Virus record (IMG/VR): IMGVR_UViG_3300021420_000040 | Span: 1-56,181 of that record | Length of the DNA stretch: 56,181 nt | Reading direction: 5' to 3' (one strand) | Origin: a virus | Lineage: Duplodnaviria; Caudoviricetes | Shown: positions 1-56,181 of the stretch, piece after piece | Layout of the letters: each line of letters begins with the position of its first letter | How positions within the stretch are numbered: position 1 is the first letter of the stretch | Position numbers and translations under genes: made by a program | The notes under the pieces: model-generated | The model's database searches: none | Seen by the model: only the letters and a program-made list of their open reading frames with translations | What the model was told of the DNA's origin: nothing

Positions 1-126
1 TATGCGCTTGGCCGACCTGAATGTAATGAAAAAGCCGTCGTGGAAGCATTGGAAAAGGCTTTGGCCGCTCGCGGCGTCGCTTGGAAAGTCAAAAGCTGCA
101 AAGATGCGTGGGCTGCGTGGGATGCG
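1..126. repeat. Terminal direct repeat (circular overlap), left copy
   Basis: Bases 1-126 are identical to 56047-56172; the two copies diverge inside the 9-bp tandem repeat. Confidence 0.95.
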
Positions 127-360
127 TGGGATGCGCGGGATGCGTGGGATGCGCGGGATGCGCGGGATGCGTGGGATGCGCGGGATGCGTGGGATGCGCG
201 GGATGCGTTAACAGTTTTCTTCGCAGCCAAGCAAGGATGGATCAAATCCGATCCACTGTTACTCACTATTGGACTGCGCGATGCCTACACAAATGGGCTA
301 GAGATCGCCATCCCAACCGCGAAAGATACTTTAGGCTATGCAATGTCGGAGAAACCATGA
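1..360 (+). CDS. 3' part of junction-spanning DAW/DAR repeat protein
   Basis: Same frame as the 55660 ORF: ...EALEKALAARG...DAWAAWDAWDAR...SEKP*. Confidence 0.8.
   Translation, partial: YALGRPECNEKAVVEALEKALAARGVAWKVKSCKDAWAAWDAWDARDAWDARDARDAWDARDAWDARDALTVFFAAKQGWIKSDPLLLTIGLRDAYTNGLEIAIPTAKDTLGYAMSEKP
103..207 (+). repeat. 9-bp tandem repeat G(A/C)TGCG(T/C)GG, about 11.7 copies
   Basis: Read directly; encodes DAW/AAW/DAR triplets. Confidence 0.95.
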
Positions 361-578
361 CCAAGCAAGCCGAAGAACCGAAATCAATTACCTGTGAGTC
401 TTGCGGTTACAAATGGACGCCGAGAGTTGAGAATCCAGTGGCATGCCCGGAATGCAAGGCTCGGCTCGGAAAGCAGGGCAAATCGTCAATGATTACCTCC
501 GCGTCTTCCGATTTGTTGTCGGCATGCTCGGCGCTCTGCTGTTCTGTGCCGCCGTTTGGATGTTGTTATGGATTTTAA
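357..578 (+). CDS. Small Zn-ribbon protein
   Basis: GGAG then ATG at 357; CESC...W...CPEC motif. Confidence 0.55.
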   Translation: MTKQAEEPKSITCESCGYKWTPRVENPVACPECKARLGKQGKSSMITSASSDLLSACSALCCSVPPFGCCYGF

Positions 579-615
579 GCCGGGATGGATTCAATTGGAT
601 CGAAAGGAGTTGGCG

Positions 616-819
616 ATGAATCACGAAGAGGAATTGTATCATCGTGTCGGCCTCAATTCCGAGACTCCCATCTGCCGGAACTGCCATCACCCGGTTCACG
701 TCGGCATGTGCAATGAACTGTACGACTCGATTACCGAACGCCGATTCTATCGGTGCGCGTGTAAGCATTCGGAACCGCTCACACTCGAAGATGTGCTCGA
801 CCGCGAAGGGAGAATCTGA
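616..819 (+). CDS. Small Cys/His protein, paralog of 55466..55663
   Basis: AAGGAG RBS; CRNCHHPVH...RCAC..EPL..EDVLDREGRI. Confidence 0.75.
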   Translation: MNHEEELYHRVGLNSETPICRNCHHPVHVGMCNELYDSITERRFYRCACKHSEPLTLEDVLDREGRI

Positions 820-820
820 A

Positions 821-1603
821 ATGGCCGACCCACAGCCTGCCTTGAAGCAAGACGAAGCGCCCACACTCAAGTGGAGAATGTCGCCTGAGATCGGGAAACT
901 CGCCGAATCCCTTGCTAAAGCGCAAGGGAAGTTCGAGACGATCCTAAAAGAAAACGACAACCCAGCTTACCGAGGCTCGAAATATGCCGACTTATCTGCC
1001 ATTATCGCTGGCACACAGAAACAGCTTTCCGCCGAGGGCATCGCTGTAATCCAAATGCCGCACGCCGAATTTGGTGAAGGCGATGCCAAAATGCTAACCC
1101 TCACTACCATGCTTGCCCACAGTTCGGGCGAATGGATTCTTTGTGATCTGACGATGCCTGCCATGATGCGCGAGCGATTCGACGCTCAAAGCGTAGGCTC
1201 CGCCGTCACCTATGCCCGCAGGTACAGTCTCCAGTCGATGCTTGGCGTGGCCGCTGAAGTTGACGATGACGGAAATAAGGCGGTTGGTGTCGGATCGAAG
1301 GAAGAAGCCCAAGCCGTCGGCAAACAGCAACTTCGGAAAGCAGCACAGAAGGCCGGAAATGATGCCATCGTTCTCACCGAATGGAATGATGTCCTGGCCG
1401 TTGCGGGAGAAGGCGGTTTGGCGATTCTGAAATCGGAATGCGAGGCCGAAGCCTTGAAAGATGTCGGCTTCAAGAAAGACGGTAATGTTCTCACCATTCC
1501 TGTCGGCAACTGGCCGAAACTAGAAGAACTCTGCCTGCGAGCGAAAGTCGAACTACACTGGGCAAACTCCGCTAAATCGGCAGTCAAAGGGATGGGCACA
1601 TGA
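821..1603 (+). CDS. erf: ERF-family single-strand annealing recombinase
   Basis: LAKAQ, NPAYRGSKYADL, LAHSSGEWI, AQSVGSAVTYARRYSLQSMLGV, DDDGN motifs. Confidence 0.9.
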   Translation: MADPQPALKQDEAPTLKWRMSPEIGKLAESLAKAQGKFETILKENDNPAYRGSKYADLSAIIAGTQKQLSAEGIAVIQMPHAEFGEGDAKMLTLTTMLAHSSGEWILCDLTMPAMMRERFDAQSVGSAVTYARRYSLQSMLGVAAEVDDDGNKAVGVGSKEEAQAVGKQQLRKAAQKAGNDAIVLTEWNDVLAVAGEGGLAILKSECEAEALKDVGFKKDGNVLTIPVGNWPKLEELCLRAKVELHWANSAKSAVKGMGT

Positions 1604-2373
1604 CATTCGAGGAGTGGTGGGAACAGACCGCAAGCAAGCTGGCTTTCAAGGCGCTCGAGTTAGACGCCGCAAGAATGGCTTGGAACGCAGCCCTAGCCGA
1701 AAAAGAGGAGCGGATTCGGGTGCTCGAAGCGCAAGTTGCCGACGTTCATCAATCCTACCAATCGGGCAAAGCGTGGCAAGAGCAAGAGGCGCGGCTGACC
1801 GAGCAATTTCTGAACAAAGAAGAATTGGCTGTCATTTACTTACAACTTCCCGCTACCGTTGCCGACGGGCTTATTAAGCACCTGCGTACGCAGCAGGCCC
1901 GCATTGACGTGCTCGAAGCGAATATCAAACTTGGCGTAGAAGGTGAGCGCAGGGACTGCGAAAAGGCATTGCTGGCGCTCGCAGGCAAGTACCCCACTCC
2001 GGTTGAAGGCTACGGCATCAACACAAGCTGGGCAATCTCCGAGTTGTGCCGCGCTTTCACTAACGCGCAGGCCCGCATTGACGTGCTCGAAGCGCAGCGC
2101 CGCACAGAGTTGGATCGGCAGACAGAACACTGGGCCGAAATAGTGAAGGGACTCGCCGCCCGCATCGACCGGGCGAAGGGGCTGGCACATGGCGTACGGG
2201 CAGCATTCTCTGATTTAGCTGTCGAAATGGAAAAGCACAGCAACGATCACATAGCAAGCATGGACTCGGATAAACGGCTGGCCGCTTCGATAGAAGGTGT
2301 CTGCGCTGACAGGATTTATGCGCTACTGCCGAGAGCCGACGAACTCCTAGCCGCGCTCGGAGATGGGAAATGA
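1600..2373 (+). CDS. Coiled-coil hypothetical protein
   Basis: 257 aa; MTFEEWW start; internal repeat QARIDVLEA (27-bp DNA repeat at 1894 and 2068). Confidence 0.7.
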   Translation: MTFEEWWEQTASKLAFKALELDAARMAWNAALAEKEERIRVLEAQVADVHQSYQSGKAWQEQEARLTEQFLNKEELAVIYLQLPATVADGLIKHLRTQQARIDVLEANIKLGVEGERRDCEKALLALAGKYPTPVEGYGINTSWAISELCRAFTNAQARIDVLEAQRRTELDRQTEHWAEIVKGLAARIDRAKGLAHGVRAAFSDLAVEMEKHSNDHIASMDSDKRLAASIEGVCADRIYALLPRADELLAALGDGK

Positions 2374-2593
2374 AAAGCTACCCGCTGTACCGGACGCACT
2401 GGCATCTCGGGTATTGCAACAAGACAGCCTGCGGGATTTTGATTTACAAAACGGCAGTTGCTAACGAATTCGATACAGCTACATGCACTCGGCTTGAGTG
2501 TTCGCTTAAACCGACCTGCCGCAGATGTCAAAAAGTTATGCGAATCGGAAAGTTTGAGCGGGCCGGCTCTCGACGCGAAGGGAGAAGGAAGCG

Positions 2594-2797
2594 ATGCCAG
2601 TTCTACATAGCCTTCTGCTCACTCCAGAGCAGTCGTTACGGTTAAAGATGCTGCTTACAGACGAAAGTCATGGTGGAGAATATCCTGTCAAGGATTGCGC
2701 GCTCTGCCAGATAGCCCAGAAACTGGAAAATATTCTGATCGGCCACAGGGCAGCGGTCAAAGCGCGGGACGCGAAGGGAGAAGCGAGCGATGCGTGA
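2594..2797 (+). CDS. Hypothetical protein
   Basis: GAAGGGAG RBS; coupled to the next ORF. Confidence 0.55.
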   Translation: MPVLHSLLLTPEQSLRLKMLLTDESHGGEYPVKDCALCQIAQKLENILIGHRAAVKARDAKGEASDA

Positions 2798-3008
2798 AGT
2801 AACAGAAATCGTCCACTGGCCCGGAAAGGATGTTCCAGCCTGTGCCGAGCATGCCGCAAAGCTGAGAGCGGTAGGTCAAGCTATGGGATTCGCCGTAGCC
2901 GACAAGGTTCGCAAGCAGGAAGAGCGCCGCGGCCTCGTGCGCCTGGTCTTCTGGAGCGCGGTGATTGTGGGGCTGTGCTGCGGGCTGGTGTGGTGGATTC
3001 TGCAATGA
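2790..3008 (+). CDS. Small membrane protein
   Basis: GAAGGGAG RBS; C-terminal hydrophobic helix. Confidence 0.6.
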   Translation: MREVTEIVHWPGKDVPACAEHAAKLRAVGQAMGFAVADKVRKQEERRGLVRLVFWSAVIVGLCCGLVWWILQ

Positions 3009-3262
3009 AAGCGCCCAAAGAACCCAAGGAAGGAATCGAACACGACTTTCGTCAGTCGCCGACTCGCATATCAGCGAAGCGATACGGTGGCTCGTGGATG
3101 CTGTACGAAAAGAATCCATTAAGCGGCAGGGAGCGAATTCTTGGCCTGCGTCCTGAATGGGATGACGTTTACACGCAAGGAACACTGCTGACTAGAGCGC
3201 TGTCCGGCAGGACTCTCGAACAGGGCGTCGTTGACGGAATTATTGAGGGGCCGCTGCAATGA
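3005..3262 (+). CDS. Hypothetical protein
   Basis: ATGA overlap with the upstream stop; MKAPKEPKEG... Confidence 0.55.
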   Translation: MKAPKEPKEGIEHDFRQSPTRISAKRYGGSWMLYEKNPLSGRERILGLRPEWDDVYTQGTLLTRALSGRTLEQGVVDGIIEGPLQ

Positions 3263-3353
3263 GCGAAGAAATGGAATGGCAGCCGGTACGGATTGCGCCC
3301 TGCGGCGAAGAGGAACGCGCCGCGCACGCGGAACCAACTGACAGGTTTGGGCT

Positions 3354-3383
3354 GTGAGGGAGAAGCCGATGGCCGGTAAGCCG
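3354..3383 (+). repeat. 30-bp direct repeat, copy 1 (RBS plus MAGKP start)
   Basis: gtgagggagaagccgatggccggtaagccg is identical to 3690-3719. Confidence 0.9.
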
Positions 3384-3496
3384 CGACTGAGGCATGATCC
3401 AAAGGATTGCTGGATTTGCCGCGTGCGGGCAAGTGCGCGTAGACATCGAAAGGCCGCGCGTGCCCGGAAACCGAAGAAAGAGGGAAAAGAGGGTCA

Positions 3497-3715
3497 ATGG
3501 TCAGATTCCCCGATAACCTAGGTGGCTATTCTGAACAGTGCGTGCATCTTCGGCCACTGGATGTTCCTTGTGAATCATGTGAGAGGATGAGGGGAAACAT
3601 GGAAAATCCGCTACAAGAAGCGAACATGGTAGTTAAGGCTCTGTACGAAAGCGAGGTCTACAGGCTCGTCCAAGAAAATCGCCGGAAGCGTGAGGGAGAA
3701 GCCGATGGCCGGTAA
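3497..3715 (+). CDS. Hypothetical protein
   Basis: Part of the chain of overlapping small + strand ORFs. Confidence 0.5.
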   Translation: MVRFPDNLGGYSEQCVHLRPLDVPCESCERMRGNMENPLQEANMVVKALYESEVYRLVQENRRKREGEADGR

Positions 3716-3719
3716 GCCG
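3690..3719 (+). repeat. 30-bp direct repeat, copy 2
   Basis: Identical to 3354-3383. Confidence 0.9.
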
Positions 3720-3905
3720 AAATTTCGAGTCGGTCAGGTTGTAGCCTACCGAATGCCAGATGGGGCATGGGATTATGATCGGATTCTAAGCATTCGCCCT
3801 GCTGCGCCCAAAGAATGGAACGAATCGGCCTATCTTTCTCGTAGTGATTTGCGGTTGGACACGCGGAACCTACGGCTGCTCACAAAACGTGAGGCTGGCC
3901 GGTGA
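3705..3905 (+). CDS. Small SH3/KOW-like protein
   Basis: PKFRVGQVV motif after GGGAG RBS. Confidence 0.6.
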   Translation: MAGKPKFRVGQVVAYRMPDGAWDYDRILSIRPAAPKEWNESAYLSRSDLRLDTRNLRLLTKREAGR

Positions 3906-3951
3906 GCCTCGCCATTCTCGTTTTGCTTGCCGCTGTGACGAAAGGAGCGCG

Positions 3952-4173
3952 ATGACAAACGAAGTCATAGTTAGAGCGACGTACGACTCAAAATCTTCCG
4001 TGCCTCGCATCGGGCAACGAAAGCGAATGCGGGTGAACGGCAAGGTGGAACTGCTCACACTCAACAAAATTGAGGCCGAGCGTCGGCATTGCTATCGAGA
4101 CGACAGCACCGAAACTTACGAGTACGACACCACGGAGACCTGGGCCTCGTATACGAATGTGCCCGGATGGTGA
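3952..4173 (+). CDS. Hypothetical protein
   Basis: AAGGAG RBS then MTNEVIVRA... Confidence 0.6.
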   Translation: MTNEVIVRATYDSKSSVPRIGQRKRMRVNGKVELLTLNKIEAERRHCYRDDSTETYEYDTTETWASYTNVPGW

Positions 4174-5517
4174 TCCGCGCCGCCATCCTCTTGCTCGTTG
4201 AAATTTAGGGCTTGACGCGAGGGCCGAAAGTTGAATATGCTCCGAAACGCCCTTTGCAGGACCTAGCGGCATGGACTTGAATATGGGCCGAGCACTTCGG
4301 TGTTCGGGCCAGTGGAAAGCCGGGGTTGGGTGCCCTATACATCCAACCCCTCTTCCTTATAGGGGGGAAGTTGCAAGTCAGCAACACAATCCTATCGGTC
4401 CTGACGACATCATCGCCGAAAATGAAGGTCGAGCACGTCGCTGTACAGTATCTCGCCACAAAACAAGCGCTCTCCCATCGAGGAGTTCGTCCGGGCAACG
4501 GCGCAGTAGTCGATCTGCGGCTGGGAAGTCAAAAGCCCTTTTCTTTTCTTCCCTTCTACCACTACGTCCCGGTCCAAATCTCACGGCCCTAAAAGCCGCT
4601 TGGTATACGTGCGTGGAGATGCTGAAAGATAAGTGAGAAGGGAAGTGGTTTCTCTTGGTGACGAAATATGAAATAGCGGAGAAGGATGGACTGGTCGGCG
4701 CGAGCATCCCGCTTGGGAAGTGTCGGGTTCGGCCCAGCTATCTGCGATTTTTGGAGCTCCGAGACTCGGCCAGGATCGACAAGCGCATGACTTGGGCGAA
4801 ATTCCAAGAGAAGTATCCCGAGAAAGTGAAGGAGTGGGACGGAAAATGATCGAACGCGTTGGGAACTGGCTTACATTCGTAGTATACAAGCTCGGCTGGA
4901 AGCGTCCGTATCTTCAATGGCGCATTTGGTGGTACCGGGGATGAAGGAAACGCGCATGAACCTTTGCCTCGATTGCCGAAAGCCGATCAGCCGATCAGCC
5001 AAGTGCTGCCCGGAGTGCGCTTACCGGAAACAGTGGGGGAGTCAAGACTTCGAGCCGGTTCCAGTCGAGCCTGCCGACCGGGTTCGGTGGATGATGGAAG
5101 AGATTATTTCGAGGTGCAGCGGAAGTATTTCTTGACTGGATTTCTAGTAGGTGGTAGAAGCACTGCATGCCGAGGGCAGTAATGACAGTTTTCCTGCAAG
5201 AGCAGAAATGCAAGCGCTGCGGGCACAAATGGGCACCAAAGGTACTTCATCCGGTGCGATGCCCAAAATGTACTTCGCCCTATTGGGACAAGGACCGGAA
5301 GTCATGAGACCACGCGCTAGGATGCCCCTAGATGCCTCCAGAACGCGCACGCAGGCCGATTCTAGCGCCTCGACCGACCCAGTACGTGTGGGAGAGCATC
5401 AAGATTTACTCTGCGCTTGCGGTCACAGCCGATTAGAGCACCACGGATGGTCCAAAATAGAGTGCTTACACACCGATCCTAAAACACTTAAGTTCTGCAA
5501 GTGCGAGGATTTTCGGC

Positions 5518-5736
5518 ATGCCCGATGAGACGGAGTGGCGGGTACTGTTTCGCATTCTGGCCCTCCCGGTCTACCAGGGCTGGTCGGAGATCGAAAAGAC
5601 GGTAGCGGCGAAGAAGGGTATCCATCTGCCCGAAGACAAGCGCAGTTCGGAAGCCTGTGCGGCGTTTACGGCCCTGTACGAGTGCCTGACGGCCCATTTT
5701 CAGCAGTACACCGACGAACAGTGGAGGAACTTCTGA
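5518..5736 (+). CDS. Hypothetical protein
   Basis: 72 aa ORF coupled to its neighbours. Confidence 0.55.
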   Translation: MPDETEWRVLFRILALPVYQGWSEIEKTVAAKKGIHLPEDKRSSEACAAFTALYECLTAHFQQYTDEQWRNF

Positions 5737-6116
5737 TGTCGAACTACATTTCGCTCGAAGATTTGAAGAAGTTGAGTGGTTATGCCATTGGAAAACGCTG
5801 GGTCATATCTGTATTTCCTTTCGATTCAGCAAGGTGCAGAAACTGTGTGACTATGCACAGTGATGGTATCGACTGGTGCAAAGACCCAGATCATGCAGAG
5901 TTTAGAAAGGTGTCGGAGCAGGCGATTGGCAACATCGCGGCAGGCCAACTTCGGCCCTATCTCGAAGCAATTTATTCTCTTCGACTCTTCTACAAGCATC
6001 TATACGCCGACAATCCGCCGGAGATCATGGAGGTTCCGAATGTTCCGAGACAAGGACAAGAAGGTGGCTGCGGAAATAGCTCGGAAGTTGGACTCGCTGT
6101 CTCCCGATCCGACTAA
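5736..6116 (+). CDS. Hypothetical protein
   Basis: GGAGG RBS, TGATG overlap, MSNYISLEDL... Confidence 0.55.
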   Translation: MSNYISLEDLKKLSGYAIGKRWVISVFPFDSARCRNCVTMHSDGIDWCKDPDHAEFRKVSEQAIGNIAAGQLRPYLEAIYSLRLFYKHLYADNPPEIMEVPNVPRQGQEGGCGNSSEVGLAVSRSD

Positions 6117-6351
6117 CCTCGACCCAGTTCTCGGCCCGATCACTCGGGACCTGATCCGAAAGCAGGCCGGGCTTCTCGGCCAAGTGGCTACGCTGAACCG
6201 GGAAATCTCGGAACTCGATGCGGAGATCGCGTGGTTCAAGCGCAACCCCGTGGCCGAGCAGTATTTCCCGAAGGTAGCTGCGATTCTAGATAGTTTGAGG
6301 CCAAAGGTAGCGACTGAAGCAATGGGCGATCAAGATTTAAGGCCGAAATGA
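6040..6351 (+). CDS. Coiled-coil hypothetical protein
   Basis: GGAGG RBS, MFRDKDKKVAAE... Confidence 0.6.
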   Translation: MFRDKDKKVAAEIARKLDSLSPDPTNLDPVLGPITRDLIRKQAGLLGQVATLNREISELDAEIAWFKRNPVAEQYFPKVAAILDSLRPKVATEAMGDQDLRPK

Positions 6352-6668
6352 CGCGCAAGGCTCATCAGGTCGATAGAGATGCCACGGCGACGTCCCGATT
6401 CCAAGACAAGCGCAGCTATGTGCGCACCGATGGCCACGAGTTTTTATTTGGGGAGGATGTTCGGAATCGCCGGCAGGAAATCTATGACCGGGACCTTGGT
6501 ATCTGTCAGGGATGTGGGTTGCGAGTCTCGTACACCGAGTTTCACATGCACCATAAGCAGGGGGGCCTAGTTGGCCGATGCACCTGCATGCATAATCTCG
6601 AAACTCTATGCGCGAAGTGCCATTGGAACGAGCACCCACAAGTAATGAGCGGCAAGATCGGAGAATAG
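6348..6668 (+). CDS. HNH endonuclease
   Basis: RD..CQGCG...HMHH...NLETLCAKCH. Confidence 0.85.
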   Translation: MTRKAHQVDRDATATSRFQDKRSYVRTDGHEFLFGEDVRNRRQEIYDRDLGICQGCGLRVSYTEFHMHHKQGGLVGRCTCMHNLETLCAKCHWNEHPQVMSGKIGE

Positions 6669-6815
6669 CGTGGACGATAACACATTTTGGGTCAAGATTG
6701 TTACCATAGTTATGATAACGGTAATGTTTGTAGCATCCTGCGTTACTTTATATTATATAGAAGACCGCATCGGCCCAGTGCGTCCCATTGTCAGCATGCA
6801 GTATCAGGCCAAGTG

Positions 6816-7145
6816 ATGAAGCAAAAGGCAAGTGAGGCCAGTATCCTGCTGTGGGAGCAACTAAAGGACCTGCATATTGGGTTTATCGAGAAAGAAAAGA
6901 AATTCTGGTACGCCCGAAAATGGGCTTTCGATTTCTCGCTAATTATGCACAGGATGGCGCTAGGAATTGAAATTGAAGGTGGCGCATGGACCCAAGGCCG
7001 GCACACTCGGGGCAAAGGCTTCATCGCCGACATGGAGAAATACAACCATGCTGCCCTTCTCGGCTGGCGCGTACTTCGATTCACTCCTCAGCAGGTTTTG
7101 AAGGGCGAAGCGATAGCGTTTATCCGACGCGTACTCGACGCATGA
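6816..7145 (+). CDS. PD-(D/E)XK nuclease (DUF559/Vsr-like)
   Basis: E.KF..RKWAFDF...IEIEGG.W..GRHTRGKGF..DMEKYN.A...GWRVLRFT. Confidence 0.85.
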   Translation: MKQKASEASILLWEQLKDLHIGFIEKEKKFWYARKWAFDFSLIMHRMALGIEIEGGAWTQGRHTRGKGFIADMEKYNHAALLGWRVLRFTPQQVLKGEAIAFIRRVLDA

Positions 7146-7279
7146 AAGGAGGTGATGCCAAATGAAAACTCCCCTGCGCCGCAGCAGAACTGGGGTTGGT
7201 GCGTTGGCGCGTATTGCTCTATCCCTTGCTTTACAACTGATCCCACTGGCTGCAAAGGCGCAGAATAGCGAGGCCGGGG

Positions 7280-7358
7280 ATGGCGCTAAACCGGAGCCGC
7301 TAAGAGAGCGCCATTTTTTAATGAGGGCGGCACCGACCCCCGCCGAATCCGCCCTCAT
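7280..7358. terminator. Two hairpins at the convergence of the early (+) and late (-) operons
   Basis: atggcgct..agcgccat followed by a T-run; atgagggcgg..ccgccctcat. Confidence 0.55.
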
Positions 7359-7362
7359 CGCT

Positions 7363-7773
7363 TCACGACAACATCAAAGTGACCGTCTCGCCAGCAGCAA
7401 GAGCCGATTCAAACTCTCCCATGAAGGATTCGAAGGCTATCTCACTCTCGCCGATCTCGGCATCATTGATTCGCTTCTCGCCAATCAGGATACATCCGTC
7501 GGTGTCCTGAGGATAGTTGCCGATGTGTAGTTCGATCATCGAGCGCTCCGGCACGTCATTCACGAGCGGCACAAAATAGCCGCGCTTCGGAGAGAGATAC
7601 CTCGTCAGATTGTAAGTGCCAGCGGGAATGCAGCATCGGTCTGGAACATTCGGCTGCCCTTCGAATAGCTCGGGCAGTTCGAGTTCAAAGTACTTCTGCT
7701 CCCCGTCTACCGAGACCACTCCGGTGATAGCGAGGTCGCTTTTCCAGAGGCGAGCGATTGTGACCTGCATCAC
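7363..7773 (-). CDS. DUF5675-like protein, candidate cell-wall hydrolase
   Basis: LELP...CIPAGTY...VPERSMIELHIGNYPQDTDGCILIG. Confidence 0.8.
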   Translation of the reverse strand: MMQVTIARLWKSDLAITGVVSVDGEQKYFELELPELFEGQPNVPDRCCIPAGTYNLTRYLSPKRGYFVPLVNDVPERSMIELHIGNYPQDTDGCILIGEKRINDAEIGESEIAFESFMGEFESALAAGETVTLMLS

Positions 7774-8012
7774 TGCCAGGTGTTACCGCAACTATTGCAA
7801 GCGAACGCGCCTCCGGAGCACACCGTTTGCACACTTTTACATCGCGGGCAGGCTGGAGCAGTGATAAAAGATGGTTTGGGCGCGGATGGACTGGATGGCT
7901 GGACACTTCCGCCCCGAAGTTCGTCCAAAGTGATCTTTTTGCCGTCGAAGGTGACAACAGTGCTGCCCGGAAAGGATTTCGTATTCGCAAGAAGCTGTGA
8001 TTTATTGTCCAC
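7770..8012 (-). CDS. Small protein with C-terminal Zn ribbon
   Basis: AAGGAG RBS; CPRCKSVQTV..GG..ACNSCG. Confidence 0.7.
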   Translation of the reverse strand: MDNKSQLLANTKSFPGSTVVTFDGKKITLDELRGGSVQPSSPSAPKPSFITAPACPRCKSVQTVCSGGAFACNSCGNTWQ

Positions 8013-8093
8013 AGGAAGTCTCCTTTTTTCGACACTACGAGCGTTCTATCGAAAGGGGGAGGGATGGCAGCCGAAACCGCCATCCCAAATCCT

Positions 8094-8651
8094 TTACCGA
8101 CGCCGGGTCGGATTCAGGGTATAGCTCAACGTCGCCGTGGTTGCGGGCGGAGGCGGCGCTGCGCTCACCGTGAACGCGCAGGAATCGGTCAAGCCGTTGC
8201 CTTGGTCGAGGGCCGACACGTTCGCCGTGCCCGCCGTAACCAAAGTGGCGATGCCCGTGTTCGGGTCCACCGTCACAACCGCCGGCGTATCCGAGGCGTA
8301 CACAACTGGGCCAATCGGCGCAACTATGACGCCGGTGGCGGTTGCCTCGGTGAAGCTAGGTGTTGCCGTATTCCCAACTACTCCGCTAACTGGTGCTCCC
8401 ATAGTTCCTCCTTGAATTGTGTATTGCAGGGTTGCTGTCGTTGCTTCTGGCGGTGGAGTTAGTCCTTGGATCGCGGAGATGATAGCCTGACTGGATGCTT
8501 TGATTGCAATAATGATCTCGTCAGTGTTTTTCTTCTCTGCTTTCTTCTGGCGTTCTTCCACTTCCAAGAGGGTCCGGATTAAATCCCGATCACTTCCTCG
8601 ATCATCCACGGCTCGCCTCCGAAACGATGCTACTAAATCTTTCAGCCACAT
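8094..8651 (-). CDS. Ig-like (Big_2) domain protein with an internal in-frame start at 8402
   Basis: YASDTPAVVTVDPNTGIATLVTAGTANVSA; AAGGAGG precedes the ATG at 8402. Confidence 0.75.
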   Translation of the reverse strand: MWLKDLVASFRRRAVDDRGSDRDLIRTLLEVEERQKKAEKKNTDEIIIAIKASSQAIISAIQGLTPPPEATTATLQYTIQGGTMGAPVSGVVGNTATPSFTEATATGVIVAPIGPVVYASDTPAVVTVDPNTGIATLVTAGTANVSALDQGNGLTDSCAFTVSAAPPPPATTATLSYTLNPTRRR

Positions 8652-8681
8652 GAATGTCCTGTTTTGGTCAATTGCCGCGAA

Positions 8682-9434
8682 TCAGCCAATCACGGCATCC
8701 AAATCCGCCTGAAGCTCTGCCATGTTGAATTTGTCGGGTGATAGCCCGCCCCTGAGCCACGAGGGAGACAAGAGCGCATAGCTTTCATCGCAATAGGTGG
8801 TGAAGAATTCCCACGACATAAGCTGGAGCATTCCCCAAGTTATGCACGTGAGCATCTGACTCGCCGTGTCGTAACTCATCACCCAAACATCATGCCCGCC
8901 CGCAATACCTCCATCGTCCTGTACCACGGTCCAAGCTTGTCCTGCCGCGTTCTGATCGAGTGCCGATTGCGGGATCGAGAACCCCATGTCCACTCCACCG
9001 AACAGATACACCGCTTGCTGGATATGGAGCCAGTTCGAGGGATCGACAGAGGCATACGCGGTTAGCGAAACCCCGCCGAAGCCATTCGCTCGCCAGTCAT
9101 TCAGATTGTCGATCAGAGATTCGCCCTGATCGGTCGATGGATTGCCGGGAACGTAGCCGCCATCTGCTTCGTAGGCTGCAAGCACCACACTATCGGGAAC
9201 GGTGACCATGCGTCCGTTATCGAGCGTCCAGATTTGGACGGCATGACCCCTCTTAGCTTCCGTGCAATCACCTAAAGTATCATTGAGCATCATTCCATAG
9301 TTGATGTTGAACCCGCGACTCCAATCGACGCGCGGAGGGGGCGCGGGTAGTGCAAGGCCGAGGTAATCCTTGAATTTGAGGGTTCGCTTAAGCTGATCTG
9401 GCCTGGATGGCTTACGGCCAAGTTTTCGGCTCAT
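8682..9434 (-). CDS. Papain-like cysteine peptidase-fold protein
   Basis: LP.PP.RVDW, NDTLGDCT (candidate catalytic Cys), GGHDV, ITWG. Confidence 0.65.
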   Translation of the reverse strand: MSRKLGRKPSRPDQLKRTLKFKDYLGLALPAPPPRVDWSRGFNINYGMMLNDTLGDCTEAKRGHAVQIWTLDNGRMVTVPDSVVLAAYEADGGYVPGNPSTDQGESLIDNLNDWRANGFGGVSLTAYASVDPSNWLHIQQAVYLFGGVDMGFSIPQSALDQNAAGQAWTVVQDDGGIAGGHDVWVMSYDTASQMLTCITWGMLQLMSWEFFTTYCDESYALLSPSWLRGGLSPDKFNMAELQADLDAVIG

Positions 9435-9991
9435 CTCAACATGTACCTCGGATACGCGATCTGGACCACGCGATTATAGGCCATTCGCACAGCGTTCCCG
9501 CCCATGTCATAGGCGAGATACACGCGAGTCGGTGAAGGTGCCGGCGGTGGAGGGATCAGCACTTCGAGACCGGTAACGGCGCTGATGGCCACTCCTAAGA
9601 CTGCGGCAATCGTGGCCATGAGTGTCGGATTCTCGACGTGGAACACCGACAGAAGCGCGCTTAGATTCGTCTGCGCGTCGGCGAGCACGGCATCAATCTG
9701 GCCGAGAAGCGTGGTGCTGGCGTGCGCCTGGTAATTCGCAACCAGAGTGTTGATGAGATTTAGGTCGGCCACCACTTGATTTGTGACTTGCTGGACCTTC
9801 GATTCGAGTTCCGTGCCTACGGAGGGATCGCCGGCAATGACGAATATCTCGGAGATGACTTGGATGATCGCCGGGAGGTCGTTGATAACGATAGCTTCCC
9901 ACTGCGCGAGCGTGGGGCATCCGATGAGGACAACGGTGCTCGCCCCCAAGGTAGCTACGCCGGCGGTGCGGAAGAAATCTCGTCGGTCCAT
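9431..9991 (-). CDS. Putative Tat-exported lipoprotein
   Basis: MDRRDFF twin-arginine motif, hydrophobic core, LIGC lipobox. Confidence 0.7.
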   Translation of the reverse strand: MDRRDFFRTAGVATLGASTVVLIGCPTLAQWEAIVINDLPAIIQVISEIFVIAGDPSVGTELESKVQQVTNQVVADLNLINTLVANYQAHASTTLLGQIDAVLADAQTNLSALLSVFHVENPTLMATIAAVLGVAISAVTGLEVLIPPPPAPSPTRVYLAYDMGGNAVRMAYNRVVQIAYPRYMLR

Positions 9992-9995
9992 ACGT

Positions 9996-10139
9996 TTAAC
10001 GACGCTGCTGTGTTTGTGACGCCGGCTGCGGCTGGGGCTGCTGCCACGGATTCTTGACTTCTGCGCTGAAACGTACTGCGCATCCGGTCATGGTCGTAAG
10101 CGTTACGAGAGTAGCAACTAGAACGATTCGGTTTTTCAT
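9996..10139 (-). CDS. Small lipoprotein, 47 aa (o-spanin candidate)
   Basis: Own translation MKNRIVLVATLVTLTTMTGCAVRF...; below the ORF-track cutoff. Confidence 0.6.
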   Translation of the reverse strand: MKNRIVLVATLVTLTTMTGCAVRFSAEVKNPWQQPQPQPASQTQQRR

Positions 10140-10336
10140 TTGTCCCTTTCTGGTGACAGCCTATCAGACATTGGGTTTGCTCGGGGAAGAATTTTCCACT
10201 CTTTCTTTCCGCAAACGCTGCATGGCGGATACGTTGCTAGTTTCAGTATCACCGCCACCATCTCTATTCCGGTATCGTTGGTTTCCTCGGTGATGGAGTG
10301 TCGGTGCCCGCAGGGGCATTGGAGTGTAACGCTCAT
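10136..10336 (-). CDS. Small Cys-rich protein
   Basis: AGGAG RBS; CPCGH...CSVCG. Confidence 0.55.
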   Translation of the reverse strand: MSVTLQCPCGHRHSITEETNDTGIEMVAVILKLATYPPCSVCGKKEWKILPRANPMSDRLSPERDK

Positions 10337-10681
10337 CGGCCACTCCTGATTCTGAACTGCGTCCACGGGTAGCAGTGGGTGACGATGGACTTCCACCACT
10401 CGACTACCCAGCGTCGGCGGTCATGGAAGCTAGCCCAGCGCTCCCAGCCCTTGCCGTCTTGGTTGATCTCCAGGTAGAACACTATTCCGCCTGCGCGTGG
10501 ACCGGCTTCTTGGGTTTCTTAGGCTTCGGCTTCTTTTTCATCGCTTCCTTTCTCGTAGGCCGGGCCATTAGCCGGAGCCTATGCTCCGCATCCTGAGCGG
10601 TTCGACGCGCCGCTTCCCACTTCCAGCAGCGCCGGTGTTGCGCCATCCATGCCACCGGCAAGCCACAGGTCGGACACGGCT

Positions 10682-10921
10682 TCACCTGTGAAGGCCGTAT
10701 CCTCCGCCAAACGAGTAGATACCCGTCCAGCTTAGGAAGAACGCAAGAAAGATCAGGAACAGGAGCAATCCGGCGACCACCAGAAGTGGTTGTGGAATTA
10801 CCCAGCCGGTCAGGGAAAGCAACCATCGGCAAAGAATCACGACAATAGCTAAACAGATCATCAACACGATAAACCCCAACATCGCCCCCACTGGGTTAAA
10901 TTGCCAAATCGCACTTAACAT
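10682..10921 (-). CDS. Two-TM membrane protein (holin or antiholin candidate)
   Basis: GGAGG RBS; two hydrophobic helices. Confidence 0.7.
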   Translation of the reverse strand: MLSAIWQFNPVGAMLGFIVLMICLAIVVILCRWLLSLTGWVIPQPLLVVAGLLLFLIFLAFFLSWTGIYSFGGGYGLHR

Positions 10922-11178
10922 TTAGGTTCCTCCCTTTTGTGTTGCCTTGAGCGTACTCTGTTGAACTTGGGTCATCGTCGAATGGGTACCCGAATCCTTG
11001 GCCGCGAGGCCGATGAGCAGCGTGCCTAACCCACCGATGATGGACAAGATAAAATACCAACGTGGGGTCAGCGTGAAACTACTGGCCATTGCAGCCGCGA
11101 TGATTATCGGAGGGATTCCTCCGAGCAGCCCCCCCAAAGTGGTTTGCCAGTTCTGAGCCGTCAATGTTATCGTCAAAC
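10922..11178 (-). CDS. Holin-like membrane protein (start approximate)
   Basis: NWQTTLGG...GLAAKDS pattern with two TM segments; AGGAGG RBS. Confidence 0.65.
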
Positions 11179-11189
11179 CGTTCCTCCTG

Positions 11190-11549
11190 TTATTTCCAGA
11201 AATGCTGGAGCGCGGCCACTGCCGCAATCACCGCTCCAGCTACAACCAAGGCCCTGATCCATATTGTTCCGGCATCCTTTTCGAGTAGCGCAAGCCTGTC
11301 GGACAGCGCTCGCCGTTCCGCTGATTCGGCGTCAATCCATCCACGCGCTTCATTTTTAGTAGGGCAATCATCTTTCCAGTCGGTTAGAGTCGCTCTCCAT
11401 TCATTCGATTGCGCTTGGGCATGGTCTAAGGATGCCCTCGCAATAATCAATGCTTGGTCGGCTGCTTTCTTCTGTTCCTGCAATCGAGCAATTTCAACTT
11501 CTAACGACTGCACCTTTTCCCGTAACACCCCATTCTCAGTCTCGGCCAT
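11190..11549 (-). CDS. Coiled-coil protein with C-terminal TM anchor
   Basis: Heptad-rich, ends ALVVAGAVIAAVAALQHFWK. Confidence 0.7.
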   Translation of the reverse strand: MAETENGVLREKVQSLEVEIARLQEQKKAADQALIIARASLDHAQAQSNEWRATLTDWKDDCPTKNEARGWIDAESAERRALSDRLALLEKDAGTIWIRALVVAGAVIAAVAALQHFWK

Positions 11550-11550
11550 G

Positions 11551-12237
11551 TTACCCAATAAACGGTAGAATTAAGCACGCATTTTTCGCGTCACATATAT
11601 CAATGACTCCGTTAAATGGAGCGCCTGTGTAGGTAACCGAGTACATTCCTGCCGCAGTCGGTGTCGGCGAGCCATTCATTTGAGTATAATTTTTATCACT
11701 GTTAAACATCGCATACATGGTCGAGACGCCCGGCGCATCGCTCCACGTAGCTGTGATCCTGTTTTGCGTCCCCACATGGTTCACCGCAACCGTGCCCGAT
11801 AAACCAGTCGGCGGCGCGGGCGGCACTGTTGGGGTTGGGGTAAGTGCGCTCACCTGATTCGATGGCACGCTCTCGCCAGATATGCCGGCGGGGCAAGTCC
11901 CTGTCGTCGGGCAGAAGCTCGTTACTTGGTAAGTGAAACTCTGTCCCGAGGAGACGTTCGTATCGACGTAGGTCGTCCCGGTTATGCCCGTAGCGCCCGA
12001 CGTGAAAGCTCCGAGCGAGGTGCATGTTCCGACGCCCGGGACGGAGCCCGTTCCGGTGCCTTGCACGAAGCCCGAGCATGGCGCTTTGTAGACGTTGTAG
12101 TTAACCCCCGTCGTTACGCTCGCCGTCCATGTGAGCGTGTTGGAGTGTGCGGTCGCGGTGGCAGTTAGCTTGCCCTGTGCATAACTAGGGAAATTAATGC
12201 CAAAGATCAGGATTGCTACTGCAAGAACACGCTTCAT
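11551..12237 (-). CDS. Secreted FN3-like protein
   Basis: Signal peptide ending SYA-Q; LTW.AS...YNVYK...TYVDTNV..GQSFTYQVT...ES.PSN. Confidence 0.75.
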   Translation of the reverse strand: MKRVLAVAILIFGINFPSYAQGKLTATATAHSNTLTWTASVTTGVNYNVYKAPCSGFVQGTGTGSVPGVGTCTSLGAFTSGATGITGTTYVDTNVSSGQSFTYQVTSFCPTTGTCPAGISGESVPSNQVSALTPTPTVPPAPPTGLSGTVAVNHVGTQNRITATWSDAPGVSTMYAMFNSDKNYTQMNGSPTPTAAGMYSVTYTGAPFNGVIDICDAKNACLILPFIG

Positions 12238-12611
12238 TGCACTATCTCCCGTGGAAGGCTGTCGATCAGTTGCCTCTTGCTCTCCACATTGAATTTTCGA
12301 AGTAACGATGCTACATGGAACTTCACAGTTCTTTCCACAACGAATAGGATTTGGGCCAATTCCTTATTCGATGCGTAGGGGTTCTTTTGAATCTGGGACA
12401 TGACTTCGGCCTCTCTTCTGGTCAAGCTCGGGTCCGGCTGCAATTCGGTAAGCATAATTACCCTGAGTTTCTGACGCTCATCGAGGATACGCTTGTGCTT
12501 CTCTTCAATAGCTCTTAGCTCCAGTTCTATCTTTTCCCACCTAGCCCAACAAATTGAAAGTTTATTCCGCGTTAACTTAGCACAGGTCAGATCGCTCCTC
12601 CTATTTATCAT
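12234..12611 (-). CDS. LuxR-family HTH regulator
   Basis: LTRREAEV...SNKELAQILFVVERTVKFHVASLLRKFNV. Confidence 0.85.
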   Translation of the reverse strand: MINRRSDLTCAKLTRNKLSICWARWEKIELELRAIEEKHKRILDERQKLRVIMLTELQPDPSLTRREAEVMSQIQKNPYASNKELAQILFVVERTVKFHVASLLRKFNVESKRQLIDSLPREIVQ

Positions 12612-15600
12612 TGTACGAGTAAGCCTACCTTCGGCGGGGCGGACGGATATTGCTGCCTTTCCGTCTGAGTTGCAGCAAACGAAGAAATATCCCCCGCATT
12701 GGCCGTCTGCTGTCCAATACCAGAGAGATAGAACGAAAGTACTCCCGAGGGCACGCTGACGGAGCTCTGCGTATAAGTATATGGTTGGTTCACGCCAACG
12801 ATGGCGCTTGGGTCGAATGCTCCTTCATTTGTCCCCTGCACATAAATGTAGTTCGCGTTGGCTCCCACGGAGTTTGCGGTCCCCAGGTTGTAGGTCACGG
12901 TGTAAGTCCCGTTGGGAACGTAAATGTCCATCTTGTAATCGTTTTGCGTTTGGCTCGACGCATAGTGATTGTTGAAGAGTTGAAAGTCTGTGAACGACGG
13001 CGAGAAAATCTGATTCTGGCAGCATCCCTGATACGACGGGGCATTGGAAGCCCCGAGGCCGAATCCGCCAACCCACAGGTAGCCATGAGAGTCGATGAAG
13101 TTAGCCGTGCTCTGCACCATACGGATGTCGGTCAGCGGGAAGATGTGGACGAGCACCTGTTTAACCACCGAGGAATTTGCGCTACTAGTGACTAACATCG
13201 TAGCCGTCACGGGCGCTGTCAGTGAAGCTGGAGGCGTGAATAATCCGCCACTCGTAAGCGTTCCCCGAACGCTCGTCCCGCCCGATCCCTTGTAGGTCAT
13301 CACCGATATTCCAGCGCCGTTCTGTGCCGGGAACGATGCCGATGCAGTGATTCCGGTTTCGGTGGAAGTGAACAGCGCGTCCTCGACGCCCACGCCGTTG
13401 AACCCTCCGGCAGTAGGCTGCAAGAAGTTTGTAGCCGTCTGTCCGGCAATGGCACCGGGAGTGATCGCGTATCCCTGAAGGTTGTAGATCGCCGCAACTG
13501 CGACTTCGTTGGTCCCGGTGGTCGTGAATGCGCCTGTGGTGATCGAGGTCTGTCCGGTCGCGCTGCTTGTTACTGGTGTCGGCACCACATCCAGCGTGAT
13601 CGTCGCGCCGTTCGGGTTGTACTCACGGACAACGATGGATTCATAAGGCTGGCCGGAAGCGTAGGTTGCGGTCCAGATGTTCGAGGAGCAACCAGTGATC
13701 CCAATTCCGTACCAGCGTGATACAGCCCCACCGCCGCCAGGAACCGTGAAGTCTGCTGACGCTTCATGCGTGTAGCTGTTGCCGCAGATATCCCCAACTG
13801 AAGTGGGATTAGTCGTCGCTACCGTCGATCCCACCGTGATGTCAACGAAATCGCCTGTAAGGGACTTGACCGCTTGTGTTGTGGCGATTGTGGTTGAGCT
13901 TGCCACCGTTGCCGTTGCGACGAGGTTCTGCGGCAGGATCGTTCCGGCGGACTGCGGCGACGACCAAGCGACTGCGCCATTGCTATAGGCCAAAAGCTGA
14001 GTCTGTGCCGCTCCTGCGGCAAAGTAATACTGGCTCTCAGGAACGTCAACAGCAGTTCCCATGAGGGCAACATTGGTGCTGGCTGATCCGGTTGAGGCTG
14101 TATAGGTAACCACTTCGCCGGTCGTGGTTGCGCCAGAGCTTGCAGTCTCCTCTAGGCTTGATTCGTCTATCGCTTCCCAGTTGGAGGTCGGGATCAGCGC
14201 GAGATTGATTTCCTGCATCGCATTCGATGCGGTTTGTCCCATGTTCCCGTAATCCACGCCGATCTGCCATCCGTACCCACCATCCACCACGATCAGACCG
14301 TAATTCTTCATCTGGGTCAGGAGGATTTGAGCGCACGCGGAGAAGCCGGAAATATTGTAAGACGGATTGAGAATGAATCGCTGCCCGTAGAAGTTAACGC
14401 CACTGCCTGCATTCGTGCTCGTCGTGGCGGGCCAAAGGAAAGCATTGTGCATGTAGCCATTCTGGAGAGTCATTTGCAAGGCGTGGTTGATCGAACCGCC
14501 GGTCGCGCAAGCTCTGTCCACTTCTGCGCCGTGCAGAACCAAAGGAGCAATCTGTGTCCCCGCTGCGTTCGTCGAGATTGCAGGCAGCGCGTAACTGTTG
14601 TAGGCGTAGGTGATCCCGCTTTGTGAATTATTGGTGCCAGCGATTCCCGGTGCTGCCGAGTCTCCAGAACTGCTGGAGCCAGCCGTCACCTGTCCTGTCG
14701 TAGAGGTAGACGCGGCAGCGTGAACAAGCGGAAAGGTCAGCGTGTTGGCTGTGGCGGAAGTAAGCTGAACCGGATTCAGATTGCACCAAGTATCTGCCCC
14801 GGTGAAACTTCCGATTGTCACGTAGCCGCCCTGCTGTGCATCCCGAACGAATCCTGATGATGTCCGGGTCGGTGTGATCGTTGCCGTGGCGGTGCCGGAA
14901 CCATTAGCTGTGCAGTTTGTGATAGGAGCCTGCGCGTAATATTGGTATCGCTCCCACACATTTCCGGTATCCGTACCGATGTCTATTTCGTGGTGATCGG
15001 CGTTGCCGTTCGCAGACAGCGCATCGAACCAGCCACTCTGAATATTCACCGAAGGCCAGCCAGGATCGGGGTACGAAGCATTGTTCCCCGGCGTGTAGTA
15101 GAAATTCATCGCATTTGTGGGCGTCGATGCGGTTACATAATTCAGGCCCATGTCGGGCAGGAAGTTGACCGCGTAGGTTCCCGCCCCAGCGATGAATGTG
15201 GCCGAGCTTTGGCTGCAATGGGTGATGCCGTCGCAAACAGGCAGGCTCGATACGTTCATGTTGTAGACGTGATCCCACGGTAGAAGCGGGTAGCCGCCAA
15301 TAGATTGTGGTGCAGCGAGCGTGGTCGGCGGTGTGTAGACCCCAGTTCCCGAATTGATGCTGCCGAGGCAAGTCCCGCCGTTGGCTGCGTTCGCGCAAGT
15401 CCAGTGTCCTCCCGTGCCGGGATTTGATGTCACAGTGAAAGTCTGCGTTGATCCGCTCGGTGTGAGAACAGGGTTTAGCGGCGAAATCGTCGGCGGTCCG
15501 GATGGCGCGCCACAACCAGGAGTGACGAGATTCAAGGGGATCGTGACAGTGCAAAGCCATGCTGGATATAGCGGATCAACCCGCGTGGTATTGCTCACCG

Positions 15601-16879
15601 CCTGATAGCCGTAAGCCGAAGCGCCGCTAGCACTGGCCGTGAAATTCGAGATGACCGTGGCCATGCAATTCGGGACGCTGGTCGCCGATCCGCAGGAGGG
15701 CGCTCCAGGAGTTGATGGGCTGCTGAAACTCGGATTCGTTCCAAAGGTGTTGGTGCCGCAGGAAAATCCAGTGGAACTGTTGATCCCGCAGTTGTTTCCT
15801 GCTGCGGAATACCCGTAGTTCGTAGCTACTGTGTCCGTGCCGTTGCCGTCCCCGATGTAGAAAACGTAGATGGGGTTCGCACCGCATCCTGTGCCAGTCT
15901 TGGTCTGTGAGAGGTTATTCGAGTAGGTGACGTTCTTGGCGAAGGAAATGAGCATCTCCCCGCAGAAAGTCGCGTTCTGGTGAGTATCGGTGTTGTTGCC
16001 CCAAGTGGTGTTGAACTCCGAGTAGATCGTGGCGTTCGATCCGCCGGACGAATTGTTGAACACTTCAAAGCCGCGACCGCCGTTGCCGAGCAGCATGTTG
16101 TTGTAGGCTACGGCCTGCTGGGTGTACTGGGCGAGACCTCCCTGACTTCCGTCGAACGTGTCGAAGATGATCCCCTCGCCGTCCGTGGGAACACCTGCGT
16201 TACAGAGGCCATCAACATTCGAGTAGGAGAAATTCCCAGCTACATAAATGTGCGTTCCCGAGGCAGTATCGGCGTTCTGCGGCTGATAAATACTGATTCC
16301 GCTGTAGCAATTACTACCGTTCTGGGCCGCGTTGTAAGCGATATTCCCAATGATGACAATGTAATCGGCGCTCGCCGAGCCGTTGTTGAAGGTATCAAAT
16401 CCGTTCTGCTGGCAGCCATTAGCGACATTGTTAGCGAAGATGATGTGGTGGATACTCGTAGAGCTATTAGGAGGGATCGCGCTGAAGCAGGCCCCTCCGG
16501 TGCTCGCAGTTGTGACTTCGAATCCCTGCACGCCCCAGTAGTTCGCGCTGATCCGCACGCCATCGCCAGAACTGCTGCTGATTTTACAGGCATCGAAGGT
16601 GGCGCATTGCAGCCAAACCACGTTGTTGTTTCCGGAGCAAGTGACCGTGCCCCACTTGCCGGAGCCGAAGTTCGAAGCAACGTAAGACGTGCTCGCCGCC
16701 GCTGTGATTGTGTCCCCGCAGTTCACAGCATGGTTTGGAGTGAGCCATGGCGTCCCGGAACTCGTGCCGTTATTGGAATCGCTGCCGCCTCCGCCAGCCG
16801 GAGCGATGAAGTAAGAAGTAGACGATGCGGGGATCGCCGAGAGGAGCAAAATCCCAAAGAGTAGGAGCGCGTTTCGCAT
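12608..16879 (-). CDS. Large secreted beta-helix / carbohydrate-binding protein, 1423 aa
   Basis: Signal peptide; YFIAP..GSDSNNGTS..PWLT start; parallel beta-helix repeats; malectin-like C-terminus. Confidence 0.75.
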   Translation of the reverse strand: MRNALLLFGILLLSAIPASSTSYFIAPAGGGGSDSNNGTSSGTPWLTPNHAVNCGDTITAAASTSYVASNFGSGKWGTVTCSGNNNVVWLQCATFDACKISSSSGDGVRISANYWGVQGFEVTTASTGGACFSAIPPNSSTSIHHIIFANNVANGCQQNGFDTFNNGSASADYIVIIGNIAYNAAQNGSNCYSGISIYQPQNADTASGTHIYVAGNFSYSNVDGLCNAGVPTDGEGIIFDTFDGSQGGLAQYTQQAVAYNNMLLGNGGRGFEVFNNSSGGSNATIYSEFNTTWGNNTDTHQNATFCGEMLISFAKNVTYSNNLSQTKTGTGCGANPIYVFYIGDGNGTDTVATNYGYSAAGNNCGINSSTGFSCGTNTFGTNPSFSSPSTPGAPSCGSATSVPNCMATVISNFTASASGASAYGYQAVSNTTRVDPLYPAWLCTVTIPLNLVTPGCGAPSGPPTISPLNPVLTPSGSTQTFTVTSNPGTGGHWTCANAANGGTCLGSINSGTGVYTPPTTLAAPQSIGGYPLLPWDHVYNMNVSSLPVCDGITHCSQSSATFIAGAGTYAVNFLPDMGLNYVTASTPTNAMNFYYTPGNNASYPDPGWPSVNIQSGWFDALSANGNADHHEIDIGTDTGNVWERYQYYAQAPITNCTANGSGTATATITPTRTSSGFVRDAQQGGYVTIGSFTGADTWCNLNPVQLTSATANTLTFPLVHAAASTSTTGQVTAGSSSSGDSAAPGIAGTNNSQSGITYAYNSYALPAISTNAAGTQIAPLVLHGAEVDRACATGGSINHALQMTLQNGYMHNAFLWPATTSTNAGSGVNFYGQRFILNPSYNISGFSACAQILLTQMKNYGLIVVDGGYGWQIGVDYGNMGQTASNAMQEINLALIPTSNWEAIDESSLEETASSGATTTGEVVTYTASTGSASTNVALMGTAVDVPESQYYFAAGAAQTQLLAYSNGAVAWSSPQSAGTILPQNLVATATVASSTTIATTQAVKSLTGDFVDITVGSTVATTNPTSVGDICGNSYTHEASADFTVPGGGGAVSRWYGIGITGCSSNIWTATYASGQPYESIVVREYNPNGATITLDVVPTPVTSSATGQTSITTGAFTTTGTNEVAVAAIYNLQGYAITPGAIAGQTATNFLQPTAGGFNGVGVEDALFTSTETGITASASFPAQNGAGISVMTYKGSGGTSVRGTLTSGGLFTPPASLTAPVTATMLVTSSANSSVVKQVLVHIFPLTDIRMVQSTANFIDSHGYLWVGGFGLGASNAPSYQGCCQNQIFSPSFTDFQLFNNHYASSQTQNDYKMDIYVPNGTYTVTYNLGTANSVGANANYIYVQGTNEGAFDPSAIVGVNQPYTYTQSSVSVPSGVLSFYLSGIGQQTANAGDISSFAATQTERQQYPSAPPKVGLLVQ

Positions 16880-17658
16880 CAGTGGAACGTGGCGATCAGC
16901 AGCCCCGTAGCTCCTGAAGTTTGGGTTCCGGCAAGGGTGATACTCGCGGCAGAGGACACAATTGCTTGGTACATTGCTTCGGCGTTGAAGTTGCTATCTT
17001 GGCATATCGTCGGCGATGGGCACGTGCTGGGAAGCGTGAATGGCGTTCCGTTAGGGGTGAGGAACTGAGTGGAATTATCGACGCCGAATCCAACTTCATT
17101 CGCAAAATTAAGCGTTCCCGTCGCGTTGCTGGCGAAGGTGGTGGAGCTAGTGCCGTTCCCAGCAGGAACCGCATCAACCGCCGTGATGACTGTGTATTCC
17201 TGAACGTAGGCATTGAACGATGATGCTGCGCTCGCAAGGGTGATGACTACCGGCTTGCCAGTCGTCGTCATACTCGGGCAAAGATAAATGAAGAGGCCCC
17301 CCGGAAGAGAGCCGCCGAGCGCAGTGCCGGGATTGAAACCGGAATTCGATGTGGCGGTGCAAGTGATCGAATCTCCGGTATGAACCACCGAACTGACCGC
17401 AATCTGCGTGGAATTGTCCTCTACGATGCCCACAAGCAAACTGTGCCCGGCTGTTGTGTTACTGGAAAGAGTGACCGTGCAGGTGGAAGTGCCGTGACAT
17501 TTACCCCCCTGCACTTCTGCCGGGGCTGCACCGGCTGAGGCACCTCCGCCGAAGCCGCCGTTGTTGCCGCCGATCCCACCTTTGCCCCCAATCCCCTGCG
17601 AGGCAAGCGCGGTAGCAAACAGCAGCAGCCCTAAGAGTGGAAGAAGTTTCTTCATCAC
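16879..17658 (-). CDS. Secreted beta-rich protein
   Basis: Signal peptide MMKKLLPLLGLLLFATALASQ; Gly-rich linker. Confidence 0.75.
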   Translation of the reverse strand: MMKKLLPLLGLLLFATALASQGIGGKGGIGGNNGGFGGGASAGAAPAEVQGGKCHGTSTCTVTLSSNTTAGHSLLVGIVEDNSTQIAVSSVVHTGDSITCTATSNSGFNPGTALGGSLPGGLFIYLCPSMTTTGKPVVITLASAASSFNAYVQEYTVITAVDAVPAGNGTSSTTFASNATGTLNFANEVGFGVDNSTQFLTPNGTPFTLPSTCPSPTICQDSNFNAEAMYQAIVSSAASITLAGTQTSGATGLLIATFH

Positions 17659-19016
17659 ATCACCGGATTAACTGCGAGATAGAGTTTACCAACCATCGGA
17701 CCGGCAGTACCGCAAGCCGTGGCTGTAGTGCTATAATTAATAGATGCCGAACCAGTGGATCGAATAACTTGAACCTGTTGACCAAAGTTAGCAGTTGACG
17801 TAGTAGTTAGAGTTCCAGTCAGCGGCACCGCGCCCGTACCTTGCAAATTTACCGGGATGGTCTTCGATCCTTGATCGTCAGTATAAATCAGACTGACTAC
17901 GTACGTCCCCGAAGTTCCGCAAGCTGTCGTAATATCCACGTAGACATGGACATCATACGTGCCAGCCAAACATAGTGCCGTTGAACAAAGCGAAGTAGAG
18001 CCAATGGACGTTCCCGATCCAATCGTCACAGTCGCGGAATGGCCGGAATCTCCGCTATAACCTTCTTGAGTTGCAGCCGCCGTCCCGGTGATTGTTAAAA
18101 GACCTTGCGCTGTTGCTGGAGCAATAGTTTCTAAGTTATAAGTAAGTGCGGTTGGCGCTTGATAACACTTGCTATTCGCTGTGTTGCATGGTGCTACCGC
18201 CGCGCTTGTTGTACCTTGCGCAAAATCCATAAATGTTGCGGTCGTTCCGTCAAGCACAAAAACAGGCGCGACGTAGCCGCCAGTGTCAGTCGTCGTAACT
18301 GTCGTGGCATTGTCTGTAACGCTTGAATTTTGATCGCACCCGCCAGCGCCGCCGCCTTTCACAAGCACATTTAACGTCAATGTCGTAACCGTAGGAACGC
18401 CCGTGGCCGTTGTGTTGCACAACGGCCCGGTCGCAAGTCCGGCAACAGAAGTTCCGTTTATGTTCGTAGCGTTGACCGTTCCGGTTCCTGAAACTGTCAG
18501 CGATGCGCCAGTGCCGACGACCATTGCTGCTGTCGTGTTCGTGCCAGAGGTTATAGTGCTGAAGGCTGATCCTCCTCCGCCACCCCCTCCGCTTCCGCCG
18601 ACCAGAGCAGAAGCCGATACGGCAAGGGAATTCCTCATGTTAATCGTAGCCGAGCCGCTGGTGACTGCCGAGGCCCGGACGCAGAAGCTCGCAAGGCCGG
18701 CCACCCCTACGGTCCAAGTGCCGGCGCTCGTTGTGCTGGTTACGGCAGTGGTGCTGTTCGGAGGGTAGGCATTCACCGCCACATAGTTCGTCCCGTCAAC
18801 TGTCCCGACAAATTGCAATGTCTCGCTGAAAGTGCCGGAAACGCTAAATGCTACTGCTCCTGTGTTGCCTGCGGTCGGGATGGATACGAACCCGCCGGCG
18901 GTGGAACAGGTTCCACCATCGACCACAGTGATCGAACCGGACACAAACGCCCCCTGGGCGAACAGCGGAGTGCCGCCCCCGAGGAAAATCAGAAATAGGA
19001 TGATGAATCTACGCAT
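17655..19016 (-). CDS. Secreted fibre-like protein
   Basis: Signal peptide ending LFA-Q; Thr/Gly/Ser-rich with paired Cys. Confidence 0.75.
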   Translation of the reverse strand: MRRFIILFLIFLGGGTPLFAQGAFVSGSITVVDGGTCSTAGGFVSIPTAGNTGAVAFSVSGTFSETLQFVGTVDGTNYVAVNAYPPNSTTAVTSTTSAGTWTVGVAGLASFCVRASAVTSGSATINMRNSLAVSASALVGGSGGGGGGGSAFSTITSGTNTTAAMVVGTGASLTVSGTGTVNATNINGTSVAGLATGPLCNTTATGVPTVTTLTLNVLVKGGGAGGCDQNSSVTDNATTVTTTDTGGYVAPVFVLDGTTATFMDFAQGTTSAAVAPCNTANSKCYQAPTALTYNLETIAPATAQGLLTITGTAAATQEGYSGDSGHSATVTIGSGTSIGSTSLCSTALCLAGTYDVHVYVDITTACGTSGTYVVSLIYTDDQGSKTIPVNLQGTGAVPLTGTLTTTSTANFGQQVQVIRSTGSASINYSTTATACGTAGPMVGKLYLAVNPVM

Positions 19017-19028
19017 AATCTCCTTTCC

Positions 19029-22000
19029 TCAGTTCAATATGTAGAAATTGAAGCACTCAGGATTCGTCGAAAAGGTTCCCAGATTGATCGTGAAACTGGT
19101 TCCGGCGCTGATGCTGGCAAGTCTCGGAGCCGTGAGTCCTGTGTCCGCAGTCGTATTGCAGGTCACCGAAAGCCTCGATCCCGCTGCGGCGCTCGGCTGG
19201 ATGAGAATGTCGCTGTTCGCGGTTACCGCCGTGGTGCTCACGACGCATGTAGCTGTCGATGCGTTGGTGGCGCAGGAAAAGGCCCCCGCCGCCGCTGCGG
19301 AACACGCTACGAGAGAAGGACTTGCTGCGCTACCGGCGGCAGAACAGTTTGTCGCAGTTGTGTTTGTGTATCCGGTCAAGGGCACGCAATCAGCGTCCCA
19401 TTGATTGCTCGTCCCTTGGTCGATCACCACAGAGCACTTCGAGTGAGCGTAAAGAGCGGCGCTAGAAGATGCCGCGCCGCCATTGAGAGAGATGGTCCAT
19501 GTCGCGGGCGTGACCGTAGCAACGGCGCTATGCATCAAAAAATTGGTGTAGAAGCTGGGATTTACGAGTGTCGTCGGGGTAGGCAGAGAAACGGCGGAGG
19601 CGGGAGTGTAGATTATGTTGTTGTTGTCGCTGTAGGTGACAGCGGACCCTGCCGATTCGTCTACTGTAAGACCCACTTGCGGGCAGGTGAGCGGGACCGC
19701 CGCGCTCGCCGTTACGTTGTAAAGATACTGATATACCCCGTTCGTTGCCGGTGGCGTGCAAGAGCCGTTGCTGCCGTTTGCAACGCTCCAGTTCGACCCA
19801 TCGCAGCGCGCTAGAACTTTGTTGCTGCCCCCACCAGTGATGGTCGCACCGGGAGTAGCTGTAGACGAATCGGTTACCTCTGCCAACCATCCTTCCAGAT
19901 TACAGTTGGGAAGGACTGCGAAGGTACTCGGATACGCTTGGATTAAATTCGCATGCAGCCCCAGTTGGTCTGTGGCGATGGTGTTTTTATAGAGAGAATT
20001 GTAGCCGCCCGCAATGTCCACCACCATCGAGGGGGCAATGCCGGTCAGCGTAGGAGGAGCGCCCCCCGCTTCCGAGCTTCCGTTAAAGATATTTGTAAAA
20101 GTCACGAACGGCAAAAAGGAACCCGTGCTACCGCCAAGAAAAGCGGCGGTGCTAGATGTTTCCGTGTCCTGCTCGGCGAAATCAACGGTAAGATATTGAT
20201 TTATGGTCCCGTTGCCATTGTTGAATGTGAATAAAGGGGTGATGCCGCCTTGCCGATACATCCAATGCAAGGTCCATCGGCTGCCGGGACCAGCGTAAGT
20301 GTCCTGCTGAATGCCTCTGCGATTTAGGAATATTCTTCCGATGTCGATGAACCAATTCGCACCAGTGGTTCCTGGACCGCTAGAACTATTTATTCCGGGC
20401 AAGTACAGCATCGGGCACCAGGAGGAATCAGTCACCTGAGACGGACCTCCAGCAAAAGCGATGCTACTTTCGTGAATTGGATTGCCGCCGCCAGATGAAG
20501 ATCGGAGCATCAAACCAAGACCGCAGTAGTCCCCGTTTCCAGCCTGATTCGTGGTAAATGTGACGTGTTCAAAGTCTAGTTGGTAAGGATCATCGGCCAC
20601 CCAGAGAATCCCTCCGTTTGTTCCGTTGCTGACGACGCTCAAATCCCGCGCTACGCTGCTGTTTGCGCCGTGAGAGAAAACTCCCGGATTCGCCGTACCC
20701 ACTACGACGCAGGCGGCAGTCCCAAAAGCGAAGGCTCCGCTACACCCAGCGTTCCAGTCACCTTCCCACTGGTAGGAGGTTGGAAGTTCCATCGTCTCGT
20801 TTAGATAAAGTTCCCCGGCCTGCTTAATGGAAATCCCGCTCGGCAGTTTCAGGTAGGAGTTCACTATGTAGCCGAGTCGTCCGCCGAATGCGGGGACGGG
20901 AGGAATGTAAACCGTGCAGCCTGTGACCGCCGGCGAACCGTAGCTGCAAGTATTGGCGGCAGCCAGAATCGCGGGGGCATCGTCAAACACGGAAACTTCA
21001 CCAGAAGCATTCTGGCTCGCAGCATTGGCTACGACGATATTGGTCGTCCCTCCCCCGGAGACTACAGTGGTCGTTAATGGATCATTCAACCCAGAGGCAC
21101 TGGTGCAATCTGCGTCGGTGATGTAATCGGAATCGAAACTATTGTTGCCCTGAATCGTCGGTCCCCAGTCATAGAAAGAAGCGTTGGGGTAGGCAGAACC
21201 ATCTTGGAAACTGGGACCTGTCTCCCCGATGACGTGGAGTGCGCCGTCGCCGGGGCGTTGCGCACAGACGTAATAGGCGGAAGAAAGAGTGCTTCCCTGG
21301 CTGAAATCCACATAAATCCCAGTATAGTAAGAAACGCTTCCGCCCGTGCTGGATACGCTGCCGAGGATTCGAGAGTCCACTCCGGTCGCTGTGATTGTGA
21401 AAGCGTTCCCCGCATTGTTGACAGTGGCGATGTTGAACCATCCAGATAAAAGAGCATTCGTACTCCCGCTGAGATGAACTTCCGCCCCGACTCCAAGGGC
21501 CTGTGTTCCTGTTGTCGTGCAAGAGATGGTAGTGCCGGAGAGAGAGCAGGCTGAAAGTGTGAGGTTTGTCAATCCCAGAGCCGTTGGCCCAGTCGTAATG
21601 GTAACCGCCGCTGATGCGGGAGTCAGACCGCCGTAGATGTCTCGGCCAAATACCGCGTATTTGTATGTCGAACTTCCGTTCGGCGGAGAGACTGGATCAA
21701 CATAACCATTGATCCCCGTCTGGTAAGGACTGGTTCCCGCCACGGCCAGTACCGGGGTTGGTCCATGCGCCAAGGAGATTGTTCCCATCGTTTCCGTCGC
21801 GCCGCATCCGTAGATCGTCATGCCATAGCCGTTCAGGAAAAACCCGTGGGCCATCGTGATCGAGGTGGAGCTTCGCGTACAGGTCGCCGTATCCCTGATC
21901 GTGCTTCCAGGCAGGCCGGCGATGGCCCCGAATGCCGTGATGTCCGCGTAAGGATCAATCCCCTTGATTAGTAGACTATTCCCATCGGGAGTGGTTATAC

Positions 22001-22652
22001 CTGCCGCACCTCCGAATGCACTAGCATTATTGAATTGCAAATCACCGGAAATTCCTCCTGGAAGAGTGGTCGTGTTTGTCGAATTGAACGTTACCCCTCC
22101 TACCCCATCTGCCGAAATCGTGACATTGCTACCATTTTTTAGGTTCAAAAGAGTCTGAGTTATATTCGTAACCCCATTAGTCTCTAAAATCGGTGCCGTC
22201 CCGCCTCCACCGCCACCGCAAGTTGGAAGGGTAGCCGCAGCCGCGTGAAGCTGTGCGGAGATATTCTCCGAAACTCCGCTAATCGTCAGCGAGACATTGA
22301 ATCCTACGGTTTGCCCGGCAAAGCAAACGCTCGCCGATTGCACGAAAAATGCCCACATAGACCCGACAGACCCAGTATGGCCATCACTGATGAGCGTGTT
22401 GTCGATTAGCGTGGTCGAGAAGTTTCCGAAAGAATCGCACTGGACAATCGGAACCGTGGTGTTGAACGTGCTCCCGTTGATCGTCGGGACGGTTGTTGCT
22501 GTCGGAGACGGAACATAGGAGACGTTGACCTTGCAACCTTGGTAAGGCTTTCCCGAGGGGTCCGTCACAGTGGCAGTTACAGCCGTAGTCTGCCCTCGGG
22601 CCGAAACAGCAAGCCCCAAAACGAGCAGAACGAGGATACCGAGCCTATTCAT
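19029..22652 (-). CDS. Tailspike/fibre-like protein with signal peptide, 1207 aa
   Basis: Signal peptide ending ARG-Q; DITAFGA...DDAPAILAAA pectate-lyase-like tailspike motif; GDLQFNN..FGG fibre motif. Confidence 0.75.
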   Translation of the reverse strand: MNRLGILVLLVLGLAVSARGQTTAVTATVTDPSGKPYQGCKVNVSYVPSPTATTVPTINGSTFNTTVPIVQCDSFGNFSTTLIDNTLISDGHTGSVGSMWAFFVQSASVCFAGQTVGFNVSLTISGVSENISAQLHAAAATLPTCGGGGGGTAPILETNGVTNITQTLLNLKNGSNVTISADGVGGVTFNSTNTTTLPGGISGDLQFNNASAFGGAAGITTPDGNSLLIKGIDPYADITAFGAIAGLPGSTIRDTATCTRSSTSITMAHGFFLNGYGMTIYGCGATETMGTISLAHGPTPVLAVAGTSPYQTGINGYVDPVSPPNGSSTYKYAVFGRDIYGGLTPASAAVTITTGPTALGLTNLTLSACSLSGTTISCTTTGTQALGVGAEVHLSGSTNALLSGWFNIATVNNAGNAFTITATGVDSRILGSVSSTGGSVSYYTGIYVDFSQGSTLSSAYYVCAQRPGDGALHVIGETGPSFQDGSAYPNASFYDWGPTIQGNNSFDSDYITDADCTSASGLNDPLTTTVVSGGGTTNIVVANAASQNASGEVSVFDDAPAILAAANTCSYGSPAVTGCTVYIPPVPAFGGRLGYIVNSYLKLPSGISIKQAGELYLNETMELPTSYQWEGDWNAGCSGAFAFGTAACVVVGTANPGVFSHGANSSVARDLSVVSNGTNGGILWVADDPYQLDFEHVTFTTNQAGNGDYCGLGLMLRSSSGGGNPIHESSIAFAGGPSQVTDSSWCPMLYLPGINSSSGPGTTGANWFIDIGRIFLNRRGIQQDTYAGPGSRWTLHWMYRQGGITPLFTFNNGNGTINQYLTVDFAEQDTETSSTAAFLGGSTGSFLPFVTFTNIFNGSSEAGGAPPTLTGIAPSMVVDIAGGYNSLYKNTIATDQLGLHANLIQAYPSTFAVLPNCNLEGWLAEVTDSSTATPGATITGGGSNKVLARCDGSNWSVANGSNGSCTPPATNGVYQYLYNVTASAAVPLTCPQVGLTVDESAGSAVTYSDNNNIIYTPASAVSLPTPTTLVNPSFYTNFLMHSAVATVTPATWTISLNGGAASSSAALYAHSKCSVVIDQGTSNQWDADCVPLTGYTNTTATNCSAAGSAASPSLVACSAAAAGAFSCATNASTATCVVSTTAVTANSDILIQPSAAAGSRLSVTCNTTADTGLTAPRLASISAGTSFTINLGTFSTNPECFNFYILN

Positions 22653-22863
22653 CGGCTTTCTTCCCGCCTCGATTCGTGTTGATGGATTGCGGGCGGCTGC
22701 CCATATTTGATTGGCGAAACTGACGGGTTAAAGTAAAAACCTCTTCTTTGTAAGGTTCTTCCTCAGCCCCCGCCGTATTAGGCGTGACCATCTCAGGGTC
22801 TAATTCACTTTGCCAGCATTCGGCCATTCTTTTCTTCAAGTTTTCGTCGAAAGTAGAGGCCAT
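22645..22863 (-). CDS. Hypothetical protein
   Basis: AAGGAG RBS; overlaps the next start. Confidence 0.65.
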   Translation of the reverse strand: MASTFDENLKKRMAECWQSELDPEMVTPNTAGAEEEPYKEEVFTLTRQFRQSNMGSRPQSINTNRGGKKADE

Positions 22864-22923
22864 AAAATAGTCTCCTTATGCTAAAATAGCGGCTGGTAGC
22901 ACCAAGTCCTTTAGGGAGGACCG

Positions 22924-23448
22924 ATGCGAAAACCGCGTGTGCGAAGACACGAAGTTGTCCAGCCGCTTGATGAATCCTACCGCCTGATCCCACTTACGCA
23001 AGGGAAAAATGCCATCGTGGATGCAACTGATTACGAATGGATCAAGCAGTGGAATTGGTGTTCTATTAAAATTGGGAATAACACATATGCATCTGCGTTT
23101 GATGGAAAGAAAAATGTTTACATGCACAGGAAGATTCTTAATCCTAAAAAAGGATTGCAGGTAGATCACATCAACCGTAACGGATTGGATAACAGGAGAG
23201 AAAATCTTCGTCAATGTTCCCGCGCTGAAAATTCTTGGAATACCGAGAAGCCCGTCACTAATACCAGTGGTTTTAAGGGAGTCTATTGGGATAAATCTAG
23301 GAGGAAGTGGCTTGTGCTCGTAAAAAAGAGGGGTAAATGCTTCAGTGGTGGAAGATTTACCCTTAAGGAACAAGCCATTGAATCTTACAATGAGTTGGTA
23401 CGAAAGCATCATGGTGAATTCGCCCTATTGAATCCGTATCGTCAATAG
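22924..23448 (+). CDS. HNH-AP2 homing endonuclease
   Basis: IPLTQGK.AIVD, MHRKIL, VDHINRNGLDNRRENLR, NTSGFKGVYW, HGEFA.LN. Confidence 0.92.
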   Translation: MRKPRVRRHEVVQPLDESYRLIPLTQGKNAIVDATDYEWIKQWNWCSIKIGNNTYASAFDGKKNVYMHRKILNPKKGLQVDHINRNGLDNRRENLRQCSRAENSWNTEKPVTNTSGFKGVYWDKSRRKWLVLVKKRGKCFSGGRFTLKEQAIESYNELVRKHHGEFALLNPYRQ

Positions 23449-23612
23449 CGTCTGCCGCTCCGACGCTTGGTCCTTTTTGCTGAATGTTTCACTTTTCTCT
23501 TCCGGCCAGCAACATATACCTCTTTCGCATGAGTCGGGATGTGGTGGATATGAGTGTAAGCCCTGTATTTCCTGTATGATTCAGGACTTTCGAAATGCTC
23601 AGTTCCGGGCAT
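23442..23612 (-). CDS. Small basic protein, 56 aa
   Basis: Own translation MPGTEHFES...KRTKRRSGRRY. Confidence 0.6.
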   Translation of the reverse strand: MPGTEHFESPESYRKYRAYTHIHHIPTHAKEVYVAGRKRKVKHSAKRTKRRSGRRY

Positions 23613-23614
23613 AG

Positions 23615-23770
23615 CTACGCCCTCTTCCCGTCCCGGCGCTTGTGGACTCGGACGGGCTGCTTCTTGGTTCTGTGAAGCGATTTGCCGCGCCCTTTCATGC
23701 GGCGCTCTTCTCCATATTCCTTGGCCGAGGTTTCTGACTGCGGTTCTTGCCCCTGACCTCTAACTTTCAT
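23615..23770 (-). CDS. Small basic protein, 51 aa
   Basis: GGAG RBS; MKVRGQG...RVHKRRDGKRA. Confidence 0.6.
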   Translation of the reverse strand: MKVRGQGQEPQSETSAKEYGEERRMKGRGKSLHRTKKQPVRVHKRRDGKRA

Positions 23771-23780
23771 GTAGATTCTC

Positions 23781-25637
23781 CTATTTGGCTCCCGCGAGCC
23801 ACCTTTGAACCGTAGGATTCGCTAGAAATCGAGCGAGCGCTCTCTGAATCGGAGCGTACCGAGCGCCGTAAGGTCGAGATTCGTACCGTCCGAAGCCTCC
23901 GGATAGCTGTTTTGCCCGCTCCTGAATCATCTTCAGCCGCCATTCGACCGGATCGAACTCTGGCTCAGTCGGTGCCGGCGGAGTTTTCTTCAAATTCACC
24001 GGAGTTGATTCCGGATACGTTGGCTTCTCCGGAAGCGCGGCCTCTTTCACTGTTTTCGGCAATCCCCGAGCTTGCTGAATCTTCTCCTGCATCAACTGTA
24101 ATGCCGCCTGCGCGTTTCCGGCTCCCTTGTACCGGGAGAGCATCTGCTGGGCGATGGAATACTGCTTCGGATCAGAGAGAATCGACTGCACGTACTCGGG
24201 ACGAATTTGCCTCGTGACCGGGTCGAACGCTGCAAGTACGCGCGCGATGGGAGAGCCGTTCTTTACTGCCGTGTTGTACCAAGTGTTTTCGAGTTTCGCC
24301 CAATTCTTCTGCGCCACGTTGAACCGATAGGACTTATTCTCGGCAGCGGCCATCTTTTCCATCTGGTCACCGATGATCTTCTTGGCCGCAAGCGTGGCGG
24401 CGCGCTCGTCTCCTTCTAGAGCGTAGGCAGCCTTGCCGAGTTCGCTGTAATAGCCGTGCAGCTTGTCGAAGGTCATGCCGGCGGCGTTCTTTCCCTCGAT
24501 TCGAGCTATCTCTTCGGGCGTGAAGGCCCCCGAAGCCTTGTATCGCTGGTAGGCCGCAAGATCGCCGGCGCTACTGAGGTCTAGGGTCCTACCTCCGATT
24601 GCAGGACCAGTCGATTTACCGGGGATGGGCGATGTTTCCTGCAAGATGCGGTTTACGACTGTCGGAACCTTCTCCGACCCCTTGAGTCCACCTTCCACGG
24701 CGTCCTGTATTTGGGTGTGCAGAGCCGACGTATCGGCGGTTCCTCCGACCTCCGGATACAATGACTTGGCAACCGCTGTTTCCTGCTCTCGGAGCGTTTG
24801 CAGGGAGTCTCCGAGTTGCTTGGCGCTCTGTTGCACCTCTCCGGTAAGCTGCTGGCGCTGCGCTACGCCTGTCTTCGAGGCTTCGGTCTTAGCTTTGGCC
24901 GCTTCGGTGGCTTCGGCGTGCTGCTTGTCGATGTCTCCGATCTTCTGGCGCTCGATGTCCCGCGATTTGGCCAGTTCCTCTGCATTCTCTCCTGCTATTT
25001 TCTTAGTAAGTTCGGCGTGCTCAGTCTTCAATTTGGCGAAATTCTCCGTTTCCGCCTGCCGAGCGAAGTTTTCTGCCGTCTTACCGACCCCGATGTAGCT
25101 TTGAATCGGTGGACGGACGGCCTCAGTACCGATTTCGGGCGATCTTGCCATAAGGGCCATAATCGCCGCTTTTGTCAAATCTCTCCCCATCGGAGTTGCG
25201 AGATCACCCCCTTTCCGAACGCCCGAAATCCACTGGGCTGCTGACGGACCCAGCACTTTAGCGAGTGGACCAAATCCAGTCGATCCTATGAGGGCCGAAG
25301 CCTCGGCGTACTTGCCCTGCTTTATGTACTCCCGGGCTTGCTGGATCGCCTGCAACGGATACTCGGCGGTCGATTTCGTGTCGTTATAGGCCGCTTTTGC
25401 CAGTCGAACAGGAGCAGCGCCCACCGGAGATAGGGCTTCCGTTAGGTTCTGTGGCGGCGTGGCGAATCCCGACACCACATCCGAAATGGGCTGCTTCACC
25501 ATCTCATCGACACCTTGCCGAATCCCCTGTACGGCGCGGTCTCCGGCCCCGGGGCCTTGAAAGGGCAGCCACTTTCCGCCGTCCCACTGGAATTTCTCTC
25601 CAGTCTTGTCGTCCGTGAATATGTAGGTCTGCGGCAT
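23781..25637 (-). CDS. Putative internal virion / DNA ejection protein
   Basis: 618 aa, helical and Ala/Lys-rich; position downstream of tail tube genes. Confidence 0.55.
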   Translation of the reverse strand: MPQTYIFTDDKTGEKFQWDGGKWLPFQGPGAGDRAVQGIRQGVDEMVKQPISDVVSGFATPPQNLTEALSPVGAAPVRLAKAAYNDTKSTAEYPLQAIQQAREYIKQGKYAEASALIGSTGFGPLAKVLGPSAAQWISGVRKGGDLATPMGRDLTKAAIMALMARSPEIGTEAVRPPIQSYIGVGKTAENFARQAETENFAKLKTEHAELTKKIAGENAEELAKSRDIERQKIGDIDKQHAEATEAAKAKTEASKTGVAQRQQLTGEVQQSAKQLGDSLQTLREQETAVAKSLYPEVGGTADTSALHTQIQDAVEGGLKGSEKVPTVVNRILQETSPIPGKSTGPAIGGRTLDLSSAGDLAAYQRYKASGAFTPEEIARIEGKNAAGMTFDKLHGYYSELGKAAYALEGDERAATLAAKKIIGDQMEKMAAAENKSYRFNVAQKNWAKLENTWYNTAVKNGSPIARVLAAFDPVTRQIRPEYVQSILSDPKQYSIAQQMLSRYKGAGNAQAALQLMQEKIQQARGLPKTVKEAALPEKPTYPESTPVNLKKTPPAPTEPEFDPVEWRLKMIQERAKQLSGGFGRYESRPYGARYAPIQRALARFLANPTVQRWLAGAK

Positions 25638-26650
25638 TAATGCGTCGAAATCGTCCCAGTTCTCCCGGGAGGCGGTCCCGGAGGCGGCGGAATTGTCGGC
25701 CCGCCGACATCTCCCACGGCATCCTTGATGCTGTTCAGGATGTCTTGATACTCGGCCTTGGAATAGGCTGCCGATTCGTAGTGCGCCCTACCGATAATCG
25801 GTAATCCCGGCTTCCGGCCCCTGGTAAGCAAGTCCTGTCGGTGCGCGGTGCCTCCAAACACCCTATCTGCTGCCTGTGCTAGCCTTTGGCTGTCCCCGGG
25901 AGACGGGTTCTCCGGAGGCGGAGTCTTTAGCAAGTTCAGCACATCCGGAGGAATAGGCTTCGTCTTGGCCGAATCGGCGATCCAATCGTCATAACTACCG
26001 CCGGGATGAGTCTTGAGCCACAATTCGAAGGGCGTCTTGGTGCCGCCTTCTCCAGTTCCCGGTTCCTTCGCCGGCCCGAGCCTCACATATTGCTTGGTAG
26101 CGTCCCGAGGCCCCGGAACCTTTCCGGTAGGATCGTATTGCCAGCGGTAGCCACCGAAAACCTCGGTCTTCAGTTCCTCTTTGGGCGGTGTTCCGGATTC
26201 GGAACGCGATGACAGGAATCGGTTGTAGTCCTCCATCACCTTTTCGGGTGCCATGCCAGCGTCGAGGCTGCCGATCAGGCCGGACATGACCCGCTTTTCG
26301 AGTGGCGTGGCATCCGGTCTATTCGCGTATTCGAGCAGCGAAGATCGGAACTTCTCTTTGTCTACCGCTGGCGGAGCACCGGGAGTCAACTGCTGCATCT
26401 TGTATCCGGTCGCCGGGCTGTAGGTGAATCCTGCGAGGCCCCCATCGGGTGTCTTCTGAACGCCTTCAGGTTGCGCCTGCCCGAAAGCGGAGAGTTTCTG
26501 CTGAATCTCCTGAATCTGAAGCTGGGCCATCAACTGCTTCAGCTTGTCCGCAGCCGCTTGGGTAGCCTGATCGCGGTTCGCAAAAACCGCGTTGGCAGCG
26601 TCGTTTCCCGCCGATCCTACTACCCTCGCAAATGATCCGAAGCTACTCAA
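25637..26650 (-). CDS. Putative internal virion / ejection protein
   Basis: Synteny; Gln/Ala-rich N-terminus. Confidence 0.55.
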   Translation of the reverse strand: MSSFGSFARVVGSAGNDAANAVFANRDQATQAAADKLKQLMAQLQIQEIQQKLSAFGQAQPEGVQKTPDGGLAGFTYSPATGYKMQQLTPGAPPAVDKEKFRSSLLEYANRPDATPLEKRVMSGLIGSLDAGMAPEKVMEDYNRFLSSRSESGTPPKEELKTEVFGGYRWQYDPTGKVPGPRDATKQYVRLGPAKEPGTGEGGTKTPFELWLKTHPGGSYDDWIADSAKTKPIPPDVLNLLKTPPPENPSPGDSQRLAQAADRVFGGTAHRQDLLTRGRKPGLPIIGRAHYESAAYSKAEYQDILNSIKDAVGDVGGPTIPPPPGPPPGRTGTISTH

Positions 26651-27285
26651 GCGTTCACTCCCAGAAGACTTCCGACATCATTGAATAGGTCGGGACTCGT
26701 CGGAGTAAAGGTATCGCTTTGGTTTCCGCCCGAGATCGGCGTGTTGATGTACTGATTCGGAGGCGTCAATGGGAGATTCCCGCCACCCGGATTTGCATTT
26801 GCCAGTTGCAGGCGTTGGAGTTGCTGGAGGAAGAGTTGGAATGCCGGGGTCATGTTTTGTTGCTTCGGAAGGTACTGCGCGATGGCCGAAGCGTATGAGA
26901 TCGGCAGACCTAGTTGGGTCATCACTTGTTGCAGTGCCGTTTGGTAGTTCTGTTCCGCTAACGGAGCAAGGGCTTGGGACTCTTCCGACGCAAAGATGCC
27001 CGGAGCCTGCGCCAATCCTCGGGAAGCAAGGTCACCCTGCACCTGATTGCCGATGGCCTGGGTCTGCGCTGTGGTGATCGGCTGTGTCGCTGCGTTGATC
27101 TTGGCACTCAGTTGCGCCGGCGTCAGGCTGGTGATGGCGTTTTCTTGGTTCTGGAGTGTCTTTTGTTCGCTCGCAGCTTCATTTCCGGCGACAAGATTAC
27201 CGATCTCCCCGAGGCCGAGGCTGGTCCCGGAGGCGATTGCTGGAAAACTCGGGCTAGAGAAGAAGCTGCCTAGTGATCCGGCCAT
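26647..27285 (-). CDS. Putative ejection (pilot) protein
   Basis: Gly/Ala hydrophobic N-terminus, LASRGL motif, Gln-rich. Confidence 0.55.
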   Translation of the reverse strand: MAGSLGSFFSSPSFPAIASGTSLGLGEIGNLVAGNEAASEQKTLQNQENAITSLTPAQLSAKINAATQPITTAQTQAIGNQVQGDLASRGLAQAPGIFASEESQALAPLAEQNYQTALQQVMTQLGLPISYASAIAQYLPKQQNMTPAFQLFLQQLQRLQLANANPGGGNLPLTPPNQYINTPISGGNQSDTFTPTSPDLFNDVGSLLGVNA

Positions 27286-27287
27286 AT

Positions 27288-27560
27288 TTACCCCGGCGTC
27301 CCGTAAAGTTGGTCCACCAAAGCCGCTTGAGCCGATGGAGACAATCCCTGCCCGGTATTTGCTTGCGCATTGGCCGAAGCTCCGCCAGCCTGTTGCGAAG
27401 CCTGCTGAACTTGGGTCGGACTCAGGACATTGGCTGGTGGAAGCGTCGGCATTGTCGGCGTAGATGGCTTATTCACGTCATTGTAGATAGCGCTGCCAAC
27501 GCCAACGCCGGCGCTGCCGATACCCGCAATCGCAGCAATAATCGGAAGAATTGCAGCCAT
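27288..27560 (-). CDS. Small virion/ejection protein
   Basis: AIAGIGSAGVGVGSA N-terminus, directly after the GNAT. Confidence 0.55.
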   Translation of the reverse strand: MAAILPIIAAIAGIGSAGVGVGSAIYNDVNKPSTPTMPTLPPANVLSPTQVQQASQQAGGASANAQANTGQGLSPSAQAALVDQLYGTPG

Positions 27561-27568
27561 ATTCGCTC

Positions 27569-28072
27569 CTAGAGCATCTTCGAGTACAGCCGTTCAATCG
27601 GTGTCCAGCCCAAACGCTCGAAAATAGCTCCAACATCCAAATGCAATTTCACAGCGGTCATCAGCTTCACGACTCCGCGTTCCTTCATCGACTTTTCAAC
27701 ATATTTGAACAGGTTGATCCCAATTCGGCCCTTCCGGTAGTCCGGGTGAATGAAGAAAATATCGGTAATCCCATGCAGCGTGCTCTTGTAGTGCAAGTGC
27801 GGCACGATCATCCCGACGTGATAGCCGATGAGCTTCCCCGGGTCCCAAGCTGACTTCTGGATGTTTCCGTCCCTCGCTGTGACAATGTGCAAAACTCCCT
27901 TGTCGGCTAGTTCCTTGTATCGGGACACGTCGATGTCCAGCTTGATCGTGTCCTTGTTCAGCGCGATCTCTTCCCAATGCTCTTGGAGGAGTTCCTGCGC
28001 TTCCTCGAAAGCGGTATCGAATGGCTCGACCGCGTAGACGATCATCTGTTTGGTTTCTACGAGCGTGCTCAT
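27569..28072 (-). CDS. GNAT acetyltransferase-fold protein
   Basis: DIFFIHPDYRKGRIGINLF...FERLGW. Confidence 0.85.
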   Translation of the reverse strand: MSTLVETKQMIVYAVEPFDTAFEEAQELLQEHWEEIALNKDTIKLDIDVSRYKELADKGVLHIVTARDGNIQKSAWDPGKLIGYHVGMIVPHLHYKSTLHGITDIFFIHPDYRKGRIGINLFKYVEKSMKERGVVKLMTAVKLHLDVGAIFERLGWTPIERLYSKML

Positions 28073-30867
28073 GAGATCACCAAGGGCGTGCCCACTGCTT
28101 TCAAATAGATTTGAAAGTCGAAGCGGCTGAGTTCGAGATGCCCAGACCCGCTGATAACTGCATGGAACCTCAGTCCTTCGATCTTCGGCCCGCAGAACAC
28201 TTCAAAATCTCCCGCCGCCGGAATGGTGTAGCTCCGTGACGGTTTTGCGACTCCGTTTACATAGGGCGTAACAGTTAAAATGGTCGAGCCGCTGGTCTGC
28301 ACCCCACGGATCGCAATTCGACGCCACTGAAGTTTCTGATCTTGGGGATTTCCGAAGGCTTCTGGAGTTTGGACGCTCCAGACTACCGGGGTAACGCTCG
28401 ACGATCCCGTATACCATTCCGCATCTCCGGCCTGCCAGCGTTGCATGGTGCCGTCATTCAACCCCCCGAAAATGGTCAGAGGATTGGACGAAATCGGACG
28501 CACCTGCGTCATTGCACTGATTGAGGAGGGAAGGTCTATCGGTCCGCCCCAGCACTTTAACACAAGATCGTAGTTCAAGATGCGGGTAAGTGCGCCGGCG
28601 GAGTTACCAATCGGAATGGCCATCACGTACATTGGGGGATTGGCCGTCAGGCAGCCCTGCGCAGCCGGAATCCAGTTGGCATCGGCTACAGTGATGTCGG
28701 ATACGTCGTAATCGTTCGTCGGGAAGAGGTATGGCCGCATTTCCTCGGAAATGACCGTATCCTGAACCCCGTCAAAGAGAGCCACCCCAAGGTGAGCATA
28801 TCGAGCCACGCCGTATCCCGGCACAAACCAGATCGACCGGGGAGCGAAACAGCCCATATCGGAACGGATTCTCTGAATCGAGAAGTTCGACGACCCGAAC
28901 ACACCGACAATCTGATACCCGGCATAGTTCTTGAAGGCGACGAGCGAACCCTCGGGAGGGATACCTTGGGCCGAGATGGTGAACGTAGCGAATCCCATGC
29001 CTTCGGTGCCATCGTCCTTATCGAGAAATGCTTGGTTGATCGGATTCCATGAGATCGGGTTATCCACGTCCGACATTCGAATGGAGCATGGCCCATCGAG
29101 GCCCGAAGTCGTGTTCGAAGGGTAGGTATTGAGCACCCAGAGCGACCCGGCATAGACAACAATGTGTCCAGCGCCGGGAGGAGGCGGTGCGGACGACTGA
29201 ATCGAGCCTTGATTGGTCCAGATGATCGTTCCATCGGCTATTTGCTGGCCGAGGACAGCCGCATTGGTCCAGATTGGCTCGGTCCCGCTACTTTCTCCGC
29301 CCTGTGTGGCTTTGAAGTAGTAGGTTTCCGGGATGGCGTTCGGCTGAATGATGCTATTTACCGCGTACTGGGAACTTGCAGCCCAAGGCGGATAGGCCGG
29401 CAAGAATGTGTTGGTGATCGGAGTCGTCGAGACGATAAATGATCCAGTAGAAGCTCCGCCGGAAGCGTTGGGATTGCGAATCTTGAACGTCGATCCTGAA
29501 ACGGATAGAACCTGGAAAACGCCGTCATAACTAGCGTCCGACATGCCTGTAAGAATCACTCCCGACCCAACTGGAAGATTCGTCGAGGTCAATGTGGCCG
29601 AAGTGGTGACGGTGACTTGATCGTGCGACACCGATACCGACGTGATTGGAGCGGCAGTACCTCCGACTCCACCGAAGGCCGGATTTACACTCGTTCCTGT
29701 CGCATCGGAATAAAGCTGTGGCGGATAACCGTTCCCGAGGGCAATGGCGACTCGATTCGTGAACTGAACCATCTGCGGTAGTATCGAAACAAGCCCGACC
29801 ACCCCTCCCGAGGGAGTTGACGAGCCTTGTCCCGTGATCCCTGGTCCAGTCGTGCCGCCGCCACCCGCCCCCCCTGACGGGGCTTGTCCAAATCCATTCA
29901 AGAAGCGCGGAAAGTAAGCAACGATATTGGCGCTAGTGTACGACACTGGAATAGGTCCCGATGGCATGACGAACAGCGCTGTTTGCGAGGTCGTATCTGA
30001 TCCCGGAGGGCTGTTTCCTGCGGAAATATTTCCTTCCACGGAAGCTACGCCGGTATCTAACCCCCCAGCGACGATCATCTTGGCCCCGGAGATTGGATTG
30101 TTACTCACGGCTAATATTGTCCAAATTCCATCTAATGAAGCTGGCGTGAAGCCGGTGGCATCAACCGTCGTTCCCACTGCTGGGAAGCTGGCGAATGCAG
30201 AGGAAGGGAATGAGTACTGAATCACATTTTGACCGCCTTGGATGAAAGAATTAGTGAGCGATGGAGTCTGACTGAACGCCACTGCGTTTCCTAAGTCAAC
30301 AAAGGTGGTTTGCAAAGTGAGTGGATATGGCTGGGGCACAGGCAATCCTAAGCCTGATAGTAGAATCTCTCCTGCCGCCGGACCTCGGTAGATGTTGTAG
30401 CCAAAGGCCCCTGGGACCGTATTCCAACTGAGATTCACTTTATGATTGGCAGCAATTGTGATGTTCGCCGGCGCAGACGCCATCGTTTCTCCACCCACTC
30501 CGTCAATGGCTGTCACGATGTAAAAATAGGTCCCGGCTGCAAGTGAACCGCCCGCGCCACCATCAGCAGCCGCTAGGTTGGCCACGGCTCCCAATGGCCG
30601 GTCGAGTGCCTGCTTAATAGCCAGATAATAGGAATTGACTCCCGTCGGAGCAAATAGGAAATCTTCGAGGAATCGGCCAGCAGTAGTCTGGATTGCTCCA
30701 TTTAGCCAGTTGATGATTGCCGACCCGTCGCAATCGGTCAGCGCTCCCCGATTGGTCATAATTAGGTTCGAGGCGCGAGACACGGCTCCCTTGGGGATGG
30801 TGAAAGGGTCTGTCTCCGCGTGGACGCCGCGAAGGAAGGGACCGAAATTGAGAGGCTTAAGCGCCAT
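28069..30867 (-). CDS. Tail tubular/nozzle protein (P22 gp10 / T7 gp12-like) with inserted domains
   Basis: 932 aa; beta-propeller-like C-terminal half (GCFAPRSI, GVALFDG..ISE); synteny. Confidence 0.65.
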   Translation of the reverse strand: MALKPLNFGPFLRGVHAETDPFTIPKGAVSRASNLIMTNRGALTDCDGSAIINWLNGAIQTTAGRFLEDFLFAPTGVNSYYLAIKQALDRPLGAVANLAAADGGAGGSLAAGTYFYIVTAIDGVGGETMASAPANITIAANHKVNLSWNTVPGAFGYNIYRGPAAGEILLSGLGLPVPQPYPLTLQTTFVDLGNAVAFSQTPSLTNSFIQGGQNVIQYSFPSSAFASFPAVGTTVDATGFTPASLDGIWTILAVSNNPISGAKMIVAGGLDTGVASVEGNISAGNSPPGSDTTSQTALFVMPSGPIPVSYTSANIVAYFPRFLNGFGQAPSGGAGGGGTTGPGITGQGSSTPSGGVVGLVSILPQMVQFTNRVAIALGNGYPPQLYSDATGTSVNPAFGGVGGTAAPITSVSVSHDQVTVTTSATLTSTNLPVGSGVILTGMSDASYDGVFQVLSVSGSTFKIRNPNASGGASTGSFIVSTTPITNTFLPAYPPWAASSQYAVNSIIQPNAIPETYYFKATQGGESSGTEPIWTNAAVLGQQIADGTIIWTNQGSIQSSAPPPPGAGHIVVYAGSLWVLNTYPSNTTSGLDGPCSIRMSDVDNPISWNPINQAFLDKDDGTEGMGFATFTISAQGIPPEGSLVAFKNYAGYQIVGVFGSSNFSIQRIRSDMGCFAPRSIWFVPGYGVARYAHLGVALFDGVQDTVISEEMRPYLFPTNDYDVSDITVADANWIPAAQGCLTANPPMYVMAIPIGNSAGALTRILNYDLVLKCWGGPIDLPSSISAMTQVRPISSNPLTIFGGLNDGTMQRWQAGDAEWYTGSSSVTPVVWSVQTPEAFGNPQDQKLQWRRIAIRGVQTSGSTILTVTPYVNGVAKPSRSYTIPAAGDFEVFCGPKIEGLRFHAVISGSGHLELSRFDFQIYLKAVGTPLVIS

Positions 30868-32103
30868 TTAAGGAATTACCCACCCTCCGCCGAGATTGTA
30901 GGTGACCTCAAGTTGGTTCCCCACATCTCCAATCTGTTTTGGCCCGGTGGTAACCATGTTTTGCTTAAACCAACTGGTCAGACTCGTTTCGAAGTCCTTC
31001 TTGAGTGCTTGGTAGCCCTGCACGTCCTGTTCCGCCAGCTTCACCCGGGCGAGTCCGTAAATCGGCATGAGTGGACTCCAATCATCGGGTATGAATACGG
31101 TGCTCGTGGCTTGACCGGGCTGATAGTTAATCTGGAATGACCGCCAGCCGTGAAAGAAGAGATTCAGTTCGAGCACCGGAGCGCCGACATTGTGAGGCAC
31201 AGCAATAGTTCCGCCGAGTCCTCGGATTAAGTTTTGAAATGTGTTTGCCGATTGCCCGTTGTAGGCCATCATCTCCGAATCGACCTGAATCATCCCGTCG
31301 GTCAGAAGGAATCCGCCGATGTTGGTAGCCGGAGCGTTCGTTTGAATGGCTGTCATGCCGCTCGATAGCGTCGTCGATGATCCGCTTCGGGCTGGTTGTG
31401 GCCAGACTTCGAGCATCATGCGGTCAGTAAGAAGCGTGGTGGCCACTTGGGTCAGAACGGAAGCTGTGATCGAATTTCTGCGAAAGAAATTGCCGGATTT
31501 GTCGGGCATGAGCGGGTACCCGTCATACCAGACATCGGGAATCGACTCCCATTTCCCGTTGATGACATACATCGGCTGTCCGACCTGCGTTTGCACGCCC
31601 GAATAGTCGATCAGCCCTCCGCAGATCGCGCTGGCAAGAGTCAGGCAATCATTCACCCAGTTAAATAAAGTCCAGGCCGAGAAGCTGTCACCATTCGTGT
31701 CCGGCAAATAGGCTGTATTCCGAGTGGGAGGAGCCGAGGGAACGGTTCCGCCCGTCGTCACGTTGACAACCCCATTCGATGCAGCGGGTATCGGGAGATA
31801 GGATGTTTCCGTTCCCGCCCCGAGATACCCGATATACACGTTGACGTTGACCGTTCCGGGAGGAGACACTACGATCATGTCGATGGCGTTCTGACCCCCG
31901 GAAAGAGTGACAGACTCTTCGGCGGTAGGAGTCGTCTCCCCCCATTGATTCGTAGCGGTGACTTGAATGAAGTAAGTCCCGGGGGTAAGCGTGGCTCCGG
32001 CAGTTGTGGCAGCGACCATCGAGGTGATGATCGGGACAGAAAGCGTCTGCGGCTGGTCGGTAATCGCCTCTCGAATCGCTTGGACAATATCACCTACGAG
32101 CAT
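30868..32103 (-). CDS. Head-tail adaptor (tail tubular A-like) with inserted domains
   Basis: MLVGDIVQAIR start, LEVWPQP, IPDDW..L..YGLA; synteny. Confidence 0.6.
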   Translation of the reverse strand: MLVGDIVQAIREAITDQPQTLSVPIITSMVAATTAGATLTPGTYFIQVTATNQWGETTPTAEESVTLSGGQNAIDMIVVSPPGTVNVNVYIGYLGAGTETSYLPIPAASNGVVNVTTGGTVPSAPPTRNTAYLPDTNGDSFSAWTLFNWVNDCLTLASAICGGLIDYSGVQTQVGQPMYVINGKWESIPDVWYDGYPLMPDKSGNFFRRNSITASVLTQVATTLLTDRMMLEVWPQPARSGSSTTLSSGMTAIQTNAPATNIGGFLLTDGMIQVDSEMMAYNGQSANTFQNLIRGLGGTIAVPHNVGAPVLELNLFFHGWRSFQINYQPGQATSTVFIPDDWSPLMPIYGLARVKLAEQDVQGYQALKKDFETSLTSWFKQNMVTTGPKQIGDVGNQLEVTYNLGGGWVIP

Positions 32104-32113
32104 TGTCTCTCCC

Positions 32114-32158
32114 TAAAAAAGAACGCGGGGCTTGGGCCTGACGGCCTCGGCCCCGCGC
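32114..32158 (-). terminator. Rho-independent terminator after the capsid decoration genes
   Basis: cgcggggc...gccccgcg stem followed by ttctttttt on the minus strand. Confidence 0.75.
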
Positions 32159-32177
32159 ATGCCGGAATAACCTCGTT

Positions 32178-32636
32178 TTAAGCCTCGCCGTAGACCTCGA
32201 CATCCATCGTGGCCGCTGGAGAAGTTCCGCCGAGCGTCGGAGTAACGTTGACGACCATTGCCGGCGAGTTTCCAGGTCCAAGCAAAGTTCCGGTCGCTCC
32301 GCCGCCGGCGGTCGAGAAGTCCACGAGGAAGTTAAACACGCCGTCATAGTAGGCCGTCGAACTGAGCGTGACGGCAGTCGAGAAGTTTCGATCTTCGACT
32401 ACCACCGTGTTCGTGCCGTCGGTGATGGCAATCTGGAGTTTCGTGAGTGTCGGAGTGGTGCCGGCCCCATTGTAAATCTTGACCCGAACCTTGCCCCGAT
32501 ACACGGGTTGGGCAAGCGACCCCGTAGAAGGGACTGCCGACGCCGATCCCGAAACAACGGCAATAGCAGTTCGGGAGACTAGAAACCCAGAACCGTATCC
32601 CGGTCCTGCGGTTGCGACAGAGTTCACAATGGCCAT
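32178..32636 (-). CDS. Capsid decoration-like protein, paralog 2
   Basis: AAGGAG RBS; shares KIYNGAGT, DGTNTV and LGGTSPAATMD with 32648..33103. Confidence 0.65.
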   Translation of the reverse strand: MAIVNSVATAGPGYGSGFLVSRTAIAVVSGSASAVPSTGSLAQPVYRGKVRVKIYNGAGTTPTLTKLQIAITDGTNTVVVEDRNFSTAVTLSSTAYYDGVFNFLVDFSTAGGGATGTLLGPGNSPAMVVNVTPTLGGTSPAATMDVEVYGEA

Positions 32637-32647
32637 AACTGCTCCTT

Positions 32648-33103
32648 TTACGGTACTTTCAACATCTCAATATCCATCGTCGCGGCCGGCGAAGTTCCAC
32701 CAAGCGTTGTAATCACTGAAATTGACGTTGCCCCAGTCGTGGAAAGCGTTCCCGTCGATCCTCCGCCAGCCACCGTCGTGTCGATCAGAAATGGCAGCAC
32801 CACATCGAGAAAAGCCGTCGAGGAAAGCGAAGCCGCGACTCCGGGATGCCAAGAGGCCATCGTTACCGTGTTCGTTCCGTCGCTCGCCGTGATCTTGATG
32901 TCGGTCACTGTCGGCGAAGTGCCGGCCCCGTTGTAAATCTTGATCCTGATCCATCCCACATAAAACGGAAGAATAAAAGTCCCCGTAGCGGGGAGCGAAT
33001 TCGTCTGCGGGTTCGTCCCGGACAGGGCAATCGCATAACTCTGCGGATTCCCGGAAGTCCCGAATCCGAGGCCAATGTCCGTTACGTGGTTTTGGATCGA
33101 CAT
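32648..33103 (-). CDS. Capsid decoration-like protein, paralog 1
   Basis: Paralog of 32178..32636; downstream of the major capsid gene. Confidence 0.65.
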   Translation of the reverse strand: MSIQNHVTDIGLGFGTSGNPQSYAIALSGTNPQTNSLPATGTFILPFYVGWIRIKIYNGAGTSPTVTDIKITASDGTNTVTMASWHPGVAASLSSTAFLDVVLPFLIDTTVAGGGSTGTLSTTGATSISVITTLGGTSPAATMDIEMLKVP

Positions 33104-33109
33104 GGGGAG

Positions 33110-33565
33110 TTAGATTCTCTTCAACTCCGACAGTTGATCTCGCAGTTTGTCTCGCTCGGTCAATTCGCCTTCCGCGAAACCGCGCCGTCCTCTTTTGTTT
33201 GTGAATGTGTCCCTGAAAATCAACGCAACTTCCGCCTGCTTTCTTTTCACCAAGAAATATGGCAAGCAGAATCGGAGAACATCTTCGGCAGCCTTGGAGT
33301 GGACTATCCAATTAAAGCAGAGCCGATCTGACAATTTATTGGACTTTGCGCTCTGCTTTCCTATATATCCGCCGAAGTGTTCTTTGAGCCACTGCATCAA
33401 CCCGAGGTCTGTATTGGAAACCACGACTCTCAGGCGATGATAAACAAGCGCACCGTTCCTGCGTCCTTTTTGGCGGCACGCCCGAGTGATGAAAATGCAT
33501 CCCTCTGTGTCAATTAGCGTTGCCAGCCTCGCGATGTCCACTTCGTTGTTCATCGTCCCCTCCAT
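33110..33565 (-). CDS. Free-standing LAGLIDADG homing endonuclease
   Basis: RLATLIDTEGCI, VSNTD, FGG.I, LPYFLVKRKQA. Confidence 0.88.
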   Translation of the reverse strand: MEGTMNNEVDIARLATLIDTEGCIFITRACRQKGRRNGALVYHRLRVVVSNTDLGLMQWLKEHFGGYIGKQSAKSNKLSDRLCFNWIVHSKAAEDVLRFCLPYFLVKRKQAEVALIFRDTFTNKRGRRGFAEGELTERDKLRDQLSELKRI

Positions 33566-33598
33566 GCTGGGAGTATATCACAGCATGGCTATTTACTA

Positions 33599-34523
33599 CT
33601 ATGTAATATTCGTTATCTTCACGCCCATACGGGGTGACAGATCAGCTAGTTGCCACGTGAGATAAATGTTCGAAACTAATACGCGCTGATTGCTTGGTTT
33701 GACCCAGGGATCGATGACGAAGTAGTCCGCTTCGTGGAAGGTGGGGAAGAGGTATTTCGAGTTCATTATGTAAGCAACGTTCGCCAAGCAGTTGCGATCC
33801 GCCAGCACGATACAGTTGTTAAACAGGAAGTGGTAGCGGAACCCGGCTTGCAGGGCTTCCTTGTCCTGGAGATTGTTCTCGTAGCGCTGGTAGGTAGCGA
33901 AGGCTTGTTTGAAGTTCGCGTATCGGGTATTGTCCATCACCATCAGGTCGGGTTCGTCGTAGCCGAACACTGTAGACCAGTACGCTGTGTCGGCGTTGGC
34001 TGCGGTCAAGTTTGCCGAGCCTCCGGAGACGTTGGCCTGCGGTTGCCAGAAGGTGTTGCCGGCGGTCGAGCGGTTGATGCCGGCGATGGTGTTGGTGGTT
34101 TGGCCGATCCACTGGTCGATGTTGTCGATGTCGAGCGAAGTGTTCTGCGGAGCCACGCCGTAGAGAGCGCGTGCGAGCTTCTGCATGAACGAGCCGGCAG
34201 CCGTCTGGAATTTCTGCCGAACGATGTCCACGCCGGCATACCCGCCGCGACCGAGAATGATGTCGGTGTAGGGCAGCACGACGGCTTCGTAGTAGAAGCG
34301 CCATTGCTGCTCGGCGGGCTGCACTACATCCTGGAGCGCGGTGTTCAAAAGCTGCGCGCCGTAGTAAGCGCCTCCAGTCGTTTCCTCCGAGAAGAATTCC
34401 GGGTACACGAGAGCGCCGCCGGCCATCTTCTTGCCGCGCCGGACGAGTGCCCACAGAGTAGGACTTGGCAAAAGCACCTGATCGCCTAAAACCGGGGCCA
34501 CGAACTTAGTTACGATAGCTTGG
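33599..34523 (-). CDS. Major capsid protein, exon 2
   Basis: HK97-like motifs (AGINRST..FWQ, EPDLMV, F...IVLAD); open frame extends upstream of 34501 as QAIVTKF. Confidence 0.85.
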
Positions 34524-34720
34524 CAGCCTTGTTACCGCTTTCGCGGGAGCGATCATTTCTGTCGCCCTCTCACGGTTCAATTCCCGTGAAGCTCGGACTA
34601 TTGCATCGCTATCTCTAGCGCCCTCTCGCTTAGTCTCTCACGGTCCCTTTTGGGTTCCGCCTCGTTGGCATCTCAGCGTTCGAGTCAATCAGAGAGGGTT
34701 TAGACACCGCCCTTTAGTTA
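34524..34720 (-). ncRNA. Group I self-splicing intron, about 197 nt, no ORF
   Basis: P1 exon ACACCGU with GCGGUGU; P3 CCCUCUC/GAGAGGG; P7 GACUA/UAGUC; P8 CGCUA-gaga-UAGCG; P9 hairpins; terminal G; splicing restores the frame. Confidence 0.88.
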
Positions 34721-34779
34721 ACGGTGTTCACAAGCTGCGCTGGGGGACTGGCTATACCAGTTCCGGTTACGCTTGACAT
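34721..34779 (-). CDS. Major capsid protein, exon 1
   Basis: AAGGAG RBS; MSSVTGTGIASPPAQLVNT, then an in-frame stop unless spliced. Confidence 0.82.
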
Positions 34780-34781
34780 TG

Positions 34782-34810
34782 TTGACGCTCCTTCAACATT
34801 GGCGTATACT
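34782..34810 (+). promoter_or_regulatory. Sigma70-like promoter for a leaderless HNH gene
   Basis: TTGACG-17-TATACT, 7 nt before ATG 34818. Confidence 0.7.
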
Positions 34811-34817
34811 TCTCGGC

Positions 34818-35342
34818 ATGACCCCCGAAGAGAAGAAAAAGGCCATGCAAAGATTTTTCGAAGCGCATCCCGATTACCACCGTGATTACTACCGAAAGAA
34901 TCGGGAGGCTTGTAAAGCGAAGCGCCGCAAGTCCTACGCTCGACGCTCCGGAAAAGAACGGTCCTATCAGCAAACCTACTACGCTGAAAATAGGGAGAAA
35001 ATCTTGGAAAAACAAAAGACCAACACAAAGCGCAAAGAGTATTTCAAAAACTACTACCGTGAACTCAAGAAGAGAGTGATAGCCGCGTATGGAGGCAAGT
35101 GTGAATGTTGCTCCATTGATGCGTTCGAATTCCTTACCGTTGACCATATCGAGGGTGGTGGGCATCGAGAAAGAAAATCCAGCAGCACTGGTGCCGGATT
35201 CTACGCCCGACTCGAAAAGTTGGGATTCCCAAAGGAGAAATACAGATTGCTCTGTATGAACTGCAATTTTTCCATCGGGATTTATGGTTACTGTCCTCAT
35301 AAGCTCAATAAGGCGCTCGGCTATAATCCAGTATTTAGTTAG
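34818..35342 (+). CDS. HNH-type endonuclease, inverted in the head operon
   Basis: YGGKCECC...LTVDHI.GGG...LLCMNCN; basic YY repeats at the N-terminus. Confidence 0.8.
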   Translation: MTPEEKKKAMQRFFEAHPDYHRDYYRKNREACKAKRRKSYARRSGKERSYQQTYYAENREKILEKQKTNTKRKEYFKNYYRELKKRVIAAYGGKCECCSIDAFEFLTVDHIEGGGHRERKSSSTGAGFYARLEKLGFPKEKYRLLCMNCNFSIGIYGYCPHKLNKALGYNPVFS

Positions 35343-36099
35343 TGTTTCCCTCGAAGGCTGCCCGAACGTCGGGATCATTCATCACCACGTCGCTCGTCAA
35401 CTCTTCGATCTTCGAAATCGGGGGCTTCTCGGCATTTTTCTGTGTTCGGAATCGAGCCTGAGAGCCGGGCTTCGCGTTCTGCGCGACCGCCTGTTCCTTC
35501 TGCCACTCTTTCTTCGCCTCTTCGATCTTTTGGTCGGCGTAGGCTTTCATGCGCTCGGGTTCGGTTTCCTTCTCGATGATCTTTTCGAGCGTCGGCAGGT
35601 TGTAGCCATCGACATGCTTCTCCGAGACGGCGCGCTTGGCCAAATCTTCGAACTTCATGGCCTTCCGGATGCTCTCTGGGGCCGCGTTGTACTGGCCGCG
35701 CATGCGTTCGAGGGCATAGATGGCCTGAGCATTGTCGAGAGCCTTCTGTTGGGCTGCGATGGTCTGATTCAGCTTCTCGACCACGGCATTGAACTTGTCG
35801 AGTTCCGAGGCGACCGGCTGATAGAAGGGGTCTTTTCGCCAATCTTCACCGCCGGCGGCGGGTTCCTTGGGTTTCCCCGCTTTTTCCGCCTGTTCCTGAA
35901 GGCTTTGAAGCAAAGTGGCTGCTTGGGCGGCAAGCTTTTCGGCTTCTTGACGCTTCTGGGCAGCAGTCTGTTTTTCGCCTTCTGCCATCCTCGAAAGTGA
36001 CCGCAAATCGGCGAGGGAAAACTTCACGCCCGAGGCGTCGGTGAATTCGGTCGTGTCATTCAGTTGCGCGTTGGCAATAATTTCTTGCAGAGTGGCCAT
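35335..36099 (-). CDS. Putative scaffolding protein
   Basis: Coiled-coil and charged, upstream of the capsid gene; AGGAG RBS. Confidence 0.7.
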   Translation of the reverse strand: MATLQEIIANAQLNDTTEFTDASGVKFSLADLRSLSRMAEGEKQTAAQKRQEAEKLAAQAATLLQSLQEQAEKAGKPKEPAAGGEDWRKDPFYQPVASELDKFNAVVEKLNQTIAAQQKALDNAQAIYALERMRGQYNAAPESIRKAMKFEDLAKRAVSEKHVDGYNLPTLEKIIEKETEPERMKAYADQKIEEAKKEWQKEQAVAQNAKPGSQARFRTQKNAEKPPISKIEELTSDVVMNDPDVRAAFEGNTN

Positions 36100-36100
36100 A

Positions 36101-36508
36101 CTAGACTCCTTGTCCTGAAGCCATCACCGGCGATGGAGCACTCACGCTCCCCGGTGGCTGTGGGCGCGGGATGGCCGAAAGTTGAATCGGTCCCCCTGTC
36201 GCCTGGGCCGTAGCCTGAGCAGTCTGGAGTTCCTTGATCGCTGCATCCAGACCTTTAAGCGTTCCAGCAAGAGCGCGAGCAGCACCAGGAATGCGCATAG
36301 AGAGAGAAGCAATGTTGTTCGAAATCGACTGCTTGATCGAATTGATTTCCTTGAGCGCGTAAGCAGGGTCGGCCCCCTGTAACTGTGCCGAAGCATTGCC
36401 CACTTCCGAGTCGGCGGGACCCGCACCAGTAGCTCCGGTGCCTGCTCCGCCTTGCTGCTTGGCCGCAAGCATCGCCATGAGCGCCGGGCCGATGCCGCCA
36501 CTAGCCAC
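36101..36508 (-). CDS. Hypothetical head-region protein (start approximate)
   Basis: Ala/Gly/Gln-rich; GTG overlaps the upstream stop. Confidence 0.6.
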   Translation of the reverse strand: MASGGIGPALMAMLAAKQQGGAGTGATGAGPADSEVGNASAQLQGADPAYALKEINSIKQSISNNIASLSMRIPGAARALAGTLKGLDAAIKELQTAQATAQATGGPIQLSAIPRPQPPGSVSAPSPVMASGQGV

Positions 36509-36695
36509 GCGAAGGATTCTTTCCGCCGCGAGACGAATTCCCGCGATCAAGCCCATGAGCCAAGTCCATCGGATCGGGCGGGTCGATTTCGACCGGCGGA
36601 TTGGCCGTATCCGGATCGTTCTTGGTCCGGTTGCCCTCTTCGTCGATGGGGGTAATGAACAGGTCGTACTTTTTGCTTGAAAACTTTTCCGGCAT
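36501..36695 (-). CDS. Hypothetical protein
   Basis: AGGAGG RBS; MPEKFSSKKYDLF... Confidence 0.65.
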   Translation of the reverse strand: MPEKFSSKKYDLFITPIDEEGNRTKNDPDTANPPVEIDPPDPMDLAHGLDRGNSSRGGKNPSRG

Positions 36696-36771
36696 TTCGT
36701 TCCTCCTAATATGCAGGGATGCGCCGCAAGTCACATCCCCACCAGACCTTCCCAAATTGTCTGCGGCCTAA

Positions 36772-36813
36772 CTACTTGCGCTTTCCGCCGCGGTGATGTT
36801 TACGTCGAGCCAT
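36772..36813 (-). CDS. 13-aa basic micropeptide MARRKHHRGGKRK
   Basis: AAAGGAG 9 nt upstream of the ATG. Confidence 0.55.
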   Translation of the reverse strand: MARRKHHRGGKRK

Positions 36814-36887
36814 TCTGTGCGTCTCCTTTCTCGCCTACCTCATTCCGAATGCTCGGAAGAGTCGCAAATAGGTAAGCGATTAAAACT

Positions 36888-36944
36888 CTAACGACGGGTT
36901 CCGGTCTTCCGCATCCCGCGCTTCCACGCGCCGCGCTTTTTCAA
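36888..36944 (-). CDS. 18-aa basic micropeptide
   Basis: GGGAGG RBS; TTG overlaps the upstream stop; MKKRGAWKRGMRKTGTRR. Confidence 0.45.
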   Translation of the reverse strand: MKKRGAWKRGMRKTGTRR

Positions 36945-37198
36945 TTGACCCTCCCATCGTCGTAATAATTCTTCGGATTCCGGGCATCTCCGAACTTCTC
37001 GATCATGTTGATGGCTCCCCGAAACGCATACTCAATTACTTCATCTTCATCAGAGGGATTCCGCATTTGGGTTTTGTGAAGCTGGAAAGGAAGGGCGGGA
37101 ACGCCATCTATCGCTACTCGGACGGAACGCCATCCGTTCTCATCCCAGAAAGGATCAAGTTCGAGAAGTTCGAATTTCGTTCGGTGATCCGATTGCAC
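36941..37198 (-). CDS. Hypothetical protein
   Basis: 85 aa ORF in the operon. Confidence 0.6.
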   Translation of the reverse strand: MQSDHRTKFELLELDPFWDENGWRSVRVAIDGVPALPFQLHKTQMRNPSDEDEVIEYAFRGAINMIEKFGDARNPKNYYDDGRVN

Positions 37199-37213
37199 GC
37201 GGAGAGTTTTGCT

Positions 37214-37396
37214 TTAATCGGTGGGCAACTGCAAGACACCTTCGGCAGCTATACAAATCCAATACCGTCCCTTTTTGTCTTTGTAGGTGGGGATTCCAAA
37301 AGCAGCGAAGGTTCCGTTCTGGCAAAGATGACGGATTGTGATGGGAGAGCGATTAAAAAATCGAGCCGTGTAGGCGACTGATCGCCAAGTGTTCAT
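37214..37396 (-). CDS. Small HTH-like protein
   Basis: SVAYTARFFNRSPITIRHLCQNG; ATGA overlap. Confidence 0.55.
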   Translation of the reverse strand: MNTWRSVAYTARFFNRSPITIRHLCQNGTFAAFGIPTYKDKKGRYWICIAAEGVLQLPTD

Positions 37397-37740
37397 TTCC
37401 TGCCCACTTTTGCCAGTGCTGCAAGCTCCATTTCCTTCTGCACGGCCTCGGCGATCTCTTCCCAATCGGGAATGTCCAAAATCTCAAGAGCGTGAGCCAC
37501 GTCAATCATGCCTACTTTTTTCAGTTCAATAATTTGGGATCGAAGGGCTGATTCCGACATGGGCCGAATGGAACCTTCCGCGAGCCGGATGTCGTAGCGG
37601 TCTGCCGCTTCCGCTGGCTCCCACACTACCTTGTCCGACATATCGGCGCTTTGTTCTTCGGGCTTCTTCTGGTCTTCGTTCGGAGCCGATTGCTTCAGTT
37701 TGTCCATCAACATCCCGAGTGTGCCCTGTGCTCCGCTCAT
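37393..37740 (-). CDS. Portal protein, C-terminal part
   Basis: YDIRLAEGS..P.S...R...LKKVGMID....LEILDIP.WEEI resembles P22-like portal C-termini. Confidence 0.65.
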   Translation of the reverse strand: MSGAQGTLGMLMDKLKQSAPNEDQKKPEEQSADMSDKVVWEPAEAADRYDIRLAEGSIRPMSESALRSQIIELKKVGMIDVAHALEILDIPDWEEIAEAVQKEMELAALAKVGRK

Positions 37741-39236
37741 ACGGTGGCCTCACGTACCGCTTTTTTGATCTTCCGGCTGGAATAGAACGTGCGCTTGTTC
37801 GTCTGAAAAGTGGCCATTGTGTAGAACGCCAGTTCCGCTGCACGCTGCACCGAATAGGCGAAAAGCCTTGATTTTAGGCGGGTAATCGACTGTGACTGGC
37901 TCACCGAAGATTCGAATAGATCAGCGGAAATGTTCCCGGCTCCGGGATTTCCCTGCCTCGATTGCGTGAATCCCTGGAGTTCCTTCTGAAGTTGCAGATA
38001 TTGCATCGGAAGCTGGACCATCTGTGCCGGCATCTGCGGGGGATACTTGAATTCAATCGAGTTCTGCGGAGAGTTCGGATCGACCACGATCAATTCTCCC
38101 GGCAGTCCTCCAATTGAATCCGCCGTGATTCCCGAGGCCGCGTTAATGACCACCACCGCGTTGTTCGTCCGGTAGGCATTCTCGAAAGTCTGCGTCATCA
38201 ATCGTTCCGAGGCGTCCTGCAAACTCTTGGTGATCTTCGAAGGGGCCGGTGCCCACACCGTATCGTAGGGAGGAAGCGCCCACACCGGAACTATCGGCCA
38301 CATGAGTTGAAGCGGCACCCAACTGTCGCCGTCTACTAAGATGGTTCCTTCGGCGTCTACAATCATTCTGCCATTCGGGTATTTCGGGAGCATCTTCGGA
38401 ATCGGCATCGAGCGCTTGGCGAATTCGGTTTTTTCGGCATCGGTCGGCTCTCGAAGCGTCGAATCTTTGGCGTAAAGAGTCCGCAATCGGAGGAGTCCAT
38501 CGGCGTTGTACTGCTGCCCTCCGGGAAGTCCCCGGACTGTTACCGACATTGGCCCGGGAGGCATCTCAATTCCGCCGGCGGGAGGGCCTGCCAGAGCCTC
38601 GGCTTTGGCCGTCTTCGGATTGATCTGGTCGGAATGGTCGGGGAAGCGTAACTTGATCTCATCGAGGTACATCTGGTCTTCGATGCAAACCCATGTCCAG
38701 TCATCCGGCCACGGGCTGATCGGATCGACGTAAATTCCCTGCTGTTTACGCGCTCGGAGCCAGGTATTTCCTTCTCCCTGCCGAGCGAGCGGATCGTATC
38801 CGACCTGAAGGAACGAAGTACCGCCGAACTGCGCAAATATCTGCGATTGCAGCAGATAGAAGTTGAATTTCTCCTGCTTCCAATGCTCCTGGAAGGCTTT
38901 CTCGCGCTGCTCGTCTCGGCCATTCTCTTTGTGATTGATGTGGACGCGGATCGAAGCGTCGGTCAGGTCGGTAGCGTCGGAGAGAAGCAAAATCTGAAGC
39001 TGTGGAGCGCGGATTTGCGGACGGAAGGTCGGAGTCTTGCGGGTGCGATCACGTAGATTATAGAAATTAAGGGTGTCTTCGTCGTGATTTGGTCCGTAAA
39101 CCTCTCTTCTCGCATCTTCACTTATGCGAATCAATTCGTCCAGTTGGCGGCTTCTCAGGTCTTTTTCCGAACCGGAATCACCGCTATTCTGCGGGGTTGC
39201 GCCGCCCGAAGTTCGGAACACTGTAAATGGGGGCAT
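37737..39236 (-). CDS. Portal protein, N-terminal part (P22-like)
   Basis: GTSFLQVGYDP, IYVDP, KYPNGR, SLQD, G...SRQG; position between terminase and scaffold. Confidence 0.82.
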   Translation of the reverse strand: MPPFTVFRTSGGATPQNSGDSGSEKDLRSRQLDELIRISEDARREVYGPNHDEDTLNFYNLRDRTRKTPTFRPQIRAPQLQILLLSDATDLTDASIRVHINHKENGRDEQREKAFQEHWKQEKFNFYLLQSQIFAQFGGTSFLQVGYDPLARQGEGNTWLRARKQQGIYVDPISPWPDDWTWVCIEDQMYLDEIKLRFPDHSDQINPKTAKAEALAGPPAGGIEMPPGPMSVTVRGLPGGQQYNADGLLRLRTLYAKDSTLREPTDAEKTEFAKRSMPIPKMLPKYPNGRMIVDAEGTILVDGDSWVPLQLMWPIVPVWALPPYDTVWAPAPSKITKSLQDASERLMTQTFENAYRTNNAVVVINAASGITADSIGGLPGELIVVDPNSPQNSIEFKYPPQMPAQMVQLPMQYLQLQKELQGFTQSRQGNPGAGNISADLFESSVSQSQSITRLKSRLFAYSVQRAAELAFYTMATFQTNKRTFYSSRKIKKAVREATV

Positions 39237-39548
39237 TTATATTTCCGACCTCTTGGCAAATTCAGACGCCTTAAAGACCGCATCGGTTTCGGTAACGCTC
39301 CCTCCAAATTCTTGATAAACATGCGTGTCGGCATCCCAGTTATGCACAGTCACTTTGCGGGGCATGACAAAATAAATGCCAGGGAAATCAATCTTGTGTT
39401 TCTCTCTGGTCTTTTCGCAGTTATAGCACTGGCAGTTGCCTTCATGTACGTAATACGTGATCCCATCCCACAATTTTTTTGTGCAATGCAATTCATAATC
39501 AGAACGCATTTCCTCGATGGTTGGAATCTTGTTAAGATCGTGGATCAT
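39237..39548 (-). CDS. Hypothetical protein
   Basis: 103 aa ORF coupled to its neighbours. Confidence 0.6.
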   Translation of the reverse strand: MIHDLNKIPTIEEMRSDYELHCTKKLWDGITYYVHEGNCQCYNCEKTREKHKIDFPGIYFVMPRKVTVHNWDADTHVYQEFGGSVTETDAVFKASEFAKRSEI

Positions 39549-40024
39549 TGAACCGTTTCCACTTTCTTCGGGACAGCGGCGGTATTCAGAAACTTCTGAA
39601 GCTGTTCAATCGCACTTTCTTGCGTCGATCCGCCTTCATCCTTCAATGACTCCCGAACCTTGAAAATCAAGTCCGCGTAATCCTTCGGAGCCATAAACTC
39701 AGGTGCCAGTACATCTCCTGTACTAGATAGCCCGATAAGAAGTTTTCGATCCGCATGCGCCTCTTTGCTCAGAACGTCCTGGCCGAACTGCTTCCAAATC
39801 TTGCCCCATACTTTCTGGCTGCTTAGGCCGGAGAAGTCGGAGGTACTGTCCGAAACTTCGTCCCCTTCCCGTCGGCCACTTCCCGAGCTAATGCTTGCTT
39901 CCTTTCGAGGGCTTCTTCCAGGTCCGCCAGTTGCTCGTCCGACCGCCAATTCCGGCGAATCACTTCCTGCTGTGCCTGGGTCTGGGCTGCATTGATCGGA
40001 ACTTCCTCTTTTGGTCGGAGCCAT
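39545..40024 (-). CDS. Hypothetical protein overlapping the upstream gene
   Basis: GGAG before ATG 40024; disordered N-terminus overlaps 39823..40245. Confidence 0.55.
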   Translation of the reverse strand: MAPTKRGSSDQCSPDPGTAGSDSPELAVGRATGGPGRSPRKEASISSGSGRREGDEVSDSTSDFSGLSSQKVWGKIWKQFGQDVLSKEAHADRKLLIGLSSTGDVLAPEFMAPKDYADLIFKVRESLKDEGGSTQESAIEQLQKFLNTAAVPKKVETVQ

Positions 40025-40245
40025 GCGGCACTCTCCGGTGGGACGAGCATTATCTTCCCGCTCGTTACCCGCACCACAATTTCAGACGTAGCTCGGTCGT
40101 ACTCTAACAGAAGAGCGAAGCCTTTTTCCAAGGAATCGTAAGCCACGCCCTTTAAGCGTAACTCCCCGCCTTGCTCGATGGCCAGAGCTACGAGCAAGCG
40201 AGCTACTGCTTTAGGATCATTTGGGTTCAGGTCGTAAGCGGGCAT
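39823..40245 (-). CDS. Hypothetical protein
   Basis: GAGG RBS, directly after terL. Confidence 0.65.
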   Translation of the reverse strand: MPAYDLNPNDPKAVARLLVALAIEQGGELRLKGVAYDSLEKGFALLLEYDRATSEIVVRVTSGKIMLVPPESAAWLRPKEEVPINAAQTQAQQEVIRRNWRSDEQLADLEEALERKQALAREVADGKGTKFRTVPPTSPA

Positions 40246-41982
40246 TTAGGCTACCTCTTCCTCGTCATCTTTTTTCGGATGGTCTATCAATCGGGAAATC
40301 ATTTCGAAGTGTCGGCGCATCGCCGCTTCCGGCTCGTACTGGACCGTATCCCCTCGGCCTCGAATCTGACGGATAGCGTCAGCCATGTCTTCATCGGCCT
40401 GGGGCCTCACTGGATTCGGGCTTCTCGGGGGAGCGTACTGCCGCATGGCAATATTGCCGAGCATCGCTCCGAAAAGAATGTCGTCGTGCCCTTCCTCGAC
40501 TTCGGGCCTAACGTCCTTGATGGTGCAGCGCTCGATCTGGCTGGCAAGGGCATCATCGAAGATTGATATTCCATAGTCACCGTCAGTGCCTGAGCCTTCC
40601 CGAAGCCCGACACGCAACTGCTCGAATAGCACGGTGCGCATGTGCCCGGTAGTTTCAAATCCGAAGGTCATCCGACTCTTCGATCCAGCGATTTTGTCGT
40701 CTTTGCCTTTCCAGAAGTAGATATTCGGATACTTGAGTCCATCGCGGAGCATCGAGAGAACTGTATATCCGTAACCTCCTGTAAGTTCAGGGTTAAGCAT
40801 CGCCCGGTTATAGTGTCGGCCAATCGAAGCTCCATAGGTCGCAAATAATTCGGGGATGCAATACGCAGAGTAACGAGCGACCTGATGCCCTGTATTTCCA
40901 TTCCAAACGACCATTGCAGAAAAGTCTCGCCCTTCGATACCTCTAGCAGCGTCCATCCCCGCGTAGTAGTAATCTCCGGGTCGAGGGTCTTCCCAGATGT
41001 GGAGGTCGCCTTTGTAGTGCTCTCGGAACTTGAATTCTCCTTCGAGCGATTTTTCAAGGAACCCCCTAGCCTTCGGTGGTCGGACGTTCTTCTTTGCCCA
41101 TCTTACCTCTTCTCCGGTGAATGCGGGGCGTCCTGAAGCGATGAAACTTTCTTCTGCTGTAGTGGGATATTCTTGATGAAAGGTATCAATGTTTCCTCCG
41201 CATTCCGGAGAACTGATCTTGAGTCTCCGCCATGCGAGTTGCGCTTTCGAGAATCCTCTGGCGAGCAGTTCTTTTTCTTCTTCATCGGCGGGCGCATCCT
41301 TTGCGAATTCTTCCGGCGCTACGCAGGCCGGATCGTCGGTCCAACTAAGAAATACCGCTTCCCACTCGCTCTTGCCCTCGGCAGCATCCCAATACATATC
41401 GTGGAATACTTCCCCGTCGCCTTCGGAGCCGTTCGGCGTCGATTCGATCACTCCGATGGTTTCCTTGTGTCCCGAAAGCGCCGGCAGCAGGGAAATGAAG
41501 GCATCGGGTGAAACCCAGTGAGCGCACTCGCTGGCATGTAGGGCTGACAGCGTGAATCCTCGGCCAGAGGTATCTTTGCCAGCGGTAATAATTTGGATTA
41601 CGCTATCTTGTCCCGATGGTCGGGGGAAGGTAAGCTGCCGCTCAATCTGCTTGATATTCAGGAACGGTACTGCCGGAATGAAGTCCTTCGGTACGCGGAA
41701 TAGTTCCTTCGAAGTCTTGAACTCGTGGGCAACGATCAGGGAATGCGATCCGGGAAGGCAGATGGCGTGGCAGAACAGAAGTCCTTCCGTCCAAGATGAG
41801 CAGGTCACACGACGGGCCTTGTCCACAATTAAACGTATGGGCTTACCAGCGTCTTTCTGTTTCTGGGCCGCGAGATGGAGTTTTTTCTGATTGAACTTAA
41901 ATATGAACGGAACAGTTATATGGCTATCTCTGTCCTTAATTCCGAGTCCGTTTAAGAATCGCTCGCAAGCATCTAGGTTCAT
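40246..41982 (-). CDS. terL: Terminase large subunit
   Basis: KARR Walker A variant, GRGFTL..LHASE, ESTPNG, FHQEYP, GMDAARG, HDDILFG. Confidence 0.92.
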   Translation of the reverse strand: MNLDACERFLNGLGIKDRDSHITVPFIFKFNQKKLHLAAQKQKDAGKPIRLIVDKARRVTCSSWTEGLLFCHAICLPGSHSLIVAHEFKTSKELFRVPKDFIPAVPFLNIKQIERQLTFPRPSGQDSVIQIITAGKDTSGRGFTLSALHASECAHWVSPDAFISLLPALSGHKETIGVIESTPNGSEGDGEVFHDMYWDAAEGKSEWEAVFLSWTDDPACVAPEEFAKDAPADEEEKELLARGFSKAQLAWRRLKISSPECGGNIDTFHQEYPTTAEESFIASGRPAFTGEEVRWAKKNVRPPKARGFLEKSLEGEFKFREHYKGDLHIWEDPRPGDYYYAGMDAARGIEGRDFSAMVVWNGNTGHQVARYSAYCIPELFATYGASIGRHYNRAMLNPELTGGYGYTVLSMLRDGLKYPNIYFWKGKDDKIAGSKSRMTFGFETTGHMRTVLFEQLRVGLREGSGTDGDYGISIFDDALASQIERCTIKDVRPEVEEGHDDILFGAMLGNIAMRQYAPPRSPNPVRPQADEDMADAIRQIRGRGDTVQYEPEAAMRRHFEMISRLIDHPKKDDEEEVA

Positions 41983-42404
41983 GTGGTAGTTCCGGCCCCA
42001 CCACCTTGCTTCTTAGTGTATTCATTGGCGCATAATTCTGAGCAGAAATAGATCGACTTTATGACGCCGGGATGATGGATGTCATTATAGTCACGCTTCG
42101 CAATCCACTTGGGCATGCCATTCGGCTTTAGGCCGGATAGATTCTTCCCGCACGTCGGTCCAGAGCACTTGATATGCTTCTCGTTTCCGATGCGTTCATT
42201 CAGGATTCGAGCGCCTTCCTCCCAGATGTTCTGCAAGTCATGGTGGTATTCGAGAGCGCGGTCGATCCGAAGGTCGTGGAAGGGCCGAATCCAGTCCTCC
42301 CGATCCTGCTTCACTTGGTCCCAACGTATCTGGACCGCTTTGCGCCGGACTTCAGAGATGTGCTTCTCTTTTTCGACTTCTGCAACCACGGGTTCTTCAG
42401 GCAT
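41979..42404 (-). CDS. Hypothetical protein with TRASH-like Zn motif
   Basis: C...CGK...YFCSELC. Confidence 0.6.
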   Translation of the reverse strand: MPEEPVVAEVEKEKHISEVRRKAVQIRWDQVKQDREDWIRPFHDLRIDRALEYHHDLQNIWEEGARILNERIGNEKHIKCSGPTCGKNLSGLKPNGMPKWIAKRDYNDIHHPGVIKSIYFCSELCANEYTKKQGGGAGTTT

Positions 42405-42742
42405 TATCGGTGTCCTCTCGCACCCCCGCTTACGAATCCTCCGAGCAGGGCCATCGCGTAGTCAACTAGGTCTTGCTGCATGGCCGTGTTCAATGATATT
42501 CCGAATCGATCCAGCCGGACGGCCAGTTCTTCCATTTCCTCTTTCAGAACGGTGCTGACTGCTTCCTCGACATTGATGTGTGCCTGTGTCGGTCGGGCGC
42601 TCCCTTGCGCCTGCACTTCGGGAGGGTCGGGGATATGATCGACCTTCACCGTCTCCCGGGGCGGATCGGGCACGTCGGGATTGATGCCGTATTGCTCGGC
42701 CATTTCCCGATTGTAGCGAAGGGCTGGTTTACGTTCAGGCAA
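42404..42742 (-). CDS. Hypothetical protein
   Basis: Coupled ORF upstream of terL. Confidence 0.6.
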   Translation of the reverse strand: MPERKPALRYNREMAEQYGINPDVPDPPRETVKVDHIPDPPEVQAQGSARPTQAHINVEEAVSTVLKEEMEELAVRLDRFGISLNTAMQQDLVDYAMALLGGFVSGGARGHR

Positions 42743-42977
42743 AAATCCGCGCCTTCTTTTCTCGGGCGCGTCGAGCTTCTACTTCTCGGCGGAAGCGCTC
42801 TTGTTCTGCCCGGAATTTCCCGCCCTCGATGGCCTGAGATTTGCTCACAACCCAATCTAGCTTGCATGTATCGCAGTGGAACAACCAACTGTCATCCGTT
42901 TCACCGACGAGCTTGATGGCGCTCCGCTCACATCCTCTTTGTTTCGTATGGTTCGGACACTTAGGCAACTCGCTCAA
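42735..42977 (-). CDS. Small Zn-ribbon protein
   Basis: CPNH...C...FHCDTC; GAGGGAG RBS. Confidence 0.6.
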   Translation of the reverse strand: MSELPKCPNHTKQRGCERSAIKLVGETDDSWLFHCDTCKLDWVVSKSQAIEGGKFRAEQERFRREVEARRAREKKARIFA

Positions 42978-43344
42978 TTTGCTCGTACTCCCTCATGTTC
43001 CGGCGAATGTCGCAATCGACATACCGGGATTTCTGGTTCCATTTCCACCAGCGAATGTATCCCTTGCCGATATGCTTGAATGGCATGGGAGTCCGGCCAA
43101 GTGCTTTGCTTCTGATTAGATATTCCTCGTAGCGCATCCGGCACTGGTCCATGACGATCTTGTAGTGTTCCGGGGAAAGGTTGGTGATCTTGCCGTGGCC
43201 GACTTCGAACAGGAGATGACGAACGTAACGTGCCCAGTTGGCCCGCTGCCGAATGGCTTGCCGGCTTCCCGGCATGATCTTTACCGGGAGTAGTACCCAA
43301 TCATCGACGGTCGGCACCGTTCGAAGAAGGGAAGTGGCCATCAT
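42961..43344 (-). CDS. Hypothetical protein, probably leaderless
   Basis: Promoter -10 lies 7 nt before the ATG. Confidence 0.6.
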   Translation of the reverse strand: MMATSLLRTVPTVDDWVLLPVKIMPGSRQAIRQRANWARYVRHLLFEVGHGKITNLSPEHYKIVMDQCRMRYEEYLIRSKALGRTPMPFKHIGKGYIRWWKWNQKSRYVDCDIRRNMREYEQIERVA

Positions 43345-43351
43345 GCCCGAG

Positions 43352-43417
43352 AGAATAGTCCCTTATCCCGATGCGTGTCAAACAATTACTTGAAAACAGC
43401 TTAGTTTGTAGTAGGAT
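43352..43417. promoter_or_regulatory. Back-to-back sigma70-like promoters
   Basis: Minus strand TTGACA-18-TATTCT; plus strand TTGAAA-16-TAGGAT. Confidence 0.6.
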
Positions 43418-43425
43418 ACGGAATC

Positions 43426-43590
43426 ATGGCCATGTCGGCTCAAGAGATTATCAAGCAGCACCACGCCGAAATGGGCCGGCGGGGAGGCCAGTCCAAGAGC
43501 GCTGCCAAGAAGCGAGCGTCTATCGCCAATCTCGAAAAGGCCCTCAGTAAGCGGTGGAAGAAGAAGTTCCGGTTGCGGAAGCCGAAATGA
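43426..43590 (+). CDS. Small basic protein with KGG-like motif
   Basis: Own translation ...AEMGRRGGQSKSAAKKRASIANL... Confidence 0.65.
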   Translation: MAMSAQEIIKQHHAEMGRRGGQSKSAAKKRASIANLEKALSKRWKKKFRLRKPK

Positions 43591-43733
43591 GATACGGGCT
43601 TATGATTGGAAAGAAGCTCTCGGCCCTACAGGCGGCTGTCGATCCGCTCTACCGGGTAATCATGCTGCTTTTGATGGTGGTCGAAATCGGCCTGCTTTGC
43701 TGGCTTATTACTCTCGAAGCCCTACACCGATGA
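43587..43733 (+). CDS. Small single-TM protein
   Basis: ATGA overlap; VIMLLLMVVEIGLLCWLITL. Confidence 0.5.
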   Translation: MRYGLMIGKKLSALQAAVDPLYRVIMLLLMVVEIGLLCWLITLEALHR

Positions 43734-43858
43734 TCTCCCTAATCCTACTCGTTTTCTTCGTGTATTACGGGATTCCGTTCATCATCGACATGCTTGTGTT
43801 GCTCGTTCTGTTTATAGTCCGAATTTTTCCTAGGTCCGGAGCGGGTGCTCCATCTTAA
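43730..43858 (+). CDS. Small hydrophobic protein
   Basis: ATGA overlap; MISLILLVFFVYYGIPFIIDMLVLLVLFIV. Confidence 0.45.
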   Translation: MISLILLVFFVYYGIPFIIDMLVLLVLFIVRIFPRSGAGAPS

Positions 43859-44002
43859 TCCCGCATCGCTTGCAAAACCACGAAGGCTCATTGTTATAGA
43901 GGCCCCAGGTCGGCTGGTGCTTCGTCGCCCGCTGGTCCCCGTCGATCTTGCAAGTTCTCTTCGTCCAGGACTTCGGAACAGCCTGGACCTCGATGGTCAT
44001 TC

Positions 44003-44572
44003 TCATGGGACTTGCATCCACCACAGGGGGTTGCTGATGCTGTAGCCTGCTCCGATGTGATTGAATCGAATGGCCGGCATCGACCCTGTTTTGTAGCCCT
44101 TGCGGTTCATCTCCGAGCAAATCGTATCATCCACTCGGGTCGGATCGCACTTATTGAACTCGGTTAGGATGCCCTTCCGAACGAAAGCTATCCCTCCAAC
44201 GGAATGCTTTTCGATGACTTCCGGCTCATGGAGCCAGTCCGATCCCGAGGGATAATCCCCATCCGAGATGCTAGTCGCAGCGAGTAGTCCGAACTCGGAA
44301 TGCCGTTCCATAACTTCGATGCCCCGCTTCACGAAGTTCTTTCCGAGGATCAGGCAGTCATTGTCGGTCACCACGTAGATCGGACCATTCGCTACTTTCT
44401 CGGCTGCGGCCTTAGCTTTAATGGTGTCGTTTTTAATTGGGGCAAGATAGCAGTCCGGTTCGAGCCACCAGCGTTTCCAGCAGACCATCGACATTGCTCT
44501 CCGGAGAGGATTGCCGCCATCGAAGTCGAGGATGAAGACACTAATCACAGTACTGTCGATTGGCCTGCGCAT
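44003..44572 (-). CDS. GT-A fold glycosyltransferase-like protein
   Basis: YVVTDNDC DxD motif; D..IC..M..KGY...HIG. Confidence 0.75.
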   Translation of the reverse strand: MRRPIDSTVISVFILDFDGGNPLRRAMSMVCWKRWWLEPDCYLAPIKNDTIKAKAAAEKVANGPIYVVTDNDCLILGKNFVKRGIEVMERHSEFGLLAATSISDGDYPSGSDWLHEPEVIEKHSVGGIAFVRKGILTEFNKCDPTRVDDTICSEMNRKGYKTGSMPAIRFNHIGAGYSISNPLWWMQVP

Positions 44573-45231
44573 TTGTTACAGAATCTTTTGCCTTGAACGA
44601 TCACCGTCATAAGCGAATTGCAATATGGGCACTCGCCGGCGCTGCTACTTGTCGGTCCCGGCTGCACTCCATCGGTCTTGTCGGTTCGGCTAAGATAAAA
44701 ATATAAAATCTCATCGACAAAATGTTCCGTCTTAACGATTCCGAGTTTGCTCAATTCTCCGGCCCATCGACTATCCTCGGCGAATCCTCCATACATAGGA
44801 ACGGCTAGTGCAAGCTCCCTGCGAATTGGATTTAGATGGGAAATATTCCGATGCCAGCTTTTCGATCCATCGGCGTAAGTTTTGTCGAACCAGCTTCCAC
44901 AGAGGAGGGAATGATAAGTAGGCCCGGGAAGATCAACGCCATCCTCGCTGGCCTGGACGCGAAATCCTATCTGGTCTACTCCGTCTAAAAGTGGAAGAAT
45001 GCGCGAAACATAGGTATCACTCACGCGGTCATCGTCGTCGATCACAGATATATATTCAGCATTCGTTTCCTCTCGCATTTTTTGACGATTGACTCCGAGG
45101 GGCAATGCCGGATCAAACATGCGGACCATGTGGCAAACTTCGGGCACAAGTTGCGGTTCGAGGTTGGCCCTAAGTCTTTTTAGAAAATCGGCCCGCGATG
45201 GTTGAGTCAAAGTTTGGATGCACCACTTCAC
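44545..45231 (-). CDS. GT2-like glycosyltransferase with C-terminal Zn ribbon
   Basis: EYISVIDDDD, ED..WA, ILYFY; CPYCNS..TV...G..CNKC. Confidence 0.8.
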   Translation of the reverse strand: MKWCIQTLTQPSRADFLKRLRANLEPQLVPEVCHMVRMFDPALPLGVNRQKMREETNAEYISVIDDDDRVSDTYVSRILPLLDGVDQIGFRVQASEDGVDLPGPTYHSLLCGSWFDKTYADGSKSWHRNISHLNPIRRELALAVPMYGGFAEDSRWAGELSKLGIVKTEHFVDEILYFYLSRTDKTDGVQPGPTSSSAGECPYCNSLMTVIVQGKRFCNKCAGQSTVL

Positions 45232-46064
45232 TTCCGCACCCGCTCGAAGACCAACCCGCAGGCATTGCATGCTACCTTTCCGTCGTAGGGAACCGTCATA
45301 ATCGACCCGCACTTCGGGCATTTGCCCATACTCAGGACTCCCGGAGTCTTGGGAGGGGTCCAGCCGTGCGTATCGACGGCAGAGTCCATGAGTTTTGCTA
45401 GCTTTTCGGCATCTCGGACGCGCTCGGCAGTCATTTCGGGACTGTAGTACAGGGAGTCGGGATCATCTTCTCCGTGCCGGGCGAGCCGTTCTTTCGTGGT
45501 TTCGTCCTCCATCTCTGGGAAGCCGTGCGAGAAGTGCCGGTGTTCGATGTCGAAAGGAACAAAACGCCTCCTGCCGATCCTATCAGCCAGTTCATTAATC
45601 CAAGCATCCCCAAAATCTGAACAGAAGTACGGCGGAATAAAATAACCAAGCGCCTCGACCCACCGACGGCTGATGAAGGGATGCGGTCCGAAGTCGCCCT
45701 GATGACCCAGCACATCTCGGCCATGCACTAGAAGAATCTTGTCGGGCACCTCGGCGAAAGCGTTTTCTACTAAAGCGTTCCAGTGATTCGTCATAAAAAC
45801 CATGTCATCGTTTGCCTGCTGAACAATATCCCCATGACAGGCTTCGAAACATTCATTCCAGTAGATCGTCATCACCCTACGGCGTGGACCAATGATGACC
45901 TTGGCGTCGCATTTTTCTGCTTCTCTCGCACTTTCTTCATCGTCTTCGTCAAAACGGGCAACTATTTCCAAGTCTCCAAAATCCGACACGTTTGCCCAAG
46001 CAGACTCCGCCATACGTTTGAATATTTCAGGCCGCTTCCGGGATGGTAAGAGCAATGAGATCAT
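45228..46064 (-). CDS. GT2-like glycosyltransferase with C-terminal Zn ribbon
   Basis: ISLLLPSRKRP, FDEDD, ANDDM, IEHRH; CPKCGS..TV...G..CNACG. Confidence 0.8.
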   Translation of the reverse strand: MISLLLPSRKRPEIFKRMAESAWANVSDFGDLEIVARFDEDDEESAREAEKCDAKVIIGPRRRVMTIYWNECFEACHGDIVQQANDDMVFMTNHWNALVENAFAEVPDKILLVHGRDVLGHQGDFGPHPFISRRWVEALGYFIPPYFCSDFGDAWINELADRIGRRRFVPFDIEHRHFSHGFPEMEDETTKERLARHGEDDPDSLYYSPEMTAERVRDAEKLAKLMDSAVDTHGWTPPKTPGVLSMGKCPKCGSIMTVPYDGKVACNACGLVFERVRK

Positions 46065-47050
46065 TTGAATGCCCTCTTCGCTTCCTCGGCTGCGGCTTTG
46101 TAGTGGGGCAGGGCTGCCTTCACCGAGAAGTGCTCGTCGGCAATCTCCCGGCTCCGGCGACTGTATTTCTTGGCCCGATCCTGCCGAGAGAAGCACCACT
46201 CCAAGAATCGGCACATGGCATCGAAGTTTTCAGTGCAAAGTCCGTTGGTGTCGATGTAGTTGGCGTAGTTCAATCCCGGAAGATTCCGAGCCATTACCGG
46301 CATGCCGGCGGCAAGCGCTTCGGTAAAAGAAGTGCAAAGGGGCCGAGCATCCCCTCGGTCGAGATTCACGAATACCCGATACTCGCTGAACATTTCGGCC
46401 ATCTGCTTTCCGGTCTTGAATTCGTTGGCTCCGTCATGGTGGTACATCTTACCCGGGAACTTCTCGGATAGTTTTTCGAACAGGTCAACGCCGCAAGCAT
46501 CCTTCGGACGCCACAGGTCCTTGCCGGCGAGCACGAACAAAGCTGCTTCCTTTGAGCCGGTCCAGGGATTTTGGAACCACCAGTCTCCGACAGGAATGGG
46601 AGCAACTTCTGATTGCGGATATTCGGCTCGCCACGCCGGAAGCGCCGCCGGCATGCCGAGGAGGATCGGCAGATTCTTGATCTTCTCTCGATAGTTCGGA
46701 GGGAGATAGCCGGGATGATCGAACCAACAGACGAACACGATGGTCGGGCATTCGATCCGGTGACAATGGTTCTTCCAGTCGGCGGCGTAATTGAATGTCT
46801 CGACCGATTCGATTAGCAGGTCGAACTTCGAGAAGTCGCATTCACTGTAGGGCTTTTGCTCGAAGGTGATGTCGAGGCCAAGTTCTTTCCATTCGGCTTG
46901 GCGGTCGATAGCACTGGCGAGAGGAAGGATTCTAGGGTCCCAAGTAGATAATTCGTCGCAAGGCGGACCAATCACAGTGAGGCCGGGAAAGATCGAGGCT
47001 AATTTCTCGATCAAAGCAGAGACGCATGGATAGAGGAGCGCAGTCTTCAT
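46061..47050 (-). CDS. GT-B (GT4-like) glycosyltransferase
   Basis: YRVFVN...SFTEALAAGMPV...NG...REIA.EHFS. Confidence 0.8.
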   Translation of the reverse strand: MKTALLYPCVSALIEKLASIFPGLTVIGPPCDELSTWDPRILPLASAIDRQAEWKELGLDITFEQKPYSECDFSKFDLLIESVETFNYAADWKNHCHRIECPTIVFVCWFDHPGYLPPNYREKIKNLPILLGMPAALPAWRAEYPQSEVAPIPVGDWWFQNPWTGSKEAALFVLAGKDLWRPKDACGVDLFEKLSEKFPGKMYHHDGANEFKTGKQMAEMFSEYRVFVNLDRGDARPLCTSFTEALAAGMPVMARNLPGLNYANYIDTNGLCTENFDAMCRFLEWCFSRQDRAKKYSRRSREIADEHFSVKAALPHYKAAAEEAKRAFK

Positions 47051-48408
47051 TAACGGTTCACTGGACGAAGCGAAATATTGTCGGTGATCCATTCATGAAG
47101 GAACTTCCGGGCTTCATGTAATTCCGCCCGCGTCATCGTAGGAATATCCAGTGTGCAGGTGTCCGGGTTCTCGGGGTCAAGTTCCCACATATCAGAGAAG
47201 TTACTTGATGTAATTGTAACACCGAACTTCTCCGGCGCGTTCCAGACCTCGCATCCTGGAAATGGCTGAAAGGTGTGTAGACTGGCGGCGTCGGGGCGTG
47301 CCTTTTCGAGCCAGTCCCGCATTTCGTAAATGGATTCCCAAGTCTCTCCGGGAAATCCTACGAGCAGGTACGCCCTGGTAGCAATACCGGCATCCCTACA
47401 AGTTTTAACGCCTCTCTCGTTGGCCTCGGGCGTGGTGCCCTTGTTCATCGCCTTCAGCATTCGGGCCGACCCGTGCTCGACTCCGAATCCAAGTTCCGTG
47501 CAGCCGAGCCTAGCCAAATCACGGAATAGTTCCGGGTCGAACAGGTTCACCCGGCTCCAACCCCGCCACAGCATCCCGTAGTCATGAAACAGAGACGCTA
47601 GTTCTCGGCATCGCTTGGCTTTGATGGTAAGTACGTCGTCCCAGACTCGGAGGGCAGTAACTCCGAGTTCGGCAAGGGCTTTGACTTCCGCCTCGATTTG
47701 CGCGAAGGTTTCTTCTCGGAGCTTGGTTCGGGCGTCGGCGCAGAAGGAGCATCCGTAGGGACATCCTCGGGCGGTCCAGAGGGAACCGATGGTTCGTTCT
47801 GCGACATCAATGGACTTTCCATGTATGGAAGCAATTTGTAGTCCTCCTGTCGAGTAATTCTGCCACAGGTCATAGGCCGGCAGCTTCATCTTCGTCACAT
47901 CGGGCAGTGGTGGTGATGGAAGGTGCTGCATCCCGAATGGATTGAACCAAGTAATGCCGGGAATCTTGGTCAGGTCGGAGCCGGCATCGAAGGCGTTACA
48001 GAACTGGACGAACGATTCTTCGCACTCTCCGGTCATCAGGAAGTCGAAGCCTTCGAAATACTTCTTCTGCTTGAACTGGGCGTGCGGCCCTTCGATGATG
48101 TAAGTCACATGAGGACCGCCGGCGACTTTTACCTTTGCCGGCCAGAGCGCTGCCAGTTGCCCGCCGAACTCGGCATTCGGAGTGACAATCGAGACGCCTA
48201 GGATGTCGCAGGGTTCGAGCAGGTCGGGATCGACGCGCAGCTTGTTTGCCTCTGCATCAAAGGTGCTTAGTTTGTGGCAGTCTACAATTTTTACCGAATG
48301 ACCGGCCTCGCGGACCGCCGAAGCGAGGTACAAAATTCCAAGAGAAGCGTGCAGGCTCGGATTGAACAAAGAAAATGACGGTCCTCCGGTCAGAATGACT
48401 TTAGCCAT
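47050..48408 (-). CDS. B12-binding radical SAM enzyme (class B methyltransferase-like)
   Basis: LGILYLAS, AGGPHVT, RGCPYGCSFC, GVEHGS..MLKAMNKG, LVGFPGET. Confidence 0.92.
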   Translation of the reverse strand: MAKVILTGGPSFSLFNPSLHASLGILYLASAVREAGHSVKIVDCHKLSTFDAEANKLRVDPDLLEPCDILGVSIVTPNAEFGGQLAALWPAKVKVAGGPHVTYIIEGPHAQFKQKKYFEGFDFLMTGECEESFVQFCNAFDAGSDLTKIPGITWFNPFGMQHLPSPPLPDVTKMKLPAYDLWQNYSTGGLQIASIHGKSIDVAERTIGSLWTARGCPYGCSFCADARTKLREETFAQIEAEVKALAELGVTALRVWDDVLTIKAKRCRELASLFHDYGMLWRGWSRVNLFDPELFRDLARLGCTELGFGVEHGSARMLKAMNKGTTPEANERGVKTCRDAGIATRAYLLVGFPGETWESIYEMRDWLEKARPDAASLHTFQPFPGCEVWNAPEKFGVTITSSNFSDMWELDPENPDTCTLDIPTMTRAELHEARKFLHEWITDNISLRPVNR

Positions 48409-48586
48409 GCGCCCTCCGACGAGCTACTAGTGCTCCCGTTGCCGGCGTGGGGTCAAGCCTAGAGGCAGAAGTTATCGTCGGCGTTTTCAGGAGCACTAAT
48501 AGATCGTCGAACGAGTCGGCGCGCACATAGTCATTGTCACTGATGAAGACCCAGCGCGACTTGAACCGATAGATTTTAGCCTTCAC
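48401..48586 (-). CDS. Hypothetical protein
   Basis: Fills the gap between coupled genes. Confidence 0.45.
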   Translation of the reverse strand: MKAKIYRFKSRWVFISDNDYVRADSFDDLLVLLKTPTITSASRLDPTPATGALVARRRAHG

Positions 48587-49338
48587 GCTTTAACTGCCTT
48601 CACGAGAATGTGATGGCCGAGATAGCGCTCGAACCACTCTTCGGGGATGATGTTCCAAGGGAAGGCTTTCCGATAACGGTGCTGCCGATATTTCTTAATT
48701 CGCCACGGGAAGATGTGGCGCTTCTCGATGCTGGTTACCCGGAATCCCGAAGACTCGACCAAGCGCTTCGCCTCCCGCATAGAATACCACCGAACGAGCG
48801 GACAACCGGCACTCGCTTCGGGCTGCCGACGGAATAGGTGCTTGAGAGAGTATTTGGCGTAGAGCATGATCCGAAGCTCGCCCGAATGCTTCAGATATTT
48901 ATGCGCGTTCTGCAAAACGGTTTCGGGATGCGGTGTGTGGTGCAGGACTCCGAAAGAATAAACCAGGTCAAAGGGAACAGCCGATTGTTCCTGCTCCAAC
49001 TCTCCATTGGAGTAAGCCAAGAAGAATTGTGCGTTCCCGAGGCGGCCAATTAGCTCCCGTCTTGTCCTAGCCAACCGAATGCTCTCCATGGAAGCGTCGG
49101 TGCCAACGACCATAGCGCCAGCACGAGCAAACTCAATAGCGTCTGTCCCGATGCCACAACCAATCTCCAGAACGTACTTCCCTCTCCATCTCGGGAAGTC
49201 GGCGAACTCCCGGATATGCGGCTGCACGAAATAGCGCTGGGCCGAAATCTGCTGACTCCACCACATCGAGCCGACGGGAGCGGTGCCGTGCCACGCCTCG
49301 CAGGGAGCCTTGTCCCAGAAGTCAGCTATCTCACTCAT
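48583..49338 (-). CDS. Class I SAM-dependent methyltransferase
   Basis: VLEIGCGIG, FDLVYSFGVLHHTP. Confidence 0.9.
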   Translation of the reverse strand: MSEIADFWDKAPCEAWHGTAPVGSMWWSQQISAQRYFVQPHIREFADFPRWRGKYVLEIGCGIGTDAIEFARAGAMVVGTDASMESIRLARTRRELIGRLGNAQFFLAYSNGELEQEQSAVPFDLVYSFGVLHHTPHPETVLQNAHKYLKHSGELRIMLYAKYSLKHLFRRQPEASAGCPLVRWYSMREAKRLVESSGFRVTSIEKRHIFPWRIKKYRQHRYRKAFPWNIIPEEWFERYLGHHILVKAVKA

Positions 49339-50125
49339 CGGAGACCATTCTGTTGATCTTGTCGGCAGCTTCGGAGAGATGGGCCTTGATGCCGGAACGC
49401 GCGGCAACAAACTGGAAGTTGCGATTGTCGCGGGGAAGGCACGGACCCGAATAGGGCCATCCGGGAGTGAGGTAGGCATTGCCGATGCGCGGGTCCGTGC
49501 CGACGGCCTCCATGATCTTTTTCGAACTTGCTCCCAGTTTCTCGGCCACGAGGTGCAACTGATTGGCGAGAGAAATCTTCATGGTCAGGGCGCAATTGAG
49601 GGTGATCTTGGCCAGTTCGGCTTCGAGGAGCGACATACGCTTGACCGGAACCTGGGCAATAAGGCTGTAGATGATCTCAGCGCGGTCACCCGCAGCCTTA
49701 CACCCCTCTCCGATCAGAATGAAGGCCGGATCGAGCAAATCCCGATCCACAAACTCTAATCGAATGAATTCGGGCTTGTAGACGATGTTATCCCCGACGA
49801 TCTGCCGAAACTCGTCGCAGCTTCCCGGCGTGGTGGTCGAAGTCACGATGTAGAGGTAGTCCTTTCGGTTATGGAGCCGAACGGCATCTCGGAACTGGGT
49901 TAGGGCGTCAACGAGATGGGCATTCGAGAAGGAGCCATCGGGGAGCGAGGGCGTCTGCACGATGAAGATGCAGGCGTCGGACTGATCTACCGCTTGGCTG
50001 ATCGAGACTTCCGAGACCGCCGGCACATGGTCATAGCCGACGGCCCGGAAGCCCTTTTGCCGAAGCATAGCGAGGATCGGCCTGCCGACCTTGCCGAGTC
50101 CGCACACGCAGAGGCGTTCACTCAT
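49331..50125 (-). CDS. UDP-glucose/GDP-mannose dehydrogenase family, C-terminally short
   Basis: GLGKVG, VQTP, STTTPG, PEFI, AELAK, DPRIG, GPCLPRD. Confidence 0.88.
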   Translation of the reverse strand: MSERLCVCGLGKVGRPILAMLRQKGFRAVGYDHVPAVSEVSISQAVDQSDACIFIVQTPSLPDGSFSNAHLVDALTQFRDAVRLHNRKDYLYIVTSTTTPGSCDEFRQIVGDNIVYKPEFIRLEFVDRDLLDPAFILIGEGCKAAGDRAEIIYSLIAQVPVKRMSLLEAELAKITLNCALTMKISLANQLHLVAEKLGASSKKIMEAVGTDPRIGNAYLTPGWPYSGPCLPRDNRNFQFVAARSGIKAHLSEAADKINRMVSDE

Positions 50126-50384
50126 TGGAAATTGAGCATCGGCGAGAATGATTCCATTCTATCATTCGATTACAAAGAGCATAGAGAAACCATCCTGTCC
50201 ACCAAATGATAGGAAAGAAAATCATAAATAATCCCCAGTATGCCGCCAAATTACACATTTATGCCTCCGATCACTTTCTTCAGCTTCACATCATGGCACC
50301 GGCACGAACAGTTCAGCTTGAAACACTTGGCATGGTCCCGTTTCCGGCAGGCTGCCGACCGCTGGACCGGGGTGGGCCGCCGGC

Positions 50385-50562
50385 TCAATACTTTTCGTCC
50401 TTGTGCCGGAAACTCGTCCCTCGGATGTACCCTCGAATCTCCCTCAAATCCTGGCACGACCGGCACATACATTCCTGCCAGACCGACTCATCCGTGTGCT
50501 TTTCGACCTCTTTGTACTCCCGGTGCAGGTAGCCAAGCCCCTTATCCTCATCGGTCATATCC
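50385..50562 (-). CDS. Small hypothetical protein (start approximate)
   Basis: GGAGG RBS; CMCRSC motif. Confidence 0.45.
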
Positions 50563-50748
50563 ATCCTCCATCCACTGCTCAATGCGAGGCCAGCAAAAGC
50601 GAACCAACCTTCCAACCTTGAAATGTGGCAGCGGTCGAGGCGCTCGCTTCCGAGTCAATTGGTAGACCTTCCTGGTCAATTCGTCGTCGTTCTTCGCAGG
50701 AATCTTTAGGCGCTTACCTACCTCAACCGCGTCTAGAATTTCGGTCAT
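50548..50748 (-). CDS. Excisionase-like HTH protein
   Basis: ILDAVEVGKRL...VYQL...LPHFKVGRLVRF...IEQWM. Confidence 0.75.
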   Translation of the reverse strand: MTEILDAVEVGKRLKIPAKNDDELTRKVYQLTRKRAPRPLPHFKVGRLVRFCWPRIEQWMEDGYDR

Positions 50749-51068
50749 CGCCATCCTCCACAATTGCACCCCGTTTCCGTACAACACCCAAGCGTTCCCC
50801 GGTGGGCGGATTTACCGTGCCTACAGTACGAACACCGGGTTGCCGCCAAAGGCTTATCGGGCACAGACTCCCGTCCCTCATCACTACGAACCTTTCGGTC
50901 CCGAGACACGTACGGTACTCGATGATGTATTTCAACGCCTTCCTTCGGGCCGGCTGCACTCAGCTTCTCCACCGCAAGCTCTTTCAGCGTCACGCCCCGT
51001 TCAACCGCTTCCGTCTTTAACCGCTTCAGAAGCTCGGGGTCTACATCTCGGATATTCAAATCTGGCAT
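50745..51068 (-). CDS. Ribbon-helix-helix regulator with Cys/His tail
   Basis: LNIRDVDPELLKRLKTEA..RGVTL; CSYCRH...H...C...CNC. Confidence 0.75.
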   Translation of the reverse strand: MPDLNIRDVDPELLKRLKTEAVERGVTLKELAVEKLSAAGPKEGVEIHHRVPYVSRDRKVRSDEGRESVPDKPLAATRCSYCRHGKSAHRGTLGCCTETGCNCGGWR

Positions 51069-51118
51069 GCTGTGTACTCTGTCACAGGTGTTACAGGCGT
51101 GTCAAGGGGAATGTGACA
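51069..51118 (-). promoter_or_regulatory. Promoter with TGTNACA operator-like boxes
   Basis: TTGACA on the minus strand; tgtcaca, tgttaca and tgtgaca boxes directly upstream of the RHH gene. Confidence 0.55.
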
Positions 51119-51491
51119 TCGGAAGTAACTAAGCTGCTTTGTTTAAGACCCGCCCCACAGAATTGAGGTAGGCCCGGTGGATGTCAGTGCGCCCGGAGTC
51201 GCCTGAGAGAACCCTGGCTCGCCGTTTCGCCGATGGGTCCCCGTCTTTCTTCGAAGTAAACGCATTAGAACATTATCAGACACGAACGCGCAAACCTTTC
51301 ATCGTCAATGCGTTGAGAGTGAGCTAGCTTTCGTCCCGTTGCCTTTCTCGCTCCGTGCGCGTCTTTCACTCACATCCCGAGCCCGTTTCGTGCTACGTTT
51401 CCGTTCCTCCGTGTCGAAGCGCCTCGATACCCGACTTCTAAAACCATACTTTCGCACTGAAAAGAAAAGAGTTCCGCGCTGGCCTAAACGA

Positions 51492-51734
51492 ATGCACGCC
51501 AGCCGCCGCAATCTCGTTCTCATCTTGCTTGCTCCCGATCGCGCTACGCTCCGTGGCCTTGCTCATCGCACTGGAATGAGTGTTTCCGGGCTCTGGAAGG
51601 TCCTCCGTGGCAAGGCAAAGCCGTCTTTGCGCTCTGCAAGGCTTATTGCGCGTGCATTGGGGGTTTCCACCGATACGTTCGTCGATGTTCTAGAAGCGTA
51701 TGTCTGGCCGAAGACGGAAAAGCCTATCGAATGA
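51492..51734 (+). CDS. XRE-family HTH regulator
   Basis: TLRGLAHRTGMSVSGLWKVLRGKAKPSL..ARLIARALGVS. Confidence 0.8.
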   Translation: MHASRRNLVLILLAPDRATLRGLAHRTGMSVSGLWKVLRGKAKPSLRSARLIARALGVSTDTFVDVLEAYVWPKTEKPIE

Positions 51735-51751
51735 GTTGCATCCGATAGGCT
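51721..51751. terminator. Hairpin between convergent genes
   Basis: agcctatcg...cgataggct. Confidence 0.5.
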
Positions 51752-51861
51752 TATTCCGAAGTGTCGAAGTGTGAGTGAGTTAGCGTCTATCGTCGGATTG
51801 CAATCGAAGAACGAGACCGATTACTCCGACGTAGAGAGTCAAAAGCCATGCCATGAACATG

Positions 51862-52347
51862 TTAGTTGACCGTTTCCTTTCCGCGCTTCGGCGATAGAAG
51901 CGCCGTTATTAGCGCGTCTATGCCGATTGATTCCTTGAGCGTATCGTCAAGACCGGGATCGTCTTTGTACGAATCGAGATTGCGCTTTGCTTGTGCTTCG
52001 TCAATCCCAGGGTCAATCTCCCGCGCTATGTCCCATGCTTCTGATTCGCTGGCAATTACCGCTTCTGCCGGTTTTTCTGTCCACTTGTTCCCACGAGGTT
52101 TTGACCGAGGGTCCGCAAGCCAAGCCTCTGTCCCTGCAAGACTTCCGACCACATGTCCCAGTTCATGCGCGAGACTTGTGCGGAGTGAAAGTGGCGTGTT
52201 TTCTGCCAGTTCATCCGGCACTATCTCCAATCGGAACATCATTACTGGGATTCCATCTGGCATTTCGAATTGCTCGTGCTGTGTGACCGACGCCGTAGGC
52301 TTTGCTTCGGGGTCAATCTCCACGAAAATAACTGCTCTTTTCTTCAT
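51862..52347 (-). CDS. HExxH metallopeptidase-like protein (ImmA/IrrE-like)
   Basis: LAHELGHV...E.EAW. Confidence 0.7.
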   Translation of the reverse strand: MKKRAVIFVEIDPEAKPTASVTQHEQFEMPDGIPVMMFRLEIVPDELAENTPLSLRTSLAHELGHVVGSLAGTEAWLADPRSKPRGNKWTEKPAEAVIASESEAWDIAREIDPGIDEAQAKRNLDSYKDDPGLDDTLKESIGIDALITALLSPKRGKETVN

Positions 52348-52422
52348 CGGTTTAATCTCCTCTGTGTGACGCGTTGAGCGCGTCCGCCGGGCATCCATTT
52401 CGGGATACCCGGAAGTGTGCTC

Positions 52423-52635
52423 TTACGTATCGAGCGGGTCCGCCATTGTATCGGCGAGCGCGTATCCGAGTGCCTCTGCAACCCTTTCCATTGCAAGGCT
52501 AAACGGCACGAGCTCGCCCGTAAAAACCATCACCGCAAAAACCGCTCCAAGCGCGGCTAAAACAATCACTGCGCGGACAGTGAAAGCCTTAACCCGACGC
52601 ATGCAGCGCTTCCCGCATTCAATGGCGCGCTTCAT
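52423..52635 (-). CDS. Small membrane protein
   Basis: ATGA overlap; one TM helix. Confidence 0.5.
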   Translation of the reverse strand: MKRAIECGKRCMRRVKAFTVRAVIVLAALGAVFAVMVFTGELVPFSLAMERVAEALGYALADTMADPLDT

Positions 52636-52850
52636 CCCTCGGTTATCCCATCCGAAGAACGCACGTCCATCTGTGCCGAAAAATACGGGCAAGATTGACC
52701 CGCGAATCCTCCGTAAGTGTTTGTCTGCCATTCCGATAACCGAGGCGCAAGGTAGGCCGCGTACCATGCGCTCCAGTCTTCCGCCGGCATGCCGGAAGCC
52801 TTATGCTCTTTCTCGCAATCCTCAAGCAACCGCTTCAACAGTTGAACCAT
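52632..52850 (-). CDS. Hypothetical protein
   Basis: GAGGAG RBS; DWSAWYAAYL. Confidence 0.6.
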   Translation of the reverse strand: MVQLLKRLLEDCEKEHKASGMPAEDWSAWYAAYLAPRLSEWQTNTYGGFAGQSCPYFSAQMDVRSSDGITEG

Positions 52851-53226
52851 TCGCGTTACTCCTCTCTGTGTTTGTCCACTTGCTGGTAATCTGTGCTCCG
52901 TTTGATCCGAGAATGCAGCATTCGACTAACTGAACCTCGATACCCTCCGAAAGTAGAGTTTGGGCAAGCTCTTTCGCGGCTGTTAATGCCATCAATTCGC
53001 AAGAGATAGCATCCCATTCCGGAGCCTTGTGTCCGAAACGGTTATCGAAGTAGTTTTGCACCCGTTCATTGTTGAATAGGAAACCCTCTGGACTCAGGCG
53101 CGTGTCCAGCGCTTCGATTCGAACAAAGTACGGGTAGACTTTCGTGGCCATGGCTGCACACTTGTGCGCGTTTGGCTTCATGGTCGAAGCCTTGAAATGC
53201 CCGCTGCGACTAAGACTCAGAAGCAT
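52822..53226 (-). CDS. Divergent QueD/PTPS-like T-fold protein (tentative)
   Basis: F.AS...H.C...Y...V.I...L...GFL......SCE.MA...L...V pattern parallels QueD, but HGH is missing. Confidence 0.45.
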   Translation of the reverse strand: MLLSLSRSGHFKASTMKPNAHKCAAMATKVYPYFVRIEALDTRLSPEGFLFNNERVQNYFDNRFGHKAPEWDAISCELMALTAAKELAQTLLSEGIEVQLVECCILGSNGAQITSKWTNTERSNANGSTVEAVA

Positions 53227-53428
53227 GCACGAAACCTCCCTCAATCAACTGTTTGGCCATCCGCCCATAGGACCCTTGCAGACTCCACGCTAGTCCGGAA
53301 TCTACAAGGTGCTGGAAGAGTTCGATTGTTTCAGGTCCGGAGAGTTCTCCATTTTCATAGGCGATAATCTGGCCTACGGTATCGAACGGTTTCGGTTGCC
53401 ACGTTCCGACGGGTTTGGCTTTCATCAT
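53210..53428 (-). CDS. Small conserved-looking phage early protein
   Basis: IIAYENGEL...LFQHLVDSGLAWSLQGSYGR. Confidence 0.7.
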   Translation of the reverse strand: MMKAKPVGTWQPKPFDTVGQIIAYENGELSGPETIELFQHLVDSGLAWSLQGSYGRMAKQLIEGGFVHASES

Positions 53429-53670
53429 TCCCCCATCAATTCGTCGGAATTGGGATACCCGTCTTCGCACATTGCCTCATCGGGGTTATCATCCGCCCCA
53501 CATGCGTCTTTGCCTTCGAACGAGACACGCAATCCCTGCCGGATGGCGTCCTGATATTCGCGTTCCGGGTAGATGGGTACTTCTCCCGGACCATGAAACA
53601 AACTCGAATTCAGGAAGTTTTTCCCTGCCGAAGTAATGGTTCTGTTGTGCGTAAAGTGTAGATCGAACAT
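53425..53670 (-). CDS. Hypothetical protein, first gene of the leftward early operon
   Basis: GAGGAG RBS behind a promoter. Confidence 0.65.
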   Translation of the reverse strand: MFDLHFTHNRTITSAGKNFLNSSLFHGPGEVPIYPEREYQDAIRQGLRVSFEGKDACGADDNPDEAMCEDGYPNSDELMGE

Positions 53671-53725
53671 AGGTTTTTAATCTCCTCTGTGTTGAGATTG
53701 CGCGGATTCTTTCCCGCGTGCGGAT

Positions 53726-53754
53726 AAGATGCGCCAAGTCGTGAAAAGTGTCAA
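53726..53754 (-). promoter_or_regulatory. Leftward early promoter
   Basis: TTGACA-17-CATCTT. Confidence 0.65.
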
Positions 53755-53840
53755 ATGTTTTTTGTGCCTTGTGTAACTACTTGTGCAATGAAATTATTAC
53801 CGCGTCAAAATAGCCACGGTAAGAATTACACACTTCCCAC

Positions 53841-53869
53841 TTGACAGGTGACTGTGTATAAATTACACT
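53841..53869 (+). promoter_or_regulatory. Rightward early promoter with overlapping palindrome
   Basis: TTGACA-17-TACACT; GTGTA-N5-TACAC overlaps the -10. Confidence 0.75.
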
Positions 53870-53875
53870 GTCCCC

Positions 53876-53940
53876 GTTGTTAGTTGCTCCTCTGTGTAGG
53901 AAGCGCGAAGTTCAAGACTCGGGACGGGCTTCGCGCTTCC
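53876..53940 (+). ncRNA. Candidate antisense/leader RNA with anti-RBS seed and 12-bp hairpin
   Basis: CTCCTCTGTGT at 53887-53897; stem 53899-53910 with 53929-53940. Confidence 0.5.
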
Positions 53941-54067
53941 GAAATTCCCAAGGAAACGTGCAGTGCACGAGGAGTCTATGGAAATCGGTAGCCAAAAATG
54001 CAGGATGATTTTTCAGTTTCGGAAATCCAAAATCGCGGCCCGAAATTGAAATTCGAGAAATAGCCTA

Positions 54068-54511
54068 ATGCCGCAAATTGCTCGACCATGCCGGAAGAGC
54101 GAAAAAGGGAGAATCACGAAAATGAAAGTTGGAAGATATCCGAAGTTTCTGAAGCCAGGTGAGCCGACACCGTCGCAGGCTAAATTTGTCTGCAAGACGT
54201 GTAATCAATGGTTTGCTTCGACGACTGGAAAGAATGGACATTTACTTCGGGAGCCGGGCCACGTCCTAGTCAGCCCACACACAGGCAGAGAGTTCACTAA
54301 AGCTGGGTCGATTGGCCGACCGCTCCGAAAGGGCGACGTGCCTTCCAATGGCCATCAAGTGCTCGATGCCACTGCCCGAGACTTGCTCCTCGACTACATC
54401 CTCGGGAAAGCCAAAGAGGAACTGAACGCCGAATTGGAACGCATGTTCCGGGAACTCAAGAGCCAACCCATTCCAGCGAAAGGGCCACGTAGAACTTACG
54501 TGGCAAGGTAA
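54068..54511 (+). CDS. C2H2-type zinc finger protein
   Basis: FVCKTCNQWF.S..GKNGHL....H. Confidence 0.6.
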   Translation: MPQIARPCRKSEKGRITKMKVGRYPKFLKPGEPTPSQAKFVCKTCNQWFASTTGKNGHLLREPGHVLVSPHTGREFTKAGSIGRPLRKGDVPSNGHQVLDATARDLLLDYILGKAKEELNAELERMFRELKSQPIPAKGPRRTYVAR

Positions 54512-54517
54512 CCTCCG

Positions 54518-54976
54518 ATGCCCAGCAAACTGAACCAGTTCCCGCACTCACTCGCCATTGTCCGAAAATACTTCCCGAAAGTGAAGGAAGTCGAGGAAGC
54601 CGAAAAACCGATTACCGTCGAGGTCACCGCGCAAGATTCCAAGTCCTCCGCTGTTCGCAACCATGACTCTTGCGCTATGGCGGTTGCCTGCAAGCGCAAA
54701 GCGCATGCCGATGGAGTGATTGTATCCATCGGAATCGCTTACATCATCAAGGGAGAAGTGGCCACCCGCTATGCCGTACCACCGGCGATTCAGCGGGAGA
54801 TCGTTTCCTTTGACCGCGAAGCCGGCTTTGCTCCCGGAGAATATAAACTGAATCCGATGAGACCAAGCAAGCGGCTCGGGGAAACAAGACCACGCACCCA
54901 TACCGTCACTGGCAAGAAACAGCCGCCGCCCCATTTAACTTCCGGCATTCGGACGGTGCTTGGATCGAAGGAATAG
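54518..54976 (+). CDS. Hypothetical protein
   Basis: 152 aa ORF with coding-like codon use. Confidence 0.65.
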   Translation: MPSKLNQFPHSLAIVRKYFPKVKEVEEAEKPITVEVTAQDSKSSAVRNHDSCAMAVACKRKAHADGVIVSIGIAYIIKGEVATRYAVPPAIQREIVSFDREAGFAPGEYKLNPMRPSKRLGETRPRTHTVTGKKQPPPHLTSGIRTVLGSKE

Positions 54977-54991
54977 CTAGGGAGGCCGACT

Positions 54992-55216
54992 GTGGACGAT
55001 GCCGAATACAGAGCCAGAATCGAAGTGTGGAAGAGGGTCTGCAAGGAACCGCTGTTCCAATTCCTGAAGCACGACCCGACTGGGCGTACCATCATGTGCC
55101 TATTCGGGGAGGGGCAGATCAGCTTGGGCAAGGCCGCCGAGGCTATTACCGAAAAATTCTGCCTCGGCCTAGAGCCTACATTGCCGGAATGGAAGGGGTA
55201 TGATGCCCAAACCTAA
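54992..55216 (+). CDS. Hypothetical protein
   Basis: GGGAGG RBS. Confidence 0.6.
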   Translation: MDDAEYRARIEVWKRVCKEPLFQFLKHDPTGRTIMCLFGEGQISLGKAAEAITEKFCLGLEPTLPEWKGYDAQT

Positions 55217-55469
55217 GACTGTCAAACTCGCAAGCGACATCCCGCGCCCGAAACTGAGTGGGGTGGTCGGCAAGTCGAAGGAATGGGCCTCGATTGTCCG
55301 GATGATGAAGGCCGGCGGCAAGATCGAGGTCCGTATCCCTGCCGATGGCTTCGACGGCCTCAAACAGCCGATGAGGGCCTTCCTTGCGGCTATGAAGCGC
55401 AAGTATCGGAAAACGTACCACGTCTATGCTGTGAAAGGCGTGATCTATGCCGTGCCGAGGCCGAAATGA
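55203..55469 (+). CDS. Basic hypothetical protein
   Basis: Coupled ORF, Lys-rich. Confidence 0.6.
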   Translation: MPKPKTVKLASDIPRPKLSGVVGKSKEWASIVRMMKAGGKIEVRIPADGFDGLKQPMRAFLAAMKRKYRKTYHVYAVKGVIYAVPRPK

Positions 55470-55663
55470 ACAGCGAGGAAAATCTGATGTATCGGGCAGG
55501 ACTCGATGAGGATGCGCCGCCGTGTCGCCAGTGTCGGCACGCAGCACATGCTTTCGAGATATGCGGGATCGACAGGTGTGCCTGCTCGAAATATGAGCCG
55601 CTGAACGTCGAAGACATACTGGACCACGAAGGGAGAATACTCAATGAAGGGAATAGCCGATGA
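55466..55663 (+). CDS. Small Cys/His protein, paralog of 616..819
   Basis: CRQCRHAAH...RCAC..EPL..EDILDHEGRI. Confidence 0.75.
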   Translation: MNSEENLMYRAGLDEDAPPCRQCRHAAHAFEICGIDRCACSKYEPLNVEDILDHEGRILNEGNSR

Positions 55664-56181
55664 CCGTCTTTTACAAGATTTTCACGCATGACTTTTGCTC
55701 TCCGATTCAGGGAGGGAAGCCGATCTGGGATGGCTCGCTGCCGTTCAAGTTGCCCACCGTAGAACTCGACACCGGACCTGCTGAGTGCGCGCCAGGATGG
55801 AACTTTGTCGATGAGTTGAGCAAAGGATTTCAGATTGCCGGAATGTGGCCGACTGGCCGACCCTCGCAGGTTGCGATTGTTGAGCCATCAAAAGATGCTA
55901 TTCAGCGGGGCGATAAATGGCGATCTTCGGGCGGAACGATAAAACGCTTTGCCCGAGAATCCGAGATTGCCAAAGGTGTACAGAAGTTCTCCGAAGTATT
56001 TCGAACCCACGCTCCCGAAATGGCAAACGAACAGATCGCTTGGAGGTATGCGCTTGGCCGACCTGAATGTAATGAAAAAGCCGTCGTGGAAGCATTGGAA
56101 AAGGCTTTGGCCGCTCGCGGCGTCGCTTGGAAAGTCAAAAGCTGCAAAGATGCGTGGGCTGCGTGGGATGCGCGGGCTGCG
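55660..56181 (+). CDS. 5' part of junction-spanning protein with DAW/DAR repeats (continues at 1..360)
   Basis: ATG at 55660 overlaps the upstream stop; open frame MTVFYKIFTHDFCSPIQGG... reads to the end and joins the 40..360 frame through the terminal repeat. Confidence 0.8.
   Translation, partial: MTVFYKIFTHDFCSPIQGGKPIWDGSLPFKLPTVELDTGPAECAPGWNFVDELSKGFQIAGMWPTGRPSQVAIVEPSKDAIQRGDKWRSSGGTIKRFARESEIAKGVQKFSEVFRTHAPEMANEQIAWRYALGRPECNEKAVVEALEKALAARGVAWKVKSCKDAWAAWDARAA
56047..56181. repeat. Terminal direct repeat (circular overlap), right copy
   Basis: tatgcgcttggccgacc... matches the window start for 126 bp. Confidence 0.95.

Follow-up and report, generated by a model that had tools for sequence, protein, structure and literature searches.

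The complete 56-kb record of an uncultured soil phage, of which we analyzed the whole 56,181-nucleotide stretch (the window), carries a compact set of genes for the synthesis, methylation, and transfer of a sugar, which raises the question of what these enzymes glycosylate. The answer that we favor, and to which we give about an even chance, is that the cassette decorates virion proteins, its putative acceptors, with a tailored glycan. It consists of eight ORFs, all on the minus strand from 50125 to 44003, seven of which encode enzymes, i.e. a dehydrogenase-like protein, a methyltransferase, a B12-binding radical SAM enzyme, one GT-B, and three GT-A glycosyltransferases (GT). A preliminary description had located this cluster correctly, and its count of seven genes holds for the enzymes but overlooked an eighth ORF of 61 aa. 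Stop and start codons overlap or abut at each of the seven junctions (8-nt overlap, GTGA, 8-nt overlap, TAATG, ATGA, GTGA, and GTGA), so the translational coupling that had been proposed is plausible. The large terminase (40246-41982), portal, and capsid genes share the strand of the cassette, which lies upstream of the packaging genes as described, with the terminase ∼2 kb downstream. A promoter/terminator scan gave no signal above shuffles and does not set the limits of the transcription unit. The highest 19-residue Kyte-Doolittle mean in the cassette ORFs is 1.61, in line with the claim that none has a clear membrane segment. Pfam scans of these 8 and 64 further ORFs (72 in total) identified no Gtr, flippase, or polymerase family, and no TET or hydroxymethylase family that could create a DNA acceptor, as had also been noted.

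The first gene (49331-50125) encodes a short nucleotide-sugar-dehydrogenase-like protein of 264 aa, which matches only the N-terminal and central UDPG_MGDP_dh domains in Pfam (PF03721 and PF00984, E 1.5e-10 and 8.7e-25, respectively). It shares with UDP-glucose/GDP-mannose 6-dehydrogenases (PDB 3vtf and 1dli) the NAD-binding fold, the central helical domain, and the catalytic Lys/Asn and Cys/Asp motifs; residues 9-14 read GLGKVG, and the catalytic Cys falls in the motif GPCLPRD (residues 227-233). Unlike these enzymes, it has lost the entire UDP-binding C-terminal domain (PF03720) and ∼30 residues of the N-terminal domain; it aligns with residues 24-318 of the 444-residue 3vtf chain and scores 144 bits against TIGR03026 (cut-off 189.8). 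PF03720 was absent from every frame of the window, whereas it was matched in 14 of 14 control genomes. The best 78 database matches are 224-316 aa long, all lacking PF03720, and the short form is a conserved lineage. Because the UDP-binding domain is missing from a form that is conserved, uronic-acid synthesis by this phage seems doubtful. Of the methylated, uronic-acid-type glycan previously envisaged, a soluble cassette for glycan synthesis, methylation, and transfer stands, and the uronic-acid part is weak. The second gene (48583-49338) encodes a class I SAM-dependent methyltransferase of 251 aa with the motif LEIGCGIG at residues 57-64, which matches Methyltransf_23/12/31/25/11 in Pfam (E 1.4e-19 for Methyltransf_23) and phrog_22502 (E 3.5e-39). 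Its start was placed at Met48 of a longer ORF (48583-49479), as indicated by relatives and by an overlap of 8 nt with the end of the dehydrogenase gene. Both genes are missing from three relatives (91-100% complete) that keep the rest of the cassette.

The 61-aa orphan (48401-48586), which overlaps both neighbors by its stop and start, has no family match in Pfam, PHROG, or NCBIfam and no relative detectable by tblastn in the loci that we fetched. It is followed by the 452-aa B12-binding radical SAM enzyme (47050-48408), identified by PF04055 (Radical_SAM, E 4.3e-20) and PF02310 (B12-binding, 35.2 bits for a cut-off of 32.1), with its CX3CX2C motif as CPYGCSFC at residues 216-223 (47740-47763 in the window). 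It falls below every NCBIfam subfamily cut-off, with PhpK best (125 bits versus 600) and AprD4 at 65 bits (cut-off 500), and its top PDB match by sequence is AprD4 (6fd2, E 7.9e-14). GenK and GenD1 of gentamicin are cobalamin-dependent (class B) radical SAM enzymes that act on sugars. The phage enzyme shares with AprD4 and class B enzymes an N-terminal B12-type Rossmann domain, the CX3CX2C core, and a genomic association with sugar pathways, and differs from AprD4, GenK, and GenD1 in being phage-borne and far under the subfamily cut-offs. In two loci (L027 and L043), members of its family are found among GDP-mannose/dTDP-glucose 4,6-dehydratase-like SDRs and TylC3-type sugar C-methyltransferases, and these NDP-sugar neighbors tie the family to sugar chemistry. 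A cobalamin-dependent enzyme had been deemed unusual in such a pathway. It is indeed rare in cultured phages, where 12 of 50,697 records match and at least 80% coverage is reached only in Streptomyces phage SF3 (two records), next to thymidylate kinase and NUDIX genes, but it is the constant core of the cassette in this uncultured lineage.

The GT-B (46061-47050; 329 aa, GT4-like) starts at an ATG overlapping the radical SAM stop (TAATG). Its Pfam matches are weak (E 0.003-0.011) and a profile comparison with GT4 C-terminal domains gives E 0.0014; the assignment comes from an AF2 model (pLDDT 75), for which Foldseek retrieved 7qsg, MshA, BshA, and PimA from the PDB (E 3.6e-11 to 1e-8). The best structural match among hundreds to GT4 enzymes is 7qsg, the mannosyltransferase for a methylated polysaccharide of the cytoplasm. 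GT-A 1 (45228-46064; 278 aa) and GT-A 2 (44545-45231; 228 aa from a GTG start) score under the Pfam gathering score for GT2 and were assigned via PHROG (phrog_14945, E 2.6e-24, and phrog_14775, E 3.6e-24, respectively). They display an invariant NDD (residues 85-87, alignment A1) and DDDD (residues 65-68, alignment A2), and each has a C-terminal zinc ribbon, CPKC...CNAC in GT-A 1 (residues 249-269, 45258-45320 in the window) and CPYC...CNKC in GT-A 2 (residues 201-221, 44569-44631 in the window). The two ribbons are homologous (hhalign probability 96.8%). GT-A 3 (44003-44572; 189 aa from the ATG at 44572, or 181 aa from the GTG at 44548) has no match in Pfam or PHROG. Its AF2 model (pLDDT 84) retrieves GT-A folds with Foldseek (E 9e-7 and weaker in the PDB, E 1.3e-8 among viral models), with mimivirus R699 among the top matches, and its D-x-D is invariant inside DNDC. 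Only 20 close homologues exist in a set of 5.8 billion proteins. Relatives of GT-A 1 (26-29% identity) occur in 47 Streptomyces phage records, where they sit amid replication and nucleotide genes in these cultured phages, and in 2 Pelagibacter phage records. Because GT-A 1 gave a match in only 1 of 401 Acidobacteriota genomes, a weak one with 30% identity, the GT-A genes look phage-specific and not taken from host envelope clusters.

We found the cassette in 14 related viral contigs as well, with protein identities of 41-87%, which makes the gene block more than a chance assembly, and we found no related phage without it. Most relatives have in addition a fourth GT-A and a GT75 mutase-like gene, both missing from this phage, in which the orphan ORF occupies the slot of the latter; some have a DNA methylase gene within the cassette. 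The cassette is far better conserved than the phage backbone: the radical SAM enzyme, 74-87% identical in related contigs, reaches 87% identity in a phage with a capsid protein identity of 47%, and 74-81% in four relatives with terminase identities of 36-38%. In more distant viral contigs (radical SAM ∼51% identical), it is accompanied by a double GT-A including a GT-A 1 homologue and, in most of these loci, by a methyltransferase, a GT-A 2 homologue, and a full-length dehydrogenase or SDR. An SU10 capsid gene lies upstream of this core in four of five distant loci and an SU10 adaptor gene downstream in three of five, where the core directly precedes it, and the zinc ribbon is a separate small protein in distant relatives. 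The framing of this virus as an actinophage did not survive, as the radical SAM enzyme shares 70-71% identity with chromosomal genes in Acidobacteriota metagenome-assembled genomes, and its host is likely to be an acidobacterium and not an actinobacterium.

Glycosylation of virions by phage-encoded GTs is established in mycobacteriophages Che8, Rita, and relatives, as recounted in PMC11256854 and PMC12582341, both of which cite Freeman et al. (2023, Cell Host Microbe 31:1216). As far as these accounts go, those cassettes have in common with ours soluble phage-encoded GTs in a tailed phage and capsid or tail acceptors, which here are presumed. The host phylum differs, and our cassette has in addition a B12 radical SAM enzyme, a dehydrogenase without UDP-binding domain, and ribbons on two GT-As. 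A tblastn search of the 50,697 phage records returned no mycobacteriophage match for GT-A 1, GT-A 2, or GT-B, which we count against virion glycosylation, and none at all for GT-B. Corndog and Myrna are further mycobacteriophages with virion glycosylation cassettes, and such cassettes include methyltransferases. In Actinoplanes phage phiAsp2, GT-A 2 has a relative, Pas33, with 37% identity over 86% of its length, the first gene of a GT, O-methyltransferase, and GT block (Pas33-Pas35) that directly follows the tail genes and carries an annotation of translational coupling. Neither Pas34 nor Pas35 resembles the cassette methyltransferase or GT-A 1, and the block, unlike ours, has no radical SAM enzyme, dehydrogenase, or zinc ribbon. 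Giant viruses glycosylate their capsids autonomously (A064R of chlorovirus PBCV-1, mimivirus fibrils) using, as here, virus-encoded soluble GTs, a methyltransferase, and nucleotide-sugar enzymes, but they infect eukaryotes and are not known to use a radical SAM enzyme for this.

We regard virion proteins as the likeliest target because the cassette directly precedes the packaging genes and the distant homologous core adjoins capsid and head-tail adaptor genes; of the virion or exported proteins put forward in the preliminary description, we infer the former. Gene position is circumstantial support, and the cassette does not adjoin the terminase in every relative, being followed by reverse-strand genes in L002 and oriented away from the terminase in L012. 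We also counted in favor of virion glycosylation the family and fold assignments of the seven enzymes, with no membrane or DNA-modification partners, as well as the conservation across phages, the phage-specific look of the GT-A genes, the sugar context of the radical SAM family, the GT-A 2 relative behind the phiAsp2 tail genes, and the mycobacteriophage precedent. The cassette would act in the cytoplasm and is probably co-transcribed with morphogenesis genes. From nucleotide sugars supplied by the host, the four soluble GTs would make a short glycan on proteins of the particle, either ahead of its assembly or while this proceeds. The radical SAM enzyme would tailor a sugar, the likeliest reaction being C-methylation or some other radical chemistry on an unactivated carbon, and the short dehydrogenase and methyltransferase may form an optional pair for further oxidation and methylation. 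The homologous ribbons probably dock GT-A 1 and GT-A 2 onto a common partner. In this scheme, the acceptor, the sugar, each reaction, and the timing are what we infer.

Remodeling of a host envelope glycan (lipopolysaccharide, capsule, or exopolysaccharide) seems unlikely. Lipid-linked intermediates would be modified at the inner membrane face and exported by host flippases, blocking superinfection or changing the surface. Soluble GT-A/GT-B enzymes without membrane segments commonly work on undecaprenyl-linked envelope precursors, which favors this scenario and counts against virion glycosylation. The 70-71% identity of the radical SAM enzyme to Acidobacteriota genes shows gene flow with the host, but those homologues are solitary, without adjoining GTs, and the 401 genomes almost entirely lack the GT-A genes. 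Similarly, the L027 and L043 clusters resemble deoxysugar or O-antigen-type pathways and GT content differs among relatives, as in serotype loci, but none of the 72 ORFs encodes a priming transferase, acyltransferase, flippase, polymerase, or Gtr protein, and the distant core lies beside a capsid gene and, in three loci, an adaptor gene. The lack of an integrase among the ORFs scanned, together with direct terminal repeats in four related records, argues against a role in lysogenic conversion.

We consider it equally improbable that the acceptor is a soluble cytoplasmic polysaccharide, a small molecule, or the products of five consecutive ORFs (11551-22652) with signal-peptide-like N termini and 23-28% Ser+Thr. 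Some adhesins are glycosylated in the cytoplasm before Sec export, and the resemblance of GT-B to 7qsg fits a polysaccharide, but many GT4 enzymes score similarly, we saw nothing that ties the five ORFs to the cassette by position or co-variation, and the distant module adjoins capsid and adaptor genes. Returning to virion glycosylation, the resemblance of the GT-A 2 ribbon profile to GATA-type DNA-binding zinc fingers (E 9.4e-6), a match driven mainly by the Cys pattern, also counts against it.

That ribbon-bearing GT-As bind phage DNA and glycosylate a base, created or tailored by the radical SAM enzyme, dehydrogenase, and methyltransferase, is highly improbable: the GATA match, the replication, nucleotide, thymidylate kinase, and NUDIX neighbors in Streptomyces phages, and the DNA methylase gene in some relatives favor it, but none of the 72 ORFs encodes a dNMP hydroxymethylase, TET/JBP, DNA C5-methylase, DpdA, or phage DNA polymerase, four GTs acting on DNA would to our knowledge be unprecedented, and in distant relatives the ribbon stands apart from the GTs, in a module adjoining capsid and adaptor genes.

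The cassette consists of eight minus-strand ORFs, all of which overlap or abut. In 5′ to 3′ order, they encode a dehydrogenase (49331-50125) with the N-terminal and central UDPG_MGDP_dh domains of Pfam, a class I methyltransferase (48583-49338) identified by both Pfam and PHROG, a 61-aa orphan without family match (orf61, 48401-48586), a B12-binding radical SAM enzyme (47050-48408) with Pfam Radical_SAM and B12-binding domains, a GT-B glycosyltransferase (46061-47050), and three GT-A-type glycosyltransferases, GT-A 1 (45228-46064), GT-A 2 (44545-45231), and GT-A 3 (44003-44572). The successive junctions are an 8-nt overlap, GTGA, an 8-nt overlap, TAATG, ATGA, GTGA, and GTGA. In no cassette protein does the 19-residue Kyte-Doolittle mean exceed 1.61. 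Taken together, the ORF families, overlapping junctions, and low hydrophobicity confirm the preliminary description of seven coupled enzyme genes without obvious TM segments, to which orf61 adds one small ORF. The two absences reported in that description also held when the eight cassette ORFs and 64 others were scanned with Pfam, which identified neither membrane components (GtrA flippase, GtrC, Wzx/Wzy, or acyltransferase) nor a thymidylate-synthase-like/dNMP hydroxymethylase, TET/JBP protein, or DNA C5-methylase. Judging from these families, the cassette encodes a soluble glycan-building and glycan-tailoring pathway. It is not a known defence system, PADLOC giving only domain-level matches for the methyltransferase (mad2) and the radical SAM enzyme (PDC-M51A). 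A scan of 41500-52500 returned five promoter-like and 12 terminator-like sites, which is not above shuffled sequences.

The cassette is a real, conserved feature. Using the radical SAM protein as query, we found 13 related viral loci, and profile searches added further ones. Gene content was tabulated for 14 related contigs, with one locus each. The radical SAM gene is present in 14/14 by construction, GT-B in 12, and GT-A 1 and GT-A 2 in 11 each; the misses for these last three genes are mostly loci cut by contig ends, and one is a different contig of 119 kb. This defines a constant core of radical SAM, GT-B, GT-A 1, and GT-A 2. A mutase-like GT75 (RGP-family) gene, located at the place of orf61 in most relatives, is found in 13/14 contigs, and its product matches PDB entries 7xpr and 7yua (E 8e-67). 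An additional weak GT-A of ∼240 aa is present in 12/14. Both genes are missing from the window, and GT-A 3 is found in 2/14 related contigs. No similarity was found between orf61 and the GT75 gene, of which it might have been a remnant, and GT-A 3 is not a homologous substitute for the 240-aa GT-A (hhalign probability 0.2%). The dehydrogenase and methyltransferase genes occur together in ten relatives, i.e. eight loci of the table, contig G306, and one contig that ends within the dehydrogenase gene, and both are missing from three records that are 91-100% complete. No record of the phage lineage has one without the other, a count that is not independent because the records are related. In the 119-kb contig G411, the sole methyltransferase match is weak (E 2.9e-5, 36% identity) and lies 54 kb away from the radical SAM gene. 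The dehydrogenase/methyltransferase pair and the remaining transferases are thus optional. At the sequence level, conservation of the cassette far exceeds that of the phage backbone. In one phage, identity is 87% for the radical SAM protein and 47% for the capsid protein, and in four relatives it is 74-81% for the radical SAM protein and 36-38% for the terminases. A terminase search for backbone relatives without the cassette yielded two close contigs only, one of them a cassette carrier, and hence no contrast set.

The dehydrogenase is a short form. It retains the NAD-binding Rossmann N-terminal domain of the UDP-glucose/GDP-mannose dehydrogenase family (PF03721, E 1.5e-10, profile positions 68-182 only), with a GxGxxG motif (GLGKVG) at residues 9-14, and the central domain (PF00984, E 8.7e-25). 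The catalytic Cys of this family lies in a GGxCxxKD-type motif; here, GPCLPRD aligns with GGSCFPKD of UDP-glucose dehydrogenase 3vtf, and C229 and D233 are invariant across 19 sequences. The alignment spans residues 24-318 of the 444 residues of 3vtf and keeps the Lys/Asn and Cys/Asp catalytic motifs. Relative to 3vtf, the protein is missing ∼30 residues of the N-terminal domain and the whole C-terminal nucleotide-binding domain. The corresponding Pfam domain, PF03720, is absent from the protein and occurs in none of the window's six frames, in a search whose control gave a match in 14/14 genomes, and the score against the nucleotide-sugar dehydrogenase model TIGR03026 is 144 bits, for a cut-off of 189.8. 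Because its 78 best database matches (57-100% identical, 224-316 aa) also lack PF03720, the dehydrogenase is a conserved short form and not a broken gene. A few matches of 250-364 aa with 46-57% identity likewise lack this domain, and matches that contain it (380-460 aa) appear only at ≤49% identity. Complex prediction for the short dehydrogenase and the methyltransferase scored 0.00 in two runs, which counts neither for nor against binding.

The radical SAM enzyme displays a radical SAM core (PF04055, E 4.3e-20), with the CX3CX2C motif present as CPYGCSFC at residues 216-223 and cluster Cys residues that are invariant in 20 homologues, and an N-terminal B12-binding domain (PF02310, 35.2 bits for a cut-off of 32.1). 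Its best PDB match is AprD4, which has a B12-type domain but is a dehydratase. Methylation is therefore a likely but not certain reaction. An ESM Atlas look-up returned generic B12 radical SAM clusters only. The family is large, 417 of the scored candidates reaching E 0.001 or better, as well as uncharacterised and consistently associated with sugar genes.

Among the transferases, GT-B has only a weak Pfam match and was assigned from its AF2 model (pLDDT 75, pTM 0.78), which is predicted to adopt the two-Rossmann GT-B fold. At E 0.001 or better, the model matches at least 500 structures in the PDB, with TM 0.38-0.61; all the matches listed have a GT-B fold, and they include GT4-type structures, 7qsg, MshA, BshA, and PimA among them. 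Retaining GT4 enzymes carry an EX7E motif. A pattern search after residue 230 of GT-B found no such motif; in alignment A4, the second Glu (E258) is invariant, and an invariant Arg (R250) lies eight residues earlier. GT-A 1 and GT-A 2 are assigned by PHROG glycosyltransferase families (E ∼1e-24), with Pfam GT2 matches (20.2 and 15.9 bits) that stay below the 23.3-bit cut-off, whereas GT-A 3 has no family match and its AF2 model (pLDDT 84) matches GT-A structures. A putative GT-A fold with a DxD-type motif is thus found in all three, with invariant NDD in GT-A 1, DDDD in GT-A 2, and D70 and D72 (D-x-D) in GT-A 3. Both GT-A 1 and GT-A 2 end with a conserved CxxC...CNxC zinc ribbon. The two ribbons are homologous (hhalign probability 96.8%), whereas the catalytic parts do not align. 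The GT-A 2 profile matches PDB structures of GATA zinc fingers (E 9.4e-6), mostly on account of the Cys pattern. In more distant relatives, the glycosyltransferases have no ribbon, and three loci (L037, L032, and L039) have, just upstream of these genes, a small ORF whose N terminus carries a Cys-rich segment resembling a zinc ribbon, with two CxxC pairs in L037 and L032. This suggests a module that is either fused or free, and the ribbon would most simply be a docking element.

The preliminary description had taken its precedent from actinophages. The host phylum is probably Acidobacteriota, not Actinomycetota. In one-genome-per-species prokaryote contigs, radical SAM matches were found only in four Acidobacteriota MAG loci (70-71% identity), in two of which the gene is on contigs of 775 and 894 kb. 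There, it is flanked on one side by GalT/HIT-type nucleotidyltransferase and class III aminotransferase genes, and on the other by TonB-receptor, YfiR, and histidine-kinase genes, a context that is chromosomal, with no adjoining glycosyltransferases. In chromosomes of Acidobacteriota (L015 8533-9552 and L017 8436-9452), a GalT/HIT-family nucleotidyltransferase gene precedes the solitary radical SAM homologue on the same strand and might point to the substrate used in the cell. A search of 301 sampled Acidobacteriota genomes gave a match at E 1e-30 or better in 21, and identity above 34% was seen only in the query's own source genome, indicating that close cellular homologues are restricted to one narrow clade. 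Of 401 sampled Acidobacteriota genomes, one had GT-A 1, at 30% identity, so the glycosyltransferases look phage-specific. Unlike these, the radical SAM gene has been exchanged with the host lineage.

The best clue to the function of the cassette comes from five more distant viral loci (L032, L035, L037, L038, and L039), in which the radical SAM protein is 50-52% identical. In all five, a GT-A 1 homologue forms part of a double GT-A of 540-627 aa, two have a class I methyltransferase, and two have a GT-A 2 homologue. A full-length dehydrogenase (412-437 aa; 10356-11594 in L038) is present in four, and in L032 its place is taken by an SDR 4,6-dehydratase/epimerase-like protein. A SU10-type major capsid gene lies upstream in four of the five loci and a SU10 adaptor gene directly downstream in three, which places the same enzyme set within or beside head genes. 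In two other loci (L027 and L043, the latter from a 128-kb contig that is possibly partly cellular), a radical SAM protein with ∼53% identity is encoded among three GDP-mannose or dTDP-glucose 4,6-dehydratase-like SDRs, a TylC3-type sugar C-methyltransferase, and a class I methyltransferase. Across these loci, the radical SAM family is thus linked with sugar chemistry and repeatedly, among phages, with virion genes.

When searched against 50,697 phage records, the 6.1-kb cassette block had no match at the DNA level. The radical SAM protein matched 12 of these records, with at least 80% coverage only in Streptomyces phage SF3 (two records, 26% identity), where the gene adjoins thymidylate kinase and NUDIX genes. 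GT-A 1 has relatives with 26-29% identity in 47 Streptomyces and two Pelagibacter phage records, the dehydrogenase has relatives in 82 records, and GT-B has no match. The sole cultured-phage match of GT-A 2 is Pas33 of Actinoplanes phage phiAsp2 (37% identity), which is part of a GT, O-methyltransferase, GT block directly after the tail genes; as the other two genes are unrelated to those of the cassette, the blocks are not homologous as a whole. Similarly, the adjoining GT pair in Streptomyces phage Faust does not mirror GT-A 2 and GT-A 1 since gp78 has no similarity to GT-A 2. None of these phage-record searches gave a mycobacteriophage match for radical SAM, GT-A 1, GT-A 2, GT-B, or dehydrogenase, and tblastn of the three transferases found no homology to Che8, Corndog, or Myrna enzymes. 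In this uncultured phage, the gene content resembles that of mycobacteriophage virion glycosylation cassettes, with phage glycosyltransferases and a methyltransferase beside virion genes. The cassette would be of an already known kind, the phage self-glycosylation cassettes, and what is unusual is two of its enzymes. No paper found in our literature searches described a phage glycosylation cassette that contains a B12 radical SAM enzyme. A paper on Acidobacteriota viruses mentions glycosyltransferases, but a term search of it found no "radical SAM," "methyltransferase," or "dehydrogenase" (PMC11924767).

The window is an entire virus record of 56,181 bases, with an estimated completeness of 100%. 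PHROG and Pfam scans identified an Erf recombinase (644-1603), helix-turn-helix and LuxR-type regulators, a large terminase (40246-41982, minus), a portal protein (37737-39236), a major head protein (33599-34501), and tail-like proteins. No integrase or DNA polymerase family match was found by Pfam in the 8 + 64 ORFs, and tRNA and Rfam scans of the whole window revealed no tRNA, RNA family, or cobalamin riboswitch. The GC content is 50-58% across the window and not distinct in the cassette (52-56%).

What would the glycan decorate? That virion proteins are the acceptor, as proposed in the preliminary description, is plausible but unproven, and we give it about an even chance. It is favored by the location of the cassette beside packaging genes here and beside capsid/adaptor genes in distant relatives, by phage-specific transferases, by the lack of membrane or DNA-modification partners, by the absence of any sign of lysogeny, and by the precedent of glycosylated mycobacteriophage particles, as described in PMC11256854. 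Candidate decoration proteins and glycan acceptors are the products of two neighboring minus-strand ORFs of ∼151 aa just downstream of the capsid gene (32178-32636 and 32648-33103), which have similar Gly/Ser/Thr-rich N termini and Ser+Thr contents of 22 and 27%. Remodeling of the host envelope would be an unlikely role for the cassette, which, unlike Gtr-type/O-antigen seroconversion modules, comes with no membrane component among the 72 ORFs scanned with Pfam and has no membrane segment of its own. Equally doubtful is that the acceptor is a soluble product, or the proteins encoded by five consecutive minus-strand ORFs (11551-22652; 228, 1423, 259, 453, and 1207 aa). The latter have signal-peptide-like hydrophobic N termini and a Ser+Thr content of 23-28%, with no Pfam family and almost no PHROG match; signal peptides on exported or tail-fibre-like proteins would be odd for a tailed phage. 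Modification of phage DNA is very unlikely since, in contrast to T4 glucosyltransferases and TET/JBP-associated systems, no enzyme making hydroxymethyl-pyrimidines was identified among the 72 ORFs scanned with Pfam.

With virion proteins as the acceptor, glycan tailoring could occur after transfer, on the particle. We infer the reactions of the short dehydrogenase and radical SAM enzyme from sequence, and the following scheme is speculative and, in our view, improbable as a whole. Loss of the nucleotide-binding domain would leave the active site of the dehydrogenase open to a polymer-bound sugar, so that it might oxidise an acceptor-bound hexose and not a UDP-sugar. The always co-occurring methyltransferase would methylate the oxidised product, and the B12 radical SAM enzyme would add a C-methyl or similar group. 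If true, such on-particle tailoring would have no described counterpart in any virus. To our knowledge, experimentally known glycosylated phage particles are limited to a few actinophages. Should the cassette coat the particle, self-glycosylation would extend to Acidobacteriota phages from soil, whose host phylum is dominant and little cultured. It would then also rely on chemistry not yet described for viruses, namely a radical SAM step of B12 type and a dehydrogenase that is deprived of its nucleotide handle. GT content varies among cassettes that are otherwise alike, which suggests that the glycan is under diversifying selection, and this would be relevant to adsorption, to the stability of particles in soil, or to escape from host recognition. 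The analysis adds a lineage of truncated dehydrogenases that occur together with the methyltransferase, a zinc-ribbon module shared by GT-A 1 and GT-A 2, the reduced gene set of the window, and the chromosomal Acidobacteriota homologues of the radical SAM enzyme. In addition, phage cassettes offer a compact, expressible setting for finding the reaction of the radical SAM family.

Several minor observations concern other genes. In the window, a GNAT acetyltransferase gene (27569-28072, minus) sits within the structural block, flanked by large virion-like genes, and may encode a second virion-modifying enzyme. A LAGLIDADG/HNH-type homing endonuclease gene (33110-33565, minus) lies directly 3′ of the major head protein gene. 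In the related loci L003, L004, and L005, an RNA ligase gene (PF09414), 100% identical in the three contigs, is inserted in the cassette between the radical SAM and 240-aa GT-A genes (L003 9356-11396), and in L003 a DNA N6/N4 methylase gene follows the 240-aa GT-A gene, ahead of GT-B. Loci L005, L006, and L014 each contain, between cassette genes, two copies of a ∼130-aa ORF without family match (12576-12965 and 13936-14340 in L005; none in the window), which suggests a selfish mobile ORF. In L027, a 735-aa GDP-mannose-dehydratase-like SDR (2998-5205) has a Pfam match split between residues 5-96 and 484-722 by ∼390 inserted residues, which might represent an intein or a homing element. Finally, an 805-aa ORF in a 119-kb viral contig (L013 6300-8717; L049 7489-9906 is on the same contig) ends in a radical SAM half (query residues 216-452, 70% identical), with a GT75-like gene immediately after it, and could represent a fusion form.

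What the first reader, a model, noticed from the sequence alone, without database searches (positions are those of the whole stretch)
52351..53975. Candidate RNA-RNA switch: rightward leader RNA is antisense to the shared RBS of three leftward early genes
Seen: the rightward promoter (TTGACA-17-TACACT, 53841-53869) would start a transcript whose 5' end carries CUCCUCUGUGU (53887-53897), followed by a 12-bp GC hairpin. Leftward mRNAs carry the exact complement ACACAGAGGAG as their RBS at 53682-53692 and 52357-52367; both extend to ACACAGAGGAGATTAAA and both follow a small hairpin. A 2-nt-bulged version lies at 52859-52871. The same seed can also pair in cis with GCACGAGGAG (53965-53974), the RBS of the first rightward mini-ORF (53978-54049). 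Known analogy: P1 c4 and P4 CI immunity RNAs. Inference: a multi-target antisense RNA that silences the leftward operon, while leftward mRNA could free the rightward RBS, giving a mutual RNA toggle between divergent operons.
Basis: partly seen in the sequence, partly recalled or inferred. Interest (0 to 1): 0.82.

Follow-up and report, generated by a model that had tools for sequence, protein, structure and literature searches.

The report
Anti-ribosome-site leader RNA in soil phages
A group of related soil phages keeps, at the very start of the rightward early transcript, a short sequence that is the exact complement of the ribosome-binding sites of the leftward early genes and that changes together with them, which suggests that one operon's RNA throttles the other's translation, although no transcript has been observed yet.

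Summary
CTCCTCTGTGT occurs exactly 3 times in the 56,181-bp phage genome, all on the + strand within 1.5 kb. Two copies are the ribosome sites of leftward genes L1 and L6, a bulged copy serves L4, and the third lies 17 nt after the -10 of a TTGACA-17-TACACT rightward promoter, just before a 15-bp hairpin.

New here: the layout promoter, CTCCT seed, long hairpin recurs in 13 of 29 non-redundant related contigs, covering 7 deep lineages. CTCCT is the only invariant block. The hairpin keeps its structure but not its sequence, and it folds better in the rightward sense in 10 of 13.

The variable bases beside CTCCT follow each phage's own leftward ribosome sites. Leaders reading CTCCTC go with CTCCTCTGTG sites, and leaders reading CTCCTA go with CTCCTATGT sites (39 of 48 sites agree at base 6).

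In the window, L1, L6 and L4 rank 1 to 3 of 97 start sites for pairing with the seed. Pairing with own leftward start sites is stronger than any downstream cis site in 13 of 13.

No RNA data exist, there is no U-tract terminator, and the cis partner and mini-ORF are confined to close relatives. Verdict: a plausible, untested trans-acting anti-ribosome-site leader, a new variant of phage antisense control. The proposed toggle is unsupported.

The parts
53841..53869 (+). Rightward early promoter PR: TTGACA, 17 nt, TACACT. A GTGTA-N5-TACAC palindrome (53854-53868) overlaps the -10.
   Evidence: 10 of 12 matches. The best-scoring promoter-like pair has a perfect TTGACA -35 with a 17-nt spacer in 9 of 13 related leaders, and variants (TAGACA, TTGCCA) in most of the rest.
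53876..53898 (+). Predicted single-stranded 5' end of the PR transcript, carrying the seed UUGCUCCUCUGUGUA (core 11-mer 53887-53897). The start near 53876 is inferred as about 7 nt after the -10.
   Evidence: The seed is unpaired in the fold of the first 70 nt. CTCCT is the only invariant block in 13 leaders.
53899..53940 (+). Leader hairpin with 15 pairs (12 Watson-Crick pairs, a further G-C pair at the base, and two G-U pairs and a C-G pair at the loop end) and a 12-nt loop. No U-tract follows.
   Evidence: Equivalent hairpins of unrelated sequence occur in 13 of 13 leaders, with z from -2.1 to -5.9. They are more stable in the + sense in 10 of 13, with 40 versus 24 G-U pairs.
53961..53980 (+). 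Possible cis partner of the seed (GCACGAGGAG, 53965-53974) and the start codon (53978) of a 23-codon mini-ORF (53978-54049).
   Evidence: Minimum-energy fold of the 115-nt leader. Conserved only in L026, with a weaker version in L027.
53726..53754 (-). Leftward early promoter PL: TTGACA (53754-53749), 17 nt, CATCTT (53731-53726).
   Evidence: Inferred from conservation of GTGAAAAGTGTCAA and of TTGACA-17-[CT]ATCT[AT] in relatives. It was not listed by the consensus scan.
53671..53722 (-). L1 5' untranslated region: a 5' hairpin, then ACACAGAGGAG (complement of 53682-53692), which is target 1. The Shine-Dalgarno sits in a small stem (AAUCUC with GAGAUU) and ACACAGAG in its loop.
   Evidence: Duplex with the seed is -20.7 kcal/mol, rank 1 of 97 start sites.
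53425..53670 (-). L1, an 81-aa protein with no known family.
52851..52871 (-). L4 ribosome site ACACAGAGAGGAG (complement of 52859-52871), which is target 3. It pairs with the seed with a 2-nt bulge.
   Evidence: Duplex -20.0 kcal/mol, rank 3 of 97.
52423..52850 (-). L4 (52632-52850, 72 aa) and L5 (52423-52635, 70 aa, one hydrophobic helix), coupled through an ATGA overlap.
52348..52413 (-). Intergenic module before L6: two hairpins (52388-52413 and 52368-52384), then ACACAGAGGAG (complement of 52357-52367), which is target 2.
   Evidence: z = -3.71. Duplex -20.5 kcal/mol, rank 2 of 97.
51862..52347 (-). L6, a 161-aa protein with an HELGH motif and no family match.
52822..53431 (-). L2 (53210-53431, DUF7417) and L3 (52822-53229). 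Both have ribosome sites of their own that do not match the seed.
   Evidence: Duplex ranks 49 and 58 of 97.
54122..54511 (+). R1, the first sizeable rightward gene (129 aa, with a CxxC...H motif), 246 nt from the predicted transcript start.

Best explanation
The first 25 nt or so of the rightward early (PR) transcript form an anti-ribosome-site seed, UUGCUCCUCUGUGU. The seed is held single-stranded next to a stable hairpin. It base-pairs in trans with the translation-initiation regions of the divergently transcribed leftward early operon, at L1, L4 and L6. These are the three leftward start sites that carry the extended motif; those of L1 and L6 directly follow intergenic hairpins.

Pairing covers the Shine-Dalgarno GGAG plus 7 nt upstream. 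It would therefore keep 30S subunits off these mRNAs and lower expression of the leftward genes whenever PR is active.

The seed is probably part of the PR mRNA leader rather than a separately terminated small RNA. The two promoters lie about 90 bp apart, so the nascent RNAs are made side by side.

Shown: the sequences, their uniqueness in the genome, conservation of the layout, co-variation of seed and targets, and the strand bias of the hairpin.

Inferred: the transcript start, the pairing in vivo, and its effect and direction.
For: 1. The 11-mer occurs 3 times, all in the same orientation, and nowhere else in the genome.

2. Paired with the 15-nt seed, L1, L6 and L4 give -20.7, -20.5 and -20.0 kcal/mol. 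They rank 1 to 3 of 97 predicted start sites; the median is -9.6.

3. Of 29 non-redundant related sequence groups, 13 carry promoter, seed and hairpin. The seed starts 7 to 19 nt after the -10 in 12 of the 13; no convincing promoter was called in L020. They fall in 7 deep lineages whose L3 proteins are about 57-67% identical to the window's.

4. In a MAFFT alignment of the 13 leaders only CTCCT and two further columns are invariant. Promoter spacers and hairpin sequences differ completely, so the seed is under selection.

5. Co-variation: leaders reading CTCCTC go with leftward sites reading CTCCTC (13 of 14), and leaders reading CTCCTA go with CTCCTA sites (26 of 34). That is 39 of 48 in total. 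The longest exact complementarity of a leader to leftward start sites is 8-11 nt within its own flavour group and 4.5-6.3 nt between the C group and the A1 or A2 groups.

6. The complementary tract slides around the Shine-Dalgarno core between lineages. It lies on the 5' side in the C and A1 groups. In A2 it covers the spacer side, with up to 18 nt (TAGTTGGTTTGCTCCTAT) shared between the L022 leader and the start site of the L1 homologue in L020. That fits selection for a duplex better than for a fixed protein site.

7. The flavour is local, not genome-wide. In L016, CTCCTATG occurs 5 times in 20.7 kb, all within 5750-7826.

8. The hairpin is an RNA feature of the rightward strand. It is more stable in the + sense in 10 of 13, with 40 versus 24 G-U pairs. 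Close relatives show compensatory changes (WIN versus L026; L022 versus L056; sequences).

9. The best duplex with an own leftward start site beats the best site in the 330 nt downstream in 13 of 13.

10. The two relatives with a divergent promoter region but no leader (L023, L025) also lack CTCCT[C/A]TG-type leftward sites.
Against: - There is no transcript evidence at all. No RNA run holds the region.
- The hairpin has no U-tract, so no discrete small RNA is predicted.
- All copies are direct repeats in the DNA. Common descent of a ribosome-site-plus-hairpin cassette, or gene conversion (the phage encodes an ERF recombinase), could also keep them alike.
- The L3 tree is a star, so the C-to-A switch may be a single event. 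The 39 of 48 count is therefore not a count of independent events.
- In the A3 leaders (L019, L020) complementarity is only about 7-8 nt.
- In L022 and L056, 3 of 6 and 2 of 4 CTCCT-type sites carry the other base.
- L023 has two copies of a different extended ribosome-site motif without any leader. Repeated site contexts therefore arise in these operons without a partner.
- In 3 of 13 contigs the hairpin is more stable in the minus sense.
- My gene calls are a crude Shine-Dalgarno-based heuristic, and at least one site in the count (L016 CTCCTAACAGT) comes from a doubtful start.
- The biological logic is unknown, because none of the leftward proteins has a known function.
Confidence: 0.45

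Rival explanations
1. Shared cassette with a cis function. The leader copy descends from a duplicated leftward 'ribosome site plus hairpin' cassette. It now serves only the rightward mRNA itself, as a 5' stability or processing element, or as an anti-Shine-Dalgarno that closes a stem with a downstream GGAG. Its likeness to the leftward sites reflects common origin, linkage and recombination, not RNA-RNA contact.
For: All copies are direct repeats in the DNA, and each is followed on the + strand by a hairpin. In the A2 and A3 lineages the likeness extends through the Shine-Dalgarno-to-start spacer, as a duplicated start region would. In the window, L026 and L027 the seed pairs in cis with a GGAG-containing site just after the hairpin, at -13.6 to -15.8 kcal/mol. 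The phage encodes an ERF recombinase. L023 shows that repeated site contexts exist without a leader.
Against: A cis partner near the hairpin is absent in 10 of 13 leaders, and the cis site is always weaker than the trans sites. Identity between leader and leftward sites stops sharply after 11-18 nt. The adjacent hairpins are unrelated in sequence, so there is no sign of recent conversion tracts. A purely cis element has no need to track the leftward flavour.
Confidence: 0.25
2. DNA-level site. CTCCT[C/A]TGTG is the binding site of a phage or host DNA-binding protein, placed behind PR and at several points of the leftward operon, for example as a roadblock or pause site.
For: The orientation is the same at all sites, whatever the direction of transcription. 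The flavour is lineage-specific, as operator-repressor pairs are.
Against: Every leftward copy sits 3-12 nt from a start codon and contains the Shine-Dalgarno, which points to RNA-level use. The conserved tract shifts relative to the CTCC core between lineages. No palindrome or paired half-sites are present. The clear palindromes of the region lie elsewhere (53854-53868).
Confidence: 0.1
3. No function. The 53887 copy is the relic of the ribosome site of a lost leftward gene, and the extended leftward motif is only a translational enhancer context.
For: No open reading frame follows the copy in the leftward sense in any lineage. Upstream enhancers of ribosome sites are known, for example for T7 gene 10 (PMC8748333, abstract seen in the listing).
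Against: The copy is kept in 7 deep lineages at a fixed distance from a conserved promoter, while the flanks are unalignable. It also tracks the leftward flavour.
Confidence: 0.08

Closest known systems
c4 antisense RNA of phages P1 and P7
   Same: A short phage RNA whose exposed complementary stretches bind the ribosome-binding region of a phage mRNA and block translation. Sequence differences between P1 and P7 define heteroimmunity (passages of PMC12197685). The flavour groups seen here (C, A1, A2/A3) would be an analogous specificity code.
   Different: From recall, c4 is processed from the same transcript that carries its target (icd-ant). Here the targets lie on the divergent operon and there are three or more of them. 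There is no match to any Rfam family, c4 included.
CI immunity RNA of satellite phage P4 (recalled, no paper read)
   Same: A regulatory RNA taken from the leader of an early operon, acting through short complementary sequences that occur several times.
   Different: From recall, P4 CI pairs with sites in transcripts from its own promoter and causes premature termination. Here the sites are ribosome sites of the opposite operon.
sar RNA of P22 and OOP RNA of lambda
   Same: Phage antisense RNAs that lower expression of a regulatory gene. sar pairs with the ant mRNA and interferes with translation initiation (PMC12197685).
   Different: Both are encoded opposite their target and are fully complementary to it. 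Here the seed is encoded 195 bp to 1.5 kb from its targets and shares only 11-18 nt with them.
Leader- or UTR-borne anti-Shine-Dalgarno regulators: rnTrpL of Sinorhizobium, the icaR 3' UTR of Staphylococcus, and C-rich-seed small RNAs such as RsaE/RoxS (the last recalled)
   Same: A pyrimidine-rich stretch in a leader or UTR pairs with a G-rich Shine-Dalgarno, and a leader RNA acts in trans (abstracts of PMC6614838 and PMC3868564 in the listing).
   Different: Those are cellular regulators. None links two divergent phage operons or shows a lineage-specific extension of the seed.

Membership tests
c4 antisense RNA (P1/P7) | Sequence and structure match to the curated RNA family | tested here: not met
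   Rfam 15: 0 matches at gathering score in the whole window. At E up to 10 in 51300-54600 there were only 2 unrelated weak matches.
c4 antisense RNA (P1/P7) | Complementary stretches that cover the ribosome-binding region of a phage mRNA | tested here: met
   11-nt exact complement to the L1 and L6 sites and a bulged complement to L4. These rank 1 to 3 of 97.
c4 antisense RNA (P1/P7) | Regulator and target lie on the same transcript, with the regulator released by processing (feature recalled) | tested here: not met
   The targets are on the opposite strand, downstream of a separate promoter.
cis-encoded antisense RNA (sar, OOP type) | Transcribed from the strand opposite its target, overlapping it | tested here: not met
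   The seed at 53887 does not overlap L1 (ends at 53670), L4 or L6. PL and PR are back to back and do not overlap.
free-standing trans-acting small RNA | Own promoter plus an intrinsic terminator (hairpin followed by a U-tract) | tested here: not met
   A promoter is present. The terminator scan lists nothing at 53899-53940, and none of the 13 hairpins is followed by a T-run.
free-standing trans-acting small RNA | Accessible seed conserved across relatives, with conserved targets | tested here: met
   The seed is unpaired or in a small loop in the folds. Conservation and co-variation are shown.
translational attenuator (cis anti-Shine-Dalgarno) | Conserved pairing of the leader with the ribosome site of the next gene downstream | tested here: not met
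   This is seen only in the window, L026 and (more weakly) L027. In 10 of 13 there is no site near the hairpin, and the cis site is weaker than the trans sites in 13 of 13.
nut-type antitermination site (boxA plus boxB) | The same element, in the sense of transcription, behind both early promoters, plus an N-like protein (features recalled) | tested here: inconclusive
   The leftward 5' region has a hairpin, but in the sense of transcription it carries the complement of the rightward motif, not the same motif. No N-like protein was sought.

The most novel reading that the evidence does not exclude
These soil phages use the 5' end of their rightward early mRNA as a multi-target mimic of the ribosome's anti-Shine-Dalgarno tail, carrying an added specificity code. 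The leader seed and three to six leftward ribosome sites co-evolve as a set. This gives distinct RNA specificity groups (C, A1, A2/A3) that could set the order of early gene expression and, between co-infecting relatives, act as an RNA-based compatibility or immunity code, as c4 does for P1 and P7.
Probability: 0.35. Interest if true: 0.78.

Novelty: new variant of a known kind. Interest (0 to 1): 0.62.

Why it matters
Antisense control of phage early genes is known from a handful of enterobacterial model phages. Here a conserved, co-varying seed-and-target set is found in uncultured soil phages, in an arrangement not described for those models: the leader of one early operon is complementary to several ribosome sites of the divergent operon.

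If it works as proposed, it adds an RNA layer to the classical divergent-promoter switch. It also offers a natural example of a multi-target anti-Shine-Dalgarno regulator with an evolvable specificity code, and it gives a simple rule for finding such regulators in metagenomic phages: a leader copy of the phage's own ribosome-site motif in the same DNA orientation.

It is directly testable with two-plasmid reporters and compensatory mutations. No host is needed.

Tried and rejected
- blastn of 51000-56181 against the phage records found no match.
- The 17-mer TTTAATCTCCTCTGTGT in IMG/VR gave 6 contigs with one copy each. None showed similarity to the region in the BLAST, so I treated them as chance.
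- Relatives sought with R1 gave none. With L1 there were only four 18-residue matches, which I did not use.
- Of the three ERF-based loci, only L016 was syntenic in the region.
- A scan of genome contigs with the L3 alignment found no prophage relative, so the host is unknown.
- The R2 alignment (A3) gave 56 further viral loci. A strict scan found the leader only in the 5 contigs already known. The six distant loci I inspected have a different gene order. The remaining new loci were not inspected by eye.
- Of the 29 non-redundant groups from the L3 searches, 14 could not be judged. Either the contig ends before the promoter region or I could not place the region (for example L024, L054, L048).
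- MAFFT with RNAalifold on the 13 leaders gave no consensus structure, because the stems do not align by sequence. I therefore built no covariance model and give per-sequence folds instead.
- Sequencing runs: no RNA holder was listed, only six soil DNA runs.
- Pfam and PHROGs gave no family for L1, L3, L4, L5, L6 or R1. An ImmA-like reading of L6 (HELGH motif) got no support.
- A leftward open reading frame after the 53887 copy was rejected: there is no start codon at a usable distance in any lineage.
- Reading the hairpin as an intrinsic terminator was rejected, because no T-run follows it.
- A junction-spanning reading frame made by joining the window's ends had no homologue in six relatives. 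The join was wrong in any case, because the ends overlap by 135 bp.
- Supplementary files of papers were not consulted. None bears on the claims.
- A statement that this arrangement is not in print rests only on the searches and on the passages read.
Full report
**What the window is.** The window is a complete IMG/VR virus record of 56,181 bp. Its first 135 bases recur at 56047-56181 with 2 mismatches, so the genome is terminally redundant or circular and the window start is arbitrary. It encodes a P22/SU10-like portal and an ERF recombinase among others. The finding lies in a divergent early control region. Six small leftward genes (L1 53670-53425, L2, L3, L4, L5 and L6 52347-51862) face a rightward operon (R1 54122-54511, R2 54518-54976, and so on) that runs across the window end to ERF at 644-1603. 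Only L2 (DUF7417) and an HTH_3 gene further left (51339-51734) have family matches.

**The observation.**
- The promoter TTGACA-17-TACACT (53841-53869) is the best promoter-like site in the last 6 kb.
- CTCCTCTGTGT occurs exactly three times, all on the + strand (52357, 53682, 53887), and nowhere else.
- With one mismatch allowed there are 5 matches, against 0.81 expected, and no shuffle of 100 reached 5.
- The copies at 53682 and 52357 lie 11 and 9 nt from the starts of L1 and L6 and extend to a shared 17-mer. The bulged copy at 52859 serves L4.
- The third copy starts 17 nt after the -10 and is followed at once by a hairpin of 15 pairs. Two of these are G-U pairs that exist only in the rightward RNA.
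- The flavour is local. Most of the phage's genes are also leftward, yet no other + strand CTCCT (44 in all) continues with CTG.

**Relatives.** No cultured phage or prophage resembles the region. L3 has a small metagenomic family of 16 proteins. Its alignment recovered 9 viral and 31 metagenome loci, and together with L016 and the window these make 29 non-redundant groups.

In 13 of the groups I found the same layout:
- a sigma-70-type promoter, whose best-scoring hexamer pair has a perfect TTGACA -35 and a 17-nt spacer in 9 of them;
- the motif (T)TGCTCCT[C/A], which starts 7-19 nt after the called -10 in 12 of them (no convincing promoter was called in L020);
- directly afterwards a long GC-rich hairpin.

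Two groups (L023, L025) have a divergent promoter region without the element. The other 14 could not be judged. By the L3 tree the 13 fall into 7 deep, unresolved lineages. A second search with R2 added 56 loci but no further instance.

**What is conserved.**
- A sequence alignment of the 13 leaders has only CTCCT and two further columns invariant. Promoter spacers, the bases before the motif and the hairpins differ.
- All 13 hairpins are far more stable than shuffles, with z from -2.1 to -5.9, yet they have unrelated sequences in different lineages.
- Close pairs show compensatory changes. WIN versus L026 has A-U to G-C and A-U to G-U changes. L022 versus L056 has a base pair deleted on both arms (sequences).
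- Folded as the rightward RNA, the hairpin region is more stable in 10 of 13 and holds 40 G-U pairs, against 24 in the opposite sense.
- The promoter, the strand and the seed-plus-hairpin design therefore look selected. No hairpin is followed by a T-run. In L021 the first rightward gene starts about 20 nt after it. The element is therefore best read as the 5' leader of the rightward mRNA, not as a terminated small RNA.

**Co-variation.** The bases next to CTCCT differ between lineages and follow the phage's own leftward ribosome sites.
- Five contigs have CTCCTCTGT in the leader, and 13 of their 14 CTCCT-type leftward sites continue with C.
- Eight contigs have CTCCTA in the leader, and 26 of their 34 such sites continue with A.
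- The longest exact complementarity between a leader and the three best leftward start sites is 8-11 nt within a flavour group. It is 4.5-6.3 nt between the C group and the A1 or A2 groups.
- In L016 the leader and the start site of the L1 homologue share 14 nt (CTCCTATGTGGGAG).
- In the A2 and A3 group the shared tract lies on the other side of the Shine-Dalgarno. It runs through the spacer almost to the start codon, with up to 18 nt shared between the L022 leader and the start site of the L1 homologue in L020.
- In L016 the 8-mer CTCCTATG occurs 5 times in 20.7 kb, all in the leftward operon and the leader.
- The two relatives without a leader also lack this site flavour.

**Limits of the co-variation.**
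- The tree does not resolve how often the flavour changed, so one ancient switch maintained afterwards is possible.
- Counts of sites are not independent events.
- The A3 leaders match their targets over only 7-8 nt.
- L022 and L056 carry a mixture of both flavours.
- My gene calls are heuristic.

**Cis or trans.**
- In the window the first 70 nt fold with the seed free. With 115 nt the minimum-energy fold pairs the seed with GCACGAGGAG (53965-53974) in front of a 23-codon mini-ORF.
- This partner and the mini-ORF recur in L026, a close relative, with a weaker GGGAGC site in L027. The other 10 leaders have no comparable site near the hairpin.
- In all 13 the best duplex with an own leftward start site is stronger than the best site anywhere in the next 330 nt, for example -23.4 against -15.8 kcal/mol in the window.
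- In the window the seed's three best partners among 97 predicted start sites are L1, L6 and L4, at -20.7, -20.5 and -20.0 kcal/mol against a median of -9.6.
- In the L1 leader the Shine-Dalgarno lies in a small stem with ACACAGAG in its loop, which is a plausible entry point for pairing.

**Interpretation.** The simplest reading that accounts for four facts is RNA-RNA pairing between the 5' end of the rightward early transcript and the leftward start sites, masking their Shine-Dalgarno sequences. The four facts are a conserved CUCCU-containing 5' end on the rightward RNA, its selection in that strand, an extended ribosome-site motif confined to the leftward early operon, and the two changing together. 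I give this 0.45.

- The main rival (0.25) is that the leader copy is a duplicated ribosome-site-plus-hairpin cassette with a purely cis role. On that view the likeness is kept by descent and recombination. The direct-repeat orientation, the spacer homology in A2/A3 and the phage's ERF recombinase speak for it. The sharp 11-18-nt limits of identity, the unrelated neighbouring hairpins and the lack of a conserved cis partner speak against it.
- A DNA-binding site (0.10) fits poorly, because every leftward copy sits at a fixed short distance from a start codon and the tract slides around the CTCC core.
- A functionless relic (0.08) is contradicted by the conservation.

**Comparison with known systems.** It works like the c4 RNA of P1 and P7, in that short exposed complements block a ribosome site and sequence variants define specificity (PMC12197685, passages). 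From recall, it also resembles the P4 CI RNA, which is leader-derived with repeated short targets. It is not a member of either. There is no Rfam match, and the targets are on the divergent operon rather than on its own transcript. It is not a cis-encoded antisense RNA of the sar or OOP kind, because there is no overlap. It lacks the terminator of a free-standing small RNA. Among cellular systems the nearest are leader- or UTR-borne anti-Shine-Dalgarno stretches acting on other RNAs (rnTrpL and icaR, abstracts only). My three literature searches turned up no description of a phage leader complementary to several ribosome sites of the opposite early operon. That is a limited search, not proof of absence.

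**Verdict.** The element is conserved and co-varies with its proposed targets in a family of uncultured soil phages. I rate it a new variant of a known kind, with interest 0.62.

Noticed in passing
window 1-135 and 56047-56181: The first 135 bases are repeated at the end of the record with 2 mismatches. The genome is therefore terminally redundant or circular, although the collection labels it 'linear'. The reading frame that starts at 55660 continues in frame from position 1.
   Followed up: partly
L026 3912-4373 (+ in the locus); also L019, L020, L041 between PL and PR: Four relatives carry an extra leftward gene of 142-153 aa, inserted between the two early promoters together with a different PR promoter. 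By eye it has a D...(D/E)VK motif like PD-(D/E)xK nucleases. Pfam gives nothing. In L026 the mosaic joint lies just upstream of the seed.
   Followed up: partly
window 53854-53868, 53825-53833, 53779-53793: There are likely operators. The palindrome GTGTA-N5-TACAC overlaps the -10 of PR, and ATTACAC recurs. The 15-mer ACTTGTGCAATGAAA between PL and PR is identical in the window, L016, L026 and L027.
   Followed up: no
window 52368-52413; L016 5225-5290, 6925-6980, 7296-7345: Leftward genes are separated by structured repeats, with two nested or adjacent hairpins placed just before the ribosome site. In L016 three copies share sequence (GCGTTCCGGGA...CCCGCAAAGCA). They resemble the processing sites between T7 early genes (recalled).
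   Followed up: no
window about 53993-54030; L019, L020, L022, L041, L056 downstream of the leader hairpin: An A/T-rich block (CAAAAATGCAGGATGATTTTTCAG in the window, CAAAAAATCCGGGTGAATTTTCGA in five relatives) is conserved between the hairpin and the first rightward gene across lineages whose hairpins differ. It is either a second leader element or a protein site.
   Followed up: no
window 47050-48408, 48583-49479, 49331-50125: The phage carries a radical SAM protein with a B12-binding domain, a class I methyltransferase and a UDP-glucose/GDP-mannose dehydrogenase-like gene next to each other. These may be a DNA or surface modification module.
   Followed up: no
L048 (oriented copy) 1800-4250; L054 8300-9150: More distant relatives have other repeated extended ribosome-site flavours in the leftward operon: CCTCCATTGA about five times in L048, and CCCTCCCGTACCGTAGCCAC about three times in L054. 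Their rightward promoter regions are not on the contigs or could not be placed.
   Followed up: partly
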